Origin: Candidatus Binatus soli
GTDB lineage: Bacteria > Desulfobacterota > Binatia > Binatales > Binataceae
Direction of reading: 5' to 3'
Assembly (NCBI GenBank): GCA_002479255.1
Contig: DLMJ01000032.1
Location: 30,908-94,907 of the forward strand
Length of the DNA stretch: 64,000 nt
Below, piece by piece: positions 1 through 64,000 of this stretch. The number at the start of each line of letters is the position of its first letter. Within the stretch, counting starts at the first letter, position 1. Both the position numbers and the translations under genes were made by a program. The notes under the pieces were generated by a model. It made no database searches and was not told where the DNA came from. It was given only the letters and a program-made list of their open reading frames with translations.

Positions 1-1
1 G

Positions 2-1324
2 GCCGAACGCTGTGACGTAGCGATCGTTGGAGCCGGGCCTGGCGCTTCGATTGCCGCATACCTGCTCGCCAAAGGCGGGCTCGAAGTGATTATGTTCGAG
101 CGCGGCGACTACCCGGGCTCAAAGGCGATGTTCGGCGGCGTGCTGTACACCACCGTGCTCAGCAAGTTCTTCCCGGACTTTCCGGGAGCAGGCTGCGTCG
201 AGCGCCACGTCATCGAAAAGCGTTTCTCGATGCTTTCGGAGAGCAATGAGCTTGCGCTCTCGTTCAAGTTCCTCGATTTCGAGCCTCCTTATTACAACCA
301 TTCGTTCACGGCCCTGCGCGCGGTATTCGACCGCTACCTGGCCAGAAAGGCGGAAGAGGCAGGCGCGGTGCTGATCACTCAGACGGTGGTCGACGAGGCA
401 ATCGTGAGCGACGGCCGGGTGGTGGGAGTTCGCGCGCGGCGCGAGGGTGGCGAGGTGCTCGCCAACGTGGTGATCGCCGCGGACGGCGCGAATTCGCTGA
501 TCGCGCAGTCGGCGGGGCTTCGCGGCGAGCTTCCGCTGTCGGTGATCCTCGGCGTCAAGGAGGTGGTCTCGCTGCCGCGCGAGGTCATTGAGGATCGCTT
601 TTCGCTGGAAGGAGATGAAGGCGCGGCGTACGAGTATCTCGGCGGCGGCGCCGTGCGGGGCGCAATGGGGGCCGGCTTCCTCTACACCAACCGCGATACG
701 ATTTCCGTGGGCTACGGGATCCCGCTTGGCGCACTCAAAGCGCTGGGGGTCCAGCCCGACGAGCTGCTGAACGAATTCAAAATGCATCCGGTGGTGCGCC
801 GTCTCCTGCGTGGCACCACGCCTGAGGAGTACTCGGCGCATCTGATTCCTGAGATGACGCCGCACGATCTGCCGCGTTTCGTGGGCGACGGGATTGTCGT
901 AATCGGCGGCGCCGCCGGGCTGGTCAATGCGAACCCGCTATTCCACGAGGGCACCAACATGGCGATGGCCTCGGGCGTGATGGCGGCCGAGACGATTCTG
1001 CAGGCGCACAAGGCGGGCAACTTTTCGGCCAAGGCGCTCGAGCCCTACGCGAGCCGGCTTCGCGAGAGCTTCGCATGGCAGGATTACGATCGCTATCAGG
1101 GGCTGACGCGGATGGCCGAGACCCATCCCCAGTTCTTCAGCAAATACCCCTACGAATTCACCAGGCTCGCGCGCAAGTTGTTTTCCGTGGCGCCCACCGA
1201 TGACGGGATGCAGGTGCCCAAGCGCACACTTGAACTGGCCGTCGCGGACCACGTGCTCGCCGAGCTCGGACTGATGAGCCTCGGGCTCGACCTTCTCGAT
1301 GTCGCCAAGGCGGCTATGTTCTAA
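2..1324 (+). CDS. fixC: Electron-transfer flavoprotein-quinone oxidoreductase FixC (FAD-dependent); 5' end runs off the window
   Basis: The frame stays open back to base 2 and encodes DVAIVGAGPGASIAAYLLAKGG (GxGxxG FAD fold) upstream of the listed GTG at 86. A FixX-type ferredoxin follows 33 nt downstream. Confidence 0.8.
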   Translation, partial: AERCDVAIVGAGPGASIAAYLLAKGGLEVIMFERGDYPGSKAMFGGVLYTTVLSKFFPDFPGAGCVERHVIEKRFSMLSESNELALSFKFLDFEPPYYNHSFTALRAVFDRYLARKAEEAGAVLITQTVVDEAIVSDGRVVGVRARREGGEVLANVVIAADGANSLIAQSAGLRGELPLSVILGVKEVVSLPREVIEDRFSLEGDEGAAYEYLGGGAVRGAMGAGFLYTNRDTISVGYGIPLGALKALGVQPDELLNEFKMHPVVRRLLRGTTPEEYSAHLIPEMTPHDLPRFVGDGIVVIGGAAGLVNANPLFHEGTNMAMASGVMAAETILQAHKAGNFSAKALEPYASRLRESFAWQDYDRYQGLTRMAETHPQFFSKYPYEFTRLARKLFSVAPTDDGMQVPKRTLELAVADHVLAELGLMSLGLDLLDVAKAAMF

Positions 1325-1356
1325 GGGCAAAGACCGGGGAAGGAGAAACGGTTGCA

Positions 1357-1713
1357 ATGGCAGCGGAAGTCAAAAGCCCGTCCGGCGTTGCGAAGCTTAC
1401 CGGGTTGGCGAACTTTCTAGGGCCGCCCAAGTTGCTCGGCCGCGATGACAAAGTCGCGACCCTGGTGATAAAGGTGGACGAAGGAAGTCCGCACCTGAAG
1501 ATCATCGATCAAGGGGTCTGCCTCAAATGCATCGAGAAACCCTGCACGGTGACATGCCCGGTTGAAAACTACAAAGTCGAAGAGAACGGTCACACGACGA
1601 TATACTGGAGCAACTGCATCGAGTGCGGCACCTGCCGGATCATCTGCCCGTTCCACAACATCTCGTGGCGATACCCAAGTGGCGGATTCGGCATGACCTA
1701 CCGCTACGGCTGA
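1357..1713 (+). CDS. fixX: FixX-type ferredoxin-like protein (4Fe-4S)
   Basis: 118 aa with CLKCIEKPCTVTCP and CIECGTCRIICP cysteine clusters and the FixX-like C-terminus WRYPSGGFGMTYRYG. It lies immediately after fixC. Confidence 0.8.
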   Translation: MAAEVKSPSGVAKLTGLANFLGPPKLLGRDDKVATLVIKVDEGSPHLKIIDQGVCLKCIEKPCTVTCPVENYKVEENGHTTIYWSNCIECGTCRIICPFHNISWRYPSGGFGMTYRYG

Positions 1714-1730
1714 AGCGAGGAGATTGGAAG

Positions 1731-2024
1731 ATGCGAATTAAATCGCGCGCCGGCAATTTCAATATGACGATCGAGGACGTCGCGGTCGAGGACGGCGAAC
1801 TCGTAATGACCGGCAAGATGGGAGTGTGGTCGGCCAAGACCATGCTCAGCGTCGATGAGCTGCGGGAAATGCTGGGCACAATGAAGGTCAGCGCCAAGGT
1901 GGTCGATTTCGCCGCGCTGTTCGCCTTCCGCTATCTAGTCGGCCTGGTCGAGGAAGATCGCCGCCGACGCCTTGCGCCCGCCGCGCAACCCGCCGCGCCC
2001 GCGCCGGCACCGAAGCCGCAGTGA
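1731..2024 (+). CDS. Small hypothetical protein with an Ala/Pro-rich tail
   Basis: ATG at 1731 is preceded by GAGGAG. The longer ORF from 1623 overlaps the fixX 3' end, so the internal start is preferred. No recognisable motif. Confidence 0.45.
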   Translation: MRIKSRAGNFNMTIEDVAVEDGELVMTGKMGVWSAKTMLSVDELREMLGTMKVSAKVVDFAALFAFRYLVGLVEEDRRRRLAPAAQPAAPAPAPKPQ

Positions 2025-2055
2025 ATCGCTTTCGCAAGCGCAGGAGGATATTGAC

Positions 2056-3411
2056 ATGGCTGATGAAATCAAACTGTCGGAACTAGAACAGGTCGACGAG
2101 GCGTTCAACTTCCCGCTCTTCGACGCAATCTTCAACCGCCGCTCGCGCCGCTTCGGCTTGGGCATGGAGATCAAGGAGGGCCCCAACAAGCACAAGTCGC
2201 AGCACCCGCCGCTACCGCTCGATGAAGTCGAGGAAGCGATCCTGATCGCTGCTGGCACCGGTATCTCGGGCCTCAACCTGTCCGACATGCCGCACACGCC
2301 GCGCCCGGACAATCTCGATGGCGTCCAGAACTGGGACGGGATGTGCAATACGATGGTCGAGCACGTGGGGCGCACCTGGGCGAGCCCGTGCGGGAACCAC
2401 GGCACCGAACTCTTTTATACCAATGACGAGGGTGTTTACCTGATGAAGTTGCGCGACGTGCAACCGGTGCATTTGCAGGAGGTCGCCTCCAAGAGCGATC
2501 GCGATCGGCTGCTCGATTTCGTGCGCAATAACCGCGTCAAGCTGTTCGACGGCCGGCTCGATATCCCGCGCAATACCGGCGCGATCATGTCATTCAATCT
2601 CTGGAACGCGAACATGCCCGGCACCACTCTGTTCATGCCGGTGACCGACATCACCGAGGAAATGATCAATGCCGTGATGTTGCAGGCGGACCTGGGCCAA
2701 TATGTCATCGATGATCGCAACAATATGCGTCCCTGCATCGACCAGCGCTGGATTCGCGAGGGCTGGGTCAACACCCCCGTGCCGCTCTCGATGTTCGAGA
2801 GCCAAATGATGCTTGCCACTGCCGGCGCCGAGGGCGCGTTCATCGGCCACAACATACTGCTGGCCGAGCAGGCGCTGGGCCTGGGCGGATGGTTGTACGG
2901 CGGAATGAATAGCCTTGTGGTCATGGGCGGTACACCGACAGGCTGCGGACTCGGCTTTCGCTTCGAGTCGAACCCGAAGAACCCTGACGCCTTCCCTGCG
3001 CCGATCGGAATCGACGGCGAGTTCGAGACCTTCCGGCCGCCCTACTACAAGGACATGGACGCGGCGGTCGATGCCGTGGTGGCGAAGAAGTTCGGCCCCA
3101 ACGGCACCTTCAACCCGTTCGCGAAAAAGCCGGTGCCGTACAAGAACCGCGCAGACTTCCTGCGCCAGGTACCGCACACGCCGGAAAAGACCATCCAGAT
3201 CTGCAAGGAGACCTGCCGCTATGTCTGGGATACGTTCGGCACCTTCCCCGCGTTCGCTCCGCCGGCGGTGCTCTACGTCTACATCCAGGCGCAGCACATC
3301 GAGCTTGAATTTTACGACAAGTATTACGATGGCCCCGCCTATCTGAAGAGCCACAAGGATCACATGCGCAAGTGGCATGCGGGCGCGGCGAAGATGCGCA
3401 AGGTCGCCTGA
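2056..3411 (+). CDS. Large nitroreductase-fold-like protein, function unknown
   Basis: ATG at 2056 is preceded by AGGAGG. The N-terminal FNRRSRRFGLG resembles the nitroreductase RRSxRxF motif, and LLAEQALGLGGWLYGG resembles the C-terminal nitroreductase core. The central insertion is long. Confidence 0.45.
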   Translation: MADEIKLSELEQVDEAFNFPLFDAIFNRRSRRFGLGMEIKEGPNKHKSQHPPLPLDEVEEAILIAAGTGISGLNLSDMPHTPRPDNLDGVQNWDGMCNTMVEHVGRTWASPCGNHGTELFYTNDEGVYLMKLRDVQPVHLQEVASKSDRDRLLDFVRNNRVKLFDGRLDIPRNTGAIMSFNLWNANMPGTTLFMPVTDITEEMINAVMLQADLGQYVIDDRNNMRPCIDQRWIREGWVNTPVPLSMFESQMMLATAGAEGAFIGHNILLAEQALGLGGWLYGGMNSLVVMGGTPTGCGLGFRFESNPKNPDAFPAPIGIDGEFETFRPPYYKDMDAAVDAVVAKKFGPNGTFNPFAKKPVPYKNRADFLRQVPHTPEKTIQICKETCRYVWDTFGTFPAFAPPAVLYVYIQAQHIELEFYDKYYDGPAYLKSHKDHMRKWHAGAAKMRKVA

Positions 3412-3457
3412 GCGATGCGGGCGGACCTGAGCCTGCCGATGAAGCCGGTGCCGGCGC

Positions 3458-3494
3458 GCGACGCTCGGTATGCTCGGGCTCATGCGAGCGTCGC
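3458..3494 (+). terminator. GC-rich hairpin downstream of the fix-linked operon (no U-tract)
   Basis: Perfect 10-bp inverted repeat, GCGACGCTCG (3458-3467) and CGAGCGTCGC (3485-3494), with a 17-nt loop. It sits 47 nt after the stop at 3411. Confidence 0.25.
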
Positions 3495-3653
3495 ATCCGA
3501 TCGCGAGCTTGGGATGGTCGTGGAGGCTCCCACGCAGATCCCGAACAGGCCGTTTATCGCAAGGAATTCCGCGAAGGACACAGATTGAAGTGACTGAGGA
3601 AGAGAGGATTTTTGGATCGCCACTCTCTTGCGTGTTCGAAGAGGAGCTGATGG

Positions 3654-4130
3654 ATGGCTGACTCGACCGGAATTGGCAAAGTGCTGCGCGACATAACGCA
3701 AGCATATGTTGACGGCCTCTCGACGATTGGTGGCGCGATCGGTGATCTCGCTAAGCGCCGCATACCCGACGGCGAACGGCAGATGGAGCACTGGATCGGA
3801 GTTGCCCGCGCAGCCAAGGACGGCTACGTAGCGGCAATCGATCAGGGCTTCGCCATTTGGGAGCGGCGGATTCGCCAGACGATGGCGCGCGCGCAGTCAT
3901 CCTCCTCCGCAAAGGAGTCGAAGAGCGACCAGAAAGCTCCAGCCAGCCAAATCGAAGCGTGGCTCGAGGCGTGGCGCAATGCGAACGAGTCCTTCATGCA
4001 ATCGATTCGCGAGAGTGGACTCGGCGAGGAGGCTCTCAAGCAAACCAGGGAATTGCGCAAGACGCTTGAGGATGGCCTCAAAAACTTGCAGAAACTATGG
4101 CAACCCTCGAGCAAAAGCGGCCGGAAATGA
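3654..4130 (+). CDS. Hypothetical protein, helical and charged (phasin-like composition only)
   Basis: 158-aa ORF with normal composition and no diagnostic motif. Confidence 0.45.
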   Translation: MADSTGIGKVLRDITQAYVDGLSTIGGAIGDLAKRRIPDGERQMEHWIGVARAAKDGYVAAIDQGFAIWERRIRQTMARAQSSSSAKESKSDQKAPASQIEAWLEAWRNANESFMQSIRESGLGEEALKQTRELRKTLEDGLKNLQKLWQPSSKSGRK

Positions 4131-4345
4131 GCGCGGCAGAACTGAGCGCTGCTGAAGCTAGTCGCTTCATGCGTTGGACTTCGCGTCGGAACGGCGGTTT
4201 CAGCCCCTGTGGCTACCAAAAACTCAGAAAGCGCCGAAAAGCCTAGCGATCGGAAGGGTCGTTGCCATCCCGCAGGGCGGCGGTCTGCATCATCGCTAGG
4301 AACCTCTCGCCGCCTGATTTGCCCCAGATTCCGGCTCAGCAACAG

Positions 4346-4549
4346 TTGCTTGCGCGCGTCGAGCGCTCGCGCAAAAATTTTGCCGCCATTTGCCTCAACC
4401 TCCGCGACCAACGGTGCGAGCTTGTCGCCGTTGCGGCGTCCCGCGAAAACGGTGAAGTCCTCGGCCGCGAATTTTTTGGCGATTGCGCCGCCGATGTAGT
4501 CGCCGGCTCCGATCACCGCCGCCGAGGCATTTCTCTGACAATCCTCCAT
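4346..4549 (-). pseudogene. N-terminal remnant of a short-chain dehydrogenase/reductase
   Basis: MEDCQRNASAAVIGAGDYIGGAIAKKFAAEDFTVFAGRRNGDKLAPLVAEVEANGGKIFARALDARK is an SDR Rossmann N-terminus. The similarity is lost after about 68 aa, and the rest of the ORF runs antisense into the 3654-4130 gene. Confidence 0.55.
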
Positions 4550-4553
4550 GCTT

Positions 4554-4730
4554 CTAGGAACGGCGGACCGCCGCACGGACTTTGGCAAGCTTGATCGCTC
4601 GCTTGGCCGTGCTCTTCAATATCAGATCTGAAAGCTCCTCATCGTTGACCGCACGCGCGAGAATCAGCGCGTCGGCCATGGAAGCGAACGCGACGATCGC
4701 GTCCTCGTAGACGTCCTCATTCGCGGTTCT
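4554..4730 (-). pseudogene. Possible C-terminal remnant of a TetR-family regulator
   Basis: Start-less 58-codon frame encoding EDVYEDAIVAFASMADALILARAVNDEELSDLILKSTAKRAIKLAK. Its upstream end is cut by an in-frame stop and overlaps the 3' end of the 4717-5607 gene. It lies directly upstream of the SDR remnant. Confidence 0.3.
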
Positions 4731-5607
4731 TTAGTTGCTGACTATCGCCGAGCCCGTACACCATCGCGGTCTTGGTGGTGCCAAGTTTGATCCATTCCGC
4801 GCAATCGAGCTGCACTCTTTTGTAGAACTCCTCGGAGAGCTCAAGGGACTCTTTGCTAACCTCATCGATCCGATCGAACTTGCACTGAAAGGCGAACTCG
4901 CCCGACAGGGATTTTTCCAGCGCCCGGCTCCGCCATATCGCGATTGTGGTCTTACCCTTGAAGTGGTGCCCGAAATGGATCACGCCCATGGTATTTTGCA
5001 CCTCCTCGACCGCTACGTTGTTGACCAGCTCCATTTTGGTTCTGGGCCGTATGTTTATCCGCTTCAGGGTCGGAAAAGCGCGGGCAATGTCCTCGATACC
5101 GCGTTCGAGCTCAATGTTGGGTGATGTAAGCACGCATCCATGAGAGTAAACGCTGCGCATTCCGCCCAGGCGGTCGCGCTCGAGCAAGAACTCCTCTTTG
5201 AACTTTATCTCATCGTGTCCACCCAATTGCGGACGCACGTCAACGGCCGCGGCGCTCTTGAGCTCCGGGGTGCGGTATTTGAAGGCCAGCTCGTGGCCGG
5301 GACGGGGCCATCCCTGGTCGTAAAAGGTCCGCTTTCGCAGAATGAAGTGGTTGTTGTAGAGGTCAAACTCCGGGGTGTCATAAAAGAGCACTTCCCGAAC
5401 CTGACTGTCGAATGCGTGCTCGTCGACATCTACTTTAAGACCGAGTTTCTTGAGAGTCTTGGACGCCGTTTCCCAAAATTCGAGAAAACCATGTTTGCTC
5501 GTAAACCGATCGGGTTGCAGCAGAATCTTGTACTCGCGGTAATGGACCACGTCGGCAGTGAGATGCTGGGTTTCGGGATGCTTGCTTATGTGCTTGTCCA
5601 TGGTCAA
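4717..5607 (-). CDS. CYTH-like (triphosphate tunnel metalloenzyme-like) domain protein, lower GC
   Basis: REYKILL, EVLFYDTPEFDLYNNHFILRKRT, ELAFKYR and EIKFKEEF give the alternating charged beta-strand pattern of CYTH domains (YFDTPD...LRIR-like). GC is visibly lower than in the flanks. Confidence 0.45.
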   Translation of the reverse strand: MTMDKHISKHPETQHLTADVVHYREYKILLQPDRFTSKHGFLEFWETASKTLKKLGLKVDVDEHAFDSQVREVLFYDTPEFDLYNNHFILRKRTFYDQGWPRPGHELAFKYRTPELKSAAAVDVRPQLGGHDEIKFKEEFLLERDRLGGMRSVYSHGCVLTSPNIELERGIEDIARAFPTLKRINIRPRTKMELVNNVAVEEVQNTMGVIHFGHHFKGKTTIAIWRSRALEKSLSGEFAFQCKFDRIDEVSKESLELSEEFYKRVQLDCAEWIKLGTTKTAMVYGLGDSQQLKNRE

Positions 5608-5916
5608 ATTGCACCATATTCCATTGAATTTGGCAAAAGATACTGACGGAGGTTGCCGCTATGGGCCACCAGAAATGATTCGCTTGTCGGCATCGCCATA
5701 AAGGCAGGCTATCGCCAGACGTTCGAAACCATCAATGAATTCGCGCGGATTAGGTTTTGAGGAACCACAAGCCTCGATCTTGCGCGTACTTACCGAGCCG
5801 CGATAGTTATGGAGCGGAGACCGGACGAATGGCCCTCGGTCGATAATAATGAAGCGTACCTTCAGTATCCTCCTGATCTCCCCTTCGGGGATTCTTCCCG
5901 CAGCCCAACAGCCCGC

Positions 5917-7779
5917 ATGAAAAACCGGGCTCCGCTGGCGGCTACTCCTTACCGGCTCTTGCCTCTCACCTCCGTGCGGCCGCAGGGCTGGCTGAAACGG
6001 CAACTTCAAATCCAGGCTGACGGTCTCTCCGGACATGTGGAGGAAATCTGGAAGGACCTCGGGCCGGAAAGTGGATGGCTGGGCGGCACGGGTGAGGGTT
6101 GGGAGCGTGGGCCGTACTATCTCGACGGTCTGGTTCCGTTGGCGTATCTGCTCGATGATCCGGTCCTCATCGCACGCGCGAGAAAGTGGGTCGACTGGAC
6201 GCTGTCCAATCAGCGCCCGGATGGCTCGATCGGTCCGGTGAAGGATACCGACTGGTGGCCGAAGTTTGTGATGCTGAAGGCCCTCACGCAGTACCAGGAG
6301 GCGACCGGCGACCCGCGGGTTATCCCGCTGATGGAACGCTACTTCGCCTACCAGGCCGCACAGCTCGACCAGAATCCATTGAGAGAGTGGGCCGTATGGC
6401 GCTGGCAGGACGAGGCCTTGACACTCATATGGCTTTATAACCGCAATGGCGATCTCAAACTTCTGAACCTCATTCGCAAATTGCACGACCAGGGATTCTA
6501 TTGGCCGGACCAGTTCAAGGATTTTGCGTTTAAGGAGAAGAACACGGGCAAGGAGTGCATGCTACGGACCCACGGCGTCAACAACTCCCAGGGGCTCAAG
6601 ACCGGCGCGATCTGGTGGCAGATCACCAAGGATCATGCGGATCTGGACGGGCTCTATAACCAGTTTCGAACGCTGGATAAGTATCACCTGCAGCCCAGCG
6701 GAGTGCACAGTGGCGATGAGCACTATGCGGGCCTCGATCCATCGCAGGGAACGGAGCTCTGCTCGGTGGTGGAGACGATGTTCTCGCTGGAACAGATTGT
6801 CGCTGCGACGGGCGATGCGACGTTCGCCGATAGATTGGAAAAGATTGCCTATAACTCGCTGCCGGCGACCTTCACCAGCGACATGTGGGGGCATCAATAT
6901 GACCAACAGGCCAACCAGGTGCTTGTGTCGCGCGCGAAGCGGAACTGGAGCACCAACGGGCCGGACTCCAATCTTTTCGGCTTAGAGCCGAACTTCGGCT
7001 GCTGCCTGGCCAACATGCATCAAGGATGGCCGAAATTCGCCGCGAGTCTGTGGATGGCAACCAACGACGACGGACTGGCGGCGATCGCTTATGCACCCAG
7101 CGAGGTCACCGGCGTGGTTCGTGGCGGCGTGCAAGTAACCATTGTGGAGGAAACTGACTACCCCTTCCGCAAAGATATCCGATTGACAGTGAATCCGCGG
7201 CGCCCGGCGGTGTTTCCGCTCGACCTTCGCATTCCCAGCTGGGCCTCGGCCGCGAGCGTCCGGGTCAATGGCAAGCCGATCGCCGGGCTCAAGCCTGGTA
7301 CGTTCCACAGGATTGAGCGGCGATGGCGCCAGGGCGACAAGGTCGAGATCGCGTTTCCGATGGACGTTCGCTTATCGCATTGGTACCACGACTCAGTCGC
7401 CGTCGAACGCGGCCCGCTCATTTACTCGTTGAAGATTGGCGAACGGTGGACCAAGGTTACTGAGCGAGCGCAGGCGCCGGATTGGGCTGTCGAGCCGACA
7501 ACGCCTTGGAATTATGCCTTGTTGCTCGACGCGGTGCATCCAAAGAATTCACTTAAAGCGGAGGAGCGCACTATCGGACAGTATCCGTTCAGTTCCGAAG
7601 GCGCTCCGGTAGTGCTGAAGGCGAAAGCGCGGCGGTTGCCGGGATGGACGTTGGTAGATAATTCAGCCGGTCCGGTTCCGTTTAGTCCGGCGTCGAGCAC
7701 CGAACCGATCGAAACCGTCGTATTGATCCCTTACGGTTCGGCGAAATTGCGTGTAACGGCGTTTCCGGTCACACAGTGA
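5917..7779 (+). CDS. GH127-type (beta-L-arabinofuranosidase-like, DUF1680) glycoside hydrolase
   Basis: The N-terminal LLPLTSVRPQGWLKRQLQIQADGLSGH...GGTGEGWERGPYYLDGLVPLAYLL and the overall size fit the family. The start is uncertain (5809 or 5917). Confidence 0.6.
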   Translation: MKNRAPLAATPYRLLPLTSVRPQGWLKRQLQIQADGLSGHVEEIWKDLGPESGWLGGTGEGWERGPYYLDGLVPLAYLLDDPVLIARARKWVDWTLSNQRPDGSIGPVKDTDWWPKFVMLKALTQYQEATGDPRVIPLMERYFAYQAAQLDQNPLREWAVWRWQDEALTLIWLYNRNGDLKLLNLIRKLHDQGFYWPDQFKDFAFKEKNTGKECMLRTHGVNNSQGLKTGAIWWQITKDHADLDGLYNQFRTLDKYHLQPSGVHSGDEHYAGLDPSQGTELCSVVETMFSLEQIVAATGDATFADRLEKIAYNSLPATFTSDMWGHQYDQQANQVLVSRAKRNWSTNGPDSNLFGLEPNFGCCLANMHQGWPKFAASLWMATNDDGLAAIAYAPSEVTGVVRGGVQVTIVEETDYPFRKDIRLTVNPRRPAVFPLDLRIPSWASAASVRVNGKPIAGLKPGTFHRIERRWRQGDKVEIAFPMDVRLSHWYHDSVAVERGPLIYSLKIGERWTKVTERAQAPDWAVEPTTPWNYALLLDAVHPKNSLKAEERTIGQYPFSSEGAPVVLKAKARRLPGWTLVDNSAGPVPFSPASSTEPIETVVLIPYGSAKLRVTAFPVTQ

Positions 7780-7859
7780 GCACGTGACACGAAGCGACTG
7801 CCACCGATTGATGAGCGCGCTGGAGTTTAGCGTCGGCTGAGCGGTGTCGCTTCGATCTT

Positions 7860-8161
7860 CCTGAAGCTGGCTGCGATCCACGGCGCGCATGTCAATGCCC
7901 CGGTGCTTCGCGTTGCCCAAGGCCCTCGCGACTTCTCGCGACGTGAGCGTACATCTGGACGAGAACCGTCTTGCGTGCCTCGTCGATCGCTTGAACGACA
8001 GTCGCCAGCGGGTCGCATCCGCCAGGGAGCGGCGGCGAGTAGCAGACCTCAATTTGCCCGGCCGATGCCGGCGCCGAGGCAAGCTGAGCGGCCAAAATGC
8101 CGGCCAGAAGCAGCCACAAACTCCTTGTGAGAGAACGGTCTCGCATGTCCCGCTCTTTCAA
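7860..8161 (-). pseudogene. Phospholipase D / Nuc-family endonuclease, frameshifted and truncated before the HKD motif
   Basis: A signal peptide plus GQIEVCYSPPLPGGCDPLATVVQAIDEARKTVLVQMY lies in one frame. It continues as LTSREVARALGNAKHRGIDMRAVDRSQ in another frame, and no HxKxxxxD motif follows. Confidence 0.6.
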
Positions 8162-8240
8162 ATCAGCTTTCTAACCAGTCCGTCTCTCTCGGCCATCAAA
8201 TCTCCCAGTTGTTTCCTAGCAGGGTGTTCTGGAACCGTGG

Positions 8241-8669
8241 TCACAAGTCGTCCATCTCGCCCGGCACCCATTGCCACATGGCGAGTTGCCTGAGCTCCGG
8301 CTCTTTGCCCGTTGGCAAGACGTAGATCTCGGAGGGCACCGGTAAGAAACCGACGGCGTGCAAGAGCTTCCAGTGCCGCCATCTTGGCGGCGCCGAAAAT
8401 GTAAGATGGGTACAGCCGGCTGCTTGCGCCGTCTCGATGAGGTGCAGTAGCAACGCCGAGGCGAGGCGGCGCGGCGAAACAGGTGTCACAAATTCCATGA
8501 ACCAACTCGCCTGCCCGTCAATTTTCAACACGTAGTAGCCCGCGAGCTTGCAGCCGCGGATGCATCGACTCCAGTTGCGCCGGAGCGTGCAGCCACTCTT
8601 CAAAACGGTCAACGCGTGGGAAGCGGAAGGGCGCAGCCAGAGGAACCGCCGATCCTGTTTCGGGCTCAA
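8241..8669 (-). CDS. GNAT-like acetyltransferase, possibly a fragment
   Basis: The C-terminal half (YYVLKIDGQASWFMEFVTP...ALLLHLIETAQAAGCTHLTF) resembles a GNAT core. The N-terminal third is Arg/Cys-rich and not protein-like. Confidence 0.3.
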   Translation of the reverse strand: MSPKQDRRFLWLRPSASHALTVLKSGCTLRRNWSRCIRGCKLAGYYVLKIDGQASWFMEFVTPVSPRRLASALLLHLIETAQAAGCTHLTFSAPPRWRHWKLLHAVGFLPVPSEIYVLPTGKEPELRQLAMWQWVPGEMDDL

Positions 8670-8705
8670 TCACCGATCATTCATCCCGATATTTTCCAGA
8701 TGGAT

Positions 8706-8739
8706 GGACACTACGCGTCGGGGGTAGTGTCCGGTTTTG
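8706..8739 (+). terminator. Orphan intrinsic-terminator-like hairpin
   Basis: GGACACTAC (8706-8714), a 9-nt loop, GTAGTGTCC (8724-8732), then GGTTTTG. No intact plus-strand gene lies upstream. Confidence 0.35.
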
Positions 8740-8881
8740 AATAGCGACAGCCGGTCTTAATTCCTAAATTCTCCGTTAGATTGGTCTGAAATCCACAGCT
8801 TTTGGAAAATCCGCAATCTGACCTCCGGATACGTTGTCAGCCAATTGTTTCATCGCTTATCGCCGAAATTCAGCGCGCCTC

Positions 8882-9997
8882 CTAGTTGACGCTGGAAGTA
8901 TCGATTGTGTCCGAACCCGCTGGCAGTGTAAGCAGCATTCCGTCGTATCCGAGCACGACGCCGCGCGGCCGCACCGCGGCGACGCCGCGCATGAATGACA
9001 TCCGCACGAAGGCGTTAGGCGTCGGCGGCCCGATATGGCTCAGCACCAGGAGCCGCACGCCCGCTTCGTTCGCCTCGGCGGCCGCGTCCTCGGGTGTCGT
9101 ATGGTAGCGGAGGATGTCGGACATGATCTTCGCAACCCGCGCGTTTCCCAGGCGGCTAGCCGCCTCTTCGATAAGTTTCACCATCGTCGCCGACTGGGCT
9201 TCGTGGATCAGCACGTCGGCGCCGCGCGCCTGTGCCACCAGGTTGGCGCATTTGGTGGTGTCGCCGCTGATGACCACCGAGCGCCCCTTGTAGTCGAATC
9301 GGTAGCCGTACGCGGGCGCGACCGGCGCATGATTGACGGTAAAGGCGGTCACTTTGAGGCCGTTCTCTTCGAGCACGGTCGCCGAGCCACCCGCGCATGG
9401 CGCCGCGCCCGGCTTGGCATCGACCGTCACCACGTGTGGTTCCATCGTCCAGTTGGCCGGCGGCATAAGTGCGGCGCCGTGATGCGCTACGCGATAGTCG
9501 CGGTCCAGCGCGTAGGCCTGCGCGAAACCGCCGACCACCAGTTCGACCCCCGGCGGCCCGAAGACGCGCAGTGGGTTCGCACGGCCCTGCGCCCACGTCT
9601 GCAGGTTAATTTCGCCAAGGTCGCCGATATGATCCGAGTGGTAGTGCGTCAGCATCACCGCCGCCAGCTTGGGCGCCGGCAGACGCCACAGCGCGAGGTT
9701 CTTCCATGAGCCTGGGCCGGTATCCACGAGATACATACTGCCGCCGGCGAAAACCGCCGTGCACGCATCCGCCCGATTGGGATCGGGAAGCGGATTTCCC
9801 GTTCCGCACAGGACAACGCGGAGTGCGTCGTCGCTGAGCAGATCATTGCGTGTCGCGCCGAGAATCCGCTCGACCACCCGCCTTAGCAGCGCATCCTGCA
9901 CCGCCGGCACATGTGCCATCCACCAAGCCAGCGCGGCGAATATCGCGAACCCGGCACCGCCCAGTGCGAGTCCTTTTGTTAATCGTGACATCTTCAA
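8882..9997 (-). CDS. MBL-fold metallo-hydrolase (RNase Z-like) with an N-terminal membrane anchor
   Basis: HYHSDHIGDL (HxHxDH) motif, further His/Asp ligand positions, and an N-terminal hydrophobic helix. Confidence 0.8.
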   Translation of the reverse strand: MKMSRLTKGLALGGAGFAIFAALAWWMAHVPAVQDALLRRVVERILGATRNDLLSDDALRVVLCGTGNPLPDPNRADACTAVFAGGSMYLVDTGPGSWKNLALWRLPAPKLAAVMLTHYHSDHIGDLGEINLQTWAQGRANPLRVFGPPGVELVVGGFAQAYALDRDYRVAHHGAALMPPANWTMEPHVVTVDAKPGAAPCAGGSATVLEENGLKVTAFTVNHAPVAPAYGYRFDYKGRSVVISGDTTKCANLVAQARGADVLIHEAQSATMVKLIEEAASRLGNARVAKIMSDILRYHTTPEDAAAEANEAGVRLLVLSHIGPPTPNAFVRMSFMRGVAAVRPRGVVLGYDGMLLTLPAGSDTIDTSSVN

Positions 9998-10472
9998 TCA
10001 GCAATCCCGATCGTTACCTGCGACTACCCAAAGTGAAATCAACCTGGCTTGTCAAGTGTCGAGATGCGAGGCGCCTGCTTTTGGTGACGAAGCGTCGGAG
10101 TCGATGCGCGGATGAGATATTGGTACCTTAACTCCCATAAACGTGTGGTGCGCGCGATACTTCTCGCGATGCCGTGGGTGTGATTGCGAAGAAAGCTCCG
10201 CCAGGTCGGGGAGGGCGCGCCGCGCTTTCGTACGATGTACTTGCGTCTCGCTGCGCGCGATCAACAACGGCAAGGCGGTACGGCTGGCGGGGCGTTCAAC
10301 CGATGAACGCGGTGCGGTCAGCCTGCTAGGATGGAAATGGAAGTGCGACGGAAAAGTGGCGGGAGACAACGAAGCGCGCCGTGAACTCTGAGCGTGTTTC
10401 CGGGCGATTCGATGGATCTCGAAGCATCAACACTCGCACCAGATGTTAATTTGAGACTTGAATCATCCGCAC

Positions 10473-12377
10473 TCAGATCGGCCGGACCGCTCCGATCGGT
10501 ATGGCACCGGGCGCTGTGCCCACGCCGGGAGATTCACGTGGCGCGAGCTCCTGCATCTCGTTCAGCTGCATCGAGAATCTCCGCACCGGTATTCCGTGCT
10601 TCCGCCCAAAGCGGTGAAGTCTTTCGGTCTGCTCGGGAGCGAGCTCTTCGTCCGCCACGATGATCTCGGTGAACGGCACCCGCGCGTGGATGGACTCGAG
10701 GTCCTCAGGTGTGCCAAGCACTTCCTCTCCGTACAAGATTTTGCCCTGCTTGAATGCATCCCCATCGACGAATCCAACAACACGGGCCGAGCGCGTGCGC
10801 GCCTTCAAGACGAATTCCGCGGCCACGGTTCCGATTTCTCCGGCGCCCACCACTAACACCCGGTCCGTGACGGTCGCGAGGCGGCTGATCAGCTTGCGCA
10901 GCGCCTGGAACGACATCCGCGTCGCGACCAAAAGGTTGACCAGCAGGAGCGCGTACAGCAACGCAATTGATCCCGAATGCCTGATGGGCAGGAAATCGGA
11001 CCCAATCGCCACCATGATCCCCGCGATTATCGCGCCGCCGGCGAACCGGAAGCTGTCCGAGAGACCCGCGTAGCGCCAGATTCCACGATAGACGCCCGCG
11101 AGCAGAAAGGCCGGGTACGTCAGCAGGATTACCCACGGCAGCCCGCGGATCATCGATGCGAGCACCTCGGGCGTGAGCTTGAAATCAAGCCGCAACGCGC
11201 ACGCGCCGAAGTAGGCGGCGCTGATCAGCGCGGTGTCCATCGCCGCCTCTGCAATTCGGCGTTTGTAGCCGAGAGAAAGAATGTACCGTGCGACCCCCTG
11301 AAGATAGCCGTACGCTACGCTCGGGGGTCTCGCGTCGAAGGTCAAATCGATCATGAAGAGCGCGATCACCGCCGCCGCGAGCGCGATGAACGGCAACGCT
11401 GTAACGACGTCCGGATGCGGCAACAGGTTCGCCGCAATCGCGCATCCGGCGGCGACCGTCGCCACCGTCCAGATCGACGCGACGGTCCGCCACTCCGTCA
11501 CTCCGAGCGAGCGCAGCCGATCATGGACGTGCTCCAATCCATGCCTCGAAATAGCCTTCCCCATGGCCAGTCGCGCCACCGTCACGATCCCCGCGTCGAG
11601 CAATGGCACCAGCATCACCAGCACCGGAAAGACCCACAGCGTGAGCCGCGAGTTCGTCGCGAGCGCTCCTCCTTGAAGAGCCAGTACTCCCAGCATGTAT
11701 CCGAGCGGGAGCGCACCCGCATCGCCCATGATGATCGATGCGGGCGGGAGATTGAAGATAAGAAATCCCCCAAACGCTCCCGCGACGGCGAGGCTCGGCG
11801 CGGTTACCGCGGGCACTCCCCGCACGATGCCGATTGTCGCAATCGCGGCTGCGACCGTAATTCCGATCCCCGCCGCCAGGCCGTCGAGTCCGTCCACAAG
11901 GTTGAACGCGTTGGTCGTCGCGACCAGCCAGAAGATGGTGATCCCGACGTCCAGCAATTGCCAGGAGGTGAACGCGTAACGGGGCAACACGAAGATCGCC
12001 GCCCACGCGATGATCGCGAGCTGGCCTGAGAACTTCTGCCCCGGGCTCAGCGCCAGCGCATCGTCAACCAGACCGACCACCAGCATGGCGCCAGCGCCTA
12101 TCGCAATCCATCCGGCCAGGTGGCTGGTTACCACGAGGGCGACGACGATCGAGGCGATAATCGAGATGCCGCCCGTGGCAGGAACTCGCGCGTCGCTGAG
12201 CGGCGAGGCCACTTTCGCCGTAATGCCCATCCACCGGCCGAAGCGCGTCGCCACGGGCATCGTAATAATCGCCGCCAAGAACGCGATTGCAGCCGTCGTC
12301 CACTCATTTGTCAGAAGATCGAGCATTGTTAAGCTTGCCAATGTCAATTTCGCGCGGAAGCCGCCAGACTCCCCCAA
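10473..12377 (-). CDS. Fusion of a WecA/MraY-family polyprenyl-phosphate HexNAc-1-phosphate transferase (N-terminal) and a WbpM/CapD-N-terminal-like TM + Rossmann domain (C-terminal)
   Basis: NAFNLVDGLDGLAAG and multiple TM helices occupy the first ~330 aa. Four more TM helices follow, then RVLVVGAGEIGTVAA...VVGFVDGDAFKQGKILYGEEVLG. The start is uncertain (TTG 12377 or ATG 12326). Confidence 0.7.
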   Translation of the reverse strand: MGESGGFRAKLTLASLTMLDLLTNEWTTAAIAFLAAIITMPVATRFGRWMGITAKVASPLSDARVPATGGISIIASIVVALVVTSHLAGWIAIGAGAMLVVGLVDDALALSPGQKFSGQLAIIAWAAIFVLPRYAFTSWQLLDVGITIFWLVATTNAFNLVDGLDGLAAGIGITVAAAIATIGIVRGVPAVTAPSLAVAGAFGGFLIFNLPPASIIMGDAGALPLGYMLGVLALQGGALATNSRLTLWVFPVLVMLVPLLDAGIVTVARLAMGKAISRHGLEHVHDRLRSLGVTEWRTVASIWTVATVAAGCAIAANLLPHPDVVTALPFIALAAAVIALFMIDLTFDARPPSVAYGYLQGVARYILSLGYKRRIAEAAMDTALISAAYFGACALRLDFKLTPEVLASMIRGLPWVILLTYPAFLLAGVYRGIWRYAGLSDSFRFAGGAIIAGIMVAIGSDFLPIRHSGSIALLYALLLVNLLVATRMSFQALRKLISRLATVTDRVLVVGAGEIGTVAAEFVLKARTRSARVVGFVDGDAFKQGKILYGEEVLGTPEDLESIHARVPFTEIIVADEELAPEQTERLHRFGRKHGIPVRRFSMQLNEMQELAPRESPGVGTAPGAIPIGAVRPI

Positions 12378-12386
12378 ACGTGGCGG

Positions 12387-13379
12387 TCAGGAAGAGGAGG
12401 ACACGCGTTCATGCCGGAATTTTTCACGCACCTGCTGCTCAATCCAGGCGTAAGTGCGCGCGAGTCCCTCCTCCAGGGAAATCTCCGGCTCCCAGTTTAG
12501 GACCTCGCGCAGTCTGGTGTTGTCGGAATTGCGTCCGCGCACACCCTGCGGACCGACTACGTGCTTGCGGCTGATCCCGATTCCCGCGATGTCCGCTACA
12601 ATTTCGGAAAGTTCGTTTATCGTAACCATCCGGTCCTGACCAAGATTGAGTGGCTCGTGGTAGTCCGATCGCATCAACTTGCAGATCCCGGTGACACAGT
12701 CGTCGATATAACAGAACGAGCGCGTCTGCTCGCCGTCGCCCCAGATCTCGATTTCGTGATTTCCAATCAGCTTTGCGTGCGCCACTTTGCGGCACAATGC
12801 AGCCGGCGCCTTCTCGCGCCCGCCCTCCCAGGTGCCGTAGGGGCCGAAGATATTATGGAAGCGGACGATCCGCGTCTCGATTCCGTAGTCCTCGCGATAG
12901 TGGTTGCACAATCGCTCGGTGATCAGCTTCTCCCACCCGTAGGCGTCCTGCGGCTGTGCGGGGTAGGCGTCTTCCTCCTTAAGAGGCACAACGTCGGTTT
13001 CGGTCTGCTTGAATTCGGGATAGACGCAGGCTGACGAGCTGTACAAATAGCGGCGTACGCCGTTGCGATGAGCAGCCTCCAGGGTCTGGAAGTTGATCAT
13101 CGCGTTGTTGTAGAGGATTTGCGAGTGATGGGAGGAGATGAAACCCATCCCGCCCATGTCCGCGGCGAGCGCATAGACCTCGTCGATGTCACGTGTCGCC
13201 GCAGCGCAATTCTCCCAGTTGCGAAGATCCAGGAGCAGGAATTCGTCGCAGTCCGATGGACGGAATTCCGGTTCCTTGATGTCCACGCCGCGGACCCAGT
13301 ATCCATCGCGTTTGAGACTGCTGGCGAGATGGCTCCCGATGAATCCACCCGCTCCGGTAACGAGAACTTTTGTCGTCAT
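12387..13379 (-). CDS. gme: GDP-mannose 3,5-epimerase
   Basis: VLVTGAGGFIGSHL, AADMGGMGFI, SSACVYPEFKQ, PQDAYGWEKL and RFHNIFGPYGTWEGGREKAPAALCRK run colinear with the plant/bacterial GME sequence as I recall it. Confidence 0.8.
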   Translation of the reverse strand: MTTKVLVTGAGGFIGSHLASSLKRDGYWVRGVDIKEPEFRPSDCDEFLLLDLRNWENCAAATRDIDEVYALAADMGGMGFISSHHSQILYNNAMINFQTLEAAHRNGVRRYLYSSSACVYPEFKQTETDVVPLKEEDAYPAQPQDAYGWEKLITERLCNHYREDYGIETRIVRFHNIFGPYGTWEGGREKAPAALCRKVAHAKLIGNHEIEIWGDGEQTRSFCYIDDCVTGICKLMRSDYHEPLNLGQDRMVTINELSEIVADIAGIGISRKHVVGPQGVRGRNSDNTRLREVLNWEPEISLEEGLARTYAWIEQQVREKFRHERVSSSS

Positions 13380-13461
13380 AGTGTCACCAGGTTTGATTTT
13401 AGGCTCACGTCGCGTGAGCTGAGATTCTATCAAGCGCCATCGACGCCAGTCATGCGTCCGC

Positions 13462-14301
13462 TCAACGGTTCGGGTGCCGGGCGGCGACAGCCTGCCTCAC
13501 GCGAATCTGCAGCGTCTCGGCGAGCGCACGGTAGAGAAAGCGGGGGCCGTCGACCAGATCGCGCCGCCACAACTTAGCCGGCTCCATCGCAAGCCGCCAC
13601 AGCCACTCGAGACCGGCGTCGCCAACCCATGCGGGTGCGCGTTTCACCTGTCCGCTGACAAGGCGGAACGCTGCTCCCACCCCGACAACCACCGGCACCC
13701 GGAGCGCGTCCAGGTTGCGATGAATCCACCACTCCTGTTTGGGCAGGCCGAGGCCGACCCACAGCACGTCCGGACGCGCTTCGTTAATCTGCTTCACCAT
13801 CGCCCGCTCTTCTTCGAGTTCCAACTTTCGAAAGGGCGGCGACAGGGTCCCGACCACGCGATGGCCGGGATGCCGCCGCTCGAATCGTTCCCTGAGCGCG
13901 ACGAGCGTCTCCTCGGTGTCGCCATAGAAAAAGCTCCGGTAACCTGTCCGACTGGCGCGCGCGGCAAAGGCCGCCAGCAGATCGGGCCCCGAAACGCGGC
14001 CCGGGAGCGGCGATCCGCGCAGGCGCGATATCCAGACCGGGGCGATCCCATCAGGGCAGAAGAGATCCGCAGAGTTGAGCACGTCGCGCAGCCGGGGGTT
14101 CCTGTGCGCCTCCCAGATTCCGTGAAACCCCGTGGCGACGACGAACCGGCACCGCCCCTCGCGCAGCTCGATCCAGCGCTCGATGCGATTCAGTGCCTCA
14201 TCGATCGTCACCCTGGAAACCGAGCATCCCAGGATTGCAATCGATGCGGGTCGCTCCTGGCACTCGGCTCGGGACGTTTCGTTGTTGGCGATGGAACTCA
14301 T
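13462..14301 (-). CDS. WecB/TagA/CpsF-family (GT26) glycosyltransferase
   Basis: ILGCSVSRVTIDEAL..., FCPDGIAPVW and VLWVGLGLPKQEWW are typical of GT26. Confidence 0.8.
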   Translation of the reverse strand: MSSIANNETSRAECQERPASIAILGCSVSRVTIDEALNRIERWIELREGRCRFVVATGFHGIWEAHRNPRLRDVLNSADLFCPDGIAPVWISRLRGSPLPGRVSGPDLLAAFAARASRTGYRSFFYGDTEETLVALRERFERRHPGHRVVGTLSPPFRKLELEEERAMVKQINEARPDVLWVGLGLPKQEWWIHRNLDALRVPVVVGVGAAFRLVSGQVKRAPAWVGDAGLEWLWRLAMEPAKLWRRDLVDGPRFLYRALAETLQIRVRQAVAARHPNR

Positions 14302-14416
14302 GCAGCTTCAGTTCCGTGACACGATGGGGGAGTCTGTCGGCGTGAGGACTGAAAACAGGATTTTTATCGACGCGCTGAGCGCGTGAAGCTTCGTTGAAAA
14401 CTTCGGACCCGAATCG

Positions 14417-15799
14417 TCAGCGGTAGGCCCGCGCATCGAATGCAACCGTTGGGTCGCCGCGGATCGTTGCAAAAGTCTCCACTCTCTCACTGGCATTTCG
14501 AAGATTGGCGGCGCGAATCAATGCTCCGAGATAAACTATGGCCGGCAGCTGCAGCATCAGGTCGACGCTGAACACTGCAGAGGTATTCTCGGGAATGGTC
14601 CGGAGCGTGAAGAAGACCATCAGACCAGCGACCTGCGCGAACATCGTCGAATCACCCGCGAACACGATATCCGGCCGCCATGCCGCGCGCGCAAGATACA
14701 CGAGGGCGATGGCAAACCCCAGCGTCCAGGCGCCGCCGCCTAGAAATCCTCCGCACAGCAACGAATAGAGGACCCCGTTCTGCGCATCCCCAAAGATGAT
14801 CCGCCGGTCCGCCCGCGGCCCGTAGCCGATGATCGGCGCGCGCAGGATGGCCTGCCAGGCATTGTAGAAAATATCGGTCCGCCCGGTCATCCGCATGATA
14901 TAATTGTCGTTGCGCGTCGCGTGGCGCCAAATGTGGTGCAGCGTTTCGTGCGACACGAAATCCAAGCCGACTGCGCCGGCGGTCAGCGCCAGCGCCAGAA
15001 TACCGATCGTGCGTGCGCGTCCTCGCAGCAGCAGCAGCACAACGCCCAGTGCCGCCACGAATGCCGCCAGCGATCCGCGCGACTGCATCACCCACACTAA
15101 CCAGGCGCATCCCGCGAACAGAGCAATCCACGCTACCCGGGTCCATCGCTCGGTCCGCCACATCGCTGCGCATGCAACGATCGCAATCGCAGCCGCGAAG
15201 CGTGAAATCCCGGTCGGACGCACCATCGCCATTCCCGCAACCATCGGCATCCTCGTATTCACCTTATAGCCGCTGAGTCCCTCCGACGTCTCCACTGTGA
15301 GATGGCCTCGGCCAAGGTAAACGATGATCGCGAGAATCACGGCGGCCGCGACCCAACTCAGGCGGTTGAGCGACGCCGCGCCGGCAATCTCGTCGCCGCA
15401 TTCCGCCAGGTACATTTCGCCCGCGCCCAGCGTTGCGATGAATGCGAGCCCCCAATAGCCCCACTCGAACCAGTTCTCCACCCCAATGCTCGCGGTGAGA
15501 CAGACGGCCGCGTAAAAAAACCACAACCACTCGGGCAGGGTCGGCTCGCGCATCCGAGTGTCGCTCCGGCCCAGCAGATGAAAAATCCAAATCGCCAGGA
15601 CCACGAGCGGGAACGCTGCGCGGATGCCATGGAACGCGGCGAACCCTCCGCTCAGGATGCCGTCGAGATCAATATTCCAAGGACCCGTGTTAATCGATCC
15701 CCAGAGCGCCAGCCAGCACAGCGTAGGAACGACCGGGAGCATGATTCCGGCGACGCTGCGAATAGGTCGATCGGTTGGTCCGCGTGCGAGCATTGTCAT
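14417..15799 (-). CDS. Polytopic membrane protein, Wzy-type polymerase / O-antigen-ligase family
   Basis: About 10-12 TM helices, with a WVMQSRGSLAAF segment typical of Wzy_C proteins. There is no canonical HNxY motif. Confidence 0.55.
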   Translation of the reverse strand: MTMLARGPTDRPIRSVAGIMLPVVPTLCWLALWGSINTGPWNIDLDGILSGGFAAFHGIRAAFPLVVLAIWIFHLLGRSDTRMREPTLPEWLWFFYAAVCLTASIGVENWFEWGYWGLAFIATLGAGEMYLAECGDEIAGAASLNRLSWVAAAVILAIIVYLGRGHLTVETSEGLSGYKVNTRMPMVAGMAMVRPTGISRFAAAIAIVACAAMWRTERWTRVAWIALFAGCAWLVWVMQSRGSLAAFVAALGVVLLLLRGRARTIGILALALTAGAVGLDFVSHETLHHIWRHATRNDNYIMRMTGRTDIFYNAWQAILRAPIIGYGPRADRRIIFGDAQNGVLYSLLCGGFLGGGAWTLGFAIALVYLARAAWRPDIVFAGDSTMFAQVAGLMVFFTLRTIPENTSAVFSVDLMLQLPAIVYLGALIRAANLRNASERVETFATIRGDPTVAFDARAYR

Positions 15800-17115
15800 A
15801 AGAGCGGGCGTGAAATCCTGCGCCGCACCGGCGCGGCCATCGGCTCGGAACGCGTCGCAAGGACTCGCTGATAGATGCGATCGATCGCTTCGGCCTTGGC
15901 CTCCCAGGAGAACTCCCGCGCCCGCCGCAGCGCTCCGGCGGCCAGCCGGCGCCTCATGTTTTCGTCACCTGCAATTTCAATGATTCTGCGGCTAAGCCGG
16001 CCCTTGAACTCCCGTATATTGCGGATCGGAATCCGGATACCACACCTATCACTTACAACATCCGGAAAGCCGCAATGGTCCGGGCATATGACGGGAACGC
16101 CGCTAGCCAATGCCTCCACGATTACTGTGGACGTAAGGTCCTGCAGGCTGGTTGTTACAAACAGATGCGTTGATGTCAGACCGGCAAGCGCCTCCGCACG
16201 CGACACCTGGCCGCGCCACGTGCAGCGGGACTCGATTCCAAGTCTGGCGGCGAGCCGCTGCCATTTGAGTTTGCACGGGCCGTCGCCGTAGATGTCCAGC
16301 CGCCAATCGGTGGTATCAGGTACGTCCGCCAACGCACGCAGCAGGAGATGCAATGCCTTGCGCGGTATATGACGCCCGCTCCATGCAATTCGCAGCGGCT
16401 CTCCGTCTCGCCGCATCGCGTAGGTATTACCGGTCTGAGGAGGCAGTCCGACCTCGCAGATCACCTCCGCCTCAACTCCGTACCAGCGCTGGATTTCGCC
16501 GCGAATTCCGCTGGTTGCCGCGATCACTCCCGGACCAGCGGCGGCGAAGGCCTTGCGCGGTAGCCGGAGAAACCGGCGATGCATCGAGTTCACGAGGTTG
16601 CGTGCGCCGTGATAGATAGATCCTTGCGCGCCCATCGTGGGCAGCAACCGCCACGGCATATTCTCGAGCCCGCCGATCGGGCCCCATACGAACGGAACGT
16701 CAAGCTTCCAGAGATGGCCGGGGAAGCGGAATCCCACGAAAGTGAGCTGATGCACGAGGTCAAACTGAACCTTCTTATGTAACTCGCGGGCCAGCTTCAA
16801 CGCATCGCGCTGCCAGATTCTGTAGGAGGAATGCATCAAGGGCTTGAGGATGGAACCTTCGCACATGCGCCAGAACCGGTTCGCATCACTGTAATGCCAT
16901 GGTTTCGCAGTCACATACGCGAAATGAATATTCGAGTACGTTGTGGGAGCGCATGCAATGAACCGCTCTATGCTTTCCCGCTGCCATTCTGCCGTAATTA
17001 CCCAGACGTCATGATTCCTTGCGATAGCGGTTGGCCAAGACCAGCCCACGGCCTTCTCGGAACCGATATAGGGATCGCAGGCGTATGCTGCGATCAACAC
17101 TTTCAGCTGCCTCAT
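15796..17115 (-). CDS. Glycosyltransferase, GT4/GT1 (GT-B) type
   Basis: N-terminal KVLIAAYACDPYIGSEKAVGW and a C-terminal GT-B core (TSLQDLTSTVIVEALASGVPVICPD). It overlaps the downstream gene by 4 nt. Confidence 0.8.
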   Translation of the reverse strand: MRQLKVLIAAYACDPYIGSEKAVGWSWPTAIARNHDVWVITAEWQRESIERFIACAPTTYSNIHFAYVTAKPWHYSDANRFWRMCEGSILKPLMHSSYRIWQRDALKLARELHKKVQFDLVHQLTFVGFRFPGHLWKLDVPFVWGPIGGLENMPWRLLPTMGAQGSIYHGARNLVNSMHRRFLRLPRKAFAAAGPGVIAATSGIRGEIQRWYGVEAEVICEVGLPPQTGNTYAMRRDGEPLRIAWSGRHIPRKALHLLLRALADVPDTTDWRLDIYGDGPCKLKWQRLAARLGIESRCTWRGQVSRAEALAGLTSTHLFVTTSLQDLTSTVIVEALASGVPVICPDHCGFPDVVSDRCGIRIPIRNIREFKGRLSRRIIEIAGDENMRRRLAAGALRRAREFSWEAKAEAIDRIYQRVLATRSEPMAAPVRRRISRPLL

Positions 17116-17166
17116 TTTAAAAGACCGAGTTTGCTGAATGTGAATTGACGCGCAAGCCGTTGCGTA

Positions 17167-18372
17167 TCAGCGAGCATTGCAATCTATCCCTCCGGTCAAT
17201 ACCTTCGCCAGCACTTCGGCCCCGTCTTCCCATGTGGCCAGCCTGTCCGCGCGAGCCTTTGCTGCGGCGCCGTCGTTTAGCACGGCCAGAATACCTTCAC
17301 GGATCCCGGCGTCATTTGGAGTTATGTAAATAGTCTCATCGCCGCCGGCTTCGCGCAGCTCCGGGATGTCGCTTGCGACCACCCGGGTACCGCACGCCCG
17401 CGCCTCCAACACCGGCATTCCAAATCCTTCATAGAGGGACGGGCAAATCAGAGCATCGGCACCCGTATAAAGTGCAGGCAGGTCTCCCTGATCGACATAG
17501 TCGAGCACAATCACGCCGTACGATGCGCCACGCTCTAGAAGCCCGCATAGTCTCCTGTCCTTCCATCCCCTGCTGCCGGCCAGAACCAGCGTGTGCGCAC
17601 GTATAAGGCCTTCCGCCTTCATTTTCAAGAACGATTCGACCAGGAGCTCGAAATTCTTTCGCGGCTCACGTGTCCCGACCGCAAGTAAGTACGAGGTCTT
17701 CAATCTGTACTTGTTGAGACAAGCTTCCACTTTGTCGCGAGGCTGCGGTGTGAATTCCTCAGAAACCCCGGGCCGGACCACCGCGGCGGCGGTAAATCCG
17801 TATGCAGAGTGAAGCTTCGCCGCAGTACCGCGAGAATTCGTGAGGATTTCATTGGCGCGTGCCAAGGATTGGCTGAACAGCAACCTTCGGCCCCAAAGGT
17901 CGCGCGCCCGCATAGTGGACGGCACTATCTTGTGATTGAGGTCGTGAACCGTACTCACAGCCCTGACCCTCGGTCCAAGCGCCGGCAGTAGCGTGACGGC
18001 GCCCCAAAAGACATCCAGGCTATCGCAACGGCAAAGGCTGCCGGCGCGCGAGGTCAGCCACAGTCCGCGGTTTAAATTACGAGCCATCCAGGATTGGTCG
18101 ATCCTCGCTGACCATCTCTCCGAGCAAACCGGCAAGCTTAACGCGCACGGAGCGTAGACAAAGAAGCGCGCCTTCGGAAGCAAGTGGTCCAAATGTCTGC
18201 AAAGCTCGATAACGTAGCGCCCCACCCCTGTAGGCATACCCATAAAGGCTCGCCCGTCGATTCCGATACGGCATTCATCGCGGTCTCTGACCTGTTCGCT
18301 CCGCATCCAGTAACCTACACAAAGTGCGCCAATAGGTCTTTCAGCTCGATTGGTCGTCTCGCACAGAAACAA
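17167..18372 (-). CDS. Glycosyltransferase, GT4/GT1 type
   Basis: RIGIDGRAFMGMPTGVGRY and LICPSLYEGFGMPVLEARACGTRVVASD (the EX7E region). The start is uncertain (18372 or 18306). Confidence 0.8.
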   Translation of the reverse strand: MFLCETTNRAERPIGALCVGYWMRSEQVRDRDECRIGIDGRAFMGMPTGVGRYVIELCRHLDHLLPKARFFVYAPCALSLPVCSERWSARIDQSWMARNLNRGLWLTSRAGSLCRCDSLDVFWGAVTLLPALGPRVRAVSTVHDLNHKIVPSTMRARDLWGRRLLFSQSLARANEILTNSRGTAAKLHSAYGFTAAAVVRPGVSEEFTPQPRDKVEACLNKYRLKTSYLLAVGTREPRKNFELLVESFLKMKAEGLIRAHTLVLAGSRGWKDRRLCGLLERGASYGVIVLDYVDQGDLPALYTGADALICPSLYEGFGMPVLEARACGTRVVASDIPELREAGGDETIYITPNDAGIREGILAVLNDGAAAKARADRLATWEDGAEVLAKVLTGGIDCNAR

Positions 18373-18379
18373 CGATAGT

Positions 18380-19279
18380 TCAGTTGCTGACCTTTTCGAT
18401 CATAAGACCGCATACACCCTGACCTGGCATAAGACTCCAATCGGCGAATTCTGTATAGTTGTCAACGATTTCCCTCGCGTCATCGGCTGTGCATCGGAAC
18501 CCCTGCGTTTGCCACCTGCGGTCGTGGCTTGCGAAACGGCCAGGAGTCTTTTCTCCGAACCACCGTATGACGCTTGCTTGTACCCCCAAGGGGTCAACGA
18601 GCCGCTGAAAGACCGCGGCTCGATCGTAGTGCCGTGCAAAGAAAAACTGCCCGTCCCGAGCAGTGCCCTGAGTGCCATAGAGATCTGTCCGGCGGTACTC
18701 CAGCCAAAACTTGCGATCCACGGGAACGGTTACTATTAGCCGACCGCCGGGCTCCAGAGCCTTGTAAAGCGTGCACATGGCGTCGGTATCCGCGGTTTCG
18801 CCGGCAATGTGTTCAACAACCGAGATCGACCAAATCGACTGATATTGGCAGGCAGTATATTTCAAGCGCTCTACTGCCACACACTCCGTGAATATGTTGT
18901 TCAGCCGCAGGCTCTTTGCGGCCCGCGCCGTGCAAGATAGGTCTCTGGGGTCAGGGTTAATTACGCGAATCGAAGCAGTTGGATGTTTCCGTGCCGCGAA
19001 CAGGCTAAAAAGCCTCGGCGACGCTACATCTAGGCAGTCGCCCAGTCCTTCGGCCAAGCATGACAGAGCAAATGGAAATTCGAAATATCTAACAATATTT
19101 ACCGGGGTCAGCAGATAGGTGAGTCCAACGCGAAAATTACCTCTGGCAATCATACGACGCGCCAGGACTTTGCCGAACTGGGCAAACTCCATGCCGGGTC
19201 CGTTTCTCTTGGCCGCATACGCCAAGCTCGCACGTGAGCGTAGATACGCGCTTGGGATTGAAAGCCAGTCCGCAAACAT
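18380..19279 (-). CDS. Class I SAM-dependent methyltransferase
   Basis: CLDVASP (motif I-like) and SVVEHIAGE...LEPGGRLIVTVP. Confidence 0.6.
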   Translation of the reverse strand: MFADWLSIPSAYLRSRASLAYAAKRNGPGMEFAQFGKVLARRMIARGNFRVGLTYLLTPVNIVRYFEFPFALSCLAEGLGDCLDVASPRLFSLFAARKHPTASIRVINPDPRDLSCTARAAKSLRLNNIFTECVAVERLKYTACQYQSIWSISVVEHIAGETADTDAMCTLYKALEPGGRLIVTVPVDRKFWLEYRRTDLYGTQGTARDGQFFFARHYDRAAVFQRLVDPLGVQASVIRWFGEKTPGRFASHDRRWQTQGFRCTADDAREIVDNYTEFADWSLMPGQGVCGLMIEKVSN

Positions 19280-19288
19280 GGCGCTTCC

Positions 19289-20134
19289 TCAGGCGGGACG
19301 CGCAAAGTGAAGCACGCATGTGCCATACATGAACTCTCGCTTCACTGTTGCTTCGAAGTTGTACCCAGCCATTACGGTCCTGACCGAACTTTCCAGAGCG
19401 GGAGAATGACACTCGACGATTACATATTTTGCGCTCTTCAGTGCGCATTGCGCACCTTCGAGCACCGCGACTTCCGCGCCTTCGACATCGATCTTGAGCA
19501 GACCGATCGATGTGATCGAATGCGCTTTGCAGTAAGTGTCAAGATCTATCACCTCAATATAAAAGGCTGGCGGAAGCGCCCCGCCCTCAATGAGGCTTCC
19601 CGCGACCGTGCTCCGTCCTATGAAAAACGGGCGCATTCCGGCGCATTCGGCCGCCGCCGCATTGACCGCGACCGCATTGATGAGGCCATTCGCCTCGAGA
19701 TTGCGCACCAGCCTCTTATAAACTCTGGGGTTGGGCTCAAAACAATGTATAGGAACGGTTGGGAACTCCTTGCCATAGCGGATTGCGAAAATACCTATAT
19801 TGGCGCCCAAATCCAGAATAACGTCTTGCGGCTCAAACCGAATTCTCTCGCTGTCATACTCACGTCCCGAGTAAACTTCTATGTAAGGCCACAACTCTCC
19901 CAATCCAGGCGACGATTCAAACCACACGTCGCCGTGCTTCAGTCTCAGGAATAACTCCGGGTCGTCAACACTGATTTGTCCGTTCCGCGACCCCAAGGCG
20001 CTTGACAGCTTTGCTAAAGTCAATGTCCCGGCATAGCGACAGAAACGAGCTTTGCTCCTGACTCCTCGACACTCACCTAGTAAAAATAGCAGGTTTTTGA
20101 GCAGGCGATTGATTCCGGCTATTGAAGGTTCCAT
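19289..20134 (-). CDS. FkbM-family methyltransferase
   Basis: VILDLGANIGIFAIRY, CFEPNPRVYKRLVRNLEANG and LLKIDVEGAEVAVLEG. Confidence 0.8.
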   Translation of the reverse strand: MEPSIAGINRLLKNLLFLLGECRGVRSKARFCRYAGTLTLAKLSSALGSRNGQISVDDPELFLRLKHGDVWFESSPGLGELWPYIEVYSGREYDSERIRFEPQDVILDLGANIGIFAIRYGKEFPTVPIHCFEPNPRVYKRLVRNLEANGLINAVAVNAAAAECAGMRPFFIGRSTVAGSLIEGGALPPAFYIEVIDLDTYCKAHSITSIGLLKIDVEGAEVAVLEGAQCALKSAKYVIVECHSPALESSVRTVMAGYNFEATVKREFMYGTCVLHFARPA

Positions 20135-20181
20135 ACATTCCCGTCAAATCCGCTGCCGCGGAGACGCGCAGCCCGGCACTT

Positions 20182-21369
20182 TCACCGGTTAAAGTCCGCT
20201 GCGCGCATGGCTTGAAGGCCGGCGCCTTGGTCAGCAGCCCCGCCAGCCATAAGTATGTCGTCCTGGAACTTGCGCGCGATGCTGTCCCATGTGAATTTCG
20301 AGGCGACCTTGAGGCGCCCCCGCTCGCGCAGGCGGGCGACAAAATCGGGATTATCGAACAGTTCCGAAATGCGCCGGACGAATTCGTCCCGGTCGCGGGC
20401 GAAAAGAATATCTTCGCCATGTTTGAGCGAAAGGCCCTCGGCGGCTTTCTCCGTAGCCACGACCGGTATGCCCGCGGCCATCGCTTCGAGGATCTTGAGC
20501 CTCGTCCCAGAGCCCGAGAAAATCGGCGCGACCGCGACGCCGCATGCTCCAACGAAGCCCGCAAAGTCCTCATAGGGAACCGCCCCGGCATTCCTGATCC
20601 ACGGCTCGCAGTACGGAGCGCCGCCGCCGGTCAGCGCCAGCGTCGCCGACGGGTGCCTCTGCCGCAGCGCCGGCATCACAGACGTGACCAGGAAATCGAT
20701 GGCCTCGCGATTAGGACCGTAGGCATAAAATCCGGCGAAGAGCAGCGTCTGGCTGTCGATCCCGTATTTCGCCCGCAGGCTCGCGATTGTTTGGCGATCG
20801 AGCGGTACAAATCGTTTGGTGTCGACACCGTTGGGCAGCAGTATCGGCGTTACGCCATAGAGCCGGGCAAAATGCGACTGATCGACTTCCGAAACTGCGG
20901 TGACCAGGTCGGCATCGCGAACAACCTGCCTCTCGGCGAGGCGTGTCAGGAGCGCGACGGTCCGGCCGTTGCGCATCGAGCGCAGAAGATACTCGACGTT
21001 GTGGGAATGGTAAACGACTCTGGTTTGCGGAATCGCGCGCCGGATTCGCCGCAGCAGCATCCAATGATAAAACGCCCACGAGGCGCCTTCGAGAATCACC
21101 ACATCCGGTTTCGCCCCGCGGATTTCCGCGACCATACGATTGACGAAGCCCGGAAGCCGAATGAGTCTTTCGCGGCGTGATTCGGACGCGCCTGCCAGCG
21201 TCACAACCTCCACGCCATCTGCGGTAACGAAGCGCCCGTCGTGGCGGCCGAGCTGTACCAGCACGCTGGAGTCGCTGATGAATTTCGCGAGGTTATAGCT
21301 GACGCTCGCGGCGCCACTCGCCGGCGGATAGGCCTCGTAGAAACAGAAAATCGCCACACGTCTGTTCAA
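20182..21369 (-). CDS. Glycosyltransferase, GT4/GT1 type
   Basis: GT-B C-terminal core VAVAPIFSGSGTRLKILEAMAAGIPVVAT. Confidence 0.75.
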   Translation of the reverse strand: MNRRVAIFCFYEAYPPASGAASVSYNLAKFISDSSVLVQLGRHDGRFVTADGVEVVTLAGASESRRERLIRLPGFVNRMVAEIRGAKPDVVILEGASWAFYHWMLLRRIRRAIPQTRVVYHSHNVEYLLRSMRNGRTVALLTRLAERQVVRDADLVTAVSEVDQSHFARLYGVTPILLPNGVDTKRFVPLDRQTIASLRAKYGIDSQTLLFAGFYAYGPNREAIDFLVTSVMPALRQRHPSATLALTGGGAPYCEPWIRNAGAVPYEDFAGFVGACGVAVAPIFSGSGTRLKILEAMAAGIPVVATEKAAEGLSLKHGEDILFARDRDEFVRRISELFDNPDFVARLRERGRLKVASKFTWDSIARKFQDDILMAGGAADQGAGLQAMRAADFNR

Positions 21370-21377
21370 TTGCCCGC

Positions 21378-22832
21378 TTATCCCCTCATTTGTGAAACGA
21401 CGGGCCGCACCGCCATAGCCGAATCGCGCACATCCGTTTCGGAGGAGCTGACTTCATCTGCTCGCCTTCCCAACCAGCCGATTCCGGCGAGCATCGCAAG
21501 AAATGGAACCGCAGGGACTCGGAAGCGCGCATGTGCAGCCGGACTAGCGGCACACGCGAGCATCGCGAAAGCCACCCCCAACGGAATCAAGATGCAGGCC
21601 GCCTCTATTTTTGAATTCCAATCAGTACGGAACAGCCCACGCGCCACTCCCGCCCAGACCAATAAGTTCAGCATCAGTTGCACCAGAACGAGGATGGCCA
21701 AAACAGGCGAGTTCATGGTGCGCCGTATTCTCGTAGTGATGTCGAACGATGGCGCAAGGCCGAGCGGCCCCCCACCATTGGTTCCAAGCAGTTCATTCAA
21801 CTCATTGCGGTCGGGCACGATCGCCACCAAAACGAGACCACGAACGGTAACGACCAGCGTGGCAAACGGATGCTCTGCAAAGGTCTTAAAACTTTGTCGT
21901 ATCATCGCTTGGCTGAGCGTAAACGGTATCGCGGAAGGGTCCCCTTGCCAGCCGATTTCGTGCGCCAACTCGGTCGATGCCTCGCCAAACGAACGATGCG
22001 TGGCGTAAGCCAGAACTCCCGCGGCGTTATAGTCGAAAATTGTAACAGCCGAATCGGTACTCATCGCGTTCACCCCGGCGACTCGCTGGTTCCTCGCCAT
22101 CCAAGGCAACATTGCTGCAATCGGAATTGCGAACGCCAACACCGCGAGCACCAATGCGCGCGGCCAGGTGGCGCCTTTCATCAACAAGAACGGAAGCGGT
22201 GCAAACAGGGGCAGGAAAATACCGGTGGGCCGAATCATGGCCGCAGCGGCGAGCAGACCAGCGGCAGCAAAAACCTTGGCGGCGGTTACGGCGTTTAATT
22301 CATCTGCAATGATAGCCGAAAGCTGCAACAGAATGGCTCCGGTGAGCAGAAATTGAAACAGCGCTTCCGACATTATCATTGCGCCGTAAACGATCGAGGG
22401 TATGTCCGTTGCGAGAATGGCCGCGGCCGTGAGTCCGGCGCCAATCCCCCAACGCGCGCTGACGAACCAGCCGAGCCATATGCAAAGGGCGGCGCCGAGA
22501 AAAGCCTGGATCACAAGCACCGTGCGCAGGCCCGGCATCATCGCCACGAAGAAGGGATAGCCCGGAGGTCTCAAGATTTCGGCGCTGGCGCAGTGTCCAT
22601 TGTCGAATTTCGCGAATCCGCAGCCATGCTGAATACCCTGAGCAAGCGGTATATAGTCCGCCGCGTCCCAAGCGCTCTGAAATTTCAGATCGCCTCGCGC
22701 GAGCGGTGCGAGTCGGATGAAGAGCGCGGCTATCCCGATCAGCACCAGCCATACCGTTTGACGCCGAGGTATCATGCGGCGCAGATCGTCGGGCTGGTCC
22801 CTGGTCGCGACGGCTAAAGAGATTCTGTTCAC
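21378..22832 (-). CDS. GT-C-fold membrane glycosyltransferase (ArnT / PMT_2 / GT39-like)
   Basis: About 12 TM helices. The first periplasmic loop carries DAADYIPLAQGI...ILRPPGYPFFVAMM, resembling the ArnT/PMT family. Confidence 0.6.
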   Translation of the reverse strand: MNRISLAVATRDQPDDLRRMIPRRQTVWLVLIGIAALFIRLAPLARGDLKFQSAWDAADYIPLAQGIQHGCGFAKFDNGHCASAEILRPPGYPFFVAMMPGLRTVLVIQAFLGAALCIWLGWFVSARWGIGAGLTAAAILATDIPSIVYGAMIMSEALFQFLLTGAILLQLSAIIADELNAVTAAKVFAAAGLLAAAAMIRPTGIFLPLFAPLPFLLMKGATWPRALVLAVLAFAIPIAAMLPWMARNQRVAGVNAMSTDSAVTIFDYNAAGVLAYATHRSFGEASTELAHEIGWQGDPSAIPFTLSQAMIRQSFKTFAEHPFATLVVTVRGLVLVAIVPDRNELNELLGTNGGGPLGLAPSFDITTRIRRTMNSPVLAILVLVQLMLNLLVWAGVARGLFRTDWNSKIEAACILIPLGVAFAMLACAASPAAHARFRVPAVPFLAMLAGIGWLGRRADEVSSSETDVRDSAMAVRPVVSQMRG

Positions 22833-24106
22833 GTGACTGGCTGTAACGCGTGGTCCGCTCCGTCGCCGGCGGTTGCAGCGCTCGCCGGCAAATTGGATCG
22901 GGCCAGGAACTTATCGACAATCGTCCGCAGGTCGCGCATGAAGCGCTCGGCGGAAAACTTTTCGGCCTGCTGCCTCAGATGTTCCAAAAGGCTTGCCTGC
23001 AACGCCGGCCGGCTGAGCAGCGCGTAGATCTTCTCCACAGCGTCATCGTCGCCACGGTAGAGCAAGGCGTCGTGGTCAAGAATGTCTGCCGGTCCGCCCT
23101 CCGCCGGAGCAAACGTGATGCATCCGGCCTTGACCATCTCGGCGACCGCGATGCCGAATCCCTCGCCTTCTGCTCCATGGATGCCATAGCGACATGACTT
23201 CAAGATTTCCTGTTTGCGCTGCTCGGAAACAGAACCTTCCAGAATAACCCAAGGCAAGCTGCGTGCGAGCGCCTGAAGTTTGCGCTCATATTTATTCGTG
23301 CCGAAACCCCCAATCATGCGGAGTCGCACTTGATAACCGCGAGCGCGAACCCTTGCGAGGATCTCGAACACCTGCTCAAGACGCTTTTCCTCCGAGATTC
23401 TGCCAATGCAAGCGAAATCGTCATTACGACTCTCGAAGGGCGCGTCTGCGAATCCACTTGGAACCGGAGGGTAGAGCACCGGGCATTTTACGTGGTGCTT
23501 GCGCTCGATAACCGAGGCTACCCAACGCGAGTTGGCGAGCGGAACGTCTTCGCCCGAAAATAAATCCCGCCCCGAGGGGCTTGAAATGCGATGTGCCAGC
23601 CATAGATAGATAGCGCGCACGGGCGCGACCCGATGGAACAAGCCCTGGAAACCGCGCGGCCTCGGAGCGAAGCGGGTCTGCAATTCCTCGTCGCAGGACA
23701 AATCGAGCAGATGAATAGCGGGAACGCCGCAATCGCATGGGTTGTAAGCGCTAAACAAAACGTCATACTCAGATGCGACTCGGCGTATTGCTCTCTCGAA
23801 CAAAGCGCCACGGATAGCCGCTCCACTGCGAATTCTCAGCAGTATGCGGGGTATCGGTAACTGTCGAAGCTTGACTTCCTCCTCACGAACTGCGGTTCCG
23901 TAGAACGAATTCATGGCTACGAGATCAATCGCGCTGGTCGTCACGATAGATACGTCGAAGTCGCGCTTGAGCGCCTCCGCTCCCCACATCACCACGGCTT
24001 CCGATCCTCCGCGGCCCATTCTGGGATGGGTGATAGCCACGGAAATTCTTCGCGGCTCGAACGCGTTTGGCGGGAGATCGCGCTCGTTTCTGATGAGCCT
24101 ATTCAA
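22829..24106 (-). CDS. Glycosyltransferase, GT4/GT1 type
   Basis: HGAEGEGFGIAVAEMVKAGCITFAP (the EX7E region). There are 4-nt overlaps at both ends. Confidence 0.75.
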   Translation of the reverse strand: MNRLIRNERDLPPNAFEPRRISVAITHPRMGRGGSEAVVMWGAEALKRDFDVSIVTTSAIDLVAMNSFYGTAVREEEVKLRQLPIPRILLRIRSGAAIRGALFERAIRRVASEYDVLFSAYNPCDCGVPAIHLLDLSCDEELQTRFAPRPRGFQGLFHRVAPVRAIYLWLAHRISSPSGRDLFSGEDVPLANSRWVASVIERKHHVKCPVLYPPVPSGFADAPFESRNDDFACIGRISEEKRLEQVFEILARVRARGYQVRLRMIGGFGTNKYERKLQALARSLPWVILEGSVSEQRKQEILKSCRYGIHGAEGEGFGIAVAEMVKAGCITFAPAEGGPADILDHDALLYRGDDDAVEKIYALLSRPALQASLLEHLRQQAEKFSAERFMRDLRTIVDKFLARSNLPASAATAGDGADHALQPVT

Positions 24107-25130
24107 CGAACAGCAGATCCTTAAGCGCGGTCAAGGCCCCGCTGGAGAAGCGGTGATAGCGCAAAGTCAACAACTCTCTCGCGATGATTGGGATGCGTGA
24201 TACTCGATTGGCCGGCAGGCACCTCCGCGCCCGCCAATGACGCAGCACAGCGCTTCGTATGCCCGGAGTAATCGGCCGAGCGTGGGAATCAATCGTTTCG
24301 AGTCGTTCGCTAACTGCTGCAAAGAGGGGCGTCCACGATCTCTCTTTGCGTTGGGCGAAAAACCCAGCGAGAAATGCCGCGGTCGAGCGATGTCCCCCCG
24401 CTCCGGTGGCTTGTCCCGGATGCTGTCTGTAGGCAAGCAGCGGTCTGTTAATGCAAATGATCCCGCCCATCCCGGAATAGACGAGAGTCCATGCAATGAA
24501 AACGTCCTGTCCGCTGGTTTGAAACAGATCGCCGTCCGGCAGCGGCAGGATTATAGACTTCAACGCAGACCTGAACGCCATGCAGTTACCGAGAATCGGG
24601 ACCGACCGCTTGAATGTCTTGCCGGCAGCCATTTTGCGCTGTAACCGGGGGCTGGGCGCAAATCGGAACTCCTTCCAGAGGCGGCGGTCCAAAAGCCCCA
24701 TCTCCTCATTCGCAACGTCAGCATCGCACAGCGCAACAGCAGCTGCTGGCCACTCTGTCATAGCCCGTTCCATGGCGGCCACTTTTGCCGGATACCAGAC
24801 GTCGTCGCAGTCGCTGAGGAAGATGATGTCGCCTGTGCATTCGCTGATCGCGCGCTCGAAGTTTTTGGTAACGCCGAGGTTTCGTTGGTTAATGGAAAGC
24901 CGCACCGGAAACGGGGCGCGAGCAGCGAACTCACGCACGACCTCGACCGTGCGATCGGTCGAGGCGTTGTCGCTGACCACCAACTCGTCGGGGAGTCGCG
25001 TCTGGCCGATGAAGCTATCGAGCTGCTCCTGGATGAAGCGTTCGCCGTTGTACACCGCCATCGCGATTGAGATGCTCGTCCTCTTACCCTGCATCGCCGT
25101 GGCTGAAGAAGCTATGGATTCACCGGCCAA
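24099..25130 (-). CDS. GT2 glycosyltransferase (paralog A)
   Basis: ISIAMAVYNGERFIQEQLDSFIGQTRLPDELVVSDNASTDRTVEVV and FLSDCDDVW (DxD). Confidence 0.85.
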   Translation of the reverse strand: MAGESIASSATAMQGKRTSISIAMAVYNGERFIQEQLDSFIGQTRLPDELVVSDNASTDRTVEVVREFAARAPFPVRLSINQRNLGVTKNFERAISECTGDIIFLSDCDDVWYPAKVAAMERAMTEWPAAAVALCDADVANEEMGLLDRRLWKEFRFAPSPRLQRKMAAGKTFKRSVPILGNCMAFRSALKSIILPLPDGDLFQTSGQDVFIAWTLVYSGMGGIICINRPLLAYRQHPGQATGAGGHRSTAAFLAGFFAQRKERSWTPLFAAVSERLETIDSHARPITPGIRSAVLRHWRARRCLPANRVSRIPIIARELLTLRYHRFSSGALTALKDLLFVE

Positions 25131-26175
25131 GCAAAAGCCCCGATAGGCCTTCGCTACCTCGCCGCTCCAGCCGCCTTAGAGCCGGCGCCATTCGTTTGGG
25201 AGACAAGCTGTATCCTACAATCCATACGCTGTAAGCGAGCCTTCGCCGCAAGTTCCAGTACGGCTGCCGCCAGGTGGCAGATACCGCCCGGTACATTAGC
25301 GGAAATAGTTTGTCATCCCATGGATGGTCCGCCGGGCTTTCGCGAAGAGACGTTATCCGGCCAACCCAGTGCGGAGGGTACCTGCCGAGCCATTGCTCCA
25401 GGGACCCGGTCTCGCCGCGGGTCAGCTCGTGCAAGGACGCATGAAGATTGAAATCACCCAAGATACCTCGTCTGATTTCAACTAAAGAATCTGGATTGCC
25501 CCCCGCATTGTGTCCGTGGATCCTATACTTGCCGAGAGCGTTGTCCAAATAGACGACTTCGCCAAGCACCGAACTCAAAATTGTCAAAAAGGCGTCCGCT
25601 GCAATCGCCCACTCCTTTTCCGGGATGGGCATTATTCGTTCCAGTATTTGCCTTGGAAATGCGTTCGCGCTCATGGGTGAATCTGCTGCGAACGGACCAA
25701 GCCTTGCGGGTACCCGTGAACCCCCAACATACCTGCCCGAGGCCTCGCCTGATCCGTTGATTACTTCGAGAAGATACTGAATCCGCGCGACTCCTTCCCG
25801 CAGTTCCGTCAAAACCGTCTCGACCGCGCAAGGCAACAGAACGTCATCAGCGTCAAGGAATATGATCAGGTCGCCGCTAGAAGCCTCGAACCCGGCATTC
25901 AAGGCAGACCCTTGGCCACCGTTACACTTGTATACAGCCTTTACGCGTCGGTCGTAACTCTCGATCACTTCCCGGGAATTATCAGTCGAGCCGTCGTCAA
26001 CGACGACAACTTCGCAATTCTGGTACGTCTGAGAGAGGGCGCTATCGATGGCTGCGCGCAGGAAGCGCGCATAGTTATAGTTATTTATGATGACGCTGGC
26101 TCTTAGCCGTTCCATCGATGGTAGCCCCGTCATACCGGAGGGTTGCCGGCGCTTTTGGTCTCTTTGCGCTGACAA
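25120..26175 (-). CDS. GT2 glycosyltransferase
   Basis: SVIINNYNYARFLRAAIDSALSQTYQNCEVVVVDDGSTDNS and FLDADD. Confidence 0.85.
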   Translation of the reverse strand: MSAQRDQKRRQPSGMTGLPSMERLRASVIINNYNYARFLRAAIDSALSQTYQNCEVVVVDDGSTDNSREVIESYDRRVKAVYKCNGGQGSALNAGFEASSGDLIIFLDADDVLLPCAVETVLTELREGVARIQYLLEVINGSGEASGRYVGGSRVPARLGPFAADSPMSANAFPRQILERIMPIPEKEWAIAADAFLTILSSVLGEVVYLDNALGKYRIHGHNAGGNPDSLVEIRRGILGDFNLHASLHELTRGETGSLEQWLGRYPPHWVGRITSLRESPADHPWDDKLFPLMYRAVSATWRQPYWNLRRRLAYSVWIVGYSLSPKRMAPALRRLERRGSEGLSGLLLGR

Positions 26176-26199
26176 ACCCGCTCTATCATCGTGCAGGAC

Positions 26200-27102
26200 T
26201 CACATGCCACGGGAGGTGCGGGCAAACGCTGGACCGTTGATTTTTGCTTCTCGCAGGTCGACTTTCTCGGGACCGCCATACCGGTACGCGAACCAAGCTC
26301 GGGCCCTTACCCCGTTAGCGCGCTGCCTGAACCGAATCCAGGCGGTGGACTGTCGACTGGTTCGCGGGCCTTTGACGAAAATCCGGAAGTTCTCGGGACC
26401 AATTCCTTCGAATCGAAGCCCTGCCGCTTCGAACAGCGGAATCGTCCTACCAGCGTATTTGAGGTTCGAGAGCAGATGAGTCGGATGGGACGGTCCAACA
26501 TTCTCGAACGCTTCCACGATAAATGCGCGCCCGCCCGGCTTAAGGTATCGTGCGATATCCCGAATCAGTTCGGCGGGTGCGGGAACGTGTTCGAGAACAT
26601 CATAACATACCACAACGTCGAAGCTCCCGGCGCTTAACTCTTCGACTTGGGACAACTGCACAGTGTGGTCGGAAAGTCCGCTATCGTCGATAAGCCTCCG
26701 GGCGAAAGTCGAGGTTGCATTTTCGAATTCGAAGCTCACGACCTTGACGTCCCGGTTGCGCGCCGCGATTTCACACGCGTCGAAACCGATTCCATCGCCG
26801 AGGCATAGCACCCGCCCTCCCCCAGGAAGGAATTTGCCGACCTCGTCGGCGGTGGCTTCGCGAAGTTGCCTACGGCCAGGTCTGTAGTGGTAGGCGAGGA
26901 GCTCGTAGACGAAAGCGTCGGTCTGGCCGTAGAAGCTCTCCATCGCCGGGCTCCATACCCAGGGAGGACCGACTTGGAGGCGAACAAAGTCCTGGACAAC
27001 ATTGTATCCGATCACCAGCATCTCATTGGCGAGGCGCTCGCCGTCCGCGGCGCCACCATGATAGCGGCGCAGCATCGAGAGCATGTGTTCGTAAGGGTTC
27101 AC
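26200..27102 (-). CDS. Class I SAM-dependent methyltransferase
   Basis: RVLCLGDGIGFDACEIA (motif I) and VVCYDVLEHVPAPAELI...LKPGGRAFI. Confidence 0.7.
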   Translation of the reverse strand: MNPYEHMLSMLRRYHGGAADGERLANEMLVIGYNVVQDFVRLQVGPPWVWSPAMESFYGQTDAFVYELLAYHYRPGRRQLREATADEVGKFLPGGGRVLCLGDGIGFDACEIAARNRDVKVVSFEFENATSTFARRLIDDSGLSDHTVQLSQVEELSAGSFDVVVCYDVLEHVPAPAELIRDIARYLKPGGRAFIVEAFENVGPSHPTHLLSNLKYAGRTIPLFEAAGLRFEGIGPENFRIFVKGPRTSRQSTAWIRFRQRANGVRARAWFAYRYGGPEKVDLREAKINGPAFARTSRGM

Positions 27103-27213
27103 GAAACTCTGCCTCCGATAGAGGCTATTTCGAGGCGTCCGGCGGATTCATGCGCCGCACGTCGTCGGCACCAATTGGCTGTCCAGTTGTTTTCGGTCAT
27201 TCGGATGCGCCAA

Positions 27214-28716
27214 TTACGCAAAGGCGCTTTGCGGGCGGAATCGAAGGGTCGGGTACATGGCAGCGAAGATCAAAGATATTCCGATCAAGCACAATGTCAC
27301 CGATATAAATACACCAAGGGCACGAGGTATCCCGGCGGCTGGTAGCATCCACCACCAGACCGCTACAGTTCGTACGACCCGCCAAGATCCTTTTTCACGG
27401 TTCGGATTTTCGACCGTCCTGACGAGGTCCTTTACGTCGGTGTGGCGTGCATCGGATATTTCTCTGTAGGTAGCCCCCCAGATACGCACCAAAGGCGCCT
27501 CAGGCAGGGACCACTGTGACGCAGGGGGCACTCCGGCGACGGCTCTCTCCCAATAGATACGGTCGTATGCGGAAACCAAAGTTGGAGCATTGACAACAAA
27601 CCCAAGCAGGATCAGGATTGCGACCAACCTGCACCAGCTTGCCCCTAGCAATCCCGTCAAGGCCAGCAAGCCCGGCAGCGCAGGCATGAGAAGACGGGGA
27701 CCCCAGCACCAACCCCCGGCCCAATCACCCCATAGAGAATATAAACCCAGGTATGCGCCGAATACGCCGAAGATCAGTAGCGTGTCCACTCGTCTAAGCG
27801 CGGACCAACCGAGCCCGACTAAGGAAATAACTATTGGGCAATACCAAAACAAGCCCCTACCTGGACTGAGCAATAGCCCGCTAAGTCCGGCAGGCAAGTG
27901 AGCCAAACTGAAGTCGTTAGGCTGACCAAAGGCAAAAACGTGGCTAAATCGTGCAACATTGTAAGCGCAATATAAGACCAATCCCACACTGGTACCGCAC
28001 AGCGGCGCTAGCGCGGTCCGGAGTGAGTGCGTCTTAACAGCGGAGTGAGCGACCAGCAGCGGGCCTACGACAATGCCGCTTGGCTTGGCAAGTACCGCAA
28101 GGGCCGCGAGAACAGAGGCGCCGTTTCTTTCATGCCGAGTTCCTCCTACTTCCAGGAAAATGGCCCAAACCGTCAATAAGGCCAAAAGAGGCTCGGCAAA
28201 GAACTCGCGCGCATATACCAGAGAGATCGTCCCGAACGCAAAACCCAACGCCGCAATGAGAGCGTTCTTGGCGGAAGCTCCCAGACGATAAGCAAGAAGA
28301 GCCGTTAAATAGCTCGTACCCGCGACTAACAACGGCGACAGTGTCAACGCACATACGCCCGCAACGAAATTCGCTGGAAGATGAAAAAGGCGAGCGATGA
28401 GAAGACCCGGTCCTACGAACGGGAGAGCAACGATGGAGAGCAAGGGGTACCACCCAGAGTAATAGTGACCATTTCGACCAAGAATACCGAACCAGGGAGG
28501 GACGGCGAAGCTCCCATTGGTCGAGAGGGACACGGATACAGCAAGCATCGACGCTCCGTCGATTGTCTGGATGACGGATGCCGAAAATGCCAGTAAAGTA
28601 AGAGCGACCCCGACACCTAGCTTAGCTGCGGACGATCTGAAGTGGTCATCCGTCTCGCTGGATGGCACTGCTTGAGCCGAGCCCTCGCGAGGCGGGAAAG
28701 CTCCCGTCGCTGCCAT
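27214..28716 (-). CDS. GT-C-like polytopic membrane glycosyltransferase (PMT_2/GT39-like or related)
   Basis: About 12 TM helices, with the family-like segment YSGWYPLLSIVALPF...VYAREFFAEPLLALL. The ATG at 28716 is chosen because the longer ORF overlaps the upstream gene. Confidence 0.45.
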   Translation of the reverse strand: MAATGAFPPREGSAQAVPSSETDDHFRSSAAKLGVGVALTLLAFSASVIQTIDGASMLAVSVSLSTNGSFAVPPWFGILGRNGHYYSGWYPLLSIVALPFVGPGLLIARLFHLPANFVAGVCALTLSPLLVAGTSYLTALLAYRLGASAKNALIAALGFAFGTISLVYAREFFAEPLLALLTVWAIFLEVGGTRHERNGASVLAALAVLAKPSGIVVGPLLVAHSAVKTHSLRTALAPLCGTSVGLVLYCAYNVARFSHVFAFGQPNDFSLAHLPAGLSGLLLSPGRGLFWYCPIVISLVGLGWSALRRVDTLLIFGVFGAYLGLYSLWGDWAGGWCWGPRLLMPALPGLLALTGLLGASWCRLVAILILLGFVVNAPTLVSAYDRIYWERAVAGVPPASQWSLPEAPLVRIWGATYREISDARHTDVKDLVRTVENPNREKGSWRVVRTVAVWWWMLPAAGIPRALGVFISVTLCLIGISLIFAAMYPTLRFRPQSAFA

Positions 28717-28717
28717 C

Positions 28718-29815
28718 TCACGCAAAGGAAACCGGTGCGCCTCCTTGCTGCACGACATCGTGAATGTATTGCTCCAGCGCCGCGCCGGAGCGCTCCCACG
28801 TGAAGGTGCGGACGAATGCTGTGCCGCGTTCCTGCAGTGTGCGTCTGAGTTCCCGGTTTTCAATCACGCGGCACAGGTTGTCCAAAAGTGACTTCTGGTC
28901 TCTCGGAGGACTAAGCAAGGCGGTCTCATTGTTAATGGCGTAATCACGGCAGCCGCCGCTATCCGTGCCCACAAAGACGCAGCCGCAGGCCATGGCCTCG
29001 GCGGGAGGAAGACCCCAACCCTCCATCCAGCTAGCTCCCACATAAATCGAGTGCCCGTTATATATCTGCTCGACGAGGGTTTGCTGGCTTGGATTTCGAT
29101 GGTAAGTAATCCAGTTTGGGACATCGGGCCCTTTCGGATCTGTCCCGAACATGCTGATCGGGAGCGCAGGGTAACGCTGGTGAATCTGCTTGAGGACTGC
29201 GACCGCATCTGGAACCCCCTTCCAGTCGTGAGCATGCGACATGGTTGTGATGCTGGCCGGGCGATTCGCCGGCGGGTTCAGAACACGGAAATGGTCGTCG
29301 ACAGCGTTGGGAATATGGTGGAGGCGGCCGGCTCCGAGAGTGACGCCAAGGTCATACAGCCATCGCGCGATGACCACCTTGTGAATGGGCATGAGCCACG
29401 TGGCATCAACACGATCCTTAGGTCCAGCCCATGTTTCGTAGTGCTGGATTAAATATAGTTTTGCGCCCTTGGACGCCGGGTACCCAAGCACATGCTCAGC
29501 AGTCTGCCAGAAGGTTGCGAAAACCGCGTCCCCATCCGGAATAACGCCGGGCCGCAAATCATGCGTGAGGATCGCACGCACGTTAGGATGAAGTCGTGCC
29601 CATGGAACCAACGGCCTTTCAGTGAGATGGCGTACGCCGAGCCAAACGCGATTCTTGAGCTTTTGGACGAGTGTGGCCGCGGGATCCATTCTGTGCGGAT
29701 GGACGATGCTGACGATATGGCCACCTTTGGCGAGATAGTTAGCATAGCCATATACTATTCTGAAGCCGCCGCGAGGCACGGGCGCGTAACCTGGCAGTAT
29801 GAAAGTGATGCGCAT
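28718..29815 (-). CDS. Glycosyltransferase, GT4/GT1 type
   Basis: MRITFILPGYAPVPRGGFRIVYGYANYL and ASWMEGWGLPPAEAMACGCVFVGTD. Confidence 0.75.
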   Translation of the reverse strand: MRITFILPGYAPVPRGGFRIVYGYANYLAKGGHIVSIVHPHRMDPAATLVQKLKNRVWLGVRHLTERPLVPWARLHPNVRAILTHDLRPGVIPDGDAVFATFWQTAEHVLGYPASKGAKLYLIQHYETWAGPKDRVDATWLMPIHKVVIARWLYDLGVTLGAGRLHHIPNAVDDHFRVLNPPANRPASITTMSHAHDWKGVPDAVAVLKQIHQRYPALPISMFGTDPKGPDVPNWITYHRNPSQQTLVEQIYNGHSIYVGASWMEGWGLPPAEAMACGCVFVGTDSGGCRDYAINNETALLSPPRDQKSLLDNLCRVIENRELRRTLQERGTAFVRTFTWERSGAALEQYIHDVVQQGGAPVSFA

Positions 29816-29912
29816 CAGCTCAGACTATGCTGCGGATGGAGTGTAAGAAGGTGTGGGCGCCGGTGTGTTGGAATGATGGTTGTGATCGCCGCCATCAGCA
29901 GCCTCAGTTGGC

Positions 29913-30896
29913 TCACTGAACGAAGATAAGATCCTTTACGGCGGTGGGTATGCCACCTGAAAAACGCCAATAACGCAGCGTTGCCAGCTCCCTGATTACC
30001 AGGGGCGCGCGTGCTAATCGGCTCGCTGGCAACTCGCAGCGTGCTCGCCAGTGGCGGAGCACGGCTGATAAAAGCTTCTTGTTGGACTCTTCCCACTCGT
30101 AGGCGCTTTCCAACCTCCTAATCACGGGTCCTAGATCGCGGACCGGCCTTTCTTTTCTGCCGGCGAAGTCTTGTGCGAAGCGCCCTCGCTCGGGCCCATT
30201 AGGCTTTGCTCCGCGGGCGGTCCTGCTGGTCTGCTTCGGGTGCTGCCGGTACGCGACTAGCGGCTGCGGCACCAGGGCAACCCCACCAACCCCGGAATAA
30301 ATGATTGTCCATGCAATGAAAATGTCGTGAGAGGAACCATCGGGGAGAGGCAGGACAAGCGGTTTGAATCTTGCACGAAAGGCCATGCAGCAACCCGTTG
30401 GCGGAATGCGTCTATTGAAAGTGTTGCCGGCGGACAACCTCTCGTGGTCGCGGCTCCGGTATCGGAACTTGTGCACTTGCCATAAGCGGCGATTGAGAGA
30501 CTCCAGATGCTCATCGACCAGATCAGCGTCGCAGATTGCGAGAGCGGCTCTCGGTGATTCGGCGAGGGCCTGCTCCATCAGCGAGACCTTGCTGGGATAC
30601 CAAACGTCATCGCAGTCGCTGAGAAAGATGACGCCGCCAGTGCATTCCGTTATCGCACGCTCGAAATTCTTCATGAACCCGAGGTTCGAGTCGTTGATGA
30701 ATAACCGCACCGGAAACGGAGCGCGAGCAGCGAAGTCGCGGACGATCTCTACCGTTCGATCGGTCGAGGCATTGTCGCTGACCACCAACTCATCAGGGAG
30801 TCGCGTCTGGCGGACAAAGCTTTCGAGTTGCTCGCCGATGAACCGCTCCCCGTTGTACACCGCCATCGCTATGGAGATTTTCGATCCGGTGCTCAC
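29913..30896 (-). CDS. GT2 glycosyltransferase (paralog B of 24099-25130)
   Basis: ISIAMAVYNGERFIGEQLESFVRQTRLPDELVVSDNASTDRTVEIV. The GTG at 30896 overlaps the upstream stop as GTGA. The 432-aa ORF extension is Arg-rich and rejected. Confidence 0.8.
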   Translation of the reverse strand: MSTGSKISIAMAVYNGERFIGEQLESFVRQTRLPDELVVSDNASTDRTVEIVRDFAARAPFPVRLFINDSNLGFMKNFERAITECTGGVIFLSDCDDVWYPSKVSLMEQALAESPRAALAICDADLVDEHLESLNRRLWQVHKFRYRSRDHERLSAGNTFNRRIPPTGCCMAFRARFKPLVLPLPDGSSHDIFIAWTIIYSGVGGVALVPQPLVAYRQHPKQTSRTARGAKPNGPERGRFAQDFAGRKERPVRDLGPVIRRLESAYEWEESNKKLLSAVLRHWRARCELPASRLARAPLVIRELATLRYWRFSGGIPTAVKDLIFVQ

Positions 30897-31999
30897 TTGC
30901 GGGCCTCCAGCAAGAGTTCGTCCGCGGCGAGCGGGTCCCACAGGCGCATCAACATCTCGACGAGAGACGCCGCGCGTCCATAGCGCACGTCCGCGTGAGT
31001 CAGCGAACGCAGCCATTCCACGCGCCCGCCACGCCTGATAAGCGGACTCTGGACGAAGTTGAACGGGGTCGTTCGAAGCGTGCTCGAGACCGCGCTTTGG
31101 ACGAACCCGGCGCGCCTTGCCAGCGTGGCCAGGCCATTGCCGGTGAAGATCTGAAGGTGCTGCGGCGGGTGGAGCCCGAGCCAGCTGGGCCCGAAATGGC
31201 GATGGCCCCAACTTTCGGCGTTGGGGGTGGTGACGGCAAGCGTACCGCCCACTGCCAGCACTCGACGGATTTCGCGAAGCGTCCCAAGCGGATCGTGAAG
31301 GTGCTCGATCACGTGGTTCATCAGGACCAGATCGAATGACTCGTCCGGGTAGCGCTGCGCGGCCAGACTTCCAAGCCTCACGGAAAGTCCTTTGCGCCGC
31401 GCCGCATCAACTGCTTGCGCATCGAAGTCCACGCCCTCGGTGTTCCAGCCAAGCTCCTGGGCCATGTTCAACGCATAGCCGTCACCGCATCCGACATCGA
31501 GCATCCGCCCCTTTTGGGAAACGGCGAGATAGCGAAGCGGAATATCGAGCGCGTCGCATTCAATGCGCGAGAGCAGGATCGGCAGCGCGAACAACCACCG
31601 CAATGGTTTGCCGGTGTCGTCTCCGCAATTGAAGCGCCAGGCACGATAGGCCGACCTGCAAAGCTCGGCCGCCCGATGGCCCGCTCCGGGCGCAGCCGGT
31701 GGCGACGCATCCGCCGCATCCTCGGGGGCAGCATGGGTGAAATAGCCCTCGTAGGCCATCGCGATATCTTCTTCGAGTGGCATCGGGTCGAGCCATAGAA
31801 GACCGCATTCGGGGTTTGGGCATCGCTTGAGGTTCCATTGGCCCGGGGCGTTGGCCACCCGATCGGTGAGCCCCTCATACAGCGGCTTGCCGCCGGCGCC
31901 GCAGAGGCAACACTCGGGGCACGGCCGGCTCCTGATTTCTTCGCCCGACTCGGCCTGTTCGTTCAGCTTTGCGTCCGCAGCGCTCATCGCTCGCTTCAT
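30893..31999 (-). CDS. Class I SAM-dependent methyltransferase with an N-terminal zinc-ribbon
   Basis: CPECCLCG...CPNPECGLLW (four Cys), MLDVGCGDGYALN (motif I) and DLVLMNHVIEHLHDP. Confidence 0.75.
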   Translation of the reverse strand: MKRAMSAADAKLNEQAESGEEIRSRPCPECCLCGAGGKPLYEGLTDRVANAPGQWNLKRCPNPECGLLWLDPMPLEEDIAMAYEGYFTHAAPEDAADASPPAAPGAGHRAAELCRSAYRAWRFNCGDDTGKPLRWLFALPILLSRIECDALDIPLRYLAVSQKGRMLDVGCGDGYALNMAQELGWNTEGVDFDAQAVDAARRKGLSVRLGSLAAQRYPDESFDLVLMNHVIEHLHDPLGTLREIRRVLAVGGTLAVTTPNAESWGHRHFGPSWLGLHPPQHLQIFTGNGLATLARRAGFVQSAVSSTLRTTPFNFVQSPLIRRGGRVEWLRSLTHADVRYGRAASLVEMLMRLWDPLAADELLLEARK

Positions 32000-32084
32000 A
32001 CCTTATCGCAGTAGAGCCCCGCGGATCTGGCATCCTGTCGACCGGGCAATTCTTGACGGCTCCACGATCGATTCCACTCCTTGC

Positions 32085-32915
32085 CTAATCCGCGCGCTGC
32101 CAATAGACACCGCTCCAATCGATGCGTTTCATCTCTTCCTTGATGGCGCACCGTGCGCGAAAGTCGTCAACCGCTTTGTGGCAGCCGGGGAGCGCGTAGT
32201 CGTCAATAATTACGTACCCGCCCCTGGACAATTTGGGATAGAGACAAGTCAGGGCATCCATCGTTGATTCATACATGTCGCCGTCGAGCCGCAACACAGC
32301 AAGTCGCGCAATCGGTGCGGTGGATAGCGTTTCGCTGAACCAGCCTTTCAGGAACATGACTTGGGAATCGAGAAGACCGAAGGCGGAAAAGTTCGACTTG
32401 ACATCTTCCAGCGAAACCCTCAGCTCATCATGAGTATGAAGGTGATCGCCGCGGTCTGCTGGGTACTTTGCAGGGTTGGGTGGCGGCAGGCCGCAAAAGG
32501 AGTCTGCGGCCCAAACAGTCCGGTCGTCGATTCCATACGCCTTGAGAACCGCGCGCATGAAGATTACAGCTCCGCCACGCCACACGCCGGTTTCTATGAA
32601 ATCGCCGGGCACTCGGTTCCTGATCACTTCCTCACAGCAAAACTGGAGATTGTCGAGGCGCTTCATCCCAATCATGCTAAAAGCGACCTCATTATAATGA
32701 GTGCCCTCGGCCACGATCTTCAAGTCCGATCGATACAGCCTCATCAAAGAAAGACCATAATGTTCCAAAGTGCTGCGCGTTGAAGTGTACAGCGATTTCT
32801 GCCAGCGGCGAGCAGGAAGGGTCTGGTGAAGGCGACCTATAGGCTTTTCGGCGTAGACCGCTCCGGACACCGCCTTTTTCATTAGGTCCAAGTAGAGTGA
32901 TCGTATCTCAATCAT
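32085..32915 (-). CDS. TylF/MycF-family (macrocin-type) sugar O-methyltransferase
   Basis: GDFIETGVWRGGAVIFMR, WAADSFCGLPPP and LRLDGDMYESTMDALTCLYPKLSRGGYVIIDDY. Confidence 0.8.
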   Translation of the reverse strand: MIEIRSLYLDLMKKAVSGAVYAEKPIGRLHQTLPARRWQKSLYTSTRSTLEHYGLSLMRLYRSDLKIVAEGTHYNEVAFSMIGMKRLDNLQFCCEEVIRNRVPGDFIETGVWRGGAVIFMRAVLKAYGIDDRTVWAADSFCGLPPPNPAKYPADRGDHLHTHDELRVSLEDVKSNFSAFGLLDSQVMFLKGWFSETLSTAPIARLAVLRLDGDMYESTMDALTCLYPKLSRGGYVIIDDYALPGCHKAVDDFRARCAIKEEMKRIDWSGVYWQRAD

Positions 32916-32978
32916 CTTCTCGATGTCTTTCTGGCAGCCTCAAAAACGATCGATTTGTTTCAATCCGCGGGAGCCCAA

Positions 32979-34541
32979 TCAGTGCGCCTGCGCAAGGAGA
33001 AGGCGCACGCCGCGAACTACACCACGCACAGAAGCCCGCTCTCTTGGTCCGAGTACCAGCCAGCCCAGCATGGCGAATAGAAGTGGTGCTATACCGAGTA
33101 GGAGGCATTGTTCAGGCAAATCCATTGGTATCGTCCCAACAGCGAAGATCAGCAACGCCGCTGAAGTGAGCGTGGCAATCCTAGCAATCCCTGGGGCCGC
33201 CATCGGCAACAACCGCCACGCCATAAGGAATACTATAAGCGTTGTGACTACCACCCGAACTGTCCATGTTATGGCCACTCCCGCGATTCCATATCGCACC
33301 ATCATCCACCACAGCATGGCAACGTAGAATGGTGCTTCAGCGAGATGAAGCTTGGCGAGAAGATCAGGCCGGTCAGCGGCCTGGATCAGGCCGTAGGCCG
33401 GGTGTGCGGTGCTGTTGATGAACACGGCAAAAGTGAGCCATCGCAATGCGCTTGCACTGTGGTCCGCGAAGGAGGGACCGAGCCACAGGCGAAGAGCTTC
33501 GGGCGCCAGCGTGATGATAAAAAGAACCGGGGCAAACAGCGTGAGAACGATGTACTTGGTAGCGCTCTCGAGCAAGAGCGCAGCGTGGTCCGGATCGCTG
33601 CTGAAAGCGCCGGAAAAAGCGGAAAACGTCACCGCTGACACGGCATTGGGTATAATCCACAGCTTGGTCGCCACTTGGAAGGGCACTGCGTAGTAGGTAA
33701 CCGCCGCCATCGACAGCATCGCGCCGATCAGAAAGCGGTCGAAATAGGCCATGATTGGGCTAACCACCGCCGACACCGTAAGCCAGCCGCCGAAGCTCAG
33801 CATCGGGCGGATCGTGGCGCGACCCGGGTGAATTTCGCGCCCGAGCCCCGGAACGAGACGCAAGCAAAGCCAGAATGTCACGATCCACCCGGCCACCCGT
33901 CCCAGCACCACCACCGCGACCAGCCAGCCAAGGCTGTGGGAAAACGGCAACACCAGGAGCGGACCCACATAGGAGAAGATGGCGCTCGGCACGCGGATCT
34001 CATTGATGAGGTCGAAGCGCTGGAAGGCGGAGAGCGTGCCGTTCAGGCCGCCGCTGCTGATGACGAAAGGCATCGAGAAAGCGAGCAGATACAAGGCGTG
34101 CAGGCTCTCAGGCTGGAGCGCAACGGGAATTTTGAGGGCGCCGTGCACCAGCCATGGCGCAAGAACGGCAACCACGACGCCACCTGCGGTGCCGAACGCC
34201 AGCATCATGAACAGCGAGGTCCAGAACAGGCCAGGGATCTCCTGCTGGTCGCTCGACGCGGCGGCCGCGGCGATGAACTTGGTCGCGGCGCGGCCGAGCC
34301 CGAAGTCGAACAGGCCAAAGTAGCCGACCACCATAATGGACAGAGTGAGGACACCATAGCGATCCACTCCGAGCACGCGAATAACGAGCGGTATCGCCAG
34401 CAACGCAACCAAGGAAGGCGCGACCTCGCCCGCAAGGTTGATGATCGTGTTGCGAGCAAGCAGACGCCCGCTGGTGAGATTGGTCGGATTGCTCAAACAG
34501 CTATCGCGCGCGGAGTTCCATCGCGTCCTTCGGCGCTGCAT
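32979..34541 (-). CDS. wzx: Wzx-type (MOP superfamily) oligosaccharide flippase
   Basis: About 12-14 TM helices, with N-terminal LARNTIINLAGEVAPSLVALLAIPLVIRVLGVDRYGV. The start is uncertain (ATG 34541 overlaps the upstream gene; TTG 34496 is an alternative). Confidence 0.75.
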   Translation of the reverse strand: MQRRRTRWNSARDSCLSNPTNLTSGRLLARNTIINLAGEVAPSLVALLAIPLVIRVLGVDRYGVLTLSIMVVGYFGLFDFGLGRAATKFIAAAAASSDQQEIPGLFWTSLFMMLAFGTAGGVVVAVLAPWLVHGALKIPVALQPESLHALYLLAFSMPFVISSGGLNGTLSAFQRFDLINEIRVPSAIFSYVGPLLVLPFSHSLGWLVAVVVLGRVAGWIVTFWLCLRLVPGLGREIHPGRATIRPMLSFGGWLTVSAVVSPIMAYFDRFLIGAMLSMAAVTYYAVPFQVATKLWIIPNAVSAVTFSAFSGAFSSDPDHAALLLESATKYIVLTLFAPVLFIITLAPEALRLWLGPSFADHSASALRWLTFAVFINSTAHPAYGLIQAADRPDLLAKLHLAEAPFYVAMLWWMMVRYGIAGVAITWTVRVVVTTLIVFLMAWRLLPMAAPGIARIATLTSAALLIFAVGTIPMDLPEQCLLLGIAPLLFAMLGWLVLGPRERASVRGVVRGVRLLLAQAH

Positions 34542-35430
34542 CCCGCCACCATTGAATCGTCGCGGCGAGGCCGTCTTGGAGGGTTAATCGCGGCCGGAAA
34601 TCCACCTCGTCGCGCAGACGACGGACATCGGCGACGACGCGTGGCGAGTCGCCGGGCGCAGCGGCTATCGCGCCGAACTCGAGCATCGAGCGTGGAGCGC
34701 CAACCGCGTCTGCGATCATCTCGACCAGCGCGCGGACGGTGACTTCCTCACCCGACCCGATATTGACGGTCCCTTCGACTTCTCCATCGAGGATCGCCGC
34801 GAACGCAGATGCGACATCGGCGACGTGCAGGTAGTCGCGTAGCTGGCGTCCATGGGTGCATCGCGCCGGCTGGTCGCGCAGGAGAGATTCGATCACCGAC
34901 GGCACCAGGCGCGACGGATGCTCGCCCGGACCGTACAGGTAGAAGATTCTTCCCCATGCAGTGCTGAGACCGCCCGGCGGGCGCCTCACAACTTCGGACA
35001 GGGCAAGCTTGCATGCGCCGTAACGCGTGGTGGGAGCGCATCGCGTGTCTGTTTCCGAACACATGCCCGCCGAGGGATCGTATTCGAAGCAGCTGCCGGC
35101 GAAAACCGCGCGGCCGCCGCCGGCCGCGGCGAATGCGCGCAGCAGATCAATTCCCGCGCGACACCAGACATAGTTCTGCTCCGACATCTGGTACTTGCCG
35201 GGCTCCGCGTACCACGCGAGGTGAAGCAGATGCGTCGGCCTGACCCGCTCGAGCATCGGCATCACGGCCGATTCGTCCAGAAGATCCGTCCGATGCCACT
35301 CTACGCCGCGCGCGGGAGCTGACGCGCCGCGATGGGCGACGGCATGCACCTCGTAGCCGCGCTCGACAAGAAACGGGAGGGCATGGCTTCCGATCCATCC
35401 TGATGCGCCGGTTACGATCACCCGCTTCAT
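34501..35430 (-). CDS. NAD(P)-dependent SDR, likely a nucleotide-sugar 4-ketoreductase
   Basis: MKRVIVTGASGWIGSHALPFLVERGYEVHAV at ATG 35430 (ATGA overlap with the upstream stop). YGACK supplies the YxxxK motif. The 499-aa ORF extension is rejected. Confidence 0.7.
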   Translation of the reverse strand: MKRVIVTGASGWIGSHALPFLVERGYEVHAVAHRGASAPARGVEWHRTDLLDESAVMPMLERVRPTHLLHLAWYAEPGKYQMSEQNYVWCRAGIDLLRAFAAAGGGRAVFAGSCFEYDPSAGMCSETDTRCAPTTRYGACKLALSEVVRRPPGGLSTAWGRIFYLYGPGEHPSRLVPSVIESLLRDQPARCTHGRQLRDYLHVADVASAFAAILDGEVEGTVNIGSGEEVTVRALVEMIADAVGAPRSMLEFGAIAAAPGDSPRVVADVRRLRDEVDFRPRLTLQDGLAATIQWWRDAAPKDAMELRAR

Positions 35431-35957
35431 GGCACGAAATCCGGATAAGCGCGATCGCGTTCGGAGATCACCGACGGCTCGGATGGCCATCGGATGCCGA
35501 AGGCGGAATCGTTCCATCGCACGCCGCGCTCCGCCTCGGGCGCATAGTACGCGGATACCTGGTAGAAGACTTCGGTCCCGTCCGCGAGCGTGAGATAACC
35601 GTGGGCACATCCCTCCGGCACATAGAGCATCCGGCGGTTGGACGCGGTCAGCTCGACGCCGTACCAGCGGCAGTACGCCGCAGATCGGGGCCGGAGGTCG
35701 AGGATTACGTCGAAGATCGCGCCCGAAGTGCATCTGACCAGCTTCGCCTCGGCCTGCGGAGCCAGTTGGTAATGCATCCCACGCAGCGTTGCGCGAACGT
35801 GGTTGTATGAGAGGTTGCACTGCACGACCGCGGGGTTGATGCCGTGCGCCTGGAATTCGCGCGCGCAGAAGGCGCGCGCGAAGAAGCCGCGCGAGTCGGC
35901 GCGCTGCTCCAGATCGATAACCCAGGCTCCGGGAATTTCGGTTTCGTGAAAAATCAC
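35427..35957 (-). CDS. RmlC-like cupin nucleotide-sugar 3,5- (or 3-/5-) epimerase
   Basis: IPGAWVIDLEQRADSRGFFARAF, RGMHYQ, KLVRCTSGAIFDVILDLR and LYVPEGCAHGY. The GTG at 35957 overlaps the rfbG stop as GTGA. Confidence 0.8.
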   Translation of the reverse strand: MIFHETEIPGAWVIDLEQRADSRGFFARAFCAREFQAHGINPAVVQCNLSYNHVRATLRGMHYQLAPQAEAKLVRCTSGAIFDVILDLRPRSAAYCRWYGVELTASNRRMLYVPEGCAHGYLTLADGTEVFYQVSAYYAPEAERGVRWNDSAFGIRWPSEPSVISERDRAYPDFVP

Positions 35958-37063
35958 GGCGACACGTGCGTGCCGCGGCGCGGGTCGGGCGTCGCGGCAT
36001 CTCCGATTCGGGAGTAGCGCCGGATCTGCTCTACGCTGAGGTCGTAGAGGCGCGGTCCGCGAACAGACGGCGCGGCGCGGTACCACTCGACGGTAAAATC
36101 CACCGCCTCGCGCAGCGAAAGCCGGGGGCGCCAACCGAGCCGCTTGCTTGCCTTGGCGGTGTCGAGCCACAGCATCCGCGCCTCGGCAAGCCCGTCGGCG
36201 GCCGGCTGGACGCGCCATCGCGCGCCACCCCACGCATCGCTCAGAAGCTCGACGAGCTGCGCAACTGTCGCAGCGGCGGAATCTTGCGGGCCGAAATTCC
36301 ACGCGCCGGAGAATTTCCGGCCGCGTTCGATCAGTGCGCGGGCAAGCGCGAGGTACCCCGACAGCGGCTCCAGCACGTGCTGCCACGGCCGAATCGCATC
36401 GGGATTGCGGACACACAGGACTTGATCGTGGCTAAAGGCGCGGATCGCGTCGGGGACAATGCGATCCTCGGCGAAATCGCCGCCACCGATCACGTTGCCC
36501 GCGCGCGCAGTGGCAAGCGCGACTGGAGGTTCGCGGTTTTCCAGGAACGAGCGGCGCCACGCGTGCGCGACAATCTCGGCGCAGCCTTTGCTCGCGCTAT
36601 AGGGATCCGCTCCGCCAAGTCTGTCTCGTTCGCGAAACGCGTGCGCGGTCTCAGGATTCTCGTAGCACTTGTCGCTCGTCACCACGACCACCGCGCGCAC
36701 GGACGGCGCGTGCCGCACCGCTTCGAGCACGTTGGCGGTGCCAATGGCATTGGTCTCAAGGGTCGCGAGCGGCTCGCAATAGGAGCGGCGCACGAGCGAC
36801 TGCGCCGCCAGGTGAAAAACGATCTCCGGCTGAGATTGCTCGAATGCGCCACGCAGACGGTCGCGGTCGCGGATGTCGCCGATGCGTGAGTCGATCACGC
36901 CTTCAAGCTTGCACGCGGAGAAGATTCCGCCGGAAAACTCCGGCGCAAGTGCGTAGCCCGACACCTGTGCGCCGAGCTCGCGGAGCCACATCGCGAGCCA
37001 TCCTCCCTTGAAGCCGGTGTGGCCTGTCACGAGGACGCGGCGGTTCCAGAATTGATCGACCAC
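35954..37063 (-). CDS. rfbG: CDP-glucose 4,6-dehydratase
   Basis: FWNRRVLVTGHTGFKGGWLAMWLRELGAQVSGYAL and YSASKGCAE (YxxxK). It directly follows rfbF. Confidence 0.85.
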   Translation of the reverse strand: MVDQFWNRRVLVTGHTGFKGGWLAMWLRELGAQVSGYALAPEFSGGIFSACKLEGVIDSRIGDIRDRDRLRGAFEQSQPEIVFHLAAQSLVRRSYCEPLATLETNAIGTANVLEAVRHAPSVRAVVVVTSDKCYENPETAHAFRERDRLGGADPYSASKGCAEIVAHAWRRSFLENREPPVALATARAGNVIGGGDFAEDRIVPDAIRAFSHDQVLCVRNPDAIRPWQHVLEPLSGYLALARALIERGRKFSGAWNFGPQDSAAATVAQLVELLSDAWGGARWRVQPAADGLAEARMLWLDTAKASKRLGWRPRLSLREAVDFTVEWYRAAPSVRGPRLYDLSVEQIRRYSRIGDAATPDPRRGTHVSP

Positions 37064-37837
37064 CTAGTTCCAGACCTTCCAAAGCGCGGAGCCCGCGTCC
37101 CACATCGCATTAAGCTGCTGGGCTTCGCGATAAGTATCCATGCACTGCCAGAAACCCTCGTGCTGATAGACCGAGAGCTGGTTGCGAGCGGCCAGACGGG
37201 GGAGGAGCCCCGTCTCGAGCGTGTCGTCTTCACCCTCGATCAGGTCGAACACACCGGGCTCGAAGACGAAGAAACCTCCGTTGATCCAGCCCGAAGTGAC
37301 TTGCGGCTTTTCCTGGAACAGCGTCACAGCGCCATCGCGAATACCAAGCTCGCCGTAACGCGACGATGGGCGCACGGCGGTGACGGTCGCGAGCCGGCGC
37401 TGTTGGGAATGAAAGGCCGCAAGCCGCGCGACATCCACGTTGGCGACACCGTCGCCGTAGGTCACCAGGAAGGTGGAGTCGCCGACGTAGGGCCGAATTT
37501 TGCGGATGCGGCCTCCGGTCATCGTGGATTGTCCCGTTTCCGCCAATGTCACACGCCATCCGGATTCTCCGTGGCTGTCGTGCACCTGCAAATCGCGGGA
37601 GCCCAGCGTCACGGTAAAGTCGCGGTTTCGGAGCTCGTAGTTCAGGAAATAGTCGCGAATCACGTCGCCCTTGTAGCCCAAGCAAATCACGAAGTCGCTG
37701 AATCCATGCGCCGCATAGATCTTCATGATGTGCCAGAGGATCGGGCGCCCGCCGATCTCCACCATCGGCTTGGGCCGAAACTCGGTCTCCTCGCGAAGCC
37801 GCGTGCCCAGTCCGCCGGCCAAAATCACCACTTTCAT
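37064..37837 (-). CDS. rfbF: Glucose-1-phosphate cytidylyltransferase
   Basis: MKVVILAGGLGTRLREETEFRPKPMVEIGGRPILWHIMKIYAAHGFSDFVICLGYKG is near-canonical RfbF/DdhA. Confidence 0.9.
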   Translation of the reverse strand: MKVVILAGGLGTRLREETEFRPKPMVEIGGRPILWHIMKIYAAHGFSDFVICLGYKGDVIRDYFLNYELRNRDFTVTLGSRDLQVHDSHGESGWRVTLAETGQSTMTGGRIRKIRPYVGDSTFLVTYGDGVANVDVARLAAFHSQQRRLATVTAVRPSSRYGELGIRDGAVTLFQEKPQVTSGWINGGFFVFEPGVFDLIEGEDDTLETGLLPRLAARNQLSVYQHEGFWQCMDTYREAQQLNAMWDAGSALWKVWN

Positions 37838-37866
37838 CGCCTGGCGCCCTCAACAACTACATTCTA

Positions 37867-40728
37867 TCACGGTAACTTGTCGGCGCTGCCCGCCCCAAGC
37901 GCCGGCGCAACACTCTGCGCGGCGTCCGAACGCCCGGCAGCGAGCTTCTTCTGGAAGGCTGCGTAGCTGTCGCGCACCTCGATGTCGTTCGGGGCAAGCG
38001 CGCGCGCGTGGAGATAGTCGTGGTCAGCGGTGACATATTGGTAGGCGCCGTTCTCCGCGCCTGCGAGCTCAACCCACGCCCGGGGATTCGTCGGATCGAT
38101 TTCCGTGGCGCGGCGGAAGGTCTGAGATGCTCTCTCATAGTCGCGCGCCCCCAAGTAGAAAGAACCCAGGCGCAGGAGGTTGTCGTAGGTCGGCTCGTAC
38201 TCGACCATCTTCGCCAAGGCCGCGCGCTCCTTATCGGGTTGTCCCGAGGCCTGCGCCATTTGCGCGAACGCTGCAAACATAGGAACCGGGTCGACGCCGG
38301 CATCCAGCCCTTCCTTCAGGACGATCTCAGCGTCAGAGGCGTCCTTCGGCGTGACAAACACCTCGGTTAAGAGCGCAGAATATGGCTCCGGGTCTTGCGG
38401 GCGCAAGGCGCGGGCCCCCTCAAAGCAGCGGCGCGCCCGGTAAAGTTGTCCCGTGCTCGCATAGGTCTGCCCCGCGGTCATCAGAAGTTGCTCACGACGA
38501 CGGGGATCCTGCTCGGAGGCCGCACCGCGCTCGTAGAGCTGCGCGGCAACCAGAGTGCGTCCGGTATCCACGTAGAATGCGCTGAGGCTGTCGATCGCTT
38601 CGGAGTATCCGCGCGCCATCGCCTCGAGCAGACCCTGTTCGATGGCTTGGCGATCGGGCCCCGACAAGTAGGGCATTATCCGAGGGGTGAGATAGAAATG
38701 GTTACTAGAGCTGGGCGCGCGCATCACTGAGATCGTAATCTGATTCAGCGCCTCGGCGGTGCGCCCATTCTCGGCCAGGCTGCGAGCATAGAAGTCGCGC
38801 GCGAACGGATTGCGCGGATCGATCCATACCGCCCGCGCAACCTCCGCGAGCCCGGCCGGCGAGCTCCCGTACCACGACGCCAGGGCGAGGTGCAGGCCGG
38901 CGTTGGCCGGGTGCAGCAACACCATCGTGCGCGCAGCGTCAAACGTCCTGGCTGGCGGATAGTAGGGATAAATCACACTTCCCTGGACGGTGGAGGCAAT
39001 CGCGAGAATCCCCGCCGCCGCGGCGGCATAGGGACCGGCACCTCGAACCAGCCCGCGGGCGCGGATCGCGAACCCAGTTTCCGGGGCGCCGGCGACCGCG
39101 ATCCTCACCATCAATGCCGCGTAGATCGTGAACAGAAATCCGATGGCTGGGGTGGTGAGGCTGAAATCAAACAACTCGTGGAATGCTTCGACCGACATTC
39201 CGGCCACTAAAGCGGCCAGCGTCAGTTGCGCGCGGGGGGACACGCGGTTCCATCGCTTCCATATGACCCGCGCGATTCGCCATCCGATCATCGCGAACGC
39301 GGCAATGCCGAGGATTCCAAGTTCCGCGGCAGTCTCGATATAGTCGTTATGGGCGTTGCGCAAAAGCATAGGAGGCCATGGACCTGTCTGATAGTGAGGG
39401 AACACCTCAGCCCACGATCCGAAGCCGACCCCCAACAACGGATAGTCCCGGAACATTCGCAGCGTGTCGCGCCAGATATGCGCGCGGAACCAAAAACCGA
39501 GCCCCCCGGCCGCGCTCTGGTCGATCCGGGTGTCGACCTGACCCCTGCCCGCGGAACCGATGAGTGCGATCGACAGCGCGGCGATCGCAAGCGCCGCGAG
39601 CCCGAGCCTGGGCACCCAGGCGCGCGCGCCATCGGCGCGCGCGCGGAACACCGTGGGTGTTCTTATTCGATTCGCCATCACCGCAAACAGTACGCAGGAC
39701 AGCACCGTCCCAGCCCAGATTGCGCGCGATTCACTCAGAAGCATCGCGCACACCACAATGACCAGCGCCGCGCTGCACAGAATCGGCACCGTCTCATCGC
39801 GTTCCCGCCCAGCGTCGGCTGCCAACGCGTCCCAGGCCCGCGAGATGAACAGCGGCACGGTCATCGCGAGATAAGCGGCAAAATGGTCGGGATCGATGAA
39901 AGGACCCATCATGCGCTGCCAGCCCAGTTTTGGCGCACGCCAATCGAGCGGGACAAAGAACCACAGCACCTTGCCGTTCCACGTGGCCTGCTGCACCAGT
40001 CCGATCGCCGCCACGGCAAGTCCGCTGATCAGGATCACCGCCACGAGCAAACGGGTAAGCGGATCCTCGTCGCGCGGGGTCGCCTCGGGCGTGACCGGGT
40101 AGAGCGCCACAATCACAAAGAGCCCGAACGCGGCAAAGAGTTGCAGCGCACTTGCAATCCCGAGCGGGGGCGCGAGCGACAACGACCGCCACGCAGTTCC
40201 ATACCAGCCCGGGTCCGCAGGAGAGCGCCCCACCACCGGCGGCGAAGCCGCTTCACCGCTCTCGCGCTGCGAGGTGAATGGAACCGGCGCGCCGCTCCTC
40301 ACCTCGCTCTCCGTCGGCATTACCACCACTCGGACCTCGGAGGTCGCAGCCTGCGCCGGTCGGGCTTTAGGCCGAGGATAATCAACCGTTTTCGGCCATC
40401 CGTCCAGCGCGTGCTGATAAAGGTCGTATGTTCGCGGCGACAGGACGTGCAAAAGCGACGGCGGCATGGGCGCCAGCTGGAAACCGATGAGCAGCGCCAG
40501 TACAGCGGTGGGCGCCGCGATGCTCAGCACCACCGCCGCACCCTTGATCGCCGGCTCGGCCGCGCGCATCCGCAAGAGCGCCGCGGCAAGCATGGCGAAG
40601 ACCACAGTCTCAGCGATGTGATACGCCCGGGGATGAACCGTCCCGAAGCACAGGGGCGTGACAAGGATAAGAAGGACCAGGCCTCCGATCACTGCACGGT
40701 CAATCAAATCAATCGACTGGGTGCGCAT
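37867..40728 (-). CDS. Wzy_C / O-antigen-ligase-family membrane protein fused to a C-terminal TPR-repeat domain
   Basis: About 12 TM helices, LLSESRAIWAG and the WaaL/PglL-type RNAHNDYIETAAELGILG motif. The C-terminal ~380 aa carry repeated TPR-like A/Y/L patterns. Confidence 0.7.
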   Translation of the reverse strand: MRTQSIDLIDRAVIGGLVLLILVTPLCFGTVHPRAYHIAETVVFAMLAAALLRMRAAEPAIKGAAVVLSIAAPTAVLALLIGFQLAPMPPSLLHVLSPRTYDLYQHALDGWPKTVDYPRPKARPAQAATSEVRVVVMPTESEVRSGAPVPFTSQRESGEAASPPVVGRSPADPGWYGTAWRSLSLAPPLGIASALQLFAAFGLFVIVALYPVTPEATPRDEDPLTRLLVAVILISGLAVAAIGLVQQATWNGKVLWFFVPLDWRAPKLGWQRMMGPFIDPDHFAAYLAMTVPLFISRAWDALAADAGRERDETVPILCSAALVIVVCAMLLSESRAIWAGTVLSCVLFAVMANRIRTPTVFRARADGARAWVPRLGLAALAIAALSIALIGSAGRGQVDTRIDQSAAGGLGFWFRAHIWRDTLRMFRDYPLLGVGFGSWAEVFPHYQTGPWPPMLLRNAHNDYIETAAELGILGIAAFAMIGWRIARVIWKRWNRVSPRAQLTLAALVAGMSVEAFHELFDFSLTTPAIGFLFTIYAALMVRIAVAGAPETGFAIRARGLVRGAGPYAAAAAGILAIASTVQGSVIYPYYPPARTFDAARTMVLLHPANAGLHLALASWYGSSPAGLAEVARAVWIDPRNPFARDFYARSLAENGRTAEALNQITISVMRAPSSSNHFYLTPRIMPYLSGPDRQAIEQGLLEAMARGYSEAIDSLSAFYVDTGRTLVAAQLYERGAASEQDPRRREQLLMTAGQTYASTGQLYRARRCFEGARALRPQDPEPYSALLTEVFVTPKDASDAEIVLKEGLDAGVDPVPMFAAFAQMAQASGQPDKERAALAKMVEYEPTYDNLLRLGSFYLGARDYERASQTFRRATEIDPTNPRAWVELAGAENGAYQYVTADHDYLHARALAPNDIEVRDSYAAFQKKLAAGRSDAAQSVAPALGAGSADKLP

Positions 40729-40798
40729 GCAGTCGCAAACCTGGGCGGAAGGCCATCGCTAGAGGGATGGTAGTCGAGCGAAGCGGCGACAAGCCCGC

Positions 40799-43195
40799 CT
40801 AGTTGCCGTCGCTCGCGCGCTTGGGGCTGTCGGCCATTGGAGAAGCGTCCTCGAACGGTGGTTCATCGGCGTCTACGTTATCGAAACCCTGGTAATATCC
40901 TTGGTAGGCCTTCGAGTAATAGTGCGGGAAATCCGCCTTGTACAACCGCACCTTGTTGAGTACGACGCCCAGGACCTTCGCGTTCGTGTACTCGAGACGG
41001 CCCAGCGCCGCGGCCACCTGATGGCGGGGTGTGTGTCCCCCCGCCGTAACCAGCACCACCCCGTCAACAACCTGAGCAAGATCCAGCGGGTCGCTCACCA
41101 ACATCACCGGCGACGAATCGATGATGATATAATTGTACGCTTCAGAAAGTTCCCCCAGAAATTCCTTCATCCGCGGTGAACCGAGCAGCTCACTGGGGTT
41201 CGGCGGAATTCTCCCGCAACTCAGAAAAAAGAGATTTTCAACCGAGGTCGGCTGCACCAGCTCTGTTCCGCCCGTCCCGGTGAGCGCCTCGGTCAGACCC
41301 GGGCGGTTCTGCAAACCAAGTAAACGATGGCATCTCGGGCGCCGCATGTCCGCGTCGATTATCAGCACTTTCGAGCCAGTGTGCGCAAACACTGAGGCGG
41401 TGTTGACGGCAACCGTGGTCTTTCCTTCGCCGGGAACGGCACTGGTGAACATGGTCGCCTTGGGTGGCGCCCCCGCCCGCGACAGCCGCAGCGCGGTGCG
41501 AAGCTGGCGAAAGGACTCGCCCAGTACGGAGTATTTGCCGTAGGTTGCGACCAGGTTTCGTCCGTGCGCGCCGTCGGCGGGCAGGTCGGCTACCGCGGGC
41601 TTTGGCAGATATCCCGCGTGGTAGCGCGAGCCGATGGAGATGGCGCTGTTGAAGTCAGGTATCGTCGCCAGACCCGGAAGCTTCAGATAGCGTTCCAGCT
41701 CCTCGGGGGTCTTAAGCGTGTTGTCGAGCCGCTCGATGAATAGCGCGCCGCAAATCCCCAGCAGCAATCCCAGCGCGGCCGCGGCTACCAGGTCGCGCTG
41801 GGTACGTGGGCTCGACGGGCCAAGCGGCGGTTGCGCCAGGTCTACGACCGAAACGTTGGACGCATGTGCGTCCCCGACGACGGTCAGGTTCTTCATCCGC
41901 TTGAGCACGGCGTTGTAAAGCTCGCGGTTGGTGTCGGCCTCGCGCTCAAGCATGACGTATTTGATGGCGGCGTCGTTGAGCCCCAGCGCAAAGCCCTTCT
42001 CGTTGTCGAGCTCGGTGGCGATCGCTGCTTCGCTCTTGAGCGCGGCCTGATATTGCTCGTTTACGCTTGCGACCGCGGTCTTGAGCTCGCGATCCAGAAC
42101 CGCACGCGTCCCGCCGATCTTCTCGCGGAGCTCTCGCATTTCCCGATATTCATCGGTGTACTCGCCGCGCATACTGGCATAGCGCGATTCGAGCTGGTCA
42201 AGGTCGCCTTTCAAGCCCTGGATCACCTTATTGTCCATCACTTGGGGCAGGGCGTCAGTGTGGCCGGCCTTCACGAGCTCGAGCTGGGTGCCCAAGGTGA
42301 TGGTCTTGAGGTGCGCGTCCTGAAGGTCATGGTTGAGTTTGTTGAGCTGCTCGACCACCACATCCTGGCTGCCGTTGAGCGAGATCAGTCCTGGGACGAT
42401 ATCCTTGTCACGCCGGTAGTTGTTGAGCGCCAGCTCCGATTGCTCGACGCGCTGCTTGAGTTCGTCGAGCTTACCGGCCAAGAATCGCTGAGCCTCGTCG
42501 CTCGCCTGGGCGCTGAGCTCGATCCCCTGCCGAATAAATGCGCGCGCGTGAGCATTGGCCATTCGCGCCGACAACTTGGGATCCGAGGTCGTGAACCCGA
42601 TCTGTACCAATTGTGTGTTTTCGATGGGCTTGACCTGCAGCGCGCCCAAATACCATTGGACCACGGAACGGGGAACGCTGTCCGCCAGTGGATCGTCCAA
42701 CGTCGGAGCAGCCTGCTTCGCCGCAAGGCTGGGAAACCAACCCGCAAGCGCGGACCGCAAGACGCCCCACCCAGGCAACCACGACCCGGAGGCGTGCGAA
42801 GGCCGAGCCTCCAGCTTCATTAGTCCTTGGTCGAGAATCACCCGGGTTGCGAGGCTGCTTGACTTGAGCAGCTCGGACTGCGTGTCATCATACGGTTCCT
42901 GAGAAGAGTCCTGCGGCGCGGAAATGCTTTCGTCCTCGAAGACCCGTGATGGGGCGAATCGTATGAGCAGCGTGGTGCTGGCCGTGTAGGTCGGCTCCGC
43001 CATCAAATCACGCACCAGCGTGAAACCCACACATGCCACCGCGATCACAAGCACCAGGCGCAGGTGCTTTTGCACGATGCGACGGTATTCGTGAAACTCA
43101 ATCCATGGCTCGTGACCCGCACTGCGCGGCGGCCGGCGCACGAGATGCGCTTCCACGTACTGCGGAGGTTCTTTACGCGGTTCGATTTGTGTCAT
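40799..43195 (-). CDS. wzc: Polysaccharide co-polymerase / BY-kinase (Wzc/GumC/EpsB-like tyrosine autokinase)
   Basis: Wzz-type N-terminus with two TM helices flanking a long coiled-coil. Walker A is SAVPGEGKTTVAVNTA, Walker A' is VLIIDADMRRP, Walker B is IIIDSSPV, and the C-terminal tail is Tyr-rich (YYSKAYQGYYQGF). Confidence 0.85.
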   Translation of the reverse strand: MTQIEPRKEPPQYVEAHLVRRPPRSAGHEPWIEFHEYRRIVQKHLRLVLVIAVACVGFTLVRDLMAEPTYTASTTLLIRFAPSRVFEDESISAPQDSSQEPYDDTQSELLKSSSLATRVILDQGLMKLEARPSHASGSWLPGWGVLRSALAGWFPSLAAKQAAPTLDDPLADSVPRSVVQWYLGALQVKPIENTQLVQIGFTTSDPKLSARMANAHARAFIRQGIELSAQASDEAQRFLAGKLDELKQRVEQSELALNNYRRDKDIVPGLISLNGSQDVVVEQLNKLNHDLQDAHLKTITLGTQLELVKAGHTDALPQVMDNKVIQGLKGDLDQLESRYASMRGEYTDEYREMRELREKIGGTRAVLDRELKTAVASVNEQYQAALKSEAAIATELDNEKGFALGLNDAAIKYVMLEREADTNRELYNAVLKRMKNLTVVGDAHASNVSVVDLAQPPLGPSSPRTQRDLVAAAALGLLLGICGALFIERLDNTLKTPEELERYLKLPGLATIPDFNSAISIGSRYHAGYLPKPAVADLPADGAHGRNLVATYGKYSVLGESFRQLRTALRLSRAGAPPKATMFTSAVPGEGKTTVAVNTASVFAHTGSKVLIIDADMRRPRCHRLLGLQNRPGLTEALTGTGGTELVQPTSVENLFFLSCGRIPPNPSELLGSPRMKEFLGELSEAYNYIIIDSSPVMLVSDPLDLAQVVDGVVLVTAGGHTPRHQVAAALGRLEYTNAKVLGVVLNKVRLYKADFPHYYSKAYQGYYQGFDNVDADEPPFEDASPMADSPKRASDGN

Positions 43196-44469
43196 CAGAA
43201 TGCCCCCATGAGCGCGGCGGCCGGGGCCATCGAAGCTATCCCCTGCGCCGCGAGGTAGACAGCGTATCCGGGAATTTTCACCGCCGAATATCCAACGTCC
43301 ACAACGTCGTTCGCCTGCAGGGCGACGTCCGGCGCCTGGCCCCGCTGAACCTCCGCCAGATTTACGTGGATTACTTGGGTTTGGTCACCGGCTTCGCGTC
43401 GCATGATCTTTACGGTGGCCGGATCCGCCGCGTACATCATGCCTCCCGCCGCGGAAACAGCGTTCAGTGTTGTCAGACCGTGAGTCACTGGAAGCACGGT
43501 GGGGTGATAGACCCAGCCGATCACCGAAATCTGGCCTGCGAGGGGCACGAAAAGAGTATCGCCAGGCCTTACCGGGAAATCGACATATTTCCGATAGGGC
43601 GAGTCACCATCCAAGGCGATAACGTACCCCGAGCTGCCATCGAATTCGCTCTCGGAGGGTGGCCGAACCCACGGGGTGTAGTCGTTTTTCAGTGCGGTGT
43701 TGGTGACGACGCCCGAAGGTTGTGCGTTGGAATTGTCGACAGCACCGAGCGCAGCGGTCGGGACCTCAGGCGGCTTGGGCATCGCTGCGTCGTTTGCGCC
43801 CTGCTGCGCAAGCATCGAGTCACCGTTCGAGCCTGGCCGCGCGGGGCTGAGCAGCACCTTGTGCGCGCCGTTATCGTTGAGCCCTCCAGCGCGTTCGATC
43901 AGATCACGAACGGTGTCACTGGGCCCGTTGAGTACGTAAAGCCCGGGGGCGCGTACTGCTCCCATCACCCCCACCGCCCTGCTGGAATAGGTCTTCACTA
44001 GCAGATTGATTTCCGGATGGTACGCATACTTGTGGAGCGCGTTGGCCAGGTGGTCGATGATCTCCGGTTCCGCAAGTCCCGCAACGTGGAGCGATCCCAC
44101 CAGCGGAAGCATGATGTCGCCCTTTCCGTCGACGCGCACGGTACGGTCTTCAAGGTCCTTTACGTTCGGCACCGAAATTTCCAGCACGTCGCCTGGTCCG
44201 ATCGTTAAATCCTTCTGTTCCGTCGCGCGTTGCTGCCAGAGCTTGTCAAGCGCTGTATCCGATTGTGCGGCGGGAAGCTTAGCTGCTGAAGGTGAGCCCT
44301 CGCTGCCTGGCGCCGGTGGCGCCTGCGATGCGCACCCGGCGAGCGCCGCGGCAAGCGCGGCAAGGAGCGCCACCTGGAACCTGGGGACGCCGCCGCGGCG
44401 AGGTGCTCTTGCACTCCGAGTCAAACTGAGCGGACCCGTTGTTGATAGTGTTTTCTCAGCGCTGCGCAT
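43195..44469 (-). CDS. wza: Wza-like outer-membrane polysaccharide export protein (Poly_export + SLBB domains)
   Basis: TIGPGDVLEISV and VRVDGKGDIMLPLVGSLHVAGL (Poly_export), then repeated SLBB-like segments. A signal/lipobox-like LAGCAS is present. The ATG at 44469 has AAGAGG upstream. Confidence 0.8.
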   Translation of the reverse strand: MRSAEKTLSTTGPLSLTRSARAPRRGGVPRFQVALLAALAAALAGCASQAPPAPGSEGSPSAAKLPAAQSDTALDKLWQQRATEQKDLTIGPGDVLEISVPNVKDLEDRTVRVDGKGDIMLPLVGSLHVAGLAEPEIIDHLANALHKYAYHPEINLLVKTYSSRAVGVMGAVRAPGLYVLNGPSDTVRDLIERAGGLNDNGAHKVLLSPARPGSNGDSMLAQQGANDAAMPKPPEVPTAALGAVDNSNAQPSGVVTNTALKNDYTPWVRPPSESEFDGSSGYVIALDGDSPYRKYVDFPVRPGDTLFVPLAGQISVIGWVYHPTVLPVTHGLTTLNAVSAAGGMMYAADPATVKIMRREAGDQTQVIHVNLAEVQRGQAPDVALQANDVVDVGYSAVKIPGYAVYLAAQGIASMAPAAALMGAF

Positions 44470-44574
44470 GGGTCGAACCTCTTTGTAAAACCACACTGAT
44501 CCCCCCGCACTCAAGCAAGTCGCCTGAGGCCCTTTTGCAAATGGGTTACGATATTAACTCAACCAAAGAAGTTG

Positions 44575-45015
44575 TTAGGGTGACGGTGCTGGAACCGATC
44601 CCCCTGTGGCGCCGCCGGCCGCCGCGCTCACCGGCGTACAGGTTCCGGCTCTCGCGCCTGGACGACCGGTCGCGAGAGCGCTGGCGCTTTGCGAGACCAT
44701 CCAGTAAAGGCAAAGCCCTTCCGGCGGCACGCCGGTCTCGATCGTCTGGCCCTGGTACTTGGTCCCGGGCAAGGTCAGGGAGATGCTGTATTCGCCGGTC
44801 GCAATCCCTCCGATCGAGTAGTGCCCGTTAGTGTCGGCATCCGCCTTGCCAACAACGTTGCCCGCCTGGTCCTTGACGCTGACATCCGCCGAGGTTACTG
44901 GGTGATTCTGAATGTCGGTGACTAACCCGGCGATTTCGGCCGATCGGGCCTGCACCGCGAACATAAGCAACCCCAGCGCAACAAGGCCCGTCGTCAAAAG
45001 ACGTCTCTTTCTCAT
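44575..45015 (-). CDS. Small secreted carboxypeptidase-regulatory-like (CarboxypepD_reg) domain protein with an Ala/Ser/Gly/Pro tail (paralog 1)
   Basis: Signal peptide, IAGLVTDIQNHPVTSADVSVKDQAGNVVGKADADTNGHYSIGGIATGEYSISL, then a low-complexity tail ending SVPAPSP. Confidence 0.65.
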   Translation of the reverse strand: MRKRRLLTTGLVALGLLMFAVQARSAEIAGLVTDIQNHPVTSADVSVKDQAGNVVGKADADTNGHYSIGGIATGEYSISLTLPGTKYQGQTIETGVPPEGLCLYWMVSQSASALATGRPGARAGTCTPVSAAAGGATGGSVPAPSP

Positions 45016-45171
45016 CCTCTTTTTCGTTCACTATCCTGTTCAGGACGGCGCGCGTCCGATCGCCGAAACCTTGTGCGCCATGGCGCAGGGCCCGAGTTCG
45101 CCCGAGGCTAATCATGCCATTTCAATTCAGCCTGATCGGTGGACGAAACGAGAAACGAAACCAAGAGAGAC

Positions 45172-45714
45172 CTATCTGGACGAACTGACCACCGGGGAGG
45201 GGCCGCCGCCGCCGCCTCCGCCAAAACAGCCCAAAGCGACACACACACCGAATCCGCCACCCGTAGCGGCCCCCAGCGCGCCTCCCGCAATATAAAGGTC
45301 GGGAATACCTCCAAAATACGCCCCGCCGCATGCGCCCGGCGGATTTGCCGATACCATCCAGAGAGGATTCGAAGCAGCTGCGACCTGAGTGTATGATAAT
45401 GACCAGTCTTCCGTCTCACCTTCCGCAGGTACCTTGTCGTTGACCGTTCCTGGTTTGAACGATGTGCCTGCCGGAGGATTCACCGAGGTCTTGTAATTGC
45501 CCGGCCGGAGTCCGGTAATGCAGTACCGGCCCAACGCGTTGGTCGTCCCTTGGCCAACAACATTTCCGTTCGAGTTCGTGACTGTAATTTGAGCTCCAGT
45601 CATTGGACCTTGGGGCCCGAGCACTTTGCCTGTGATGTCGGAACAGAAAGCGGCCGGCGTAAGAGCAAGGCAAAGAAAAGTTAGCAAAGAAGGTCCAATA
45701 TATGATTTATTCAT
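45172..45714 (-). CDS. Small secreted CarboxypepD_reg-like domain protein with a Gly-rich hydrophobic tail (paralog 2)
   Basis: ATG at 45714 with AAGGAG upstream. Signal peptide, ITGKVLGPQGPMTGAQITVTNSNGNVVGQGTTNALGRYCITGLRPGNYKTSV, and a tail GGALGAATGGGFGVCVALGCFGGGGGGGPSP. Confidence 0.65.
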   Translation of the reverse strand: MNKSYIGPSLLTFLCLALTPAAFCSDITGKVLGPQGPMTGAQITVTNSNGNVVGQGTTNALGRYCITGLRPGNYKTSVNPPAGTSFKPGTVNDKVPAEGETEDWSLSYTQVAAASNPLWMVSANPPGACGGAYFGGIPDLYIAGGALGAATGGGFGVCVALGCFGGGGGGGPSPVVSSSR

Positions 45715-46000
45715 CAGTGCGCTCCTTAAGCGGTCTGGCGCCACGCGAGCATCGTCGATCATTTTTCCAAATGTCGCCCGCCCGGTGATTCAGAACACGC
45801 GTCCGCCATCCCTTTCCGTCTCGAAAACGGTGGGCTGTTCTTTGATCTCCTCTGACACCCCAACCTGAATAGCTAAAGCGAGCTAAATTGCGCTTCAACC
45901 AACCTCACCGCTTCCATTTCGGTTTACCGACCTAAAAAAGTTACCCTAGAGCAAATTCAGTGTCAATGGCACTCTTTTGATGGTCTGTAGCTCATTTTCG

Positions 46001-46035
46001 TCAATCCGGGAAGGTTTCGTTACAAAAAGTCAGGT
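46001..46035 (+). repeat. Copy A of an imperfect direct repeat (16-nt perfect core TTACAAAAAGTCAGGT)
   Basis: Manual alignment with 48604-48638 gives 30 of 35 identical positions. Weaker similarity continues for about 25 nt further. Confidence 0.6.
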
Positions 46036-46345
46036 AACCGGACTGCCTGGTGGGTAGTCCGAAGATGGCGTCGCGACCGAAAACCTCGTCCGGGGACGCG
46101 GGCCGGTCGGCTGCGATGCTGAAACTCCGATGTCAGGGTTCGGGGCCACGCTCCTGCTCGTCGCGCGATCCCGACTGAAGTCACGGGCGAGCCTCAACTG
46201 CCTCCGCTTATAACTGCTGGTAAATCGGGGTGCAGGCCAGACTTAAAAGCGGGCTCGAACTTCGCATTTTCGAAAGGCCCGGCGTCGGCGCTAATCCGAT
46301 TAAGGATTGGAAATGGAAATTCCGGATGAGTCTTGAAAGTTCTGC

Positions 46346-47038
46346 TTACTCTCGTTGCTGCTCTGGTGTATGTCCATGAATTTTCAACTTGGCGCGCTCG
46401 GCGAGTTTCGCCGCGTCGTCTTGGTCAGGTACTCGCTCAGAGACTGTAGCAATATATTGGGGCCCTCCCGAGTGGCACGTACCAACCCTCCACAGGGTAT
46501 CTTTCGTGTGCACGAAGTGGGGGCTACCTGCAACTCTCCACTGAACGATCTCGCATGACTCGGCCGTGCCTTTTAGCAACGGTTTGACGGTTCTGGAAAA
46601 TCGCATTACTTCCGATGGATGAAGAAGGTTGATGAAACTTATACCCCGGAATTCGGCCGCGGTGAATTCAAACAAATCACAGTAGGACGCACTGACTGAA
46701 ACAAAGCGCATATCGGGCTTGAGAACCGAATGGGGGAGCGAGGAAACCTCCTCGGGCTTACAAGCGCCGAGGTGCTCCCAGTTCGGACGTTCCCGTATCG
46801 TCAACACTTCCTTCAAAAGCATCTTTTGTTCAATCAACGCCTGCGCGGCTTCCTGGATAATAGGCATCGCCTTGCGAAGGCTGCCAACCGGAGTGACGAG
46901 GTGACCGATTGCGTCATGAATCAATGCTAGCATTCCATTCGTGCCGAGCCGGTCAAGCTCCTCCGCTGAAGGGAGTTCAATTGTCTGCTCTCCAATATGC
47001 CGAAGAATTTCTTTTACGACAGGAGTTTCATTAACCAC
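46346..47038 (-). CDS. PAS-domain protein (lower GC)
   Basis: GTG start with an AGAGGGGG SD. LKPDMRFVSVSASYCDLFEFTAAEFRGISFINLLHPSE...EIVQWRVAGSPHFVHTKDTLWRV fits the PAS fold pattern. Confidence 0.5.
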   Translation of the reverse strand: MVNETPVVKEILRHIGEQTIELPSAEELDRLGTNGMLALIHDAIGHLVTPVGSLRKAMPIIQEAAQALIEQKMLLKEVLTIRERPNWEHLGACKPEEVSSLPHSVLKPDMRFVSVSASYCDLFEFTAAEFRGISFINLLHPSEVMRFSRTVKPLLKGTAESCEIVQWRVAGSPHFVHTKDTLWRVGTCHSGGPQYIATVSERVPDQDDAAKLAERAKLKIHGHTPEQQRE

Positions 47039-47190
47039 GGGAACACCCCCTCTTGAAGTCTAGCAATGACCTCAAGCATCGATCAAGGCCAAACGTTGTC
47101 ATGGCATATTTTTTTCTCATATCTGGCGGTATGATGCACTACGCCGTTGGTTCTAAATCGGTTCCTCTGGTAACCAGAAATGCACATAAG

Positions 47191-47223
47191 ATGACATTAT
47201 GTCATCAGATGACATTCTGTCAT
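47191..47223. promoter_or_regulatory. Two tandem 15-bp palindromes, candidate operator
   Basis: ATGACATTATGTCAT (47191-47205), CAG, then ATGACATTCTGTCAT (47209-47223). They lie 153 nt upstream of the PAS gene start, in AT-rich DNA. Confidence 0.5.
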
Positions 47224-47333
47224 CCAGCCTCACATCAGAAACGTTGCTGACCAGATTAATGCGTGTTTAGAGCGGAAACAGTTTCGGATTGCTCCCAGAA
47301 GGCCATCACGAAGGAGGGACGGCGGCGCATCCG

Positions 47334-48047
47334 CTAATCGGCTGGTGCGTCGCCTGCGGGCTTCGACCCATTGGGCCCCGGAGTACGAATCGCGACTTGC
47401 CGTGGCTCAGGTTTGTCGTCTCTAAACGCGTACTCCCAAGTGCGCTTGAAGTTCTGGATGCGTTGGTAGCATTCGGTCATGAAAAAATGATCGCATCCGA
47501 GGGTGTGATACAGCTCGTGCCGCGTCACCATCGACGGCCACATGAAAAGCTGATTGACAGTCGCGGCATCTGCATACGTGAAGACTTTCGAGCGTGTTTC
47601 ATCATCGGTCCATCCAAGGACTTCCGGCAACCCCACAGAAACAGAACCGAGGCCGTAAGCAGCGTCGAACAAGTTACGATTCACGAACCAGACCTGCTTC
47701 GCGCACCTGTCTGGCTTGGGGACTGCCTCGAGCTGATTCGCAATCTGATAGTAGAACAGGTCCGAAGCGTCCCGGTCGAGTTCCTCGTAAGAGACTGGCT
47801 GGAATCTCAGTTTGAACCAGTCGCCCTCGTTATCATTCCAGCCGGAGATCAGTTCGTTCGCGCGGCCCCTGTTGACGTTGTGATCGAGATAGACACAGGT
47901 GGGAATCGTCTCGGACGGTCCCCAATCCATCGCCTCGCGCGTCGCCGGCTGATCGATGCCGATAAACGTACATGCCGAACACTCGACCAGAATCGCTCCC
48001 AGCACCAGCGCCATGAGCACGGTCCGGTTGTTGAGAGTGTGAATCAT
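47334..48047 (-). CDS. Secreted or lipoprotein-like protein with a metzincin zinc-binding signature
   Basis: HELYHTLGCDH equals HExxHxxGxxH. The N-terminal MIHTLNNRTVLMALVLGAILVECSAC is signal-like. The start is uncertain (48146 or 48047). Confidence 0.5.
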   Translation of the reverse strand: MIHTLNNRTVLMALVLGAILVECSACTFIGIDQPATREAMDWGPSETIPTCVYLDHNVNRGRANELISGWNDNEGDWFKLRFQPVSYEELDRDASDLFYYQIANQLEAVPKPDRCAKQVWFVNRNLFDAAYGLGSVSVGLPEVLGWTDDETRSKVFTYADAATVNQLFMWPSMVTRHELYHTLGCDHFFMTECYQRIQNFKRTWEYAFRDDKPEPRQVAIRTPGPNGSKPAGDAPAD

Positions 48048-48485
48048 CGCTTTCGCGGCGTTTGATCCGGTTCTTGGTTGTAACACGGCGCTGCACATCC
48101 TCTCTCGATGGTGCCTTTCCCCTAGCGCTCTGGTGCGAAGCTTCATCGCAGGTGAGTACCCCCCTCGACGGCGAATGTCGTTTCACAACGTCGTCGGTGT
48201 TGGGGTATTGCAATTGATATGCCGATACAGGAAATGCCGGAATGCGATAATCAATTTAGTGTTGCGCCTATCTATTGTGCGCAGGTATTTCATGGCCTCG
48301 TTCATTATGAGAGATAGAGCGTCAACATTGTGTCGCTGAGTGGCACCGAAACGTCCGTCGAGATTCTTAGCTACAGCAGCTTTCGCTCAGAATGATGGGA
48401 TGGACCCCCGCCCGCTTATATATGGCCTCGCAATGGGCCAAGAATGAGGTGATTAAGCATTCATTCGAAGCGAGGAGGGTCCGCG

Positions 48486-48605
48486 ATGGAAGTTACAACG
48501 ATTGGGATCGATCTGGCAAAGAGCGTGTTAGCGGTGAGTTGCGCCGATGGGCGGGGCAAGCTGGTGGTGCGCAAGCAACTGCGGCGCGCGCAGGTGCTGG
48601 AGTTC
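48486..48605 (+). mobile_element. IS110-family transposase, N-terminal ~40-codon stub only
   Basis: MEVTTIGIDLAKSVLAVSCADGRGKLVVRKQLRRAQVLEF matches the conserved IS110 (DEDD) N-terminus. Similarity stops exactly where repeat copy B begins. Confidence 0.65.
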
Positions 48606-48638
48606 AATCCGAGAGAGTTTACTTACAAAAAGTCAGGT
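48604..48638 (+). repeat. Copy B of the imperfect direct repeat
   Basis: See copy A. It starts at the breakpoint of the IS110 transposase stub. Confidence 0.6.
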
Positions 48639-48735
48639 GGGCGGAATGCTCGGCGGGCGGTCTGCGTGTTCCACGATACCGAGCACGTTTCACTTCCCCC
48701 ATTACTTAAAAGCGCATCTTTCCCTGCGGGAATCG

Positions 48736-49572
48736 TTACTTCTCGAACGATGGGCCCGCGAAGTTCCCCGGGATGACCGGCTCCGGACCGCGATTCTGTC
48801 CGAATACTGCGCCGCCTGCGGTCAAACCCCCATCGACGACCATAGCGGTACCGGTTACCCATTCGGAATCGTCACTGGCCAGAAACAGCGCCATCGCCGC
48901 GATGTCATGCGGATGCCCGGCGCGCGGAATCGGCTGGATCAGCGCGAGGAACTGCTCCGCCACCTGCTCACCTCCAGGCAGGCGCGTATTTATCAGCGGA
49001 GTATTGATCCCACCCGGACAGATACAGTTGACGCGAATCCGATCTTTGCCGACCTCAAGGGCGACCGAGCGCGTCAGATTAATGACCGCCGCCTTCGCCG
49101 CACTATAGGCGTGCGGCCCCGCGCCGCCGCGAAGACCCGCGACCGACGCGGTCGAGATTATCGATCCGCCGCCAACCTTGCGCATCTCGGGAATCGCGAA
49201 CTTCATTCCGAGGAAAACCGAGCGCAGCAAAATCGCCAGGCTCTTGTCCCAATTCTCGACCGTGGTCTCGTCGATCGGCCCGACCGCGCCGCCAAGGCCG
49301 GCATTGTTATACATGATGTCGAGACGGCCGAATTCCTTGACCGCGCGAGCGACCGCCGCCTTGACGTCCGCCTCTGCTGAAACGTCGGTCTTCTGAAAGA
49401 CCGCGCGGCCGCCGTTCTCCTTGCAATCGCGAACCGCGGCTTCACCGCCTTCGACGTTCAAATCGGCTATCACTACCGCGGCGCCTTCGCCCGCGAACCG
49501 AATCGCCGTGCCGCGGCCGATTCCACTCGCCGCGCCGGTGATCACTGCGACTTTGCCATCGAGTCTGCCCAT
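48736..49572 (-). CDS. SDR-family oxidoreductase (3-oxoacyl-ACP / 3-hydroxyacyl-CoA dehydrogenase-like)
   Basis: GKVAVITGAASGIGRG, NNAG and YSAAKAAV (YxxxK). The ATG at 49572 has GAGAGGAG upstream. Confidence 0.85.
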   Translation of the reverse strand: MGRLDGKVAVITGAASGIGRGTAIRFAGEGAAVVIADLNVEGGEAAVRDCKENGGRAVFQKTDVSAEADVKAAVARAVKEFGRLDIMYNNAGLGGAVGPIDETTVENWDKSLAILLRSVFLGMKFAIPEMRKVGGGSIISTASVAGLRGGAGPHAYSAAKAAVINLTRSVALEVGKDRIRVNCICPGGINTPLINTRLPGGEQVAEQFLALIQPIPRAGHPHDIAAMALFLASDDSEWVTGTAMVVDGGLTAGGAVFGQNRGPEPVIPGNFAGPSFEK

Positions 49573-49586
49573 CGTGGTGTCTCCTC

Positions 49587-50381
49587 TCACTTTTGCTCTC
49601 CGAGGCTCCTGACATACGCCTTCATCGCGTCGATCGCCCAGTCGGTCGTCATCAGATCCATGAAGAGGTTGCGCTCGAGCTTAAGGCCCTCGGCCAGCGG
49701 CGTCTGCATCGCCGATCGCGCCAGGCGCTTGATGTGGGCCATCGCGCGCGGAGACTGGCTCGCGAGCTGACTCGCCACTTCCATCGCCCGTTCCAGGGCC
49801 TTGCCCTGCGCCATTTCATTCACCAGACCAAAGGCGGCCGCTTCGCGTGGGGTGAATCGTCGCCCGAGCAGCATGAACTCCAGCGCCTGTGCGGTGCCGA
49901 CTATGCGCGGCAGTCGCTGCGTGCCTCCCCCGCCCGGCAAGATACCAACGGTCACTTCCGGGAGCCCCAGCTGATATGGGCCGTCTTCGACGATGCGGAT
50001 ATCGCAGCAGAGCGCGAATTCGAGCCCGCCACCCATGCAGTTGCCATTGATCGCGGCAATGGTCGGCTTGGGCATCGTCTCGACGCGGTCGCAGGCTCTA
50101 TCGAGTGAAAAGCTCTGTGGCTCGCTGCGTTCGTCGAACCTGGCCCCACTAGCGCGCAGTTGCTCGGCGATCGCTACCAGTTCCTGGACCGAGTAGTGCT
50201 GGATGAAAACCCCAGGCGACCCGCCGGTGAAGACCGCGGCGCGGACGCTCTGGTCAGATTCAATCTCGCGCGTGACCGCGTCGAGTTCTTCCCCGGTCTG
50301 CGCCGTTAGATAGATCGACTTGGGAGTGCCGATCGTCACCAAAGCGATTCCCTGGTCCTTTACCATTTTTACCTGCTGCAT
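49587..50381 (-). CDS. Enoyl-CoA hydratase/isomerase (crotonase) family protein
   Basis: KPTIAAINGNCMGGGLEFALCCDIRI and GLPEVTVGILPGGGGTQRLPR. Confidence 0.85.
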   Translation of the reverse strand: MQQVKMVKDQGIALVTIGTPKSIYLTAQTGEELDAVTREIESDQSVRAAVFTGGSPGVFIQHYSVQELVAIAEQLRASGARFDERSEPQSFSLDRACDRVETMPKPTIAAINGNCMGGGLEFALCCDIRIVEDGPYQLGLPEVTVGILPGGGGTQRLPRIVGTAQALEFMLLGRRFTPREAAAFGLVNEMAQGKALERAMEVASQLASQSPRAMAHIKRLARSAMQTPLAEGLKLERNLFMDLMTTDWAIDAMKAYVRSLGEQK

Positions 50382-50599
50382 TGGTTACTCCTCGCTCTGG
50401 TCGCTCACGTGCTCAATTCGTCGAGCAGCGCCTTGGCGTCCTTCAGATCGGCGGTGTCGAAGCCTTCCTACCTGTCGTGCTTTCGGTCCCGCACTTCGAG
50501 CATTGCATTGCTGTACCCAGGTTAGAGGCTGGCAAATCTTCTATCACCCGCCGTCAGGAACAGACAGACAGCCGAACAGCGCCGGAGGGGCGGCGCCGC

Positions 50600-50677
50600 G
50601 TGGCCGGTCCACCGCGGATCCACGGCGAATTGTTGATGCTTGGAATCGAATTCGCTGAATCAACTGTCGGCAGGTAT
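50600..50677 (+). pseudogene. Short fragment of an rve-type IS transposase/integrase N-terminal region
   Basis: VAGPPRIHGELLMLGIEFAESTVGRY matches the WGAPRIHGELLKLG...STV.RY block as I recall it. Nothing resembling the rest of the protein flanks it. Confidence 0.4.
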
Positions 50678-50746
50678 TATACTGTTCGGATCGGGTCGAT
50701 CTTTGCCGCACAGGAAATGCCTCTTTCCTGATCAGGATTAAGTACG

Positions 50747-53281
50747 ATGTCCGACGATGCCGCTCCGACTCTGCTGCCTACTCGCGTGGCGGATGAGCCA
50801 GCTAAGCCTTCATCGAGCGCGGGCATTCGCACACTGCTCGACCTGTTCCGCCAATTTGCCGACATTCGCTCCGAGTGCGTCGTTTACTACGACGGATACC
50901 GGAGCTGGAGCTATCGTTACGACGAGATCGCAGGGGCCAGCCGCGCCTTCGCTGAGCGGCTGCGGCGCGAGTCCATCGGCAAAGGCGACAAAGTTCTCAT
51001 CTGGTCCGAGTCTCGTCCCGAATGGATCGCCGCGTTCTGGGGCTGCCTGCTCAACGGAAGCATCGTAGTTCCGATCGACTACCGCTCCTCCGCCGAGGTG
51101 ATGTGCAACATGCAGCAGGTGGTGCACGCGCGGCTGATGCTGATCGGCGATGACGTCCGTCTCCCCGCAAACGGATTGGACATCCCATGCTGGCGGCTGT
51201 GCGAAGTAGATCTGCACGCAGCCTCGCCCGCGCCCGCTGTGGAGATTTCTCCCGACGATACCGCCGAGTTGGTCTTCACCTCGGGTTCGACCGCGGCTCC
51301 CAAGGGCGTGGTGATAACCCATCGCAACCTCGCGGCCGATCTCGAGCCGATTCAGCGCGAGGTGATGAAGTATCGCGGCTACGTGCGCCCGATGTTTCCG
51401 TTGGGCTTCTTGAACCTGCTTCCGCTGAGCCACATGTTCGGGCAGCTACTGGCGATGTTTTTCCCGCCGATGCTGCCCGGAGTGGCGGTTCTAATGCGCG
51501 TCTACAGTCCGCAGGATATTGTGCGACAGATTCGCCGCCGCCGCGTCTCGTTCCTGGTCTGCGTTCCCAAGATGCTCGAAGTGATGCGCCAGTACGTGGT
51601 GCACAAGTTTCCGGAAACTGCCGCGGCCCCTCCCACCAACTCGCATTGGCTGGCGCGATGGTGGCGCTATAGGCGCGTGCATCGCATGTTCGGCCTCAAG
51701 TTCTGGGGCGTTGTAGTCGGCGGCGCCCCACTCGAACCTGCCCTCGAGGAGTTCTGGTCGCGCATGGGCTTCCTTGTCGTGCAGGGATACGGTCTCACCG
51801 AAACTGCACCGGTCATCAGCTTCAGCCATCCGTTTCACGGGCATCCCATTGGGAGCGCGGGGCAACCAATGTCCGGCGTTGAAGTCAAAATCGCTCCGGA
51901 CGGAGAAATCCTGGTGCGCGGCGACACAGTCACTCCCGGCTACTTCAACGCGCCTTCCGAAAGCATGAAAGTGTTCGAGAACGGATGGTTCCACACCGGA
52001 GACATCGGCAAGCTCGACGCCGGCTATTTGTTCGTCCGCGGACGCAAGAAGGAAATGATCGTCACGTCCGCAGGCCTGAAGATTTTTCCCGAGGACGTCG
52101 AACTCGTCATCAACGCAGTTGCGGGAGTGCGCGATTGCGCGGTGGTCGGCAAGGATCATGTTCACGCCGTGCTCGTGCTTGAACCCGGCGCCGACAAGGA
52201 ACAGGTGGTCGGTCTCGCCAACGCGCGACTCGAAGCGCATCAGAGAATACAAGCCGCTTCGGTATGGACCGCCGGTGACCTTCCGCGTGTCGAGGGAACC
52301 GGCAAACTCAAGCGCAGCGCGATCCAGAAATGGGTCGACGCCGGCGCGCCGGCTGGCGCCGCCAAACCGGCCGACGAGTTGGGCAAACTGATCGCGAGAT
52401 ATGCGCCCGATCGCGCAATCACACCCGAGACCACTCTCGATCAGCTGGGGCTAAGCTCGCTCGAGCGCGTCGAACTGCTCGTCGAACTCGAGCAGCAGTT
52501 CAACGCCACCATCGATGAGGCCGTTTTCACAGGCGCTTACAAAGTCGCGGATCTCGCGAAGATGCTGCACGCGCCAGCGGCCCTGCCCGAGGAATCCTTC
52601 GAGGCGAACACCTGGAACTGCAGCGTGGCCGCACGCGCGATACGGCGGGCCGGGCTGGCCGGATTCGCGATTCCGATGACCCGGCTCTTAATCAAGCTCA
52701 CGGTCACAGGGCTGAAACACCTCGAATCGATCGAGGCGCCGGTGATCTTCGCCGCCAATCACCAGAGCTACCTCGATGTTCCGGTGATCTTCACGGCGCT
52801 GCCTGCGCGCTGGCGCTACCGCGTCGCGCCCGCGATGCTCAAGGAATTCTTCGACGCGCATTTCCATCCCGAGCGGTATTCGAGATGGCGCCGATTCGTC
52901 GCCAGCACGAGCTACTTCGTCGCCGCGATGTTCTTCAACGGATTTCCGCTTTCGCAGCAGGAGGCGGACACCCGTCAGACGCTGCGTCATATCGGTGAGC
53001 TGGTCAGCGACAACTGGTCCATCCTGATTTTCCCGGAAGGCGGGCTCTCGGTGACCGGCGAGATCGAAGCGTTCCAGCCGGGAGCGGCGATGCTGGCAGC
53101 GCGGCTGCGCCTGCCGGTGATTCCAGTGCGGCTGCGCGGCCTCGACCGCATCCTCCCTCGCGGCGCCTCGATGATCCATCCTGGCCCTGCATCGGTTGCA
53201 TTCGGCGCACCGCTCCATCTGGAGGGCGAGGACTACACCGCCCTCGCAAGACGAATCGAAGAGGCCGTCCGCGTGCTGTGA
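50747..53281 (+). CDS. Tri-domain fusion: AMP-dependent acyl ligase, phosphopantetheine carrier domain and PlsC/LPLAT-family acyltransferase
   Basis: FTSGSTAAPKGV, GYGLTETAP, TGDIG and GRKKEMI (adenylation). LGLSSLERVELLVELEQQF with Ser571 (carrier). ANHQSYLDVP with His672 as HX4D, plus FPEGG (acyltransferase). Confidence 0.85.
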   Translation: MSDDAAPTLLPTRVADEPAKPSSSAGIRTLLDLFRQFADIRSECVVYYDGYRSWSYRYDEIAGASRAFAERLRRESIGKGDKVLIWSESRPEWIAAFWGCLLNGSIVVPIDYRSSAEVMCNMQQVVHARLMLIGDDVRLPANGLDIPCWRLCEVDLHAASPAPAVEISPDDTAELVFTSGSTAAPKGVVITHRNLAADLEPIQREVMKYRGYVRPMFPLGFLNLLPLSHMFGQLLAMFFPPMLPGVAVLMRVYSPQDIVRQIRRRRVSFLVCVPKMLEVMRQYVVHKFPETAAAPPTNSHWLARWWRYRRVHRMFGLKFWGVVVGGAPLEPALEEFWSRMGFLVVQGYGLTETAPVISFSHPFHGHPIGSAGQPMSGVEVKIAPDGEILVRGDTVTPGYFNAPSESMKVFENGWFHTGDIGKLDAGYLFVRGRKKEMIVTSAGLKIFPEDVELVINAVAGVRDCAVVGKDHVHAVLVLEPGADKEQVVGLANARLEAHQRIQAASVWTAGDLPRVEGTGKLKRSAIQKWVDAGAPAGAAKPADELGKLIARYAPDRAITPETTLDQLGLSSLERVELLVELEQQFNATIDEAVFTGAYKVADLAKMLHAPAALPEESFEANTWNCSVAARAIRRAGLAGFAIPMTRLLIKLTVTGLKHLESIEAPVIFAANHQSYLDVPVIFTALPARWRYRVAPAMLKEFFDAHFHPERYSRWRRFVASTSYFVAAMFFNGFPLSQQEADTRQTLRHIGELVSDNWSILIFPEGGLSVTGEIEAFQPGAAMLAARLRLPVIPVRLRGLDRILPRGASMIHPGPASVAFGAPLHLEGEDYTALARRIEEAVRVL

Positions 53282-53358
53282 AAGCAGGCCGCCAAAGCCC
53301 TCACGCGCCGCTTTCGCGATCTAGTCGCCGTGGCGGAGGTCTCGATGGCCGTAGTGCG

Positions 53359-54249
53359 CTATGGTATGAACTCGCCCGCGAAAGATGACACACACGCCAT
53401 GACGTGCGTGATCGCATCCGTATCGTATTCGTCTCCCGATCGGTACGTTTCGAAAAATGAGTTCAATCGCGCGACGCGCTCCGGCCACGCCTCAGCGGCC
53501 TGCAGGCCGACAGAGACGCCGAAGTTAGTGAAGGCAAATTTCACCGAATGCGCTCCCGGCTCGCGGCAGAAGTAGCCGGGCGGTTCGATCCACATCCGGT
53601 CAAGTATCGCGAGACTCCGCTCGCGCTGAACGCGTGCCCATTCTTCCTCAGGAAAGAAGCACGTCATCCATAGCATCATTCCAAGACCGAGGTCTTGAGT
53701 GATGACCAGGTTTTCGTAGCTTCGTTCGACGATGGTTTTCATCTGCCGGATCTCGTCTGCAAGCGCATCTTCATCAAGCAGCCGGTAAACAATGTATCCA
53801 TGGAATGGATCGAGCGAGCCTGGTCCGAAACCTGGATATGGTCCGCTCAAGTCTTCGAGCATTTTCCAGTGCATGCCCCGACCCGGAATCACGAAAGCGG
53901 GATGGATGTCCTTCACCAGTCGGATCGCTTTCGTGCGATATTCGGGAACTATCTTGCCCAGTCGTGATAGCGCGAAAGCCCACATCGCCAGATAGTGAAA
54001 GTATTGACCGTCCCGATCCGCGGCTTCGCCGATTCGGAAACCGCGCCGGCGTCCCAGCACACGCTCGACGTCTGCGACCACCCGCTGAGCTTCGTCCAGG
54101 AACTTGCTCTGCCCCAGTTTGTGGTAGAGCGAAACCAACAGAACGACGCCGAAAGCGTCGGTCCATAGGTATCGCATTCCATTGGGCCAGATGCGTTGTT
54201 CGCGCATCCAGTCGAGCCTGCTCAATACTTTTCTGACATTCGCGGTCAT
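53359..54249 (-). CDS. Conserved-looking hypothetical protein (helical-repeat composition)
   Basis: 296-aa ORF with ordinary composition and no motif I can name. Confidence 0.5.
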   Translation of the reverse strand: MTANVRKVLSRLDWMREQRIWPNGMRYLWTDAFGVVLLVSLYHKLGQSKFLDEAQRVVADVERVLGRRRGFRIGEAADRDGQYFHYLAMWAFALSRLGKIVPEYRTKAIRLVKDIHPAFVIPGRGMHWKMLEDLSGPYPGFGPGSLDPFHGYIVYRLLDEDALADEIRQMKTIVERSYENLVITQDLGLGMMLWMTCFFPEEEWARVQRERSLAILDRMWIEPPGYFCREPGAHSVKFAFTNFGVSVGLQAAEAWPERVARLNSFFETYRSGDEYDTDAITHVMACVSSFAGEFIP

Positions 54250-54308
54250 GTCGTTCGTCGTTCGTCGGCTCTCGTGGGGAGTTAGACCTCGAACGGTAAG
54301 TTTGGGAA

Positions 54309-56348
54309 TTATTTTCGTGAACCTGCGATAATCCCATCCGTCTGTTCCGATCCTGAGTCCGGACGCGGACCAAGGATGCGATTCAACTCGTCGGAACTAA
54401 CGGTCTCCTCCTGCAGAAGCGCATCAACGAGCCGATCCAGCTTCTCCCTGGAATCGGTCAAGCAACGGCGGACGCCTTCGTGGCCCTCCTCGAGCAGACG
54501 CGCGACCTCCTGGTCTATTCGGGCCGCGGTCGCTTCGCTGTAATCGCGTCCCTGCGAGATCTCGTATCCCAGGAAAGGCTGCTGCTCGTCGGTCTTGAAA
54601 GCCGCGAGTCCGAGCTTGCTCATCCCCCAACGGGTCACCATGCGGCGGGCCAAACGCGTGGCTTCCACCAGGTCATTCTCCGCGCCGGTGGTTACCTCGC
54701 CGAAGACGATCTCCTCCGCAGTGCGTCCGCCGAGCATCACTGCCAGCCGCGCCTTCAGATAGGAGAGGCTCAGGTTATGGCGGTCTTCGCCCGGGACCTG
54801 CTCCGTCATCCCAAGAGCCTGTCCGTGGGGTATGATTGTCACCTTGTGCACCGGATCCGCAGCCGGAGTCAGCCACGCAACTACCACGTGTCCACACTCG
54901 TGATAGGCAATCACGCGTCGTTCGCCGGGATTCACCAGTTGCGGATGAGCCGCACCCATCCGGACCTGGTCCTGACTCTCTTCAAAATCCGCCATCGTAA
55001 CAGCGTTATGGTCGTGTCTGGCCGCGGCAAGCGCCGCCTCGTTGCAAAGGTTCGCCAAGTCCGCCCCGCTCATGCCTATGGTGCTGCGCGCGAGAGTGGA
55101 CAGATCCACATCGTCGGAGAGTCGGAGCTTGCCTGTGTGGATGCGCAGGATACCTTCGCGGCCTATTTTGTCGGGAAGACTAATCACCACCTGACGATCG
55201 AAACGTCCCGGCCGCAGCAGCGCTGGATCGAGAACGTCCGGCCGATTGGTCGCCGCGAGAACGATGACCTCGAGCCGCTCGTCAAAACCGTCGAGTTCGC
55301 CCAAAAGCTGGTTGAGCGTCTGTTCGCGTTCGTCGTTGACTGCCCCCAGGCCGGCGCCGCGTCGCCGTCCGACCGCATCCAACTCGTCGATGAACACGAT
55401 CGCCGGCGCCGCCTCCTTGGCTTGCCGGAACAAGTCTCGTACACGGCTCGCTCCTACGCCGACGAACATCTCGACGAACTCGGATGCATTGAGGCTGAAA
55501 AACGGGACCCCAGCCTCGCCTGCTACGGCGCGTGCCATAAGAGTCTTGCCGGTTCCCGGCGCTCCGACCAGCAGCACACCTCTGGGAATTCGTGCCCCCA
55601 GGTCGTGGTACTTTTGGGGGTGCCTCAGGAAATCGACCTCCTCCTGAAGCTCGGACTTGGCCTCGTCCGCCCCTGCCACGTCATTGAAAGTCACCTTTGG
55701 CTGCTCGCTACTGTAGCGCTGGGCCCTCATGCGCCCAAACCCGAACAAACCCGATTGACTACGTGCGGCTCGGTTGCTCATCCACCAGAAGAACCCGAGC
55801 AGAAGTATCAGCGGCCCCCATGTAACCAGCATCTCGACGAACCACGGAAGTGAAGACGACGACACGTCTACGACGACATGGTGCGCTATGAGCAGAGGCA
55901 TCATGCCGGGGTCGGTGACGGTCGCGGGAAAGGTCGTGCTGAATTCGCTGTATGCAGTGGGGGCTTGTGGCGCTGCGCTTGGGCTTATGCTCGGTGGCGA
56001 TGCAGAAGGCGGCTGCGCGGGTTTCGACGATGGTTCTGTCGGAGATTCGACCGGTGGCCAAACGATCTGTTTTACAAATTCCCCCTTGATCACGTCTCCC
56101 GTGATGTGAACCCGGGAGACGTTGTTCTCCCGCACCTGCGCGAGAAACAAGGAATAGGGGATAGGAGCCTTGGACTGCGACCATGGCCACATGCCGGCGA
56201 CGTACCAGATCAGCACCGCCAGGGACATCAGCCACCAGAACAGGACGCCGCGCGGGAGCGGCGGCTGCCCCGTCCCCGTCATTCTCTTTTGTGGCTTCCC
56301 TTCCTGCTGCGCCATTTGCCGCATCCTTCGCCCCTTGCAACGTTCCAC
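54309..56348 (-). CDS. ftsH: ATP-dependent zinc metalloprotease FtsH
   Basis: [39 protein letters not shown], the SRH region, [10 protein letters not shown] (HExxH) and two N-terminal TM helices. The exact start is uncertain. Confidence 0.9.
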
Positions 56349-56379
56349 AAAAACCAGGCCGAGCGGCGCCCGCAGGTGC

Positions 56380-56583
56380 CTACGAGAAACCGTCGAACCT
56401 CTCGGCGAATTTATCCGCCAGGATCGCGCTCGACGGAAACTCGCACATCACGTAGACCTCGAGTTCTTTGTGCCCGCGCTTCAGACGGAAGTCAAATGGG
56501 AGAACCTCGACGAAACGGTGGGATGCCCGCGCGCTCGCGAGTATCCCACCCTGTTGTGCGCTTACTGCACCGGCGCCAGTTCA
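56380..56583 (-). pseudogene. Internal fragment of a PEP-utilising enzyme (PpsA-like)
   Basis: A start-less frame bounded by stops encodes HKELEVYVMCEFPSSAILADKFAERFDGFS. This matches the PpsA block ...[30 protein letters not shown] but terminates before GSND. Confidence 0.45.
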
Positions 56584-56693
56584 ATGCGCCGGTTCTGCCC
56601 GCGACCCTCAGCAGTGTCGCTCGCAAACGCGAGGTCAAGCAAGCCCAAGCGCGAAAGGACCGCGGCGTCGCGAGGCCGCGGTCCTCGTGAGAA

Positions 56694-57062
56694 TCAGCCC
56701 TTGGGCGCAGGCGGCTGAGCCTCGGGGCCCGGACCATTCCATTGGCGATAGCGCCAACCCTCCGGAGGCCCGTAGTAGCCGCCGCCGGGACCATAACCCG
56801 AGTAAGGCGGCGGAGGTGGGCCATAGGGCATCACGCGCGGCCCTTCGCAGTCTCGCGTTCCCATCATCGGCGGCGGGTGGTGATGCCGGTGATGGCCGGC
56901 TATCAAGATCGACAGCGCCACCAGGACGAGCGCCGCAATCAAGCCGCCTCGCCACCATCGATTTTCCCGCTGCGCCACGAACTCGAGGCTTTCGATGCGT
57001 CGCTCGAGCCGGCCCAGCGCGTCGTCATTCTGACTCGGGGTACTGGTTGATTCTTCGGGCAC
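56694..57062 (-). CDS. Small single-pass membrane protein with a His/Pro/Gly/Tyr-rich C-terminal region
   Basis: 122 aa with a coiled N-terminus, the TM helix GGLIAALVLVALSILIAG, then HHRHHHPPP...GYGPGGGYYGPPEGW. Confidence 0.5.
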   Translation of the reverse strand: MPEESTSTPSQNDDALGRLERRIESLEFVAQRENRWWRGGLIAALVLVALSILIAGHHRHHHPPPMMGTRDCEGPRVMPYGPPPPPYSGYGPGGGYYGPPEGWRYRQWNGPGPEAQPPAPKG

Positions 57063-57163
57063 GTACTTCTTGCTCCTTGTCGAACAATAATGATAAACGC
57101 GAGTCGCTCTCTATGTAAGACGCCAGCAGTTCACCGCGGTTTCGCGCCACCTCGCTCGCAGCG

Positions 57164-57215
57164 ACCCGGCTCCCTCCGTCATCCCGACCGAAGCGGAGGG
57201 ACCCCGGGTCTTTTT
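57164..57215 (+). terminator. Strong intrinsic-terminator-like hairpin with no upstream plus-strand gene
   Basis: GACCCGGCTCCCTCCG, a 15-nt loop, CGGAGGGACCCCGGGTC (about 15 bp with one bulge), then TTTTT. Confidence 0.5.
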
Positions 57216-57515
57216 CCGTCTCACTCCGAACTAAGTTCGCCTCCGTCAGCGCCACGCGGCGCGCACCGCTTGGTCCGCGAGGCGCATCGGCGTAATCTCT
57301 CTCCCTTGGCGGAGGCCCTCAGCTCATATGGATAAATCACACGATTCCTCGTCTTGGCGTCGTGGGTTCGAATCGTGCTCCGAGTCCCCGAGCTCCGACG
57401 ACACTGGCTGAGCTCCCGCATTTCCGGTAGTACCTGTGAACGATCCGGAATCTCATGGAGTATGAAATCGGCGGTCGAGTCAGAATTTTTCCATGGCTGA
57501 GCAGTTTAAGACGAA

Positions 57516-58424
57516 ATGCAAAAAGCGTCGATTCTAGCGAAGTTATTTTCTGCAATTGGTTCCAACGATTTGCCCGCTGCCCACTCGATAGCGCTCGAGA
57601 TGGCGCGCGCCGAGGCTAACAACGGGCACCACGCTGTTGCCAAACTGCTGCAAGGCTCTCTACAACCCAACGGCAACGGCGGCCGGATTTGGCATACGCA
57701 GTCGGGCGAAACCATGCAGGTTGGTGGCATCATCAATGCTTTGATCGCAGTAACCAATTTGGAACCAATCGAGCGAGTGGTGCTCACCACCCATGCGCGT
57801 CGCGAACTTGATGATGTGGTGCGCGAATGGAAGGCTCGCAAAGCGCTGGAAAGGAAGGGTATTCGACGGCGAAACAAGCTCCTGTTTTACGGTCCGCCGG
57901 GCTGCGGAAAAAGTCTAACGGCGAGAGCGCTCGGTCGGGAACTCGCGCTCCCTGTTTACACGCTGCGGTTTGATGCAATCGTCGGCGCGTTTCTGGGGCA
58001 GACAGCACAGAGGCTGCGGCAGCTATTCGAGTTCGCATCGTTCACGGCATGTGTGCTCTTAATCGATGAAATCGACGCGCTCGGCAAACGTCGGGGTAAC
58101 CCCATGGACGTGGGAGAATTGGATCGAATAGTCATTTCGCTAATGCAAGAGTTGGAGCATTCAGAACCGAAAGGGCTCTTAGTTGCTGCGTCGAACTTGG
58201 CTGGAAGTCTCGACGAAGCGCTATGGCGCCGATTTGACTTGGTCGTCGAGTTTCCCAAACCAGGACGTACGCAGCTCACATCGTTCGCCTTGTCTCATGC
58301 TCGTGACCGAGGTGTTGCTCCATCGCCAACACTCCGTAGGGCTATAGCAGCGTCATCGACCTTTGCCGACGCTGTCAGGGCGATTGAAAACGAGCAGAGA
58401 ACCGTGGTTATTTCTGCGAGTTGA
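57516..58424 (+). CDS. ietA: AAA+ ATPase (classic AAA clade), IetA-like
   Basis: Walker A is LLFYGPPGCGKSLTARALG, Walker B is VLLIDEIDALG, and AASNLAGSLDEALWRRFD is the sensor/arginine-finger region. GC is lower. The stop lies 3 nt before the next gene's start. Confidence 0.8.
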   Translation: MQKASILAKLFSAIGSNDLPAAHSIALEMARAEANNGHHAVAKLLQGSLQPNGNGGRIWHTQSGETMQVGGIINALIAVTNLEPIERVVLTTHARRELDDVVREWKARKALERKGIRRRNKLLFYGPPGCGKSLTARALGRELALPVYTLRFDAIVGAFLGQTAQRLRQLFEFASFTACVLLIDEIDALGKRRGNPMDVGELDRIVISLMQELEHSEPKGLLVAASNLAGSLDEALWRRFDLVVEFPKPGRTQLTSFALSHARDRGVAPSPTLRRAIAASSTFADAVRAIENEQRTVVISAS

Positions 58425-58427
58425 AAC

Positions 58428-60812
58428 GTGCCTAAAGGTCAGGACGCACCCGCTCCGCGAACTTTCTTTCTCAACGAGCAGCATGAACTCGCCCATGGAG
58501 AAAGCGCTGGCGGCGGTGCCTTGCCGAAACTGGCATCCGTAGATTGGGGCGCAAAAGGCCGCCGAATCAACAAGTCCCTAAGCGAAGCGCGCCACGCGGT
58601 TGAGGCTTCACGTGACCCTTTGAAGCGCCGTCGCTACTTTTTGCTTGCAAAGCCCGTCGAGGCCGTCGCGAAGCTCAGCCAGAACAAGACGAAGGCCCCA
58701 GACGGAACGTACAGCGAACTGACGCACTATGGTGGTGAACACTCGTTAGTTTTTAGACGTCTCGGACTCGACCTCATTTCCGTCCATGACAATGGATCTG
58801 CCACCGTTCATGCGCCCACCGACCGTATGGAACGGCTACTTGCGACCACTCGATCGCTTGCCGATGAAGGGCTGCGAGAACAGGCGCGATGGGCGACAAT
58901 CGATGCGTTTTCTACCATACCGCCAGGTCTTCGAGTGGATGAGATCTGGTTGAAGAGCCTATCGCCTGCGCTACCGACAGACGTAGTAGTCGAGTTTCAG
59001 CCGATGCTCACCCGAACCGAGATTGAAGACGTTATGCGGGCATTGGCAAGCGTGCTTAGCCAAGCGAATCGGGAGGCGTTCACCGGGAGTGGAAACGATT
59101 TCTCAGGTCGTCACTGGCTGCGAGGCCAAGTCGCACGAAGGTCTCTGCAATCGATGGCAAGCGATTTTTTCTCTGTCCAATCGCTACACCCTCCACTCTC
59201 TACTCCGATCGCGGTTTCCTCGGGTCCTCGTTCGAGAACGAGAGGACAAACTGTTCAGAAAAAGAGTGGCGGTCAAGTTGACTCTAAACGAATGCCGTGT
59301 GTGGCTGTCGTCGACACTGGAGTGCCCACTGCTCATAAGATTTTGACGCCTTATCGCAGGCCTGGCGGATATCAGAGCCCGAATTCTCCCTCGCCGCATT
59401 TGGGCGATCACGGTTCTTTCGTGGCCTCACGAGTAGTTTTTGGCGACGTAGACTGCAGCGATGGTAACTTCCCAGATGATCAAGGAAACTGCGGCTTCTT
59501 AGACGTAATGGTGGCCGAAAGCGTTGATCGGATATTCGACAAAGATATCCTTCCTGCTCTTGAAGCCGTTATCGCCACGTCACCTGACGTCCGAGTATTC
59601 AATTTGAGTCTGGGCGATTTCACGCCCCTCCAGTCTTTCAACGACGTTGAACGCCGGGAGAAGCTTCTTCTCCTCCAAGACTTGGACAATTTCGTATTCG
59701 CGAGGGACGTGCTGGTAGTTGTGGCGGCGGGAAATACAAGACCAGGACTCATACCGTCGGTCCCATACCCAAACAATTATCAAGATCCGAACTGGGCTCT
59801 CGGTAGCTGGGCGACTGGATTCAATACTCTCACATGCGGTTCGACCGTTGAAAGGCTTTCTCCGGACGGCCTGGTCAAGGAGGTAGGATGGCCAAGCCCT
59901 TTTACGCGAGTCGGACCAGGAATATGTGACGCCCCGATACCTGGATTTTCGGCTCACGGCGGCAACACAACAGAGAGTTATCAAGCGAAGCCATTTCTTG
60001 GAGTCTGGGGCTGCACGGCGGATGCGCTATGGGAAGACAGATGCGGCACTTCACATGCTGCTCCGCTTGTTGCCCGTGAGGCCGCGTTCGCACTTCAAGA
60101 GCTACAAAACTTCTGTCCTTCGGGTGCTCGTCCCTTTGCAGCGACTGCGAAGGCATTTTTGGCACTAACAGCTGTCAAGAGATCGTATCCTCCTCAAGTG
60201 AAGCAGCTAGTAGAGCGCACGCTTGGGCGAGGAACGCCTAACGCGGCAAGATTGCAACGACCCACCACCCAGACCGCCGTGATGATCTGGCAGGGAGTTC
60301 TGAATAATGTCGGCGACATAGCTAGAGTTCAGGTGCCCATTCCGCGCGAGTGGCTCAAGACTGCAACCGCTCCGCGCCTGAGGGTTTTGTGCGCTTGGGA
60401 TTCACCGGTCCACGAAGCCGTTCACGACCTTTGGGCCTGCAGACAGGTTACAATTCATCTAAAGCCTACTGCAGCCTCTAAAGCCATTCGTGGTTCACAA
60501 TCTCATCACCGCAGCTACCCAATGATTGACCGGACGTACGATCTCGATCTGAAACGATTTACCGAAAGGGGAATTAGTTTTGATAGCGATACCGCCATTC
60601 TCGAATTGTCGTATTCTCAAACGGCAGACTATCATCCAGCCATTTCATTCAGTCCCCAACAGAAGATCGGCCTGAGCCTTGAACTCTTTGATGAGTTCGA
60701 ATCACCATCGAGTCCTCAAGCCTATGTGCAAGCATTGCCAATGGCGAAGACAATGACCAGACTCAGTATCCAGTCCGTTCCACTTGCTACTCCGGTACTG
60801 ATTCGGCAGTGA
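58428..60812 (+). CDS. ietS: S8 (subtilisin-like) serine peptidase with a large N-terminal unknown domain, IetS-like
   Basis: Catalytic triad motifs in D-H-S order: VAVVDTGV (Asp296), GDHGSFVAS (His328) and GTSHAAPLVA (Ser542). No signal peptide. GTG start coupled to the AAA gene. Confidence 0.8.
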   Translation: MPKGQDAPAPRTFFLNEQHELAHGESAGGGALPKLASVDWGAKGRRINKSLSEARHAVEASRDPLKRRRYFLLAKPVEAVAKLSQNKTKAPDGTYSELTHYGGEHSLVFRRLGLDLISVHDNGSATVHAPTDRMERLLATTRSLADEGLREQARWATIDAFSTIPPGLRVDEIWLKSLSPALPTDVVVEFQPMLTRTEIEDVMRALASVLSQANREAFTGSGNDFSGRHWLRGQVARRSLQSMASDFFSVQSLHPPLSTPIAVSSGPRSRTRGQTVQKKSGGQVDSKRMPCVAVVDTGVPTAHKILTPYRRPGGYQSPNSPSPHLGDHGSFVASRVVFGDVDCSDGNFPDDQGNCGFLDVMVAESVDRIFDKDILPALEAVIATSPDVRVFNLSLGDFTPLQSFNDVERREKLLLLQDLDNFVFARDVLVVVAAGNTRPGLIPSVPYPNNYQDPNWALGSWATGFNTLTCGSTVERLSPDGLVKEVGWPSPFTRVGPGICDAPIPGFSAHGGNTTESYQAKPFLGVWGCTADALWEDRCGTSHAAPLVAREAAFALQELQNFCPSGARPFAATAKAFLALTAVKRSYPPQVKQLVERTLGRGTPNAARLQRPTTQTAVMIWQGVLNNVGDIARVQVPIPREWLKTATAPRLRVLCAWDSPVHEAVHDLWACRQVTIHLKPTAASKAIRGSQSHHRSYPMIDRTYDLDLKRFTERGISFDSDTAILELSYSQTADYHPAISFSPQQKIGLSLELFDEFESPSSPQAYVQALPMAKTMTRLSIQSVPLATPVLIRQ

Positions 60813-60860
60813 ATCGTTCTCTACGAATCGTTTCTCGAAATGAACGACAAATGACGGTGA

Positions 60861-61988
60861 TTACCGCAATGCCGGCTCGACCAAATTGCACGAGTAGGTC
60901 TTGATCACCAGCCAGACCTCCTTCCCATCTTCGATTCCCAACGCATCGATCGCCCCCGGCGTCAGATGAACCTCGAACGTCGCGCCTCCCGCATCGACCA
61001 TCACGATCACCGTCACGCCTTGACGGCGCATCGATTCGACTCGTCCCGGAAAAGCGTTGCGCGCACTTAGACCGTGCGGATGCTCGCCCGCTACGATGAT
61101 ATCGCCGGCGCGAATCGCGATTCGCACCCGCGCTCCCGCTTCCGCGCGGCCGAGCGGCACTTCCAGTCGAGTCGCGCTCCCGTCCAACTGACACAGCATC
61201 GTGCCCTGAGTCTCCGCGATCGATCTCACCGTCGCGTCGAAAACATTTTCGAAGCCGACTACCTGCGCGATCGTTTCATGGCGCGGCGTCGTGAGCACGT
61301 CTTGCGGCATCCCCTGGGCGAGGATGCGCCCCGCTTCGAGCACTAACACCCGCTCGCCGAGCGCGAATGCCTCCTCGGGCGAATGCGTGACGTACAGGAT
61401 TGGAATTTCGCGGGCCGCATTCCAGGCGCGCAGGTCATCGAGAATCTTCGACCGGGTCGCGTTGTCCAGCGCGACCAGCGGCTCGTCGAGCAGGATCGCC
61501 GCCGGATTCGTCACGAGCGATCGCGCCAGCGCCACGCGTTGGCGCTCGCCGCCGGAAATCTCGCCGGGCTTGCGCGCGATCAGATGCGCGATTCGAAACG
61601 ACTCGAGCATCGTCATCATTCGCGCGTGGCGCTCCGCGGCCGGCGCCTTCGCGATCCCGTATTGGACGTTTTGCGCGACCGTCAGATGGGGAAACAGCGC
61701 GAGATTTTGAAACACGTATCCCAATCGACGCTCCGCCACCGGCATGTCGATGCGCGCAGCCGAATCGAAGAGCACTCGCGCACCGAGAGATATCCGCCCG
61801 GCATCCGGCCGCGCCAACCCCGCAATGCAATTCAGGATGGTCGTCTTTCCGCCGCCCGACGGCCCAAGGATCATCGTGAAGCCGGCCGACGCCTCGAACT
61901 CGGCCTCGAGCGCGAAGCTGTTCGAGAGCCGATACGCGATGCGGACCGACAGACGCCCGTCGCGTATCGCACTGTTGCCCGATGCCAT
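60861..61988 (-). CDS. modC: Molybdate ABC transporter ATP-binding protein with a C-terminal TOBE/Mop domain
   Basis: ILGPSGGGKTT (Walker A), ISGGERQRVALAR (signature), ILLDEP (Walker B) and a C-terminal TOBE-like beta region. The ATG at 61988 is chosen; the 605-aa ORF extension overlaps modB out of frame. Confidence 0.85.
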   Translation of the reverse strand: MASGNSAIRDGRLSVRIAYRLSNSFALEAEFEASAGFTMILGPSGGGKTTILNCIAGLARPDAGRISLGARVLFDSAARIDMPVAERRLGYVFQNLALFPHLTVAQNVQYGIAKAPAAERHARMMTMLESFRIAHLIARKPGEISGGERQRVALARSLVTNPAAILLDEPLVALDNATRSKILDDLRAWNAAREIPILYVTHSPEEAFALGERVLVLEAGRILAQGMPQDVLTTPRHETIAQVVGFENVFDATVRSIAETQGTMLCQLDGSATRLEVPLGRAEAGARVRIAIRAGDIIVAGEHPHGLSARNAFPGRVESMRRQGVTVIVMVDAGGATFEVHLTPGAIDALGIEDGKEVWLVIKTYSCNLVEPALR

Positions 61989-62005
61989 CGTTTCGCCACC
62001 GCCCG

Positions 62006-62683
62006 CTAGCGATGCATCGGCCAGACCGCCCAGATTCGGCGGTTGAGCGAATACGTGATCGACAGCGTGACGAACGAAAACGCCATCAGGATAAGCGCCA
62101 TGTGATTGGCGCCGGCGTAGTCGAGCGCCTGCACATGATCGTAAATCGCGATCGAAACCGTGCGCGTCACGCCCGGGATGTTGCCGCCCACCATCAGCAC
62201 CACGCCGAACTCGCCGAGCGTGTGCGCGAAGCTCAGCACGAAGCCGGTGACCACCCCGCCGATCGAAAGCGGGAGCACGACGCGAAGGAAAGTGCGAATC
62301 CGCGAGGCGCCGAGTATCGACGACGCGCTGATCAAGTTGCGATCCACCTGTGAGAACGCCGCCGCCATCGGCTGGACCGCAAAGGGCAGGCTGTAGATGA
62401 CCGACGCGATCGCCAGACCTTCGAATGTGAACGGCAATCCGTGCCCCGTTAAAGATTGATACCAGCGGCCGATCGGACTGTTCGAACCCATCGCGACCAG
62501 CACATAAAAACCGAGCACGGTCGGCGGAAGCACCAGAGGCAGCGCGACGATGGATTCGACGAAAAATTTCCATCGCCAGCGCGTGAAGCTGAGCCACAAC
62601 GCGATGGGCGTCCCGACCACCAGCAAAATTGCGCAAACGACCAGCGCGAGCCGCAGGCTGAGGAAAATCGCGCTCCAATCCAT
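62006..62683 (-). CDS. modB: Molybdate ABC transporter permease
   Basis: 225 aa, 5-6 TM helices, an EAA-loop-like ASSILGASRIRTFLRVVLP and LPPTVLGFY. Confidence 0.85.
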   Translation of the reverse strand: MDWSAIFLSLRLALVVCAILLVVGTPIALWLSFTRWRWKFFVESIVALPLVLPPTVLGFYVLVAMGSNSPIGRWYQSLTGHGLPFTFEGLAIASVIYSLPFAVQPMAAAFSQVDRNLISASSILGASRIRTFLRVVLPLSIGGVVTGFVLSFAHTLGEFGVVLMVGGNIPGVTRTVSIAIYDHVQALDYAGANHMALILMAFSFVTLSITYSLNRRIWAVWPMHR

Positions 62684-62689
62684 CGGAGG

Positions 62690-63595
62690 TCAGCGCGGCG
62701 CGGCCACTTTGCTTTCGTTGTGCCCCACGGCTACGTCCTTCGGAACCGAGAAACCATATCGCTCCATCAGAGCTACCGTCCCGGGCTCCTTGAGGAATTT
62801 CAGAAACTGGGCTGCCAGTTCCTTGTTGCGCGATGATTTCAGAATCACGCCGGCTTGGATGATCGGCGGATAGTCCGTCGCCCGGATTTCGACGTATCGT
62901 CCGGCGTTCTTCATCGCCGGCGCGAGCGCGAGCGAGAGCGCGAGGATGCCGACGTCGGCGTTGCCGGATTGAACAAACTGGGCGGTCTGCGAGATATTTT
63001 CGCCGAGCACGAGCTTGCTTTTGATCTTGTCATAGACCGCCGCGTGGCGCATCGCCGCAACCGCCGCGATCCCGTACGGCGCATGCTGCGGGTTGGCGAT
63101 CGCGATCTTTCGGATGCCCGGATCGAGGATCGCCGCAAGACCGCGGCTTAAATCGAGCTTCGACGCGTTGGGAACCCACATCACGATTTTTCCGCTCGCA
63201 TATTCGTAGATAGTGCCGGGTTCAGCCAGGCCCGCCGCTTCGAGCTTTTCCGGATAGCCAACGTCGGCGGAAAAGAACAGATCAAACGGCGCGCCATTTT
63301 GAATCTGGGCGAAAAAATTCCCGGATGAACCATAGGTGAGCTCAATCTTGCTCCCGGTTTGCTTCTCAAATTGGGAGGCAACGTCCTTGAACGCGAACGT
63401 CAGGTCCGACGCCGCGGCGACTTTGATTTCCGCGGCGCCCGCCCCGGCAGGGAGCCGCATACAAAGAATAGTTGCGAGAGCGAAAAGCGCCCGCAAAACG
63501 ACTTTCGCGTGCTTGCCATCAAGGATTAGATTCACGAATCGCCTCCAGTTTCCCGATTTCCCAGGCATGCTGTTCGCCATAATACTTGTCATCAC
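62690..63595 (-). CDS. modA: Molybdate ABC transporter periplasmic binding protein
   Basis: IKVAAASDLTFAF...TYGSSGNFFAQIQNGAPFDLFFSAD is canonical ModA. The start is uncertain because the N-terminus looks over-extended. Confidence 0.85.
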   Translation of the reverse strand: MMTSIMANSMPGKSGNWRRFVNLILDGKHAKVVLRALFALATILCMRLPAGAGAAEIKVAAASDLTFAFKDVASQFEKQTGSKIELTYGSSGNFFAQIQNGAPFDLFFSADVGYPEKLEAAGLAEPGTIYEYASGKIVMWVPNASKLDLSRGLAAILDPGIRKIAIANPQHAPYGIAAVAAMRHAAVYDKIKSKLVLGENISQTAQFVQSGNADVGILALSLALAPAMKNAGRYVEIRATDYPPIIQAGVILKSSRNKELAAQFLKFLKEPGTVALMERYGFSVPKDVAVGHNESKVAAPR

Positions 63596-63710
63596 CGCTT
63601 GAATAATGGCACACCTCCGGACGGTCGCACAGTGGCGGCGGCGGTTTCACCGGGGCCGGGCGAGCATTGATTCGTGCTGGTTCTCATCGTTAAGTAGGGA
63701 AAGGACACAA

Positions 63711-64000
63711 ATGGACAAGATGAACAAAATTGCGACATTTGGCGCCGGATGCTTCTGGGGCGTGGAATCGGCTTTTCGCGCGGTCAAGGGCGTCGTCGAT
63801 GCGGTCGTAGGATACGCGGGCGGCACCGTTCCAAAGCCCGACTATCGAGCGGTTTGCACCGGCAAGACGGGACACGCCGAAGTCGTGCAGGTGGAGTACG
63901 ACCCGGCGCGGGTATCGTACGAGCAACTGTTGGAAGTTTTCTGGCAGATTCACGACCCCAGCACGCTCAACCGGCAAGGACCCGACGTCGGCACTCAATA
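63711..64000 (+). CDS. msrA: Peptide-methionine (S)-S-oxide reductase MsrA; 3' end runs off the window
   Basis: Not in the ORF track because it has no stop. The ATG at 63711 follows AGGGAAAGGA and encodes [22 protein letters not shown]...GYAGG...[13 protein letters not shown] (GCFWG active site). Confidence 0.9.

Follow-up and report, generated by a model that had tools for sequence, protein, structure and literature searches.

The window analysed is the whole stretch of 64,000 nt from contig DLMJ01000032.1 of Candidatus Binatus soli, an uncultured bacterium of soil belonging to the Binataceae (assembly GCA_002479255.1, positions 30,908 to 94,907), and the genes considered here all lie on its minus strand. 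Two of them encode small secreted proteins with a CarboxypepD_reg domain (45172..45762 and 44575..45015). They are followed by wza (43195..44514), encoding an OPX protein with Poly_export and SLBB domains, and by wzc (40799..43195), encoding a PCP-2a protein in which Wzz and GNVR domains are joined to a tyrosine autokinase; wza and wzc share 1 nt, the last base of the former being the first of the latter. Seventy nucleotides downstream of wzc lies the gene under study (37867..40728), the ORF of which translates into a 953-residue protein (P0001) with Pfam Wzy_C and TPR matches, hereafter the Wzy_C-TPR protein. The only Wzx-type flippase found in the locus (Polysacc_synt; 32979..34541), an initiating polyprenyl-phosphate sugar-1-phosphate transferase (Glycos_transf_4 plus CoA_binding_3; 10473..12377) and a second Wzy_C-like protein, of 460 residues and with ~8 TM helices (14417..15799), are encoded further along.

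The presence of two Wzy_C proteins, already recognised in the original prediction, was confirmed with Pfam. The 953-residue protein matched Wzy_C (PF04932) over the whole model (positions 1-149 of 149; 77.9 bits, E = 9e-22, cut-off 31.7), while the match of the 460-residue protein was weak (34.6 bits) and covered model positions 3-131 only. In the long protein the match spans residues 320-479 (39292..39771), which take in R335, the arginine of SxSR, together with the catalytic loop on the periplasmic side (residues 391-461). The WaaL ligase motif H[NSQ]X9GXX[GTY] (bioRxiv 10.1101/2022.10.31.514599) fits exactly at residues 460-474, which read HNDYIETAAELGILG; in the slightly longer segment RNAHNDYIETAAELGILG (residues 457-474; 39307..39360) the motif takes the form H460-N-X9-G471-X-X-G474. 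The short protein reads GDAQNGVLYSLL at this site, with Q in place of H, so the earlier claim that the ligase-type His motif is present in the long protein and absent from its short paralog also stood. Among 21 full-length homologs sharing 33-92% identity with the long protein, the exact motif was found in 18 and the His in all; R335, R395, R401, R415, E518 and D521 were likewise invariant, and since these seven residues persist in homologs falling to 33% identity, the features they define are not due to chance. Beyond these homologs, the AHNDY...AE.G motif is retained in nine of ten remote long homologs from the same class and phylum, and in four of nine from farther afield, namely each of the three Nitrospirota genes plus one from Acidobacteria. 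R215, R288 and H338 are residues common to WaaL and PglL (the first two in E. coli WaaL numbering); their putative counterparts, matched by position only and not through a WaaL alignment, are R335, R395/R401/R415 and H460. The likeness to the WaaL proteins of E. coli, V. cholerae and P. aeruginosa includes the Wzy_C family itself, the SxSR and loop arginines as putative counterparts, and an acidic residue ~55-60 residues past the His, comparable to D389 of WaaL.

The AF2 model placed 13 TM helices in residues 1-592 (38953..40728), at 2-29, 34-57, 64-85, 188-209, 223-250, 280-303, 313-332, 335-354, 365-~390, 462-495, 498-520, 527-545 and 552-581, and the 13 peaks of the family-averaged hydropathy profile coincide with them. 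Since four of these helices stand between the catalytic loop and the helical repeats, the TPR superhelix should share the periplasmic side with that loop. The last helix (38986..39075) is an extra one that brings the chain back to the periplasmic side; in WaaL the C-terminus is cytoplasmic and follows 12 TM helices. A cytoplasmic TPR region, which would have spoken against the original prediction, is thus at odds with both the model and the hydropathy profile; of the ~380 periplasmic TPR residues first proposed, the periplasmic placement was upheld as a prediction and the length was reduced to ~345 (residues 596-939; 37912..38943). The repeats were modelled mostly with pLDDT >90, residues 825-891 matched several TPR models above threshold, TPR_14 (43.3 bits) was among the TPR models that passed, and the best Foldseek matches of the full-length model were TPR superhelices, such as the TPR domain of OGT. 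All 50 best matches listed from the PDB were TPR or similar helical-repeat proteins, which made this search uninformative for the membrane domain; similarly, phmmer with the whole protein against the PDB returned TPR proteins only, and hmmsearch of the PDB with a TM-domain profile gave no match at E ≤ 10, and hence no direct alignment to a solved WaaL. A separate AF2 model of residues 1-592, built from a 7-sequence alignment and tried as a test of the WaaL fold, was too poor for comparison (pLDDT 42), its Foldseek matches being meaningless (E > 0.5; ABC transporters and GPCRs).

At E ≤ 10, Pfam gave Wzy_C only for residues 1-592 and TPR models only for residues 593-953. The PglL models PF15864 (PglL_A) and PF11846 (Wzy_C_2) were unmatched even at that threshold, which goes against the PglL-type enzyme first envisaged, and the TfpM model NF058641, for pilin-type O-OTases such as TfpM, PilO and PglS, gave 15.9 bits against a cut-off of 600. 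The RfaL model NF012031 found no match in the TM domain at E ≤ 1 or in the whole protein at E ≤ 0.01, and neither did the polymerase models PF14296 (O-ag_pol_Wzy) and TIGR04370 match the 953-residue protein.

The short Wzy-like gene behaves differently. All eight second Wzy-like genes that were checked lack the ligase motif, and in those with a Wzy_C match, six in number, the His is replaced by E or Q; two matched the polymerase family PF14296, one above cut-off (L041, 49.7 bits) and one weakly (L040). Long and short Wzy_C genes were found within ~25 kb of each other on one contig in 15 family genomes, and a separate Wzy candidate occurs in the variable region of most of the 20-kb loci inspected. 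Because the short Wzy sits in the variable sugar region and is swapped between clades (the second Wzy-like genes showed no BLAST similarity from one clade to another), and because it carries E or Q at the His position, it appears the likelier candidate for the repeat-unit polymerase when compared with the long protein. The 460-residue protein showed no similarity to the Wzy_C-TPR family by BLASTP or hhalign, the two being linked solely via the Pfam model. Two other criteria were of no use: the Wzy_C bit score was dropped as a discriminator of ligases from polymerases because some second paralogs in family genomes reach 60-72 bits, and conservation within the genus did not discriminate either, the ortholog of the 460-residue protein in genome G217 being 81% identical and that of the long protein 83%. 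In one subclade the short Wzy is conserved as much as the long protein or more (48-72% versus 40-71% identity).

The surroundings of the Wzy_C-TPR gene were compared across 49 Binatia species loci. Its most constant neighbour is wzc, which it directly follows in 46 of them, the two ORFs often overlapping or nearly abutting; next comes wza, found upstream in 43. Remote homologs also adjoin wza-wzc in other lineages, including Nitrospirota, and the pairing with wzc recurs in Pirellulaceae. Between clades the Wzy_C-TPR protein shows 29-36% identity and Wzc 35-42%, the former diverging in step with Wzc and Wza. Wzy polymerases are usually polymer-specific and highly variable; in contrast, the Wzy_C-TPR gene did not show polymer-specific variation, since it keeps a fixed place after wzc and tracks Wzc and Wza across clades, with a separate variable Wzy present. 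Wzx was only 45% identical where the Wzy_C-TPR protein was 83% identical, in loci differing in their glycosyltransferase and Wzx content. The enzyme looks like a conserved transferase of the Wza-Wzc export module and not like a sugar-repeat polymerase, and the combination of a conserved long protein with a clade-swapped short Wzy fits a 'ligase plus polymerase' arrangement.

The reading we favour, and to which we would give an even chance, is that the Wzy_C-TPR protein is a ligase-class Und-PP-glycan transferase (of the WaaL/PglL class) that serves in Binatia as a conserved subunit of the Wza-Wzc module. Since the locus contains a WecA-like initiating transferase and many glycosyltransferases, repeat units would be assembled on undecaprenyl diphosphate (Und-PP); homologs of the initiating transferase were present in four fetched loci carrying the Wzy_C-TPR gene (L004, L005, L049 and L051). 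The single Wzx would flip the units and the separate, clade-variable short Wzy (14417-15799) would polymerise them. On the periplasmic side, the Und-PP-linked glycan could be bound by R335 and H460, by one of the three arginines R395/R401/R415 and by the acidic residues E518 and D521; the long enzyme would then transfer the glycan as a whole to an acceptor and set Und-PP free. The 13th TM helix would put the ~345-residue superhelix in the periplasm, where its docking partner may be a protein acceptor or else the portion of Wzc/Wza that faces the periplasm. Candidate acceptors are lipid A-core and the small CarboxypepD_reg protein with a membrane anchor whose gene opens the operon, or the polymer might instead be released and handed over to Wza. 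What the analysis shows is the domain composition, the motif and its conservation, the predicted topology, the operon linkage and a separate candidate for the polymerase; how the glycan would be transferred, to what, and what the TPR domain does are inferred.

The same linkage allows a different interpretation, because a tight, often overlapping association with wzc would equally be expected of a co-polymerase/polymerase pair. In this case the Wzy_C-TPR protein would serve the pathway as its Wzy polymerase, alone or alongside another, coupled to the co-polymerase Wzc, with its TPR domain holding the enzyme against the periplasmic Wzc/Wza assembly and with the short Wzy as a second polymerase or in some other role. 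In the Caulobacter holdfast operon hfsDABC a Wzy_C-type polymerase is encoded beside OPX and PCP genes. Wzy-PCP pairs such as WzyE-WzzE are alike in being formed by a polytopic inner-membrane enzyme of the same superfamily that acts on Und-PP glycans and has a PCP gene adjoining; PCP proteins are known Wzy partners, and PMC10030265 reports a WzzE-WzyE complex. The position of wzc directly upstream in nearly all the Binatia loci, and the recurrence of this pairing in other lineages, agree with such coupling. However, this enzyme is conserved across loci in which the Wzx and glycosyltransferase genes differ, most of the 20-kb loci inspected hold a separate Wzy candidate (PF14296 matches among them), the short paralogs lack the ligase motif that this protein matches exactly, and the two polymerase models go unmatched. 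We consider a Wzc-coupled polymerase a serious rival, less likely than the ligase reading.

The small proteins bear on a special case of the ligase reading, in which a PglL-like protein O-oligosaccharyltransferase would use its TPR domain to recruit the CarboxypepD_reg proteins and glycosylate Ser/Thr residues in their linkers. The domain was detected with E = 4e-11 in the protein encoded at 45172..45762, which is of 196 residues as listed and likely starts at M17 (position 45714), and with E = 2e-10 in the 146-residue protein encoded at 44575..45015, which has an Ala/Ser/Thr/Pro/Gly tail, no TM anchor and a conserved GLCLYWMVS motif. In all the small proteins a linker rich in Ala/Ser/Thr/Pro comes after a conserved W-x-[VL]-S motif. 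The original prediction had described both as secreted, with low-complexity tails; their sequences do read as having a hydrophobic, signal-peptide-like N-terminal stretch, but the tail of the 196-residue protein is not just low-complexity. It holds a Gly/Ala-rich hydrophobic C-terminal segment, found also in most orthologs, which looks like a membrane anchor and not a simple tail. No known sorting signal of the PEP-CTERM kind was detected when the small proteins were scanned with NCBIfam. The co-occurrence proposed earlier was seen, a CarboxypepD_reg gene heading the operon upstream of the Wzy_C-TPR gene in at least 34 of the 49 species loci and likewise at L045, a locus from a different family of the class. 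The small protein was not detected at the other 15 loci, among which one lineage (L036, L038 and L039) has a GT2 gene in its place, nor was it seen beside the remote wza-wzc-Wzy_C-TPR operons. Loci L004 and L005, of a divergent clade that lacks the CarboxypepD_reg protein, have directly upstream of the enzyme gene a gene for an unrelated protein of 75-78 residues, rich in Pro/Thr/Ala and hydrophobic at its N-terminus.

Several of these observations suit a protein acceptor: the small-protein gene stands first in the operon, target genes often adjoin pglL (PMC3643930), the motif-linker arrangement is constant, the anchor present in most small proteins would hold them at the inner membrane by the enzyme, and the proteins of L004 and L005 offer an Ala/Thr/Pro-rich substitute. 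PglL and WsfB, a predicted S-layer O-OTase of Paenibacillus alvei, are both reported to have C-terminal TPR motifs (PMC2943079), so that a Wzy_C core followed by a TPR-type region, encoded near genes for small exported Ala/Ser/Pro-rich proteins, is shared with them. Unlike those enzymes, the Wzy_C-TPR protein lacks PF15864 and PF11846, falls far short of the TfpM cut-off, has a much larger TPR region and has as conserved neighbours the OPX and PCP genes, not pilin or S-layer genes. There is no clear reason why a glycoprotein system should be welded to an OPX/PCP export pair. We regard a PglL-like enzyme as improbable. The recruitment of acceptors by the TPR domain is weakened too: since Wzc and Wza are the most constant neighbours and the remote homologs have no detected small protein, the conserved role of this domain may be docking to the export machine.

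Least convincing, together with the PglL-like enzyme, is that the protein might be the organism's WaaL, a further special case of the ligase reading in which the polymer would be ligated to lipid A-core (as O-antigen or K-LPS) while Wza-Wzc exported the unlinked fraction: the motif matches exactly and the residue set corresponds by position, LpxC and a Kdo transferase in the genome indicate that lipid A-Kdo is made, and the genome has three Wzy_C genes only, the others being the His-less short one and a TIGR03097-like one in a separate EPS locus, but the RfaL model is unmatched, the gene is linked to wza-wzc and not to a core cluster, the 13 TM helices (not 12), the 345-residue periplasmic TPR domain and a 100-residue periplasmic loop after TM3 set the protein apart from WaaL, a 13th helix and TPR domain have no obvious use with a lipid acceptor, and an ortholog was not found in eight of 26 sampled family genomes (a point weakened by the fact that O-antigen is not obligatory), so that this reading seems equally doubtful from sequence.

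A ligase-class transferase fixed beside wzc and wza would be of interest for the end of the Wzx/Wzy pathway. To our knowledge, it is not established how the polymer leaves Und-PP in Gram-negative Wzx/Wzy capsule and EPS systems, or what its final attachment is, if any, and we know of no enzyme for a terminal polymer-release step in model Gram-negatives. The Wzy_C-TPR enzyme, found in ~50 Binatia species and in other lineages, is a concrete candidate for it. More speculatively, and with only a slim chance of being correct, enzymes of this type could represent an unrecognised terminal step of capsule/EPS assembly in several non-model phyla, taking the polymer off Und-PP at the Wzc cage and passing it to Wza, or onto the inner-membrane-anchored small beta-sandwich protein to give a protein-anchored or protein-primed capsule. 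If the enzyme did glycosylate proteins, it would found a new O-oligosaccharyltransferase class that carries its own recruitment domain and might be put to use in glycoengineering; a TPR-tethered polymerase would instead reveal what keeps Wzy at the Wzc/Wza machine.

Two further systems resemble parts of this arrangement. In the synthase-dependent EPS systems represented by BcsC, PgaA, AlgK and PelB, a periplasmic TPR superhelix also belongs to the polysaccharide export machinery, and in NCBIfam the Wzy_C-TPR protein matched BcsC weakly and PrsT more strongly; however, the TPR domains of those systems are joined to outer-membrane beta-barrels or cooperate with them, whereas here the superhelix forms one protein with a Wzy_C enzyme of the inner membrane, within a Wzx/Wzy pathway. 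The third Wzy_C protein of the genome has as its best match TIGR03097 (exosortase A system-associated; 'putative O-glycosylation ligase'), its EPS locus resembles the PEP-CTERM-associated type, and hhalign aligned it to the Wzy_C-TPR protein with 98% probability. TIGR03097 proteins are likewise ligase-like Wzy_C proteins fixed in an EPS export locus that also has genes of the Wza and Wzc types, but they are of ~400 residues, lack a TPR domain and belong to PEP-CTERM/exosortase systems, their function being putative. The relatives of the Wzy_C-TPR protein all come from uncultured MAGs. They form a large family, each carrying a large protein-binding domain predicted to lie in the periplasm, with 253 clusters (50% identity) recovered at E ≤ 1e-30.

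Between ∼45.8 and 10.5 kb of the window, all genes lie on the minus strand and are closely spaced. The first in order encode two small CarboxypepD_reg proteins (44575..45015 and 45172..45762); these are followed by wza (Poly_export/SLBB), by wzc (Wzz, GNVR and tyrosine kinase domains), which overlaps wza by 1 nt, and, 70 nt past wzc, by the gene for the Wzy_C-TPR protein under study (37867..40728). Nucleotide-sugar genes start 29 nt further on and precede a Wzx flippase gene and methyltransferase genes; about ten glycosyltransferases and two polytopic proteins are also encoded downstream, and the order ends with an epimerase and a WecA-like initiating transferase, together with a second, 460-aa Wzy_C protein (14417..15799). 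The gene content is that of a Wzx/Wzy-dependent polysaccharide locus that includes an export pair of the OPX/PCP-2a type; the G+C content of the window is 60%. A 499-aa ‘epimerase’ frame (34501-36000) has the Epimerase domain at residues 194-415 only; in comparison locus L007 the corresponding stretch is occupied by two genes, the first for a dTDP_sugar_isom protein (176 aa) and the second for an epimerase (304 aa), and L022 likewise has two frames there, so that the window's frame is either a fusion of two genes or a call over-extended across them. One polytopic protein (484 aa, 21378-22832) had no Pfam match; it may be a further semi-conserved module member, a 33%-identical homolog lying directly after wzc in a distant locus (L005:14532-15962).

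The Wzy_C-TPR gene is a single open reading frame, with coordinates that agree exactly with the original prediction. Its 953-aa product matched the whole Pfam Wzy_C model at residues 320-479 (77.9 bits, E = 9e-22), and several TPR models scored above cut-off at residues ∼825-891. When 21 full-length homologs (33-92% identity) were aligned, R335 (in SxSR), R395, R401, R415, H460, Y463, E469, E518 and D521 were invariant. Ligases and O-OTases have in common R215, R288 and H338 of E. coli WaaL, equivalent to R224, R298 and H349 of PglL (Schulz et al., PMC3643930), and a preprint on the A. actinomycetemcomitans WaaL (10.1101/2022.10.31.514599) defines the WaaL motif as H[NSQ]X9GXX[GTY], its His being H338, and adds D389. 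An exact match to this motif is present in the focal protein (H460-N-X9-G471-X-X-G474; residues 457-474 read RNAHNDYIETAAELGILG, with the His at 460). The motif is kept in 18 of the 21 homologs, the remaining three retaining the His, while AHNDY...AE.G was found in nine of the ten remote long homologs sampled within the class and phylum, and in four of nine genes from farther away (one of Acidobacteria and all three of Nitrospirota). In contrast, neither the 460-aa paralog (...DAQNGVLYSLL... at the corresponding stretch) nor the short paralogs of other loci (...LENEYARI...) fit it. The contrast originally drawn between the two Wzy_C proteins, with a ligase-type His motif in the long one only, was therefore correct, and it holds family-wide. 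Judged by its sequence, the focal protein is a Wzy_C superfamily member that carries the WaaL motif as defined; it was not recognised by the curated RfaL, PglL_A and TfpM models.

In a full-length AF2 model (pLDDT 75, pTM 0.63), 13 of the long helices are hydrophobic, and residues 596-939 form a helical-repeat domain, mostly with pLDDT >90. The mean hydropathy of the 21 homologs likewise gave 13 peaks, in positions agreeing with these helices, four of them past the catalytic loop (470-483, 506-513, 526-542 and 567-581). Enzymes of this class use the catalytic loop to process Und-PP-linked glycans at the periplasmic face. Since the number of helices separating this loop from the TPR domain is even, the latter would very probably lie in the periplasm. 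Short loops predicted to be cytoplasmic carry 15 Lys/Arg per 99 aa versus six per 73 aa in short periplasmic loops, and the invariant HELFDF (517-522) falls at the predicted periplasmic end of TM11. The periplasm-facing TPR repeats first proposed are supported by the predicted helices and hydropathy, neither of which put the domain in the cytoplasm, the placement named as counting against the proposal.

The gene neighbourhood was surveyed in three sets of loci: metagenome contigs plus 20 family genomes, species-representative genomes, and remote long homologs. In the first, the order [small CarboxypepD_reg protein]-wza-wzc-[Wzy_C-TPR] recurred at only 30-40% identity, with variable sugar genes downstream. 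Among the 49 Binatia loci of species representatives with sufficient upstream DNA, the immediate upstream neighbour of the Wzy_C-TPR gene was wzc in 46; wza was found upstream in 43 and a small-protein homolog in at least 34, agreeing with the suggested co-occurrence of the Wzy_C-TPR and CarboxypepD_reg genes; all three were together in 30. TPR Pfam matches were obtained for eight of the ten sampled remote long homologs (23-28% identity), five of which directly follow wza-wzc, some with overlapping frames, and two more lie within ∼3 kb of such a pair. The order is wza-wzc-long in Nitrospirota loci and long-wzc in Pirellulaceae loci. Across the three sets, therefore, Wzc is the most constant neighbour, followed by Wza and then the small protein. 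In L036, L038 and L039, which retain wza-wzc-Wzy_C-TPR, a 253-aa frame encoding a putative GT2-like glycosyltransferase replaces the small CarboxypepD_reg gene upstream of wza.

The variable region of related loci encodes a second polytopic protein of 444-479 aa, which matched Wzy_C weakly (25-35 bits) in L023, L024, L036, L038 and L039, and PF14296 O-antigen polymerase in L041 (49.7 bits) and, weakly, in L040. Long and short Wzy_C genes lie within ∼25 kb on one contig in 15 of 41 family genomes. No BLAST similarity was found between short genes of different clades, while the long protein is 29-36% and Wzc 35-42% identical between clades; L040 and L041 are 24% identical in the short gene versus 53% in the long protein and 73% in Wzc. 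Against a congener (G217), Wzx is 45% identical, and the long protein, Wzc and Wza 83, 85 and 82%. Conserved machinery beside a polymer-specific polymerase usually shows this pattern, which favours the long protein as a ligase-type enzyme tolerant of different polymers; a ligase-class role is proposed with moderate confidence. However, the short gene is 81% identical in G217, within one subclade it is conserved as much as the long gene or more, and a polymerase gene would be expected to be linked just as tightly to that of its co-polymerase; the idea that the long protein is itself the polymerase is therefore retained as a less probable but serious rival. The window's genome (3.67 Mb, 50 contigs, 98% complete) has only one other Wzy_C gene, encoding 423 aa (contig C24, 18884-20155); its best match was TIGR03097 ‘putative O-glycosylation ligase’ (106.8 bits, below cut-off), and it is part of a second EPS locus, similar to those associated with PEP-CTERM (C24, ∼6.9-21.4 kb). 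Also encoded there are a short Wza-like protein, a tyrosine kinase of Wzc type with (RYG)n/(KYS)n repeats at its end, and an outer-membrane protein that matched the PEP-CTERM-associated model TIGR03016 weakly.

As special cases of the ligase-class role, a protein acceptor, as envisaged in the original prediction, and lipid A-core are given the same low probability. Common to the small proteins (the window's two and those of L007, L023, L028, L029, L031, L041 and L045) are a hydrophobic N-terminus resembling a signal peptide, a beta-sandwich, the conserved motif G-L-x-[LI]-x-W-x-[VL]-S and a linker of Ala, Ser, Thr and Pro. Most also have, at the C-terminus, a hydrophobic segment rich in Gly and Ala with a short polar tail; so arranged, they would be anchored in the inner membrane next to the enzyme. 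The window's 146-aa member has no such anchor; its 66%-identical L007 ortholog has one. The L045 homolog bears an extra 90-aa Thr/Pro-rich tail past the hydrophobic segment. No match to known sorting-signal models was found. In a divergent clade lacking the small protein (order enzyme-(initiating GT)-wza-wzc), the gene immediately preceding that of the enzyme encodes an unrelated protein of 75-78 aa, rich in Pro, Thr and Ala (L004:9740-9967, L005:7231-7467), with a hydrophobic N-terminus (MKKWLIG...PTPTPRPISP) and no family match, which also speaks for a protein acceptor, as do the frequent adjacency of pglL genes to their targets (PMC3643930) and the C-terminal TPR motifs reported for WsfB and PglL (PMC2943079), a precedent for the Wzy_C plus TPR architecture. 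Against it, the focal protein matched neither PF15864 nor PF11846 even at E ≤ 10 and scored far under the TfpM cut-off, and the small protein went undetected in 15 of the 49 loci and beside remote homologs. For lipid A-core as acceptor, the genome has LpxC and a Kdo transferase and no other convincing WaaL candidate, but the RfaL model was unmatched, the gene is linked to export rather than core genes, and it is hard to see what the TPR domain would do.

The architecture itself is already in database annotation, JGI naming close homologs ‘O-antigen ligase/tetratricopeptide (TPR) repeat protein’. What appears undescribed in the literature searched is the fixed position following wza-wzc across lineages, the 13th TM helix with the ∼345-aa TPR superhelix, and the way a short Wzy without the His regularly accompanies the long gene. 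With 253 clusters (50% identity) at E ≤ 1e-30, the family is sizeable; its close homologs were recovered in MAGs of Candidatus Binatus, Binataceae and Binatia, and all relatives are from MAGs. In other genomes of the class, frames of 1,600-2,100 aa contain a Wzy_C-like core aligning to focal residues ∼170-490 (e.g. G250:C3:379057-380337, G221:C30:16693-17658 and G204:C70:13280-14233), which suggests even larger fusion proteins in other families of the class. In several genomes wzc, the Wzy_C-TPR gene or both are broken into two or three overlapping frames (wzc, and in some also the long gene, in L029, L033, L087, L094, L100 and L103), explained either by frameshifts in MAG assemblies from long reads or by decay of these copies.

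Follow-up and report, generated by a model that had tools for sequence, protein, structure and literature searches.

Two adjacent genes in a 64,000-nucleotide stretch of DNA from Candidatus Binatus soli (hereafter the window) raise the question of whether an AAA+ ATPase coupled to a cytoplasmic subtilase constitutes a defense system of the IetAS type, and of how the two products might then act together. The interest of such a pair lies chiefly in the fact that the IetAS mechanism still puzzles the field; a preliminary description of the locus called that mechanism essentially unknown, and this was still so in 2026 (PMC13069673).

A two-gene islet of foreign composition

The TGA stop of ietA (58422–58424) is followed by the trinucleotide AAC and then directly by the GTG start of ietS (Table 1), such that coordinates, strands, start codons, and sizes agree with the preliminary description of a 302-aa AAA ATPase lying 3 nt from a 794-aa protein. 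No strong Shine–Dalgarno sequence is seen upstream of ietS on inspection, and the near-touching reading frames suggest translational coupling of the two genes. Both are poorer in GC (0.556 for ietA, 0.544 for ietS) than the whole window (0.600), and poorer still in GC3 (0.574 and 0.523) relative to the 0.71–0.81 of ftsH, p122, and modCBA, bearing out the earlier remark that the pair is compositionally distinct. These neighbors encode FtsH, a 122-aa protein (p122), and ModCBA, the last having been named previously as a flank.

Table 1. Features of the ietA–ietS locus (positions are those of the window; aa, residues of the encoded protein)
Feature	Position	Strand	Description
Leader 5′ of ietA	57160–57515	.	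Non-coding; the acquired DNA starts, on its left side, somewhere within it
ietA	57516–58424	+	ATG start, 302 aa; classic-clade AAA+ ATPase; putative antitoxin/regulator
IetA AAA+ core	57879–58256 (aa 122–247)	+	Pfam PF00004, E = 5.9e-28
ietS	58428–60812	+	GTG start, 794 aa; cytoplasmic S8 subtilase; putative toxin/effector
IetS N-terminal region	58428–59207 (aa 1–260)	+	Clade-specific; tandem α/β (ferredoxin-like) units
IetS N-terminal peptide	58455–58502 (aa 10–25)	+	'PRTFFLNEQHEL..GE', then GGG motif
IetS propeptide-like (I9-like) unit	58977–59189 (aa 184–254)	+	β-α-β-β-α-β; ends in 'SVQSLHPPL'
IetS linker	59208–59282 (aa 261–285)	+	Disordered, hypervariable; joins propeptide-like unit to catalytic domain
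IetS S8 catalytic domain	59283–60257 (aa 286–610)	+	Pfam PF00082, Foldseek, hhalign
IetS C-terminal β-sandwich	60258–60809 (aa 611–794)	+	Mostly β-strand, pLDDT ~90

Nucleotide comparison reveals that similarity to other contexts of p122 stops at position 57159, and that similarity to the nearest IetAS relative (locus L104) spans just the two open reading frames (57506–60808). The leader contains a hairpin (57340–57377, 8-bp stem) that carries a GGTTCGAATC motif at 57365–57374 and is all that exists where a "tRNA-like relic" had been described; ARAGORN returned zero tRNAs across the entire window and Rfam (E ≤ 1) zero within 50000–64000, ruling out that identity. A scan for the sigma-70 consensus, in a host that is not E. 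coli-like, revealed no sigma-70-like promoter on the plus strand of the leader, and the same scan no recognizable terminator for the pair.

In at least 58 of 75 loci an IetA homologue sits directly upstream of IetS on the same strand, the interval between the two being −47 to +10 nt, and no gene other than ietA and ietS is conserved across the loci compared. Distances between IetA proteins track those between IetS proteins (r = 0.91, Mantel p = 0.001); the pair is a co-diverging two-gene unit found in at least six phyla, its hosts dispersed among Acidobacteriota, Planctomycetota, Verrucomicrobiota, Myxococcota, Pseudomonadota, and Chloroflexota, with no clade member found in viral contigs. One relative (69% identical) adjoins an integrase, IS elements, ArdC, and SSB, and a tRNA lies 0.4–2.8 kb upstream of the pair in five related loci. 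Foreign composition and patchy distribution point to a horizontally acquired, self-contained module. Disrupted copies occur in about a fifth of related loci: ietS is broken with ietA intact in 12 (two by IS insertion), the reverse holding in 2, an asymmetry that is not significant given gene length (one-sided binomial p about 0.2) and that draws on many MAGs from long-read assemblies, which are prone to frameshift errors.

Family membership and domain architecture

The match to the ietA/ietS system, proposed at the outset, stands up to model searches. Four PADLOC IetA models match the ATPase (best PDLC02196, E = 4.8e-61; PDLC04232, at E = 1.2e-58, covers protein residues 1–300 of 302 and model positions 1–299 of 330) and seven IetS models match the protease (best PDLC02197, E = 1.7e-40, residues 242–640, core only), with nothing outranking the IetA and IetS models for either protein; the NCBIfam IteA/IteS models are also top matches for both, at scores far below the equivalog cut-offs (185 vs 510 bits, and 123 vs 900 bits). 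Gene order and sizes are likewise IetAS-like, as had been claimed, and the near-touching frames and catalytic residues agree with experimentally studied pairs. By hhalign, IetS aligns with 34 canonical, E. coli-type IteS sequences over residues 234–673 (99.7% probability, E = 6.7e-27), homology of the first ~233 and last ~120 residues to canonical or characterized IetS being undetectable by PADLOC and hhalign. These comparisons support assignment of the pair to the IetAS type, with homology of the protease limited to residues ~234–673. Judged by sequence, the pair is a distinct, divergent environmental (soil-bacterial) clade within the family; the 636 IetS homologues found are mostly ~790 aa and full length. 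The novelty is a previously uncharacterized branch of an already known family—a solid, unsurprising find. Regulation and specificity may differ from those of known IetS, because the divergent ends are likeliest to set trigger and target.

The ATPase motifs noted at the outset can be read directly in IetA: Walker A GPPGCGKS (K132) and Walker B LLIDEID (D184/E185), joined by a pore loop (F159-L160-G161), sensor-1 N227, and Arg fingers R238/R239. All are invariant or near-invariant among 68 family members, the pore-loop aromatic being Tyr in 58 and Phe in 8. The nearest relatives are Cdc48/VCP, PAN, and FtsH, and the nearest solved structures VCP/Cdc48 D2 domains (E = 2e-40). Such features point to an active, substrate-threading AAA+ ATPase that is probably hexameric. 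PADLOC TRIP13 models also match IetA secondarily (E = 1.6e-15), since the AAA core is common to both. The conserved pore loop would be just as compatible with an ATPase that supplies the protease with substrate or switches it on.

The subtilase triad of IetS is complete, as first described, and is accompanied by an oxyanion-hole Asn: D296 (VVDTG), H328 (HGS), N436 (GN), and S542 (GTSHAAP) lie in motifs that are invariant or >90% conserved across 42 homologues. Pfam Peptidase_S8 (PF00082) matches residues 290–584 (E = 1.6e-17), the modeled domain has many Foldseek matches to subtilases (E 1e-12 to 6.5e-20), and hhalign against canonical S8 gives 99.8% probability (E = 2.9e-30). A Kyte–Doolittle scan, heuristic only, detected no signal peptide in either protein and no membrane helix (19-residue maximum 1.34; maximum of the first 30 windows 0.21), consistent with the earlier view that the protease lacks a signal peptide.

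The structure model of IetS (overall pLDDT 89.6) begins with tandem α/β units, the last of them subtilisin-propeptide-like, and continues through a disordered, hypervariable linker to the S8 core and then a β-sandwich. The accessory domains that the preliminary description regarded as possible sensor or target-recognition modules do exist; their sizes required correction, from 290 and 250 residues to ~260 (plus a 25-residue linker) at the N-terminus and ~180 at the C-terminus. The N-terminal region has zero matches to PADLOC IetS models at E ≤ 1 (canonical N-domains match these at 2.4e-101 and 3.8e-62), a probability of 0.3–1.4% against the canonical IteS profile in hhalign, and no whole-domain fold match in PDB or viral structures. 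Only 207 matches to it were found among 1.84 billion protein cluster representatives, always N-terminal in 777–807-aa proteins of IetS architecture, or in fragments. Mean identity to the window's IetS is 43.5% for the N-domain and 40.9% for the C-domain (41–50% for the domains overall) vs 10% for the linker, by which measure both domains are under constraint.

Within the N-terminal peptide, L15, N16, E17, H19, and E20 are invariant (42 sequences); since the peptide is modeled at pLDDT ~90 within full-length IetS and at <50 in the isolated N-domain, it probably docks onto another domain. The only N-terminal similarity to canonical IteS lies in a collinear "E-x-GGG...[VI]D" motif of the latter (E = 0.038, not significant). 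Locally, Foldseek matched the propeptide-type inhibitor POIA1 (1v5i_B) with a probability of 0.99, TM 0.64, and rmsd 3.5 Å over 81 columns; its output gives no residue range, and the match would belong to the propeptide-like unit. The full model matches the pro-forms 3afg, 3whi, and 2zwo. The propeptide-like unit has no Pfam I9 sequence match; hhalign pairs its final helix and strand with canonical IteS, and S249, Q251, H254, and P256 at its end are invariant (42 sequences). The linker that follows has pLDDT <50 at residues 264–273 and 277–280. Over the whole chain, Foldseek ranks highest 3afg and 1wmd, subtilases that carry a C-terminal β-domain; against IetS models the C-terminal domain has one marginal match (PDLC04233, E = 0.013, residues 613–691), and hhalign against the canonical C-terminus gives 0.1–0.2% probability. 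As read from models only, IetS appears to be built like a zymogen and to be autoinhibited, and any assignment of what each domain senses would be model-derived in the same way.

Proposed function and its alternatives

We favor, with a probability of about 60%, a horizontally acquired IetAS-type module in which a protease toxin would be held by an ATPase antitoxin and would act through abortive infection. What is observed here covers the homology and architecture of the proteins, their intact motifs, the operon coupling and co-divergence of the two genes, and the foreign composition and patchy distribution of the pair; from the homologues come its putative toxin and antitoxin roles, the likely abortive outcome, and the presumed anti-phage activity. 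In pTiC58 and E. coli ietHAS toxicity comes from the protease and the ATPase serves as antitoxin, an ietA mutant being unclonable and the protease active site being needed for defense (PMC13069673); in mycoplasma, antitoxin deletion is lethal and the ATPase neutralizes toxicity (PMC8562856); and B. cereus ietAS mediates abortive infection with a single phage protein as trigger (10.1101/2022.08.27.505566). In the uninfected cell, ATP-dependent remodeling by IetA would keep IetS proteolytically silent; a phage-encoded protein, or another disturbance of IetA supply, would lift this restraint, and the released IetS would cut cellular and/or phage proteins, leading to growth arrest and an aborted infection. 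By the same logic, the pair would be an addiction module for the DNA carrying it.

That the pair is purely such an addiction (toxin–antitoxin) module, whose loss kills the cell and which stabilizes its own DNA segment with no native role against phages, we consider unlikely, albeit the best placed of the alternatives. IetAS was first described as a plasmid-stabilizing system of this kind on pTiC58, and the chromosomal mycoplasma homologue is a toxin–antitoxin pair with no known defense role; E. coli and Bacillus homologues, however, do protect against phages, and the two roles can coexist. In the window, as in the majority of 37 related loci, the pair stands alone among housekeeping genes and outside any defense island, but some related loci adjoin type I R-M, UG13 reverse transcriptase, PDC-M11A/M21, or Hhe genes, the excess of defense genes nearby being modest and not statistically secured. 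The more frequent loss of ietS alone would also suit a pure addiction module, were that asymmetry significant and free of assembly error.

Still less probable is a two-component ATP-dependent protease in which the IetA unfoldase, instead of being an antitoxin, feeds IetS, or activates it by stripping its propeptide-like domain, for specialized turnover or processing. IetA does possess the invariant aromatic–hydrophobic–Gly pore loop and Arg fingers of threading unfoldases, along with their Cdc48/VCP, PAN, and FtsH kinship, and IetS resembles an unprocessed zymogen whose tethered propeptide-like unit and flexible linker a motor could engage; yet experiments on three unrelated systems show an ATPase that neutralizes rather than enables protease toxicity, cross-phylum patchiness, foreign codon composition, and mobile elements speak against a housekeeping role, and no third gene, whether for a substrate or otherwise, is conserved alongside the pair. 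That the acquired pair has since fallen silent or into decay here, with expression or function lost, is very improbable: the missing promoter, terminator, and strong Shine–Dalgarno sequence and the disrupted relatives would fit it, but the promoter scan covered the sigma-70 consensus only, both frames are intact with every catalytic residue kept and suggestive of coupling, and at least 24 contigs, drawn from many samples, encode the identical protein.

Comparison with known systems

The canonical IetAS ("IteA–IteS") anti-phage system, reportedly described by Gao et al. 2020 from E. coli, Pseudomonas, and Klebsiella, shares with this pair an ATPase gene directly upstream of a ~750–800-aa cytoplasmic S8 protease, in touching or overlapping frames. 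The overall length plan is collinear, IetA matches an IetA model end to end and shares 43% identity, in the AAA core, with the IteA annotated on plasmid p1-T1 of Acidovorax sp. T1 (locus L081), and the protease core and the end of the preceding unit are homologous (residues 234–673, 99.7%). Against this, protease residues 1–233 and 674–794 have no detectable homology, IetA is 302 rather than 387 aa, NCBIfam scores fall far short of equivalog level, and the hosts of this clade belong to soil and freshwater phyla; a canonical, plasmid-borne example lies next to Shedu and an integrase, whereas this clade is mostly solitary and chromosomal. TRIP13-type CBASS regulators, AAA+ remodelers encoded beside an immune effector that probably keep the system inactive by ATP-dependent remodeling, offer a "works like" analogy only, being of another AAA+ subfamily, with a HORMA/cyclase partner and no protease.

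As later papers relate it, Agrobacterium pTiC58 IetA/IetS (Yamamoto et al. 2009, via PMC13069673, PMC8562856) is a plasmid-borne pair with a stability/incompatibility function, alike by description in its AAA-ATPase antitoxin, subtilisin-like protease toxin, and addiction-module logic; pTiC58 was absent among tblastn matches at E ≤ 1e-5. Mycoplasma mycoides TA132/133 (PMC8562856) is similar by description (ATPase 353 aa, subtilisin-like protease 757 aa), being a horizontally transferred two-gene module that stands alone in the chromosome; its antitoxin gene lies upstream and is lethal to delete, and its protease is toxic in heterologous hosts. Its own host is very distant. The ietHAS system (Liu-DS4; PMC13069673) also combines IetA and IetS, its defense needing the protease active site, but has an essential third gene, a SNF2 helicase, where this clade conserves none.

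Pro-subtilisins (Tk-SP 3afg, KP-43 1wmd, pro-subtilisin E 3whi) are the best Foldseek matches of IetS (E down to 6.5e-20, besides the local POIA1 match) and share its order of propeptide-like unit, S8 core, and β-sandwich. They are secreted with signal peptides and auto-process the propeptide, whereas IetS is cytoplasmic, lacks a Pfam I9 match, and has ~180 extra N-terminal residues, a conserved Pro-rich junction motif ("SLHPP"), and an AAA+ ATPase as its partner.

Locus organization and genomic setting

The open reading frames of the pair, and the spacing between them, are as the preliminary description had given them: ietA (encoding the AAA+ ATPase IetA) ends in a TGA codon, which is followed by the three nucleotides AAC and then by the GTG start of ietS, encoding the S8 subtilase IetS. 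The distinct base composition claimed for the pair was likewise borne out (GC content 0.54–0.56 vs 0.60 for the window), and GC at third codon positions (GC3) stands at 0.57 in ietA and 0.52 in ietS against 0.71–0.81 in ftsH, the 122-aa gene and modCBA. By composition, the pair is foreign. It is preceded by the genes for FtsH and the 122-aa protein and followed by modCBA and msrA, and its own context in the window holds no mobility or defence gene. ietS and modC are convergent, with 48 bp between their stop codons and no terminator recognised in the gap.

A tRNA-like relic that had been proposed to flank the pair did not hold up, in that neither ARAGORN (whole window) nor Rfam (positions 50000–64000, E ≤ 1) recovered a tRNA or tRNA fragment; the "relic" is a short motif in a plain hairpin. 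The same motif makes up the first copy of a 12-nt direct repeat (one mismatch between copies) that brackets most of the pair. We rejected this repeat as an att site: it is the sole flanking direct repeat, and its second copy falls within ietS itself, ~110 nt short of the stop codon. The repeat is probably a product of chance, though it is the only att-like candidate. An empty site was sought by probing metagenomes with the 122-aa protein; close homologues lay in unrelated contexts and no empty site was obtained, and this probing placed the left limit of host-like sequence just beyond the 122-aa gene.

The 122-aa protein itself has a coiled N-terminus, a single hydrophobic helix, a His-rich stretch and a Pro/Gly/Tyr-rich tail. 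Its gene, with the DNA immediately around it, is 85–93% identical in nucleotide sequence to stretches of at least 15 metagenome contigs from peat and soil, the flanks of which are without FtsH, IetAS or modC; a conserved unit of small size thus recurs in differing surroundings. Two records of modC differ in extent: a mechanical ORF list gives a TTG-initiated frame that runs through modB, and gene calls on identical contigs give a shorter ModC with ABC_tran and TOBE domains. Farther off in the window lie a long run of probable polysaccharide biosynthesis genes and, elsewhere, genes for an XFP phosphoketolase, an acetate kinase and an NAD-dependent DNA ligase.

Coordinates of features in the window, in IetS and in other sequences (window positions unless a residue range or another sequence is named)
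Feature	Position	Strand	Remarks
Run rich in glycosyltransferase, epimerase/dehydratase and methyltransferase domains	~14000–45000	−	Probably a polysaccharide biosynthesis cluster
ftsH	54309–56348	−	
Unit shared with metagenome contigs	56617–57159		122-aa gene and ~100 bp on each side
122-aa gene (p122)	56694–57062	−	Adjoins the islet
Left limit of host-like sequence	57159		
Hairpin	57340–57377		8-bp stem
12-nt repeat, copy 1	57363–57374		TGGGTTCGAATC
tRNA-like motif	57365–57374		GGTTCGAATC
Nucleotide similarity to nearest relative	57506–60808		
ietA	57516–58424	+	ATG start, 302 aa
ietA stop codon	58422–58424	+	TGA
ietS	58428–60812	+	GTG start, 794 aa
12-nt repeat, copy 2	60692–60703		TGAGTTCGAATC
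modC, gene calls	60861–61988		375 aa
modC, mechanical ORF list	60861–62678	−	605 aa, TTG start
IetS N-terminal α/β region, ferredoxin-like units	residues ~30–260		AlphaFold2 model
IetS disordered linker	residues 264–280		AlphaFold2 model
IetS S8 domain	residues ~286–610		AlphaFold2 model
IetS C-terminal β-sandwich	residues ~611–794		AlphaFold2 model
ORF overlapping the ietA start in the nearest relative (L104)	L104:1512–2084		190 aa, no Pfam match
ietS split by an IS630-like element (HTH_33/HTH_32), Bryobacterales	L042:10463–11548		
ietS split by an rve-type DDE transposase, Kofleriaceae	L072:8273–10000		
S8 peptidase of Escherichia phage vB_EcoS-683R6 (H10)	ON470595.1:27973–28884		

Identity and predicted architecture of the two proteins

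IetA carries the ATPase motifs that had been read in it, GPPGCGKS (Walker A, K132) and LLIDEID (Walker B, D184/E185), within a Pfam AAA domain (PF00004, E = 5.9e-28, residues 122–247). Comparison with IetA models, which the preliminary description had named as a check, bore out the assignment: four PADLOC models match (PADLOC was used here as an HMM library scan of individual proteins), the best being PDLC02196 (E = 4.8e-61, residues 3–266), and PDLC04232 aligns residues 1–300 with model positions 1–299 of 330 (E = 1.2e-58). As a specificity control, the FtsH of the window reaches PDLC02196 at E = 1.7e-34 through its AAA core alone, and a lone IetA-model match is therefore no evidence for an IetAS system; what counts is the full-length match together with the adjoining IetS-like protease. 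The top NCBIfam family is IteA_antiphage (NF042959; IteA and IteS are the same proteins as IetA and IetS), yet the score is 185.5 bits against an equivalog cut-off of 510. The AAA core is 43% identical to the annotated iteA product of Acidovorax plasmid p1-T1, and the nearest solved relatives are the D2 domains of VCP/Cdc48 (E = 2.3e-40).

Across 68 members of the IetA family, Walker A, Walker B, the sensor-1 residue N227 and R238-R239-F-D are invariant or near-invariant, as is the pore loop G157-[A/S]-[Y/F]159-L160-G161-Q-T. IetA is a classic-clade AAA protein of the FtsH/Cdc48/PAN type, a single module with an Ar-Φ-Gly pore loop and Arg fingers; motifs of this kind are hallmarks of active motors that grip a polypeptide and thread it.

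The subtilase triad claimed for IetS is intact (VVDTG, D296; HGS, H328; GTSHAAP, S542) and is conserved together with an oxyanion-hole Asn, N436 (in a GN motif). Pfam places Peptidase_S8 (PF00082) at residues 290–584 (E = 1.6e-17, 64 bits vs a cut-off of 21.8), and Foldseek matches to many subtilases agree on the S8 fold. The claimed lack of a signal peptide agrees with a heuristic hydropathy scan, in which neither protein has a hydrophobic segment (maximum 19-residue Kyte–Doolittle score 1.34–1.41) and IetS shows no hydrophobic N-terminus or membrane helix. Seven PADLOC IetS models match the protease (best E = 1.7e-40 and confined to residues 242–640, with no competing family), and a profile of 42 homologues of the window protease aligns to one of 34 canonical IteS proteins (E. 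coli, Klebsiella, Pseudomonas, Burkholderia and others) over residues 234–673 with 99.7% probability (E = 6.7e-27). IteS_antiphage (NF042956) is again the top NCBIfam family, yet at 123.5 bits vs an equivalog cut-off of 900, and the proteases of this clade (the window pair and its close homologues) bear in NCBI merely the label "S8 family serine peptidase". None of the sequence relatives of IetS has a solved structure.

Outside the core, the likeness to canonical IetS is lost. No IetS model matches the N-terminal domain (residues 1–262) even at E ≤ 1, when two canonical N-terminal domains are matched at 2.4e-101 and 3.8e-62; hhalign gives probabilities of 1.4% for the N-terminal domains and 0.1–0.2% for the C-terminal domains of the two groups, against 99.8% for the S8 cores that served as positive control. 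Homology of the flanking domains to those of canonical IetS was thus rejected by HMM scan and profile–profile comparison alike, both with positive controls; the sole N-terminal likeness is a short collinear motif present in both clades (E-x-GGG ... [V/I]D ... helix), which is non-significant. A profile of the N-terminal domain found 207 matches among 1.84 billion representative proteins, and every full-length match is a protein of 777–807 aa with the domain at ~1–260, the remainder being fragments. The search result indicates that the domain is private to the clade and unshared with other effectors, and a shuffled sensor module was rejected on this single architecture. Mean identity to the window protein is 43.5% in the N-terminal domain, 40.9% in the C-terminal domain and 50% in the S8 core, vs 10% in the hypervariable 25-residue linker; by this measure both flanking domains are under constraint.

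AlphaFold2, given the family alignment, models full-length IetS with a mean pLDDT of 89.6 and a pTM of 0.91, and divides it into the four regions listed in the table. The best PDB match of the model is ProN-Tk-SP (3afg), a subtilase whose solved structure includes the N-propeptide and a C-terminal β-jelly-roll, and unprocessed pro-subtilisins also score well. Modelled alone, the N-terminal region retains a pLDDT of 87.5; mimicry of a viral or solved fold was rejected, as no significant whole-domain match was found in the PDB or among viral models. A local match of ~80 residues links this region to the propeptide-type inhibitor POIA1 (1v5i_B, probability 0.99, TM 0.64, rmsd 3.5 Å over 81 columns), and in the model it would correspond to a β-α-β-β-α-β unit at residues 184–254. 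The resemblance to I9 propeptides lies at the level of structure (POIA1, pro-forms), but without a Pfam Inhibitor_I9 sequence match. This unit closes with the invariant residues S249-x-Q251-x-x-H254-x-P256, and homology to canonical IteS sets in again at its last helix and strand; the closing junction (the segment SVQSLHPP before the linker) may occupy the active-site cleft. Near the opposite end of the region, the peptide FFLNEQHEL (invariant at L15, N16, E17, H19 and E20) is placed with confidence in the full-length model only, which implies that it may dock on the catalytic or C-terminal domain.

Distribution and neighbourhoods of related pairs

We collected 75 related loci from reference genomes, spanning Acidobacteriota, Planctomycetota, Verrucomicrobiota (including Akkermansia), Myxococcota, Pseudomonadota and Chloroflexota. 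At least 58 of the 75 have an IetA homologue directly before the protease gene in the same orientation, separated from it by −47 to +10 nt, and most of the others are cut off by a contig end or contain a broken gene. When the 1,070 ORFs of the 75 loci were clustered, just two conserved families emerged and no third partner gene, and the pairwise divergences of IetA and IetS are correlated (r = 0.91, Mantel p = 0.001). At the nucleotide level, the window resembles its nearest relative over essentially the two ORFs alone; conserved regulatory DNA was accordingly rejected, similarity to the nearest relatives (69% identity) being restricted to the ORFs. The nearest relative also has an additional ORF that overlaps the ietA start and has no counterpart upstream of ietA in the window. 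Two cultured organisms carry intact pairs, Polaromonas aquatica 36b22 (L023, NZ_CP192467.1) and Myxococcus eversor AB053B (L036), with proteases 48% and 41% identical to IetS of the window.

Signs of mobility recur sporadically around related pairs: integrases, resolvases and primase-like genes are found near some, five loci have a tRNA gene 0.4–2.8 kb upstream, and a partly degraded, 69%-identical copy adjoins a tyrosine integrase, IS21 and IS110 transposases, ArdC and SSB. Taken together with the GC3 contrast, the evidence from these loci points to a minimal cassette that moves horizontally. IMG/VR viral contigs hold no relatives, and GenBank phages only two distant S8 matches. One of the latter (H10, see table), 28% identical to the IetS core (residues 284–605), may be a phage-borne canonical IetS.

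Among 383 ORFs within 6 kb of the pair at 37 loci (PADLOC, E ≤ 1e-10), specific defence families (type I R-M, RT_UG13, PrimPol, PDC-M11A, PDC-M21, Hhe and PDC-S37) occur at a minority of loci, alongside generic matches to a kinase, a helicase, IscS and "mad"; by Pfam, most neighbours are housekeeping genes. In the control, 94 ORFs taken from unrelated regions, the only matches were generic ones to mad2/mad3 and the FtsH cross-match. Any excess near the pair is modest and is set against a small control (94 ORFs vs 383). The pairs of this clade are mostly solitary.

Where one gene of a related pair is broken, it is mostly the protease gene: ietS is disrupted beside an intact ietA in 12 loci, vs two for the reverse (L013, L044), a count that leaves out two false alarms (L021, L033). 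Two of the 12 are genuine IS insertions (L042, L072); the others carry frameshifts or internal stops (L029, L038, L039, L043, L045, L064, L066, L074, L076, L079). The pattern is suggestive of toxin-first decay, but biased pseudogenisation of the toxin was rejected as a finding (with ietS 2.6-fold longer than ietA, a one-sided binomial test gives p about 0.2), and we do not rely on it because of this length difference and because many of the MAGs come from long-read assemblies with possible errors.

Mechanistic readings and relation to known IetAS systems

[quoted passage not shown] Both on pTiC58 and in the ietHAS system of E. coli, toxicity resides in the protease and the ATPase serves as its antitoxin; cloning of an ietA mutant proved impossible, and defence depends on the active site of the protease (PMC13069673). 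The ietAS of B. cereus works through abortive infection and turns toxic upon co-expression of a single SPβ protein (10.1101/2022.08.27.505566), and that of E. coli ECOR52 is weak alone and synergizes with Zorya II (10.1101/2022.08.21.504612). Building on these homologues and on the anatomy of the window pair, we consider the best explanation (probability roughly 0.6) to be a zymogen-like protease toxin, IetS, that is restrained by IetA and released by a phage cue or by loss of IetA. ATP-driven remodelling by IetA would keep IetS silent; a phage cue, or failure of the IetA supply, would release it; and freed IetS would degrade cellular or phage proteins, stopping growth.

Were the pair purely an addiction module without any part in defence, it would have a precedent in a chromosomal mycoplasma pair (AAA-ATPase of 353 aa, subtilisin of 757 aa), a functional toxin–antitoxin module in which deletion of the antitoxin is lethal (PMC8562856); set beside the defence phenotypes of the other homologues, we regard this as unlikely. 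That IetA is instead an unfoldase which feeds or activates the protease sits well with its predicted threading motor, but it is contradicted by the genetics of homologues and is the more doubtful of the two. Scans of the window locus revealed neither a sigma-70 promoter nor an excess of terminators; both reading frames are whole, and a silent remnant is very improbable.

The restrained-toxin explanation can be carried further, to an "AAA+-gated zymogen" immune protease in which the orphan N-terminal region is both phage sensor and lock, a speculative proposal that we hold to be rather unlikely as a whole. The propeptide-like unit, together with SVQSLHPP, the invariant Pro-rich segment after it, would act as an uncleavable pseudo-substrate in the active-site cleft, with the invariant peptide FFLNEQHEL...GGG docked on the catalytic or C-terminal domain; an IetA hexamer would continuously engage one of these elements, or the hypervariable linker, and so reset the lock; and a phage protein binding the N-terminal units would halt resetting and free the protease. 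If true, this would be the first mechanistic model for the IetAS class, and would explain why flanking domains are swapped between clades when core and ATPase are kept.

The branch is well populated, with ~200 clusters at 50% identity from at least six phyla, and its two cultured hosts make genetic tests practical. Because the ATPase and protease core are kept and the flanks are unrecognisable, comparison of the clades separates a conserved engine (the AAA+ motor, pore loop included, together with the S8 core and the final propeptide-like element plus junction) from exchangeable parts (the α/β units at the N-terminus, the β-sandwich at the C-terminus), and offers practical guidance for mutagenesis and structural studies. 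It also marks limits of annotation: curated NCBIfam models miss the branch, and single IetA-model matches are unspecific (FtsH at ~1e-34). A known family is thereby extended and current understanding is not overturned; the existence of the clade would not surprise a specialist, and its value is comparative.

Set against known systems, the pair shares with IetAS the order and coupling of its genes, an ATPase that matches IetA along its full length, a protease that matches in the S8 core, the catalytic residues and a predicted cytoplasmic location, and IetS shares with I9-propeptide subtilases an S8 fold with Asp, His and Ser and an oxyanion Asn. It differs from characterised IetAS in protease flanking domains without detectable homology and in falling short of the NCBIfam equivalog cut-offs. 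On this balance of features we place it in a divergent, environmentally widespread clade of IetAS; the family itself is known, and what is new is a clade with private N- and C-terminal protease domains that current models do not represent. The pair works like the IetAS family and, by its core, is a member of it.
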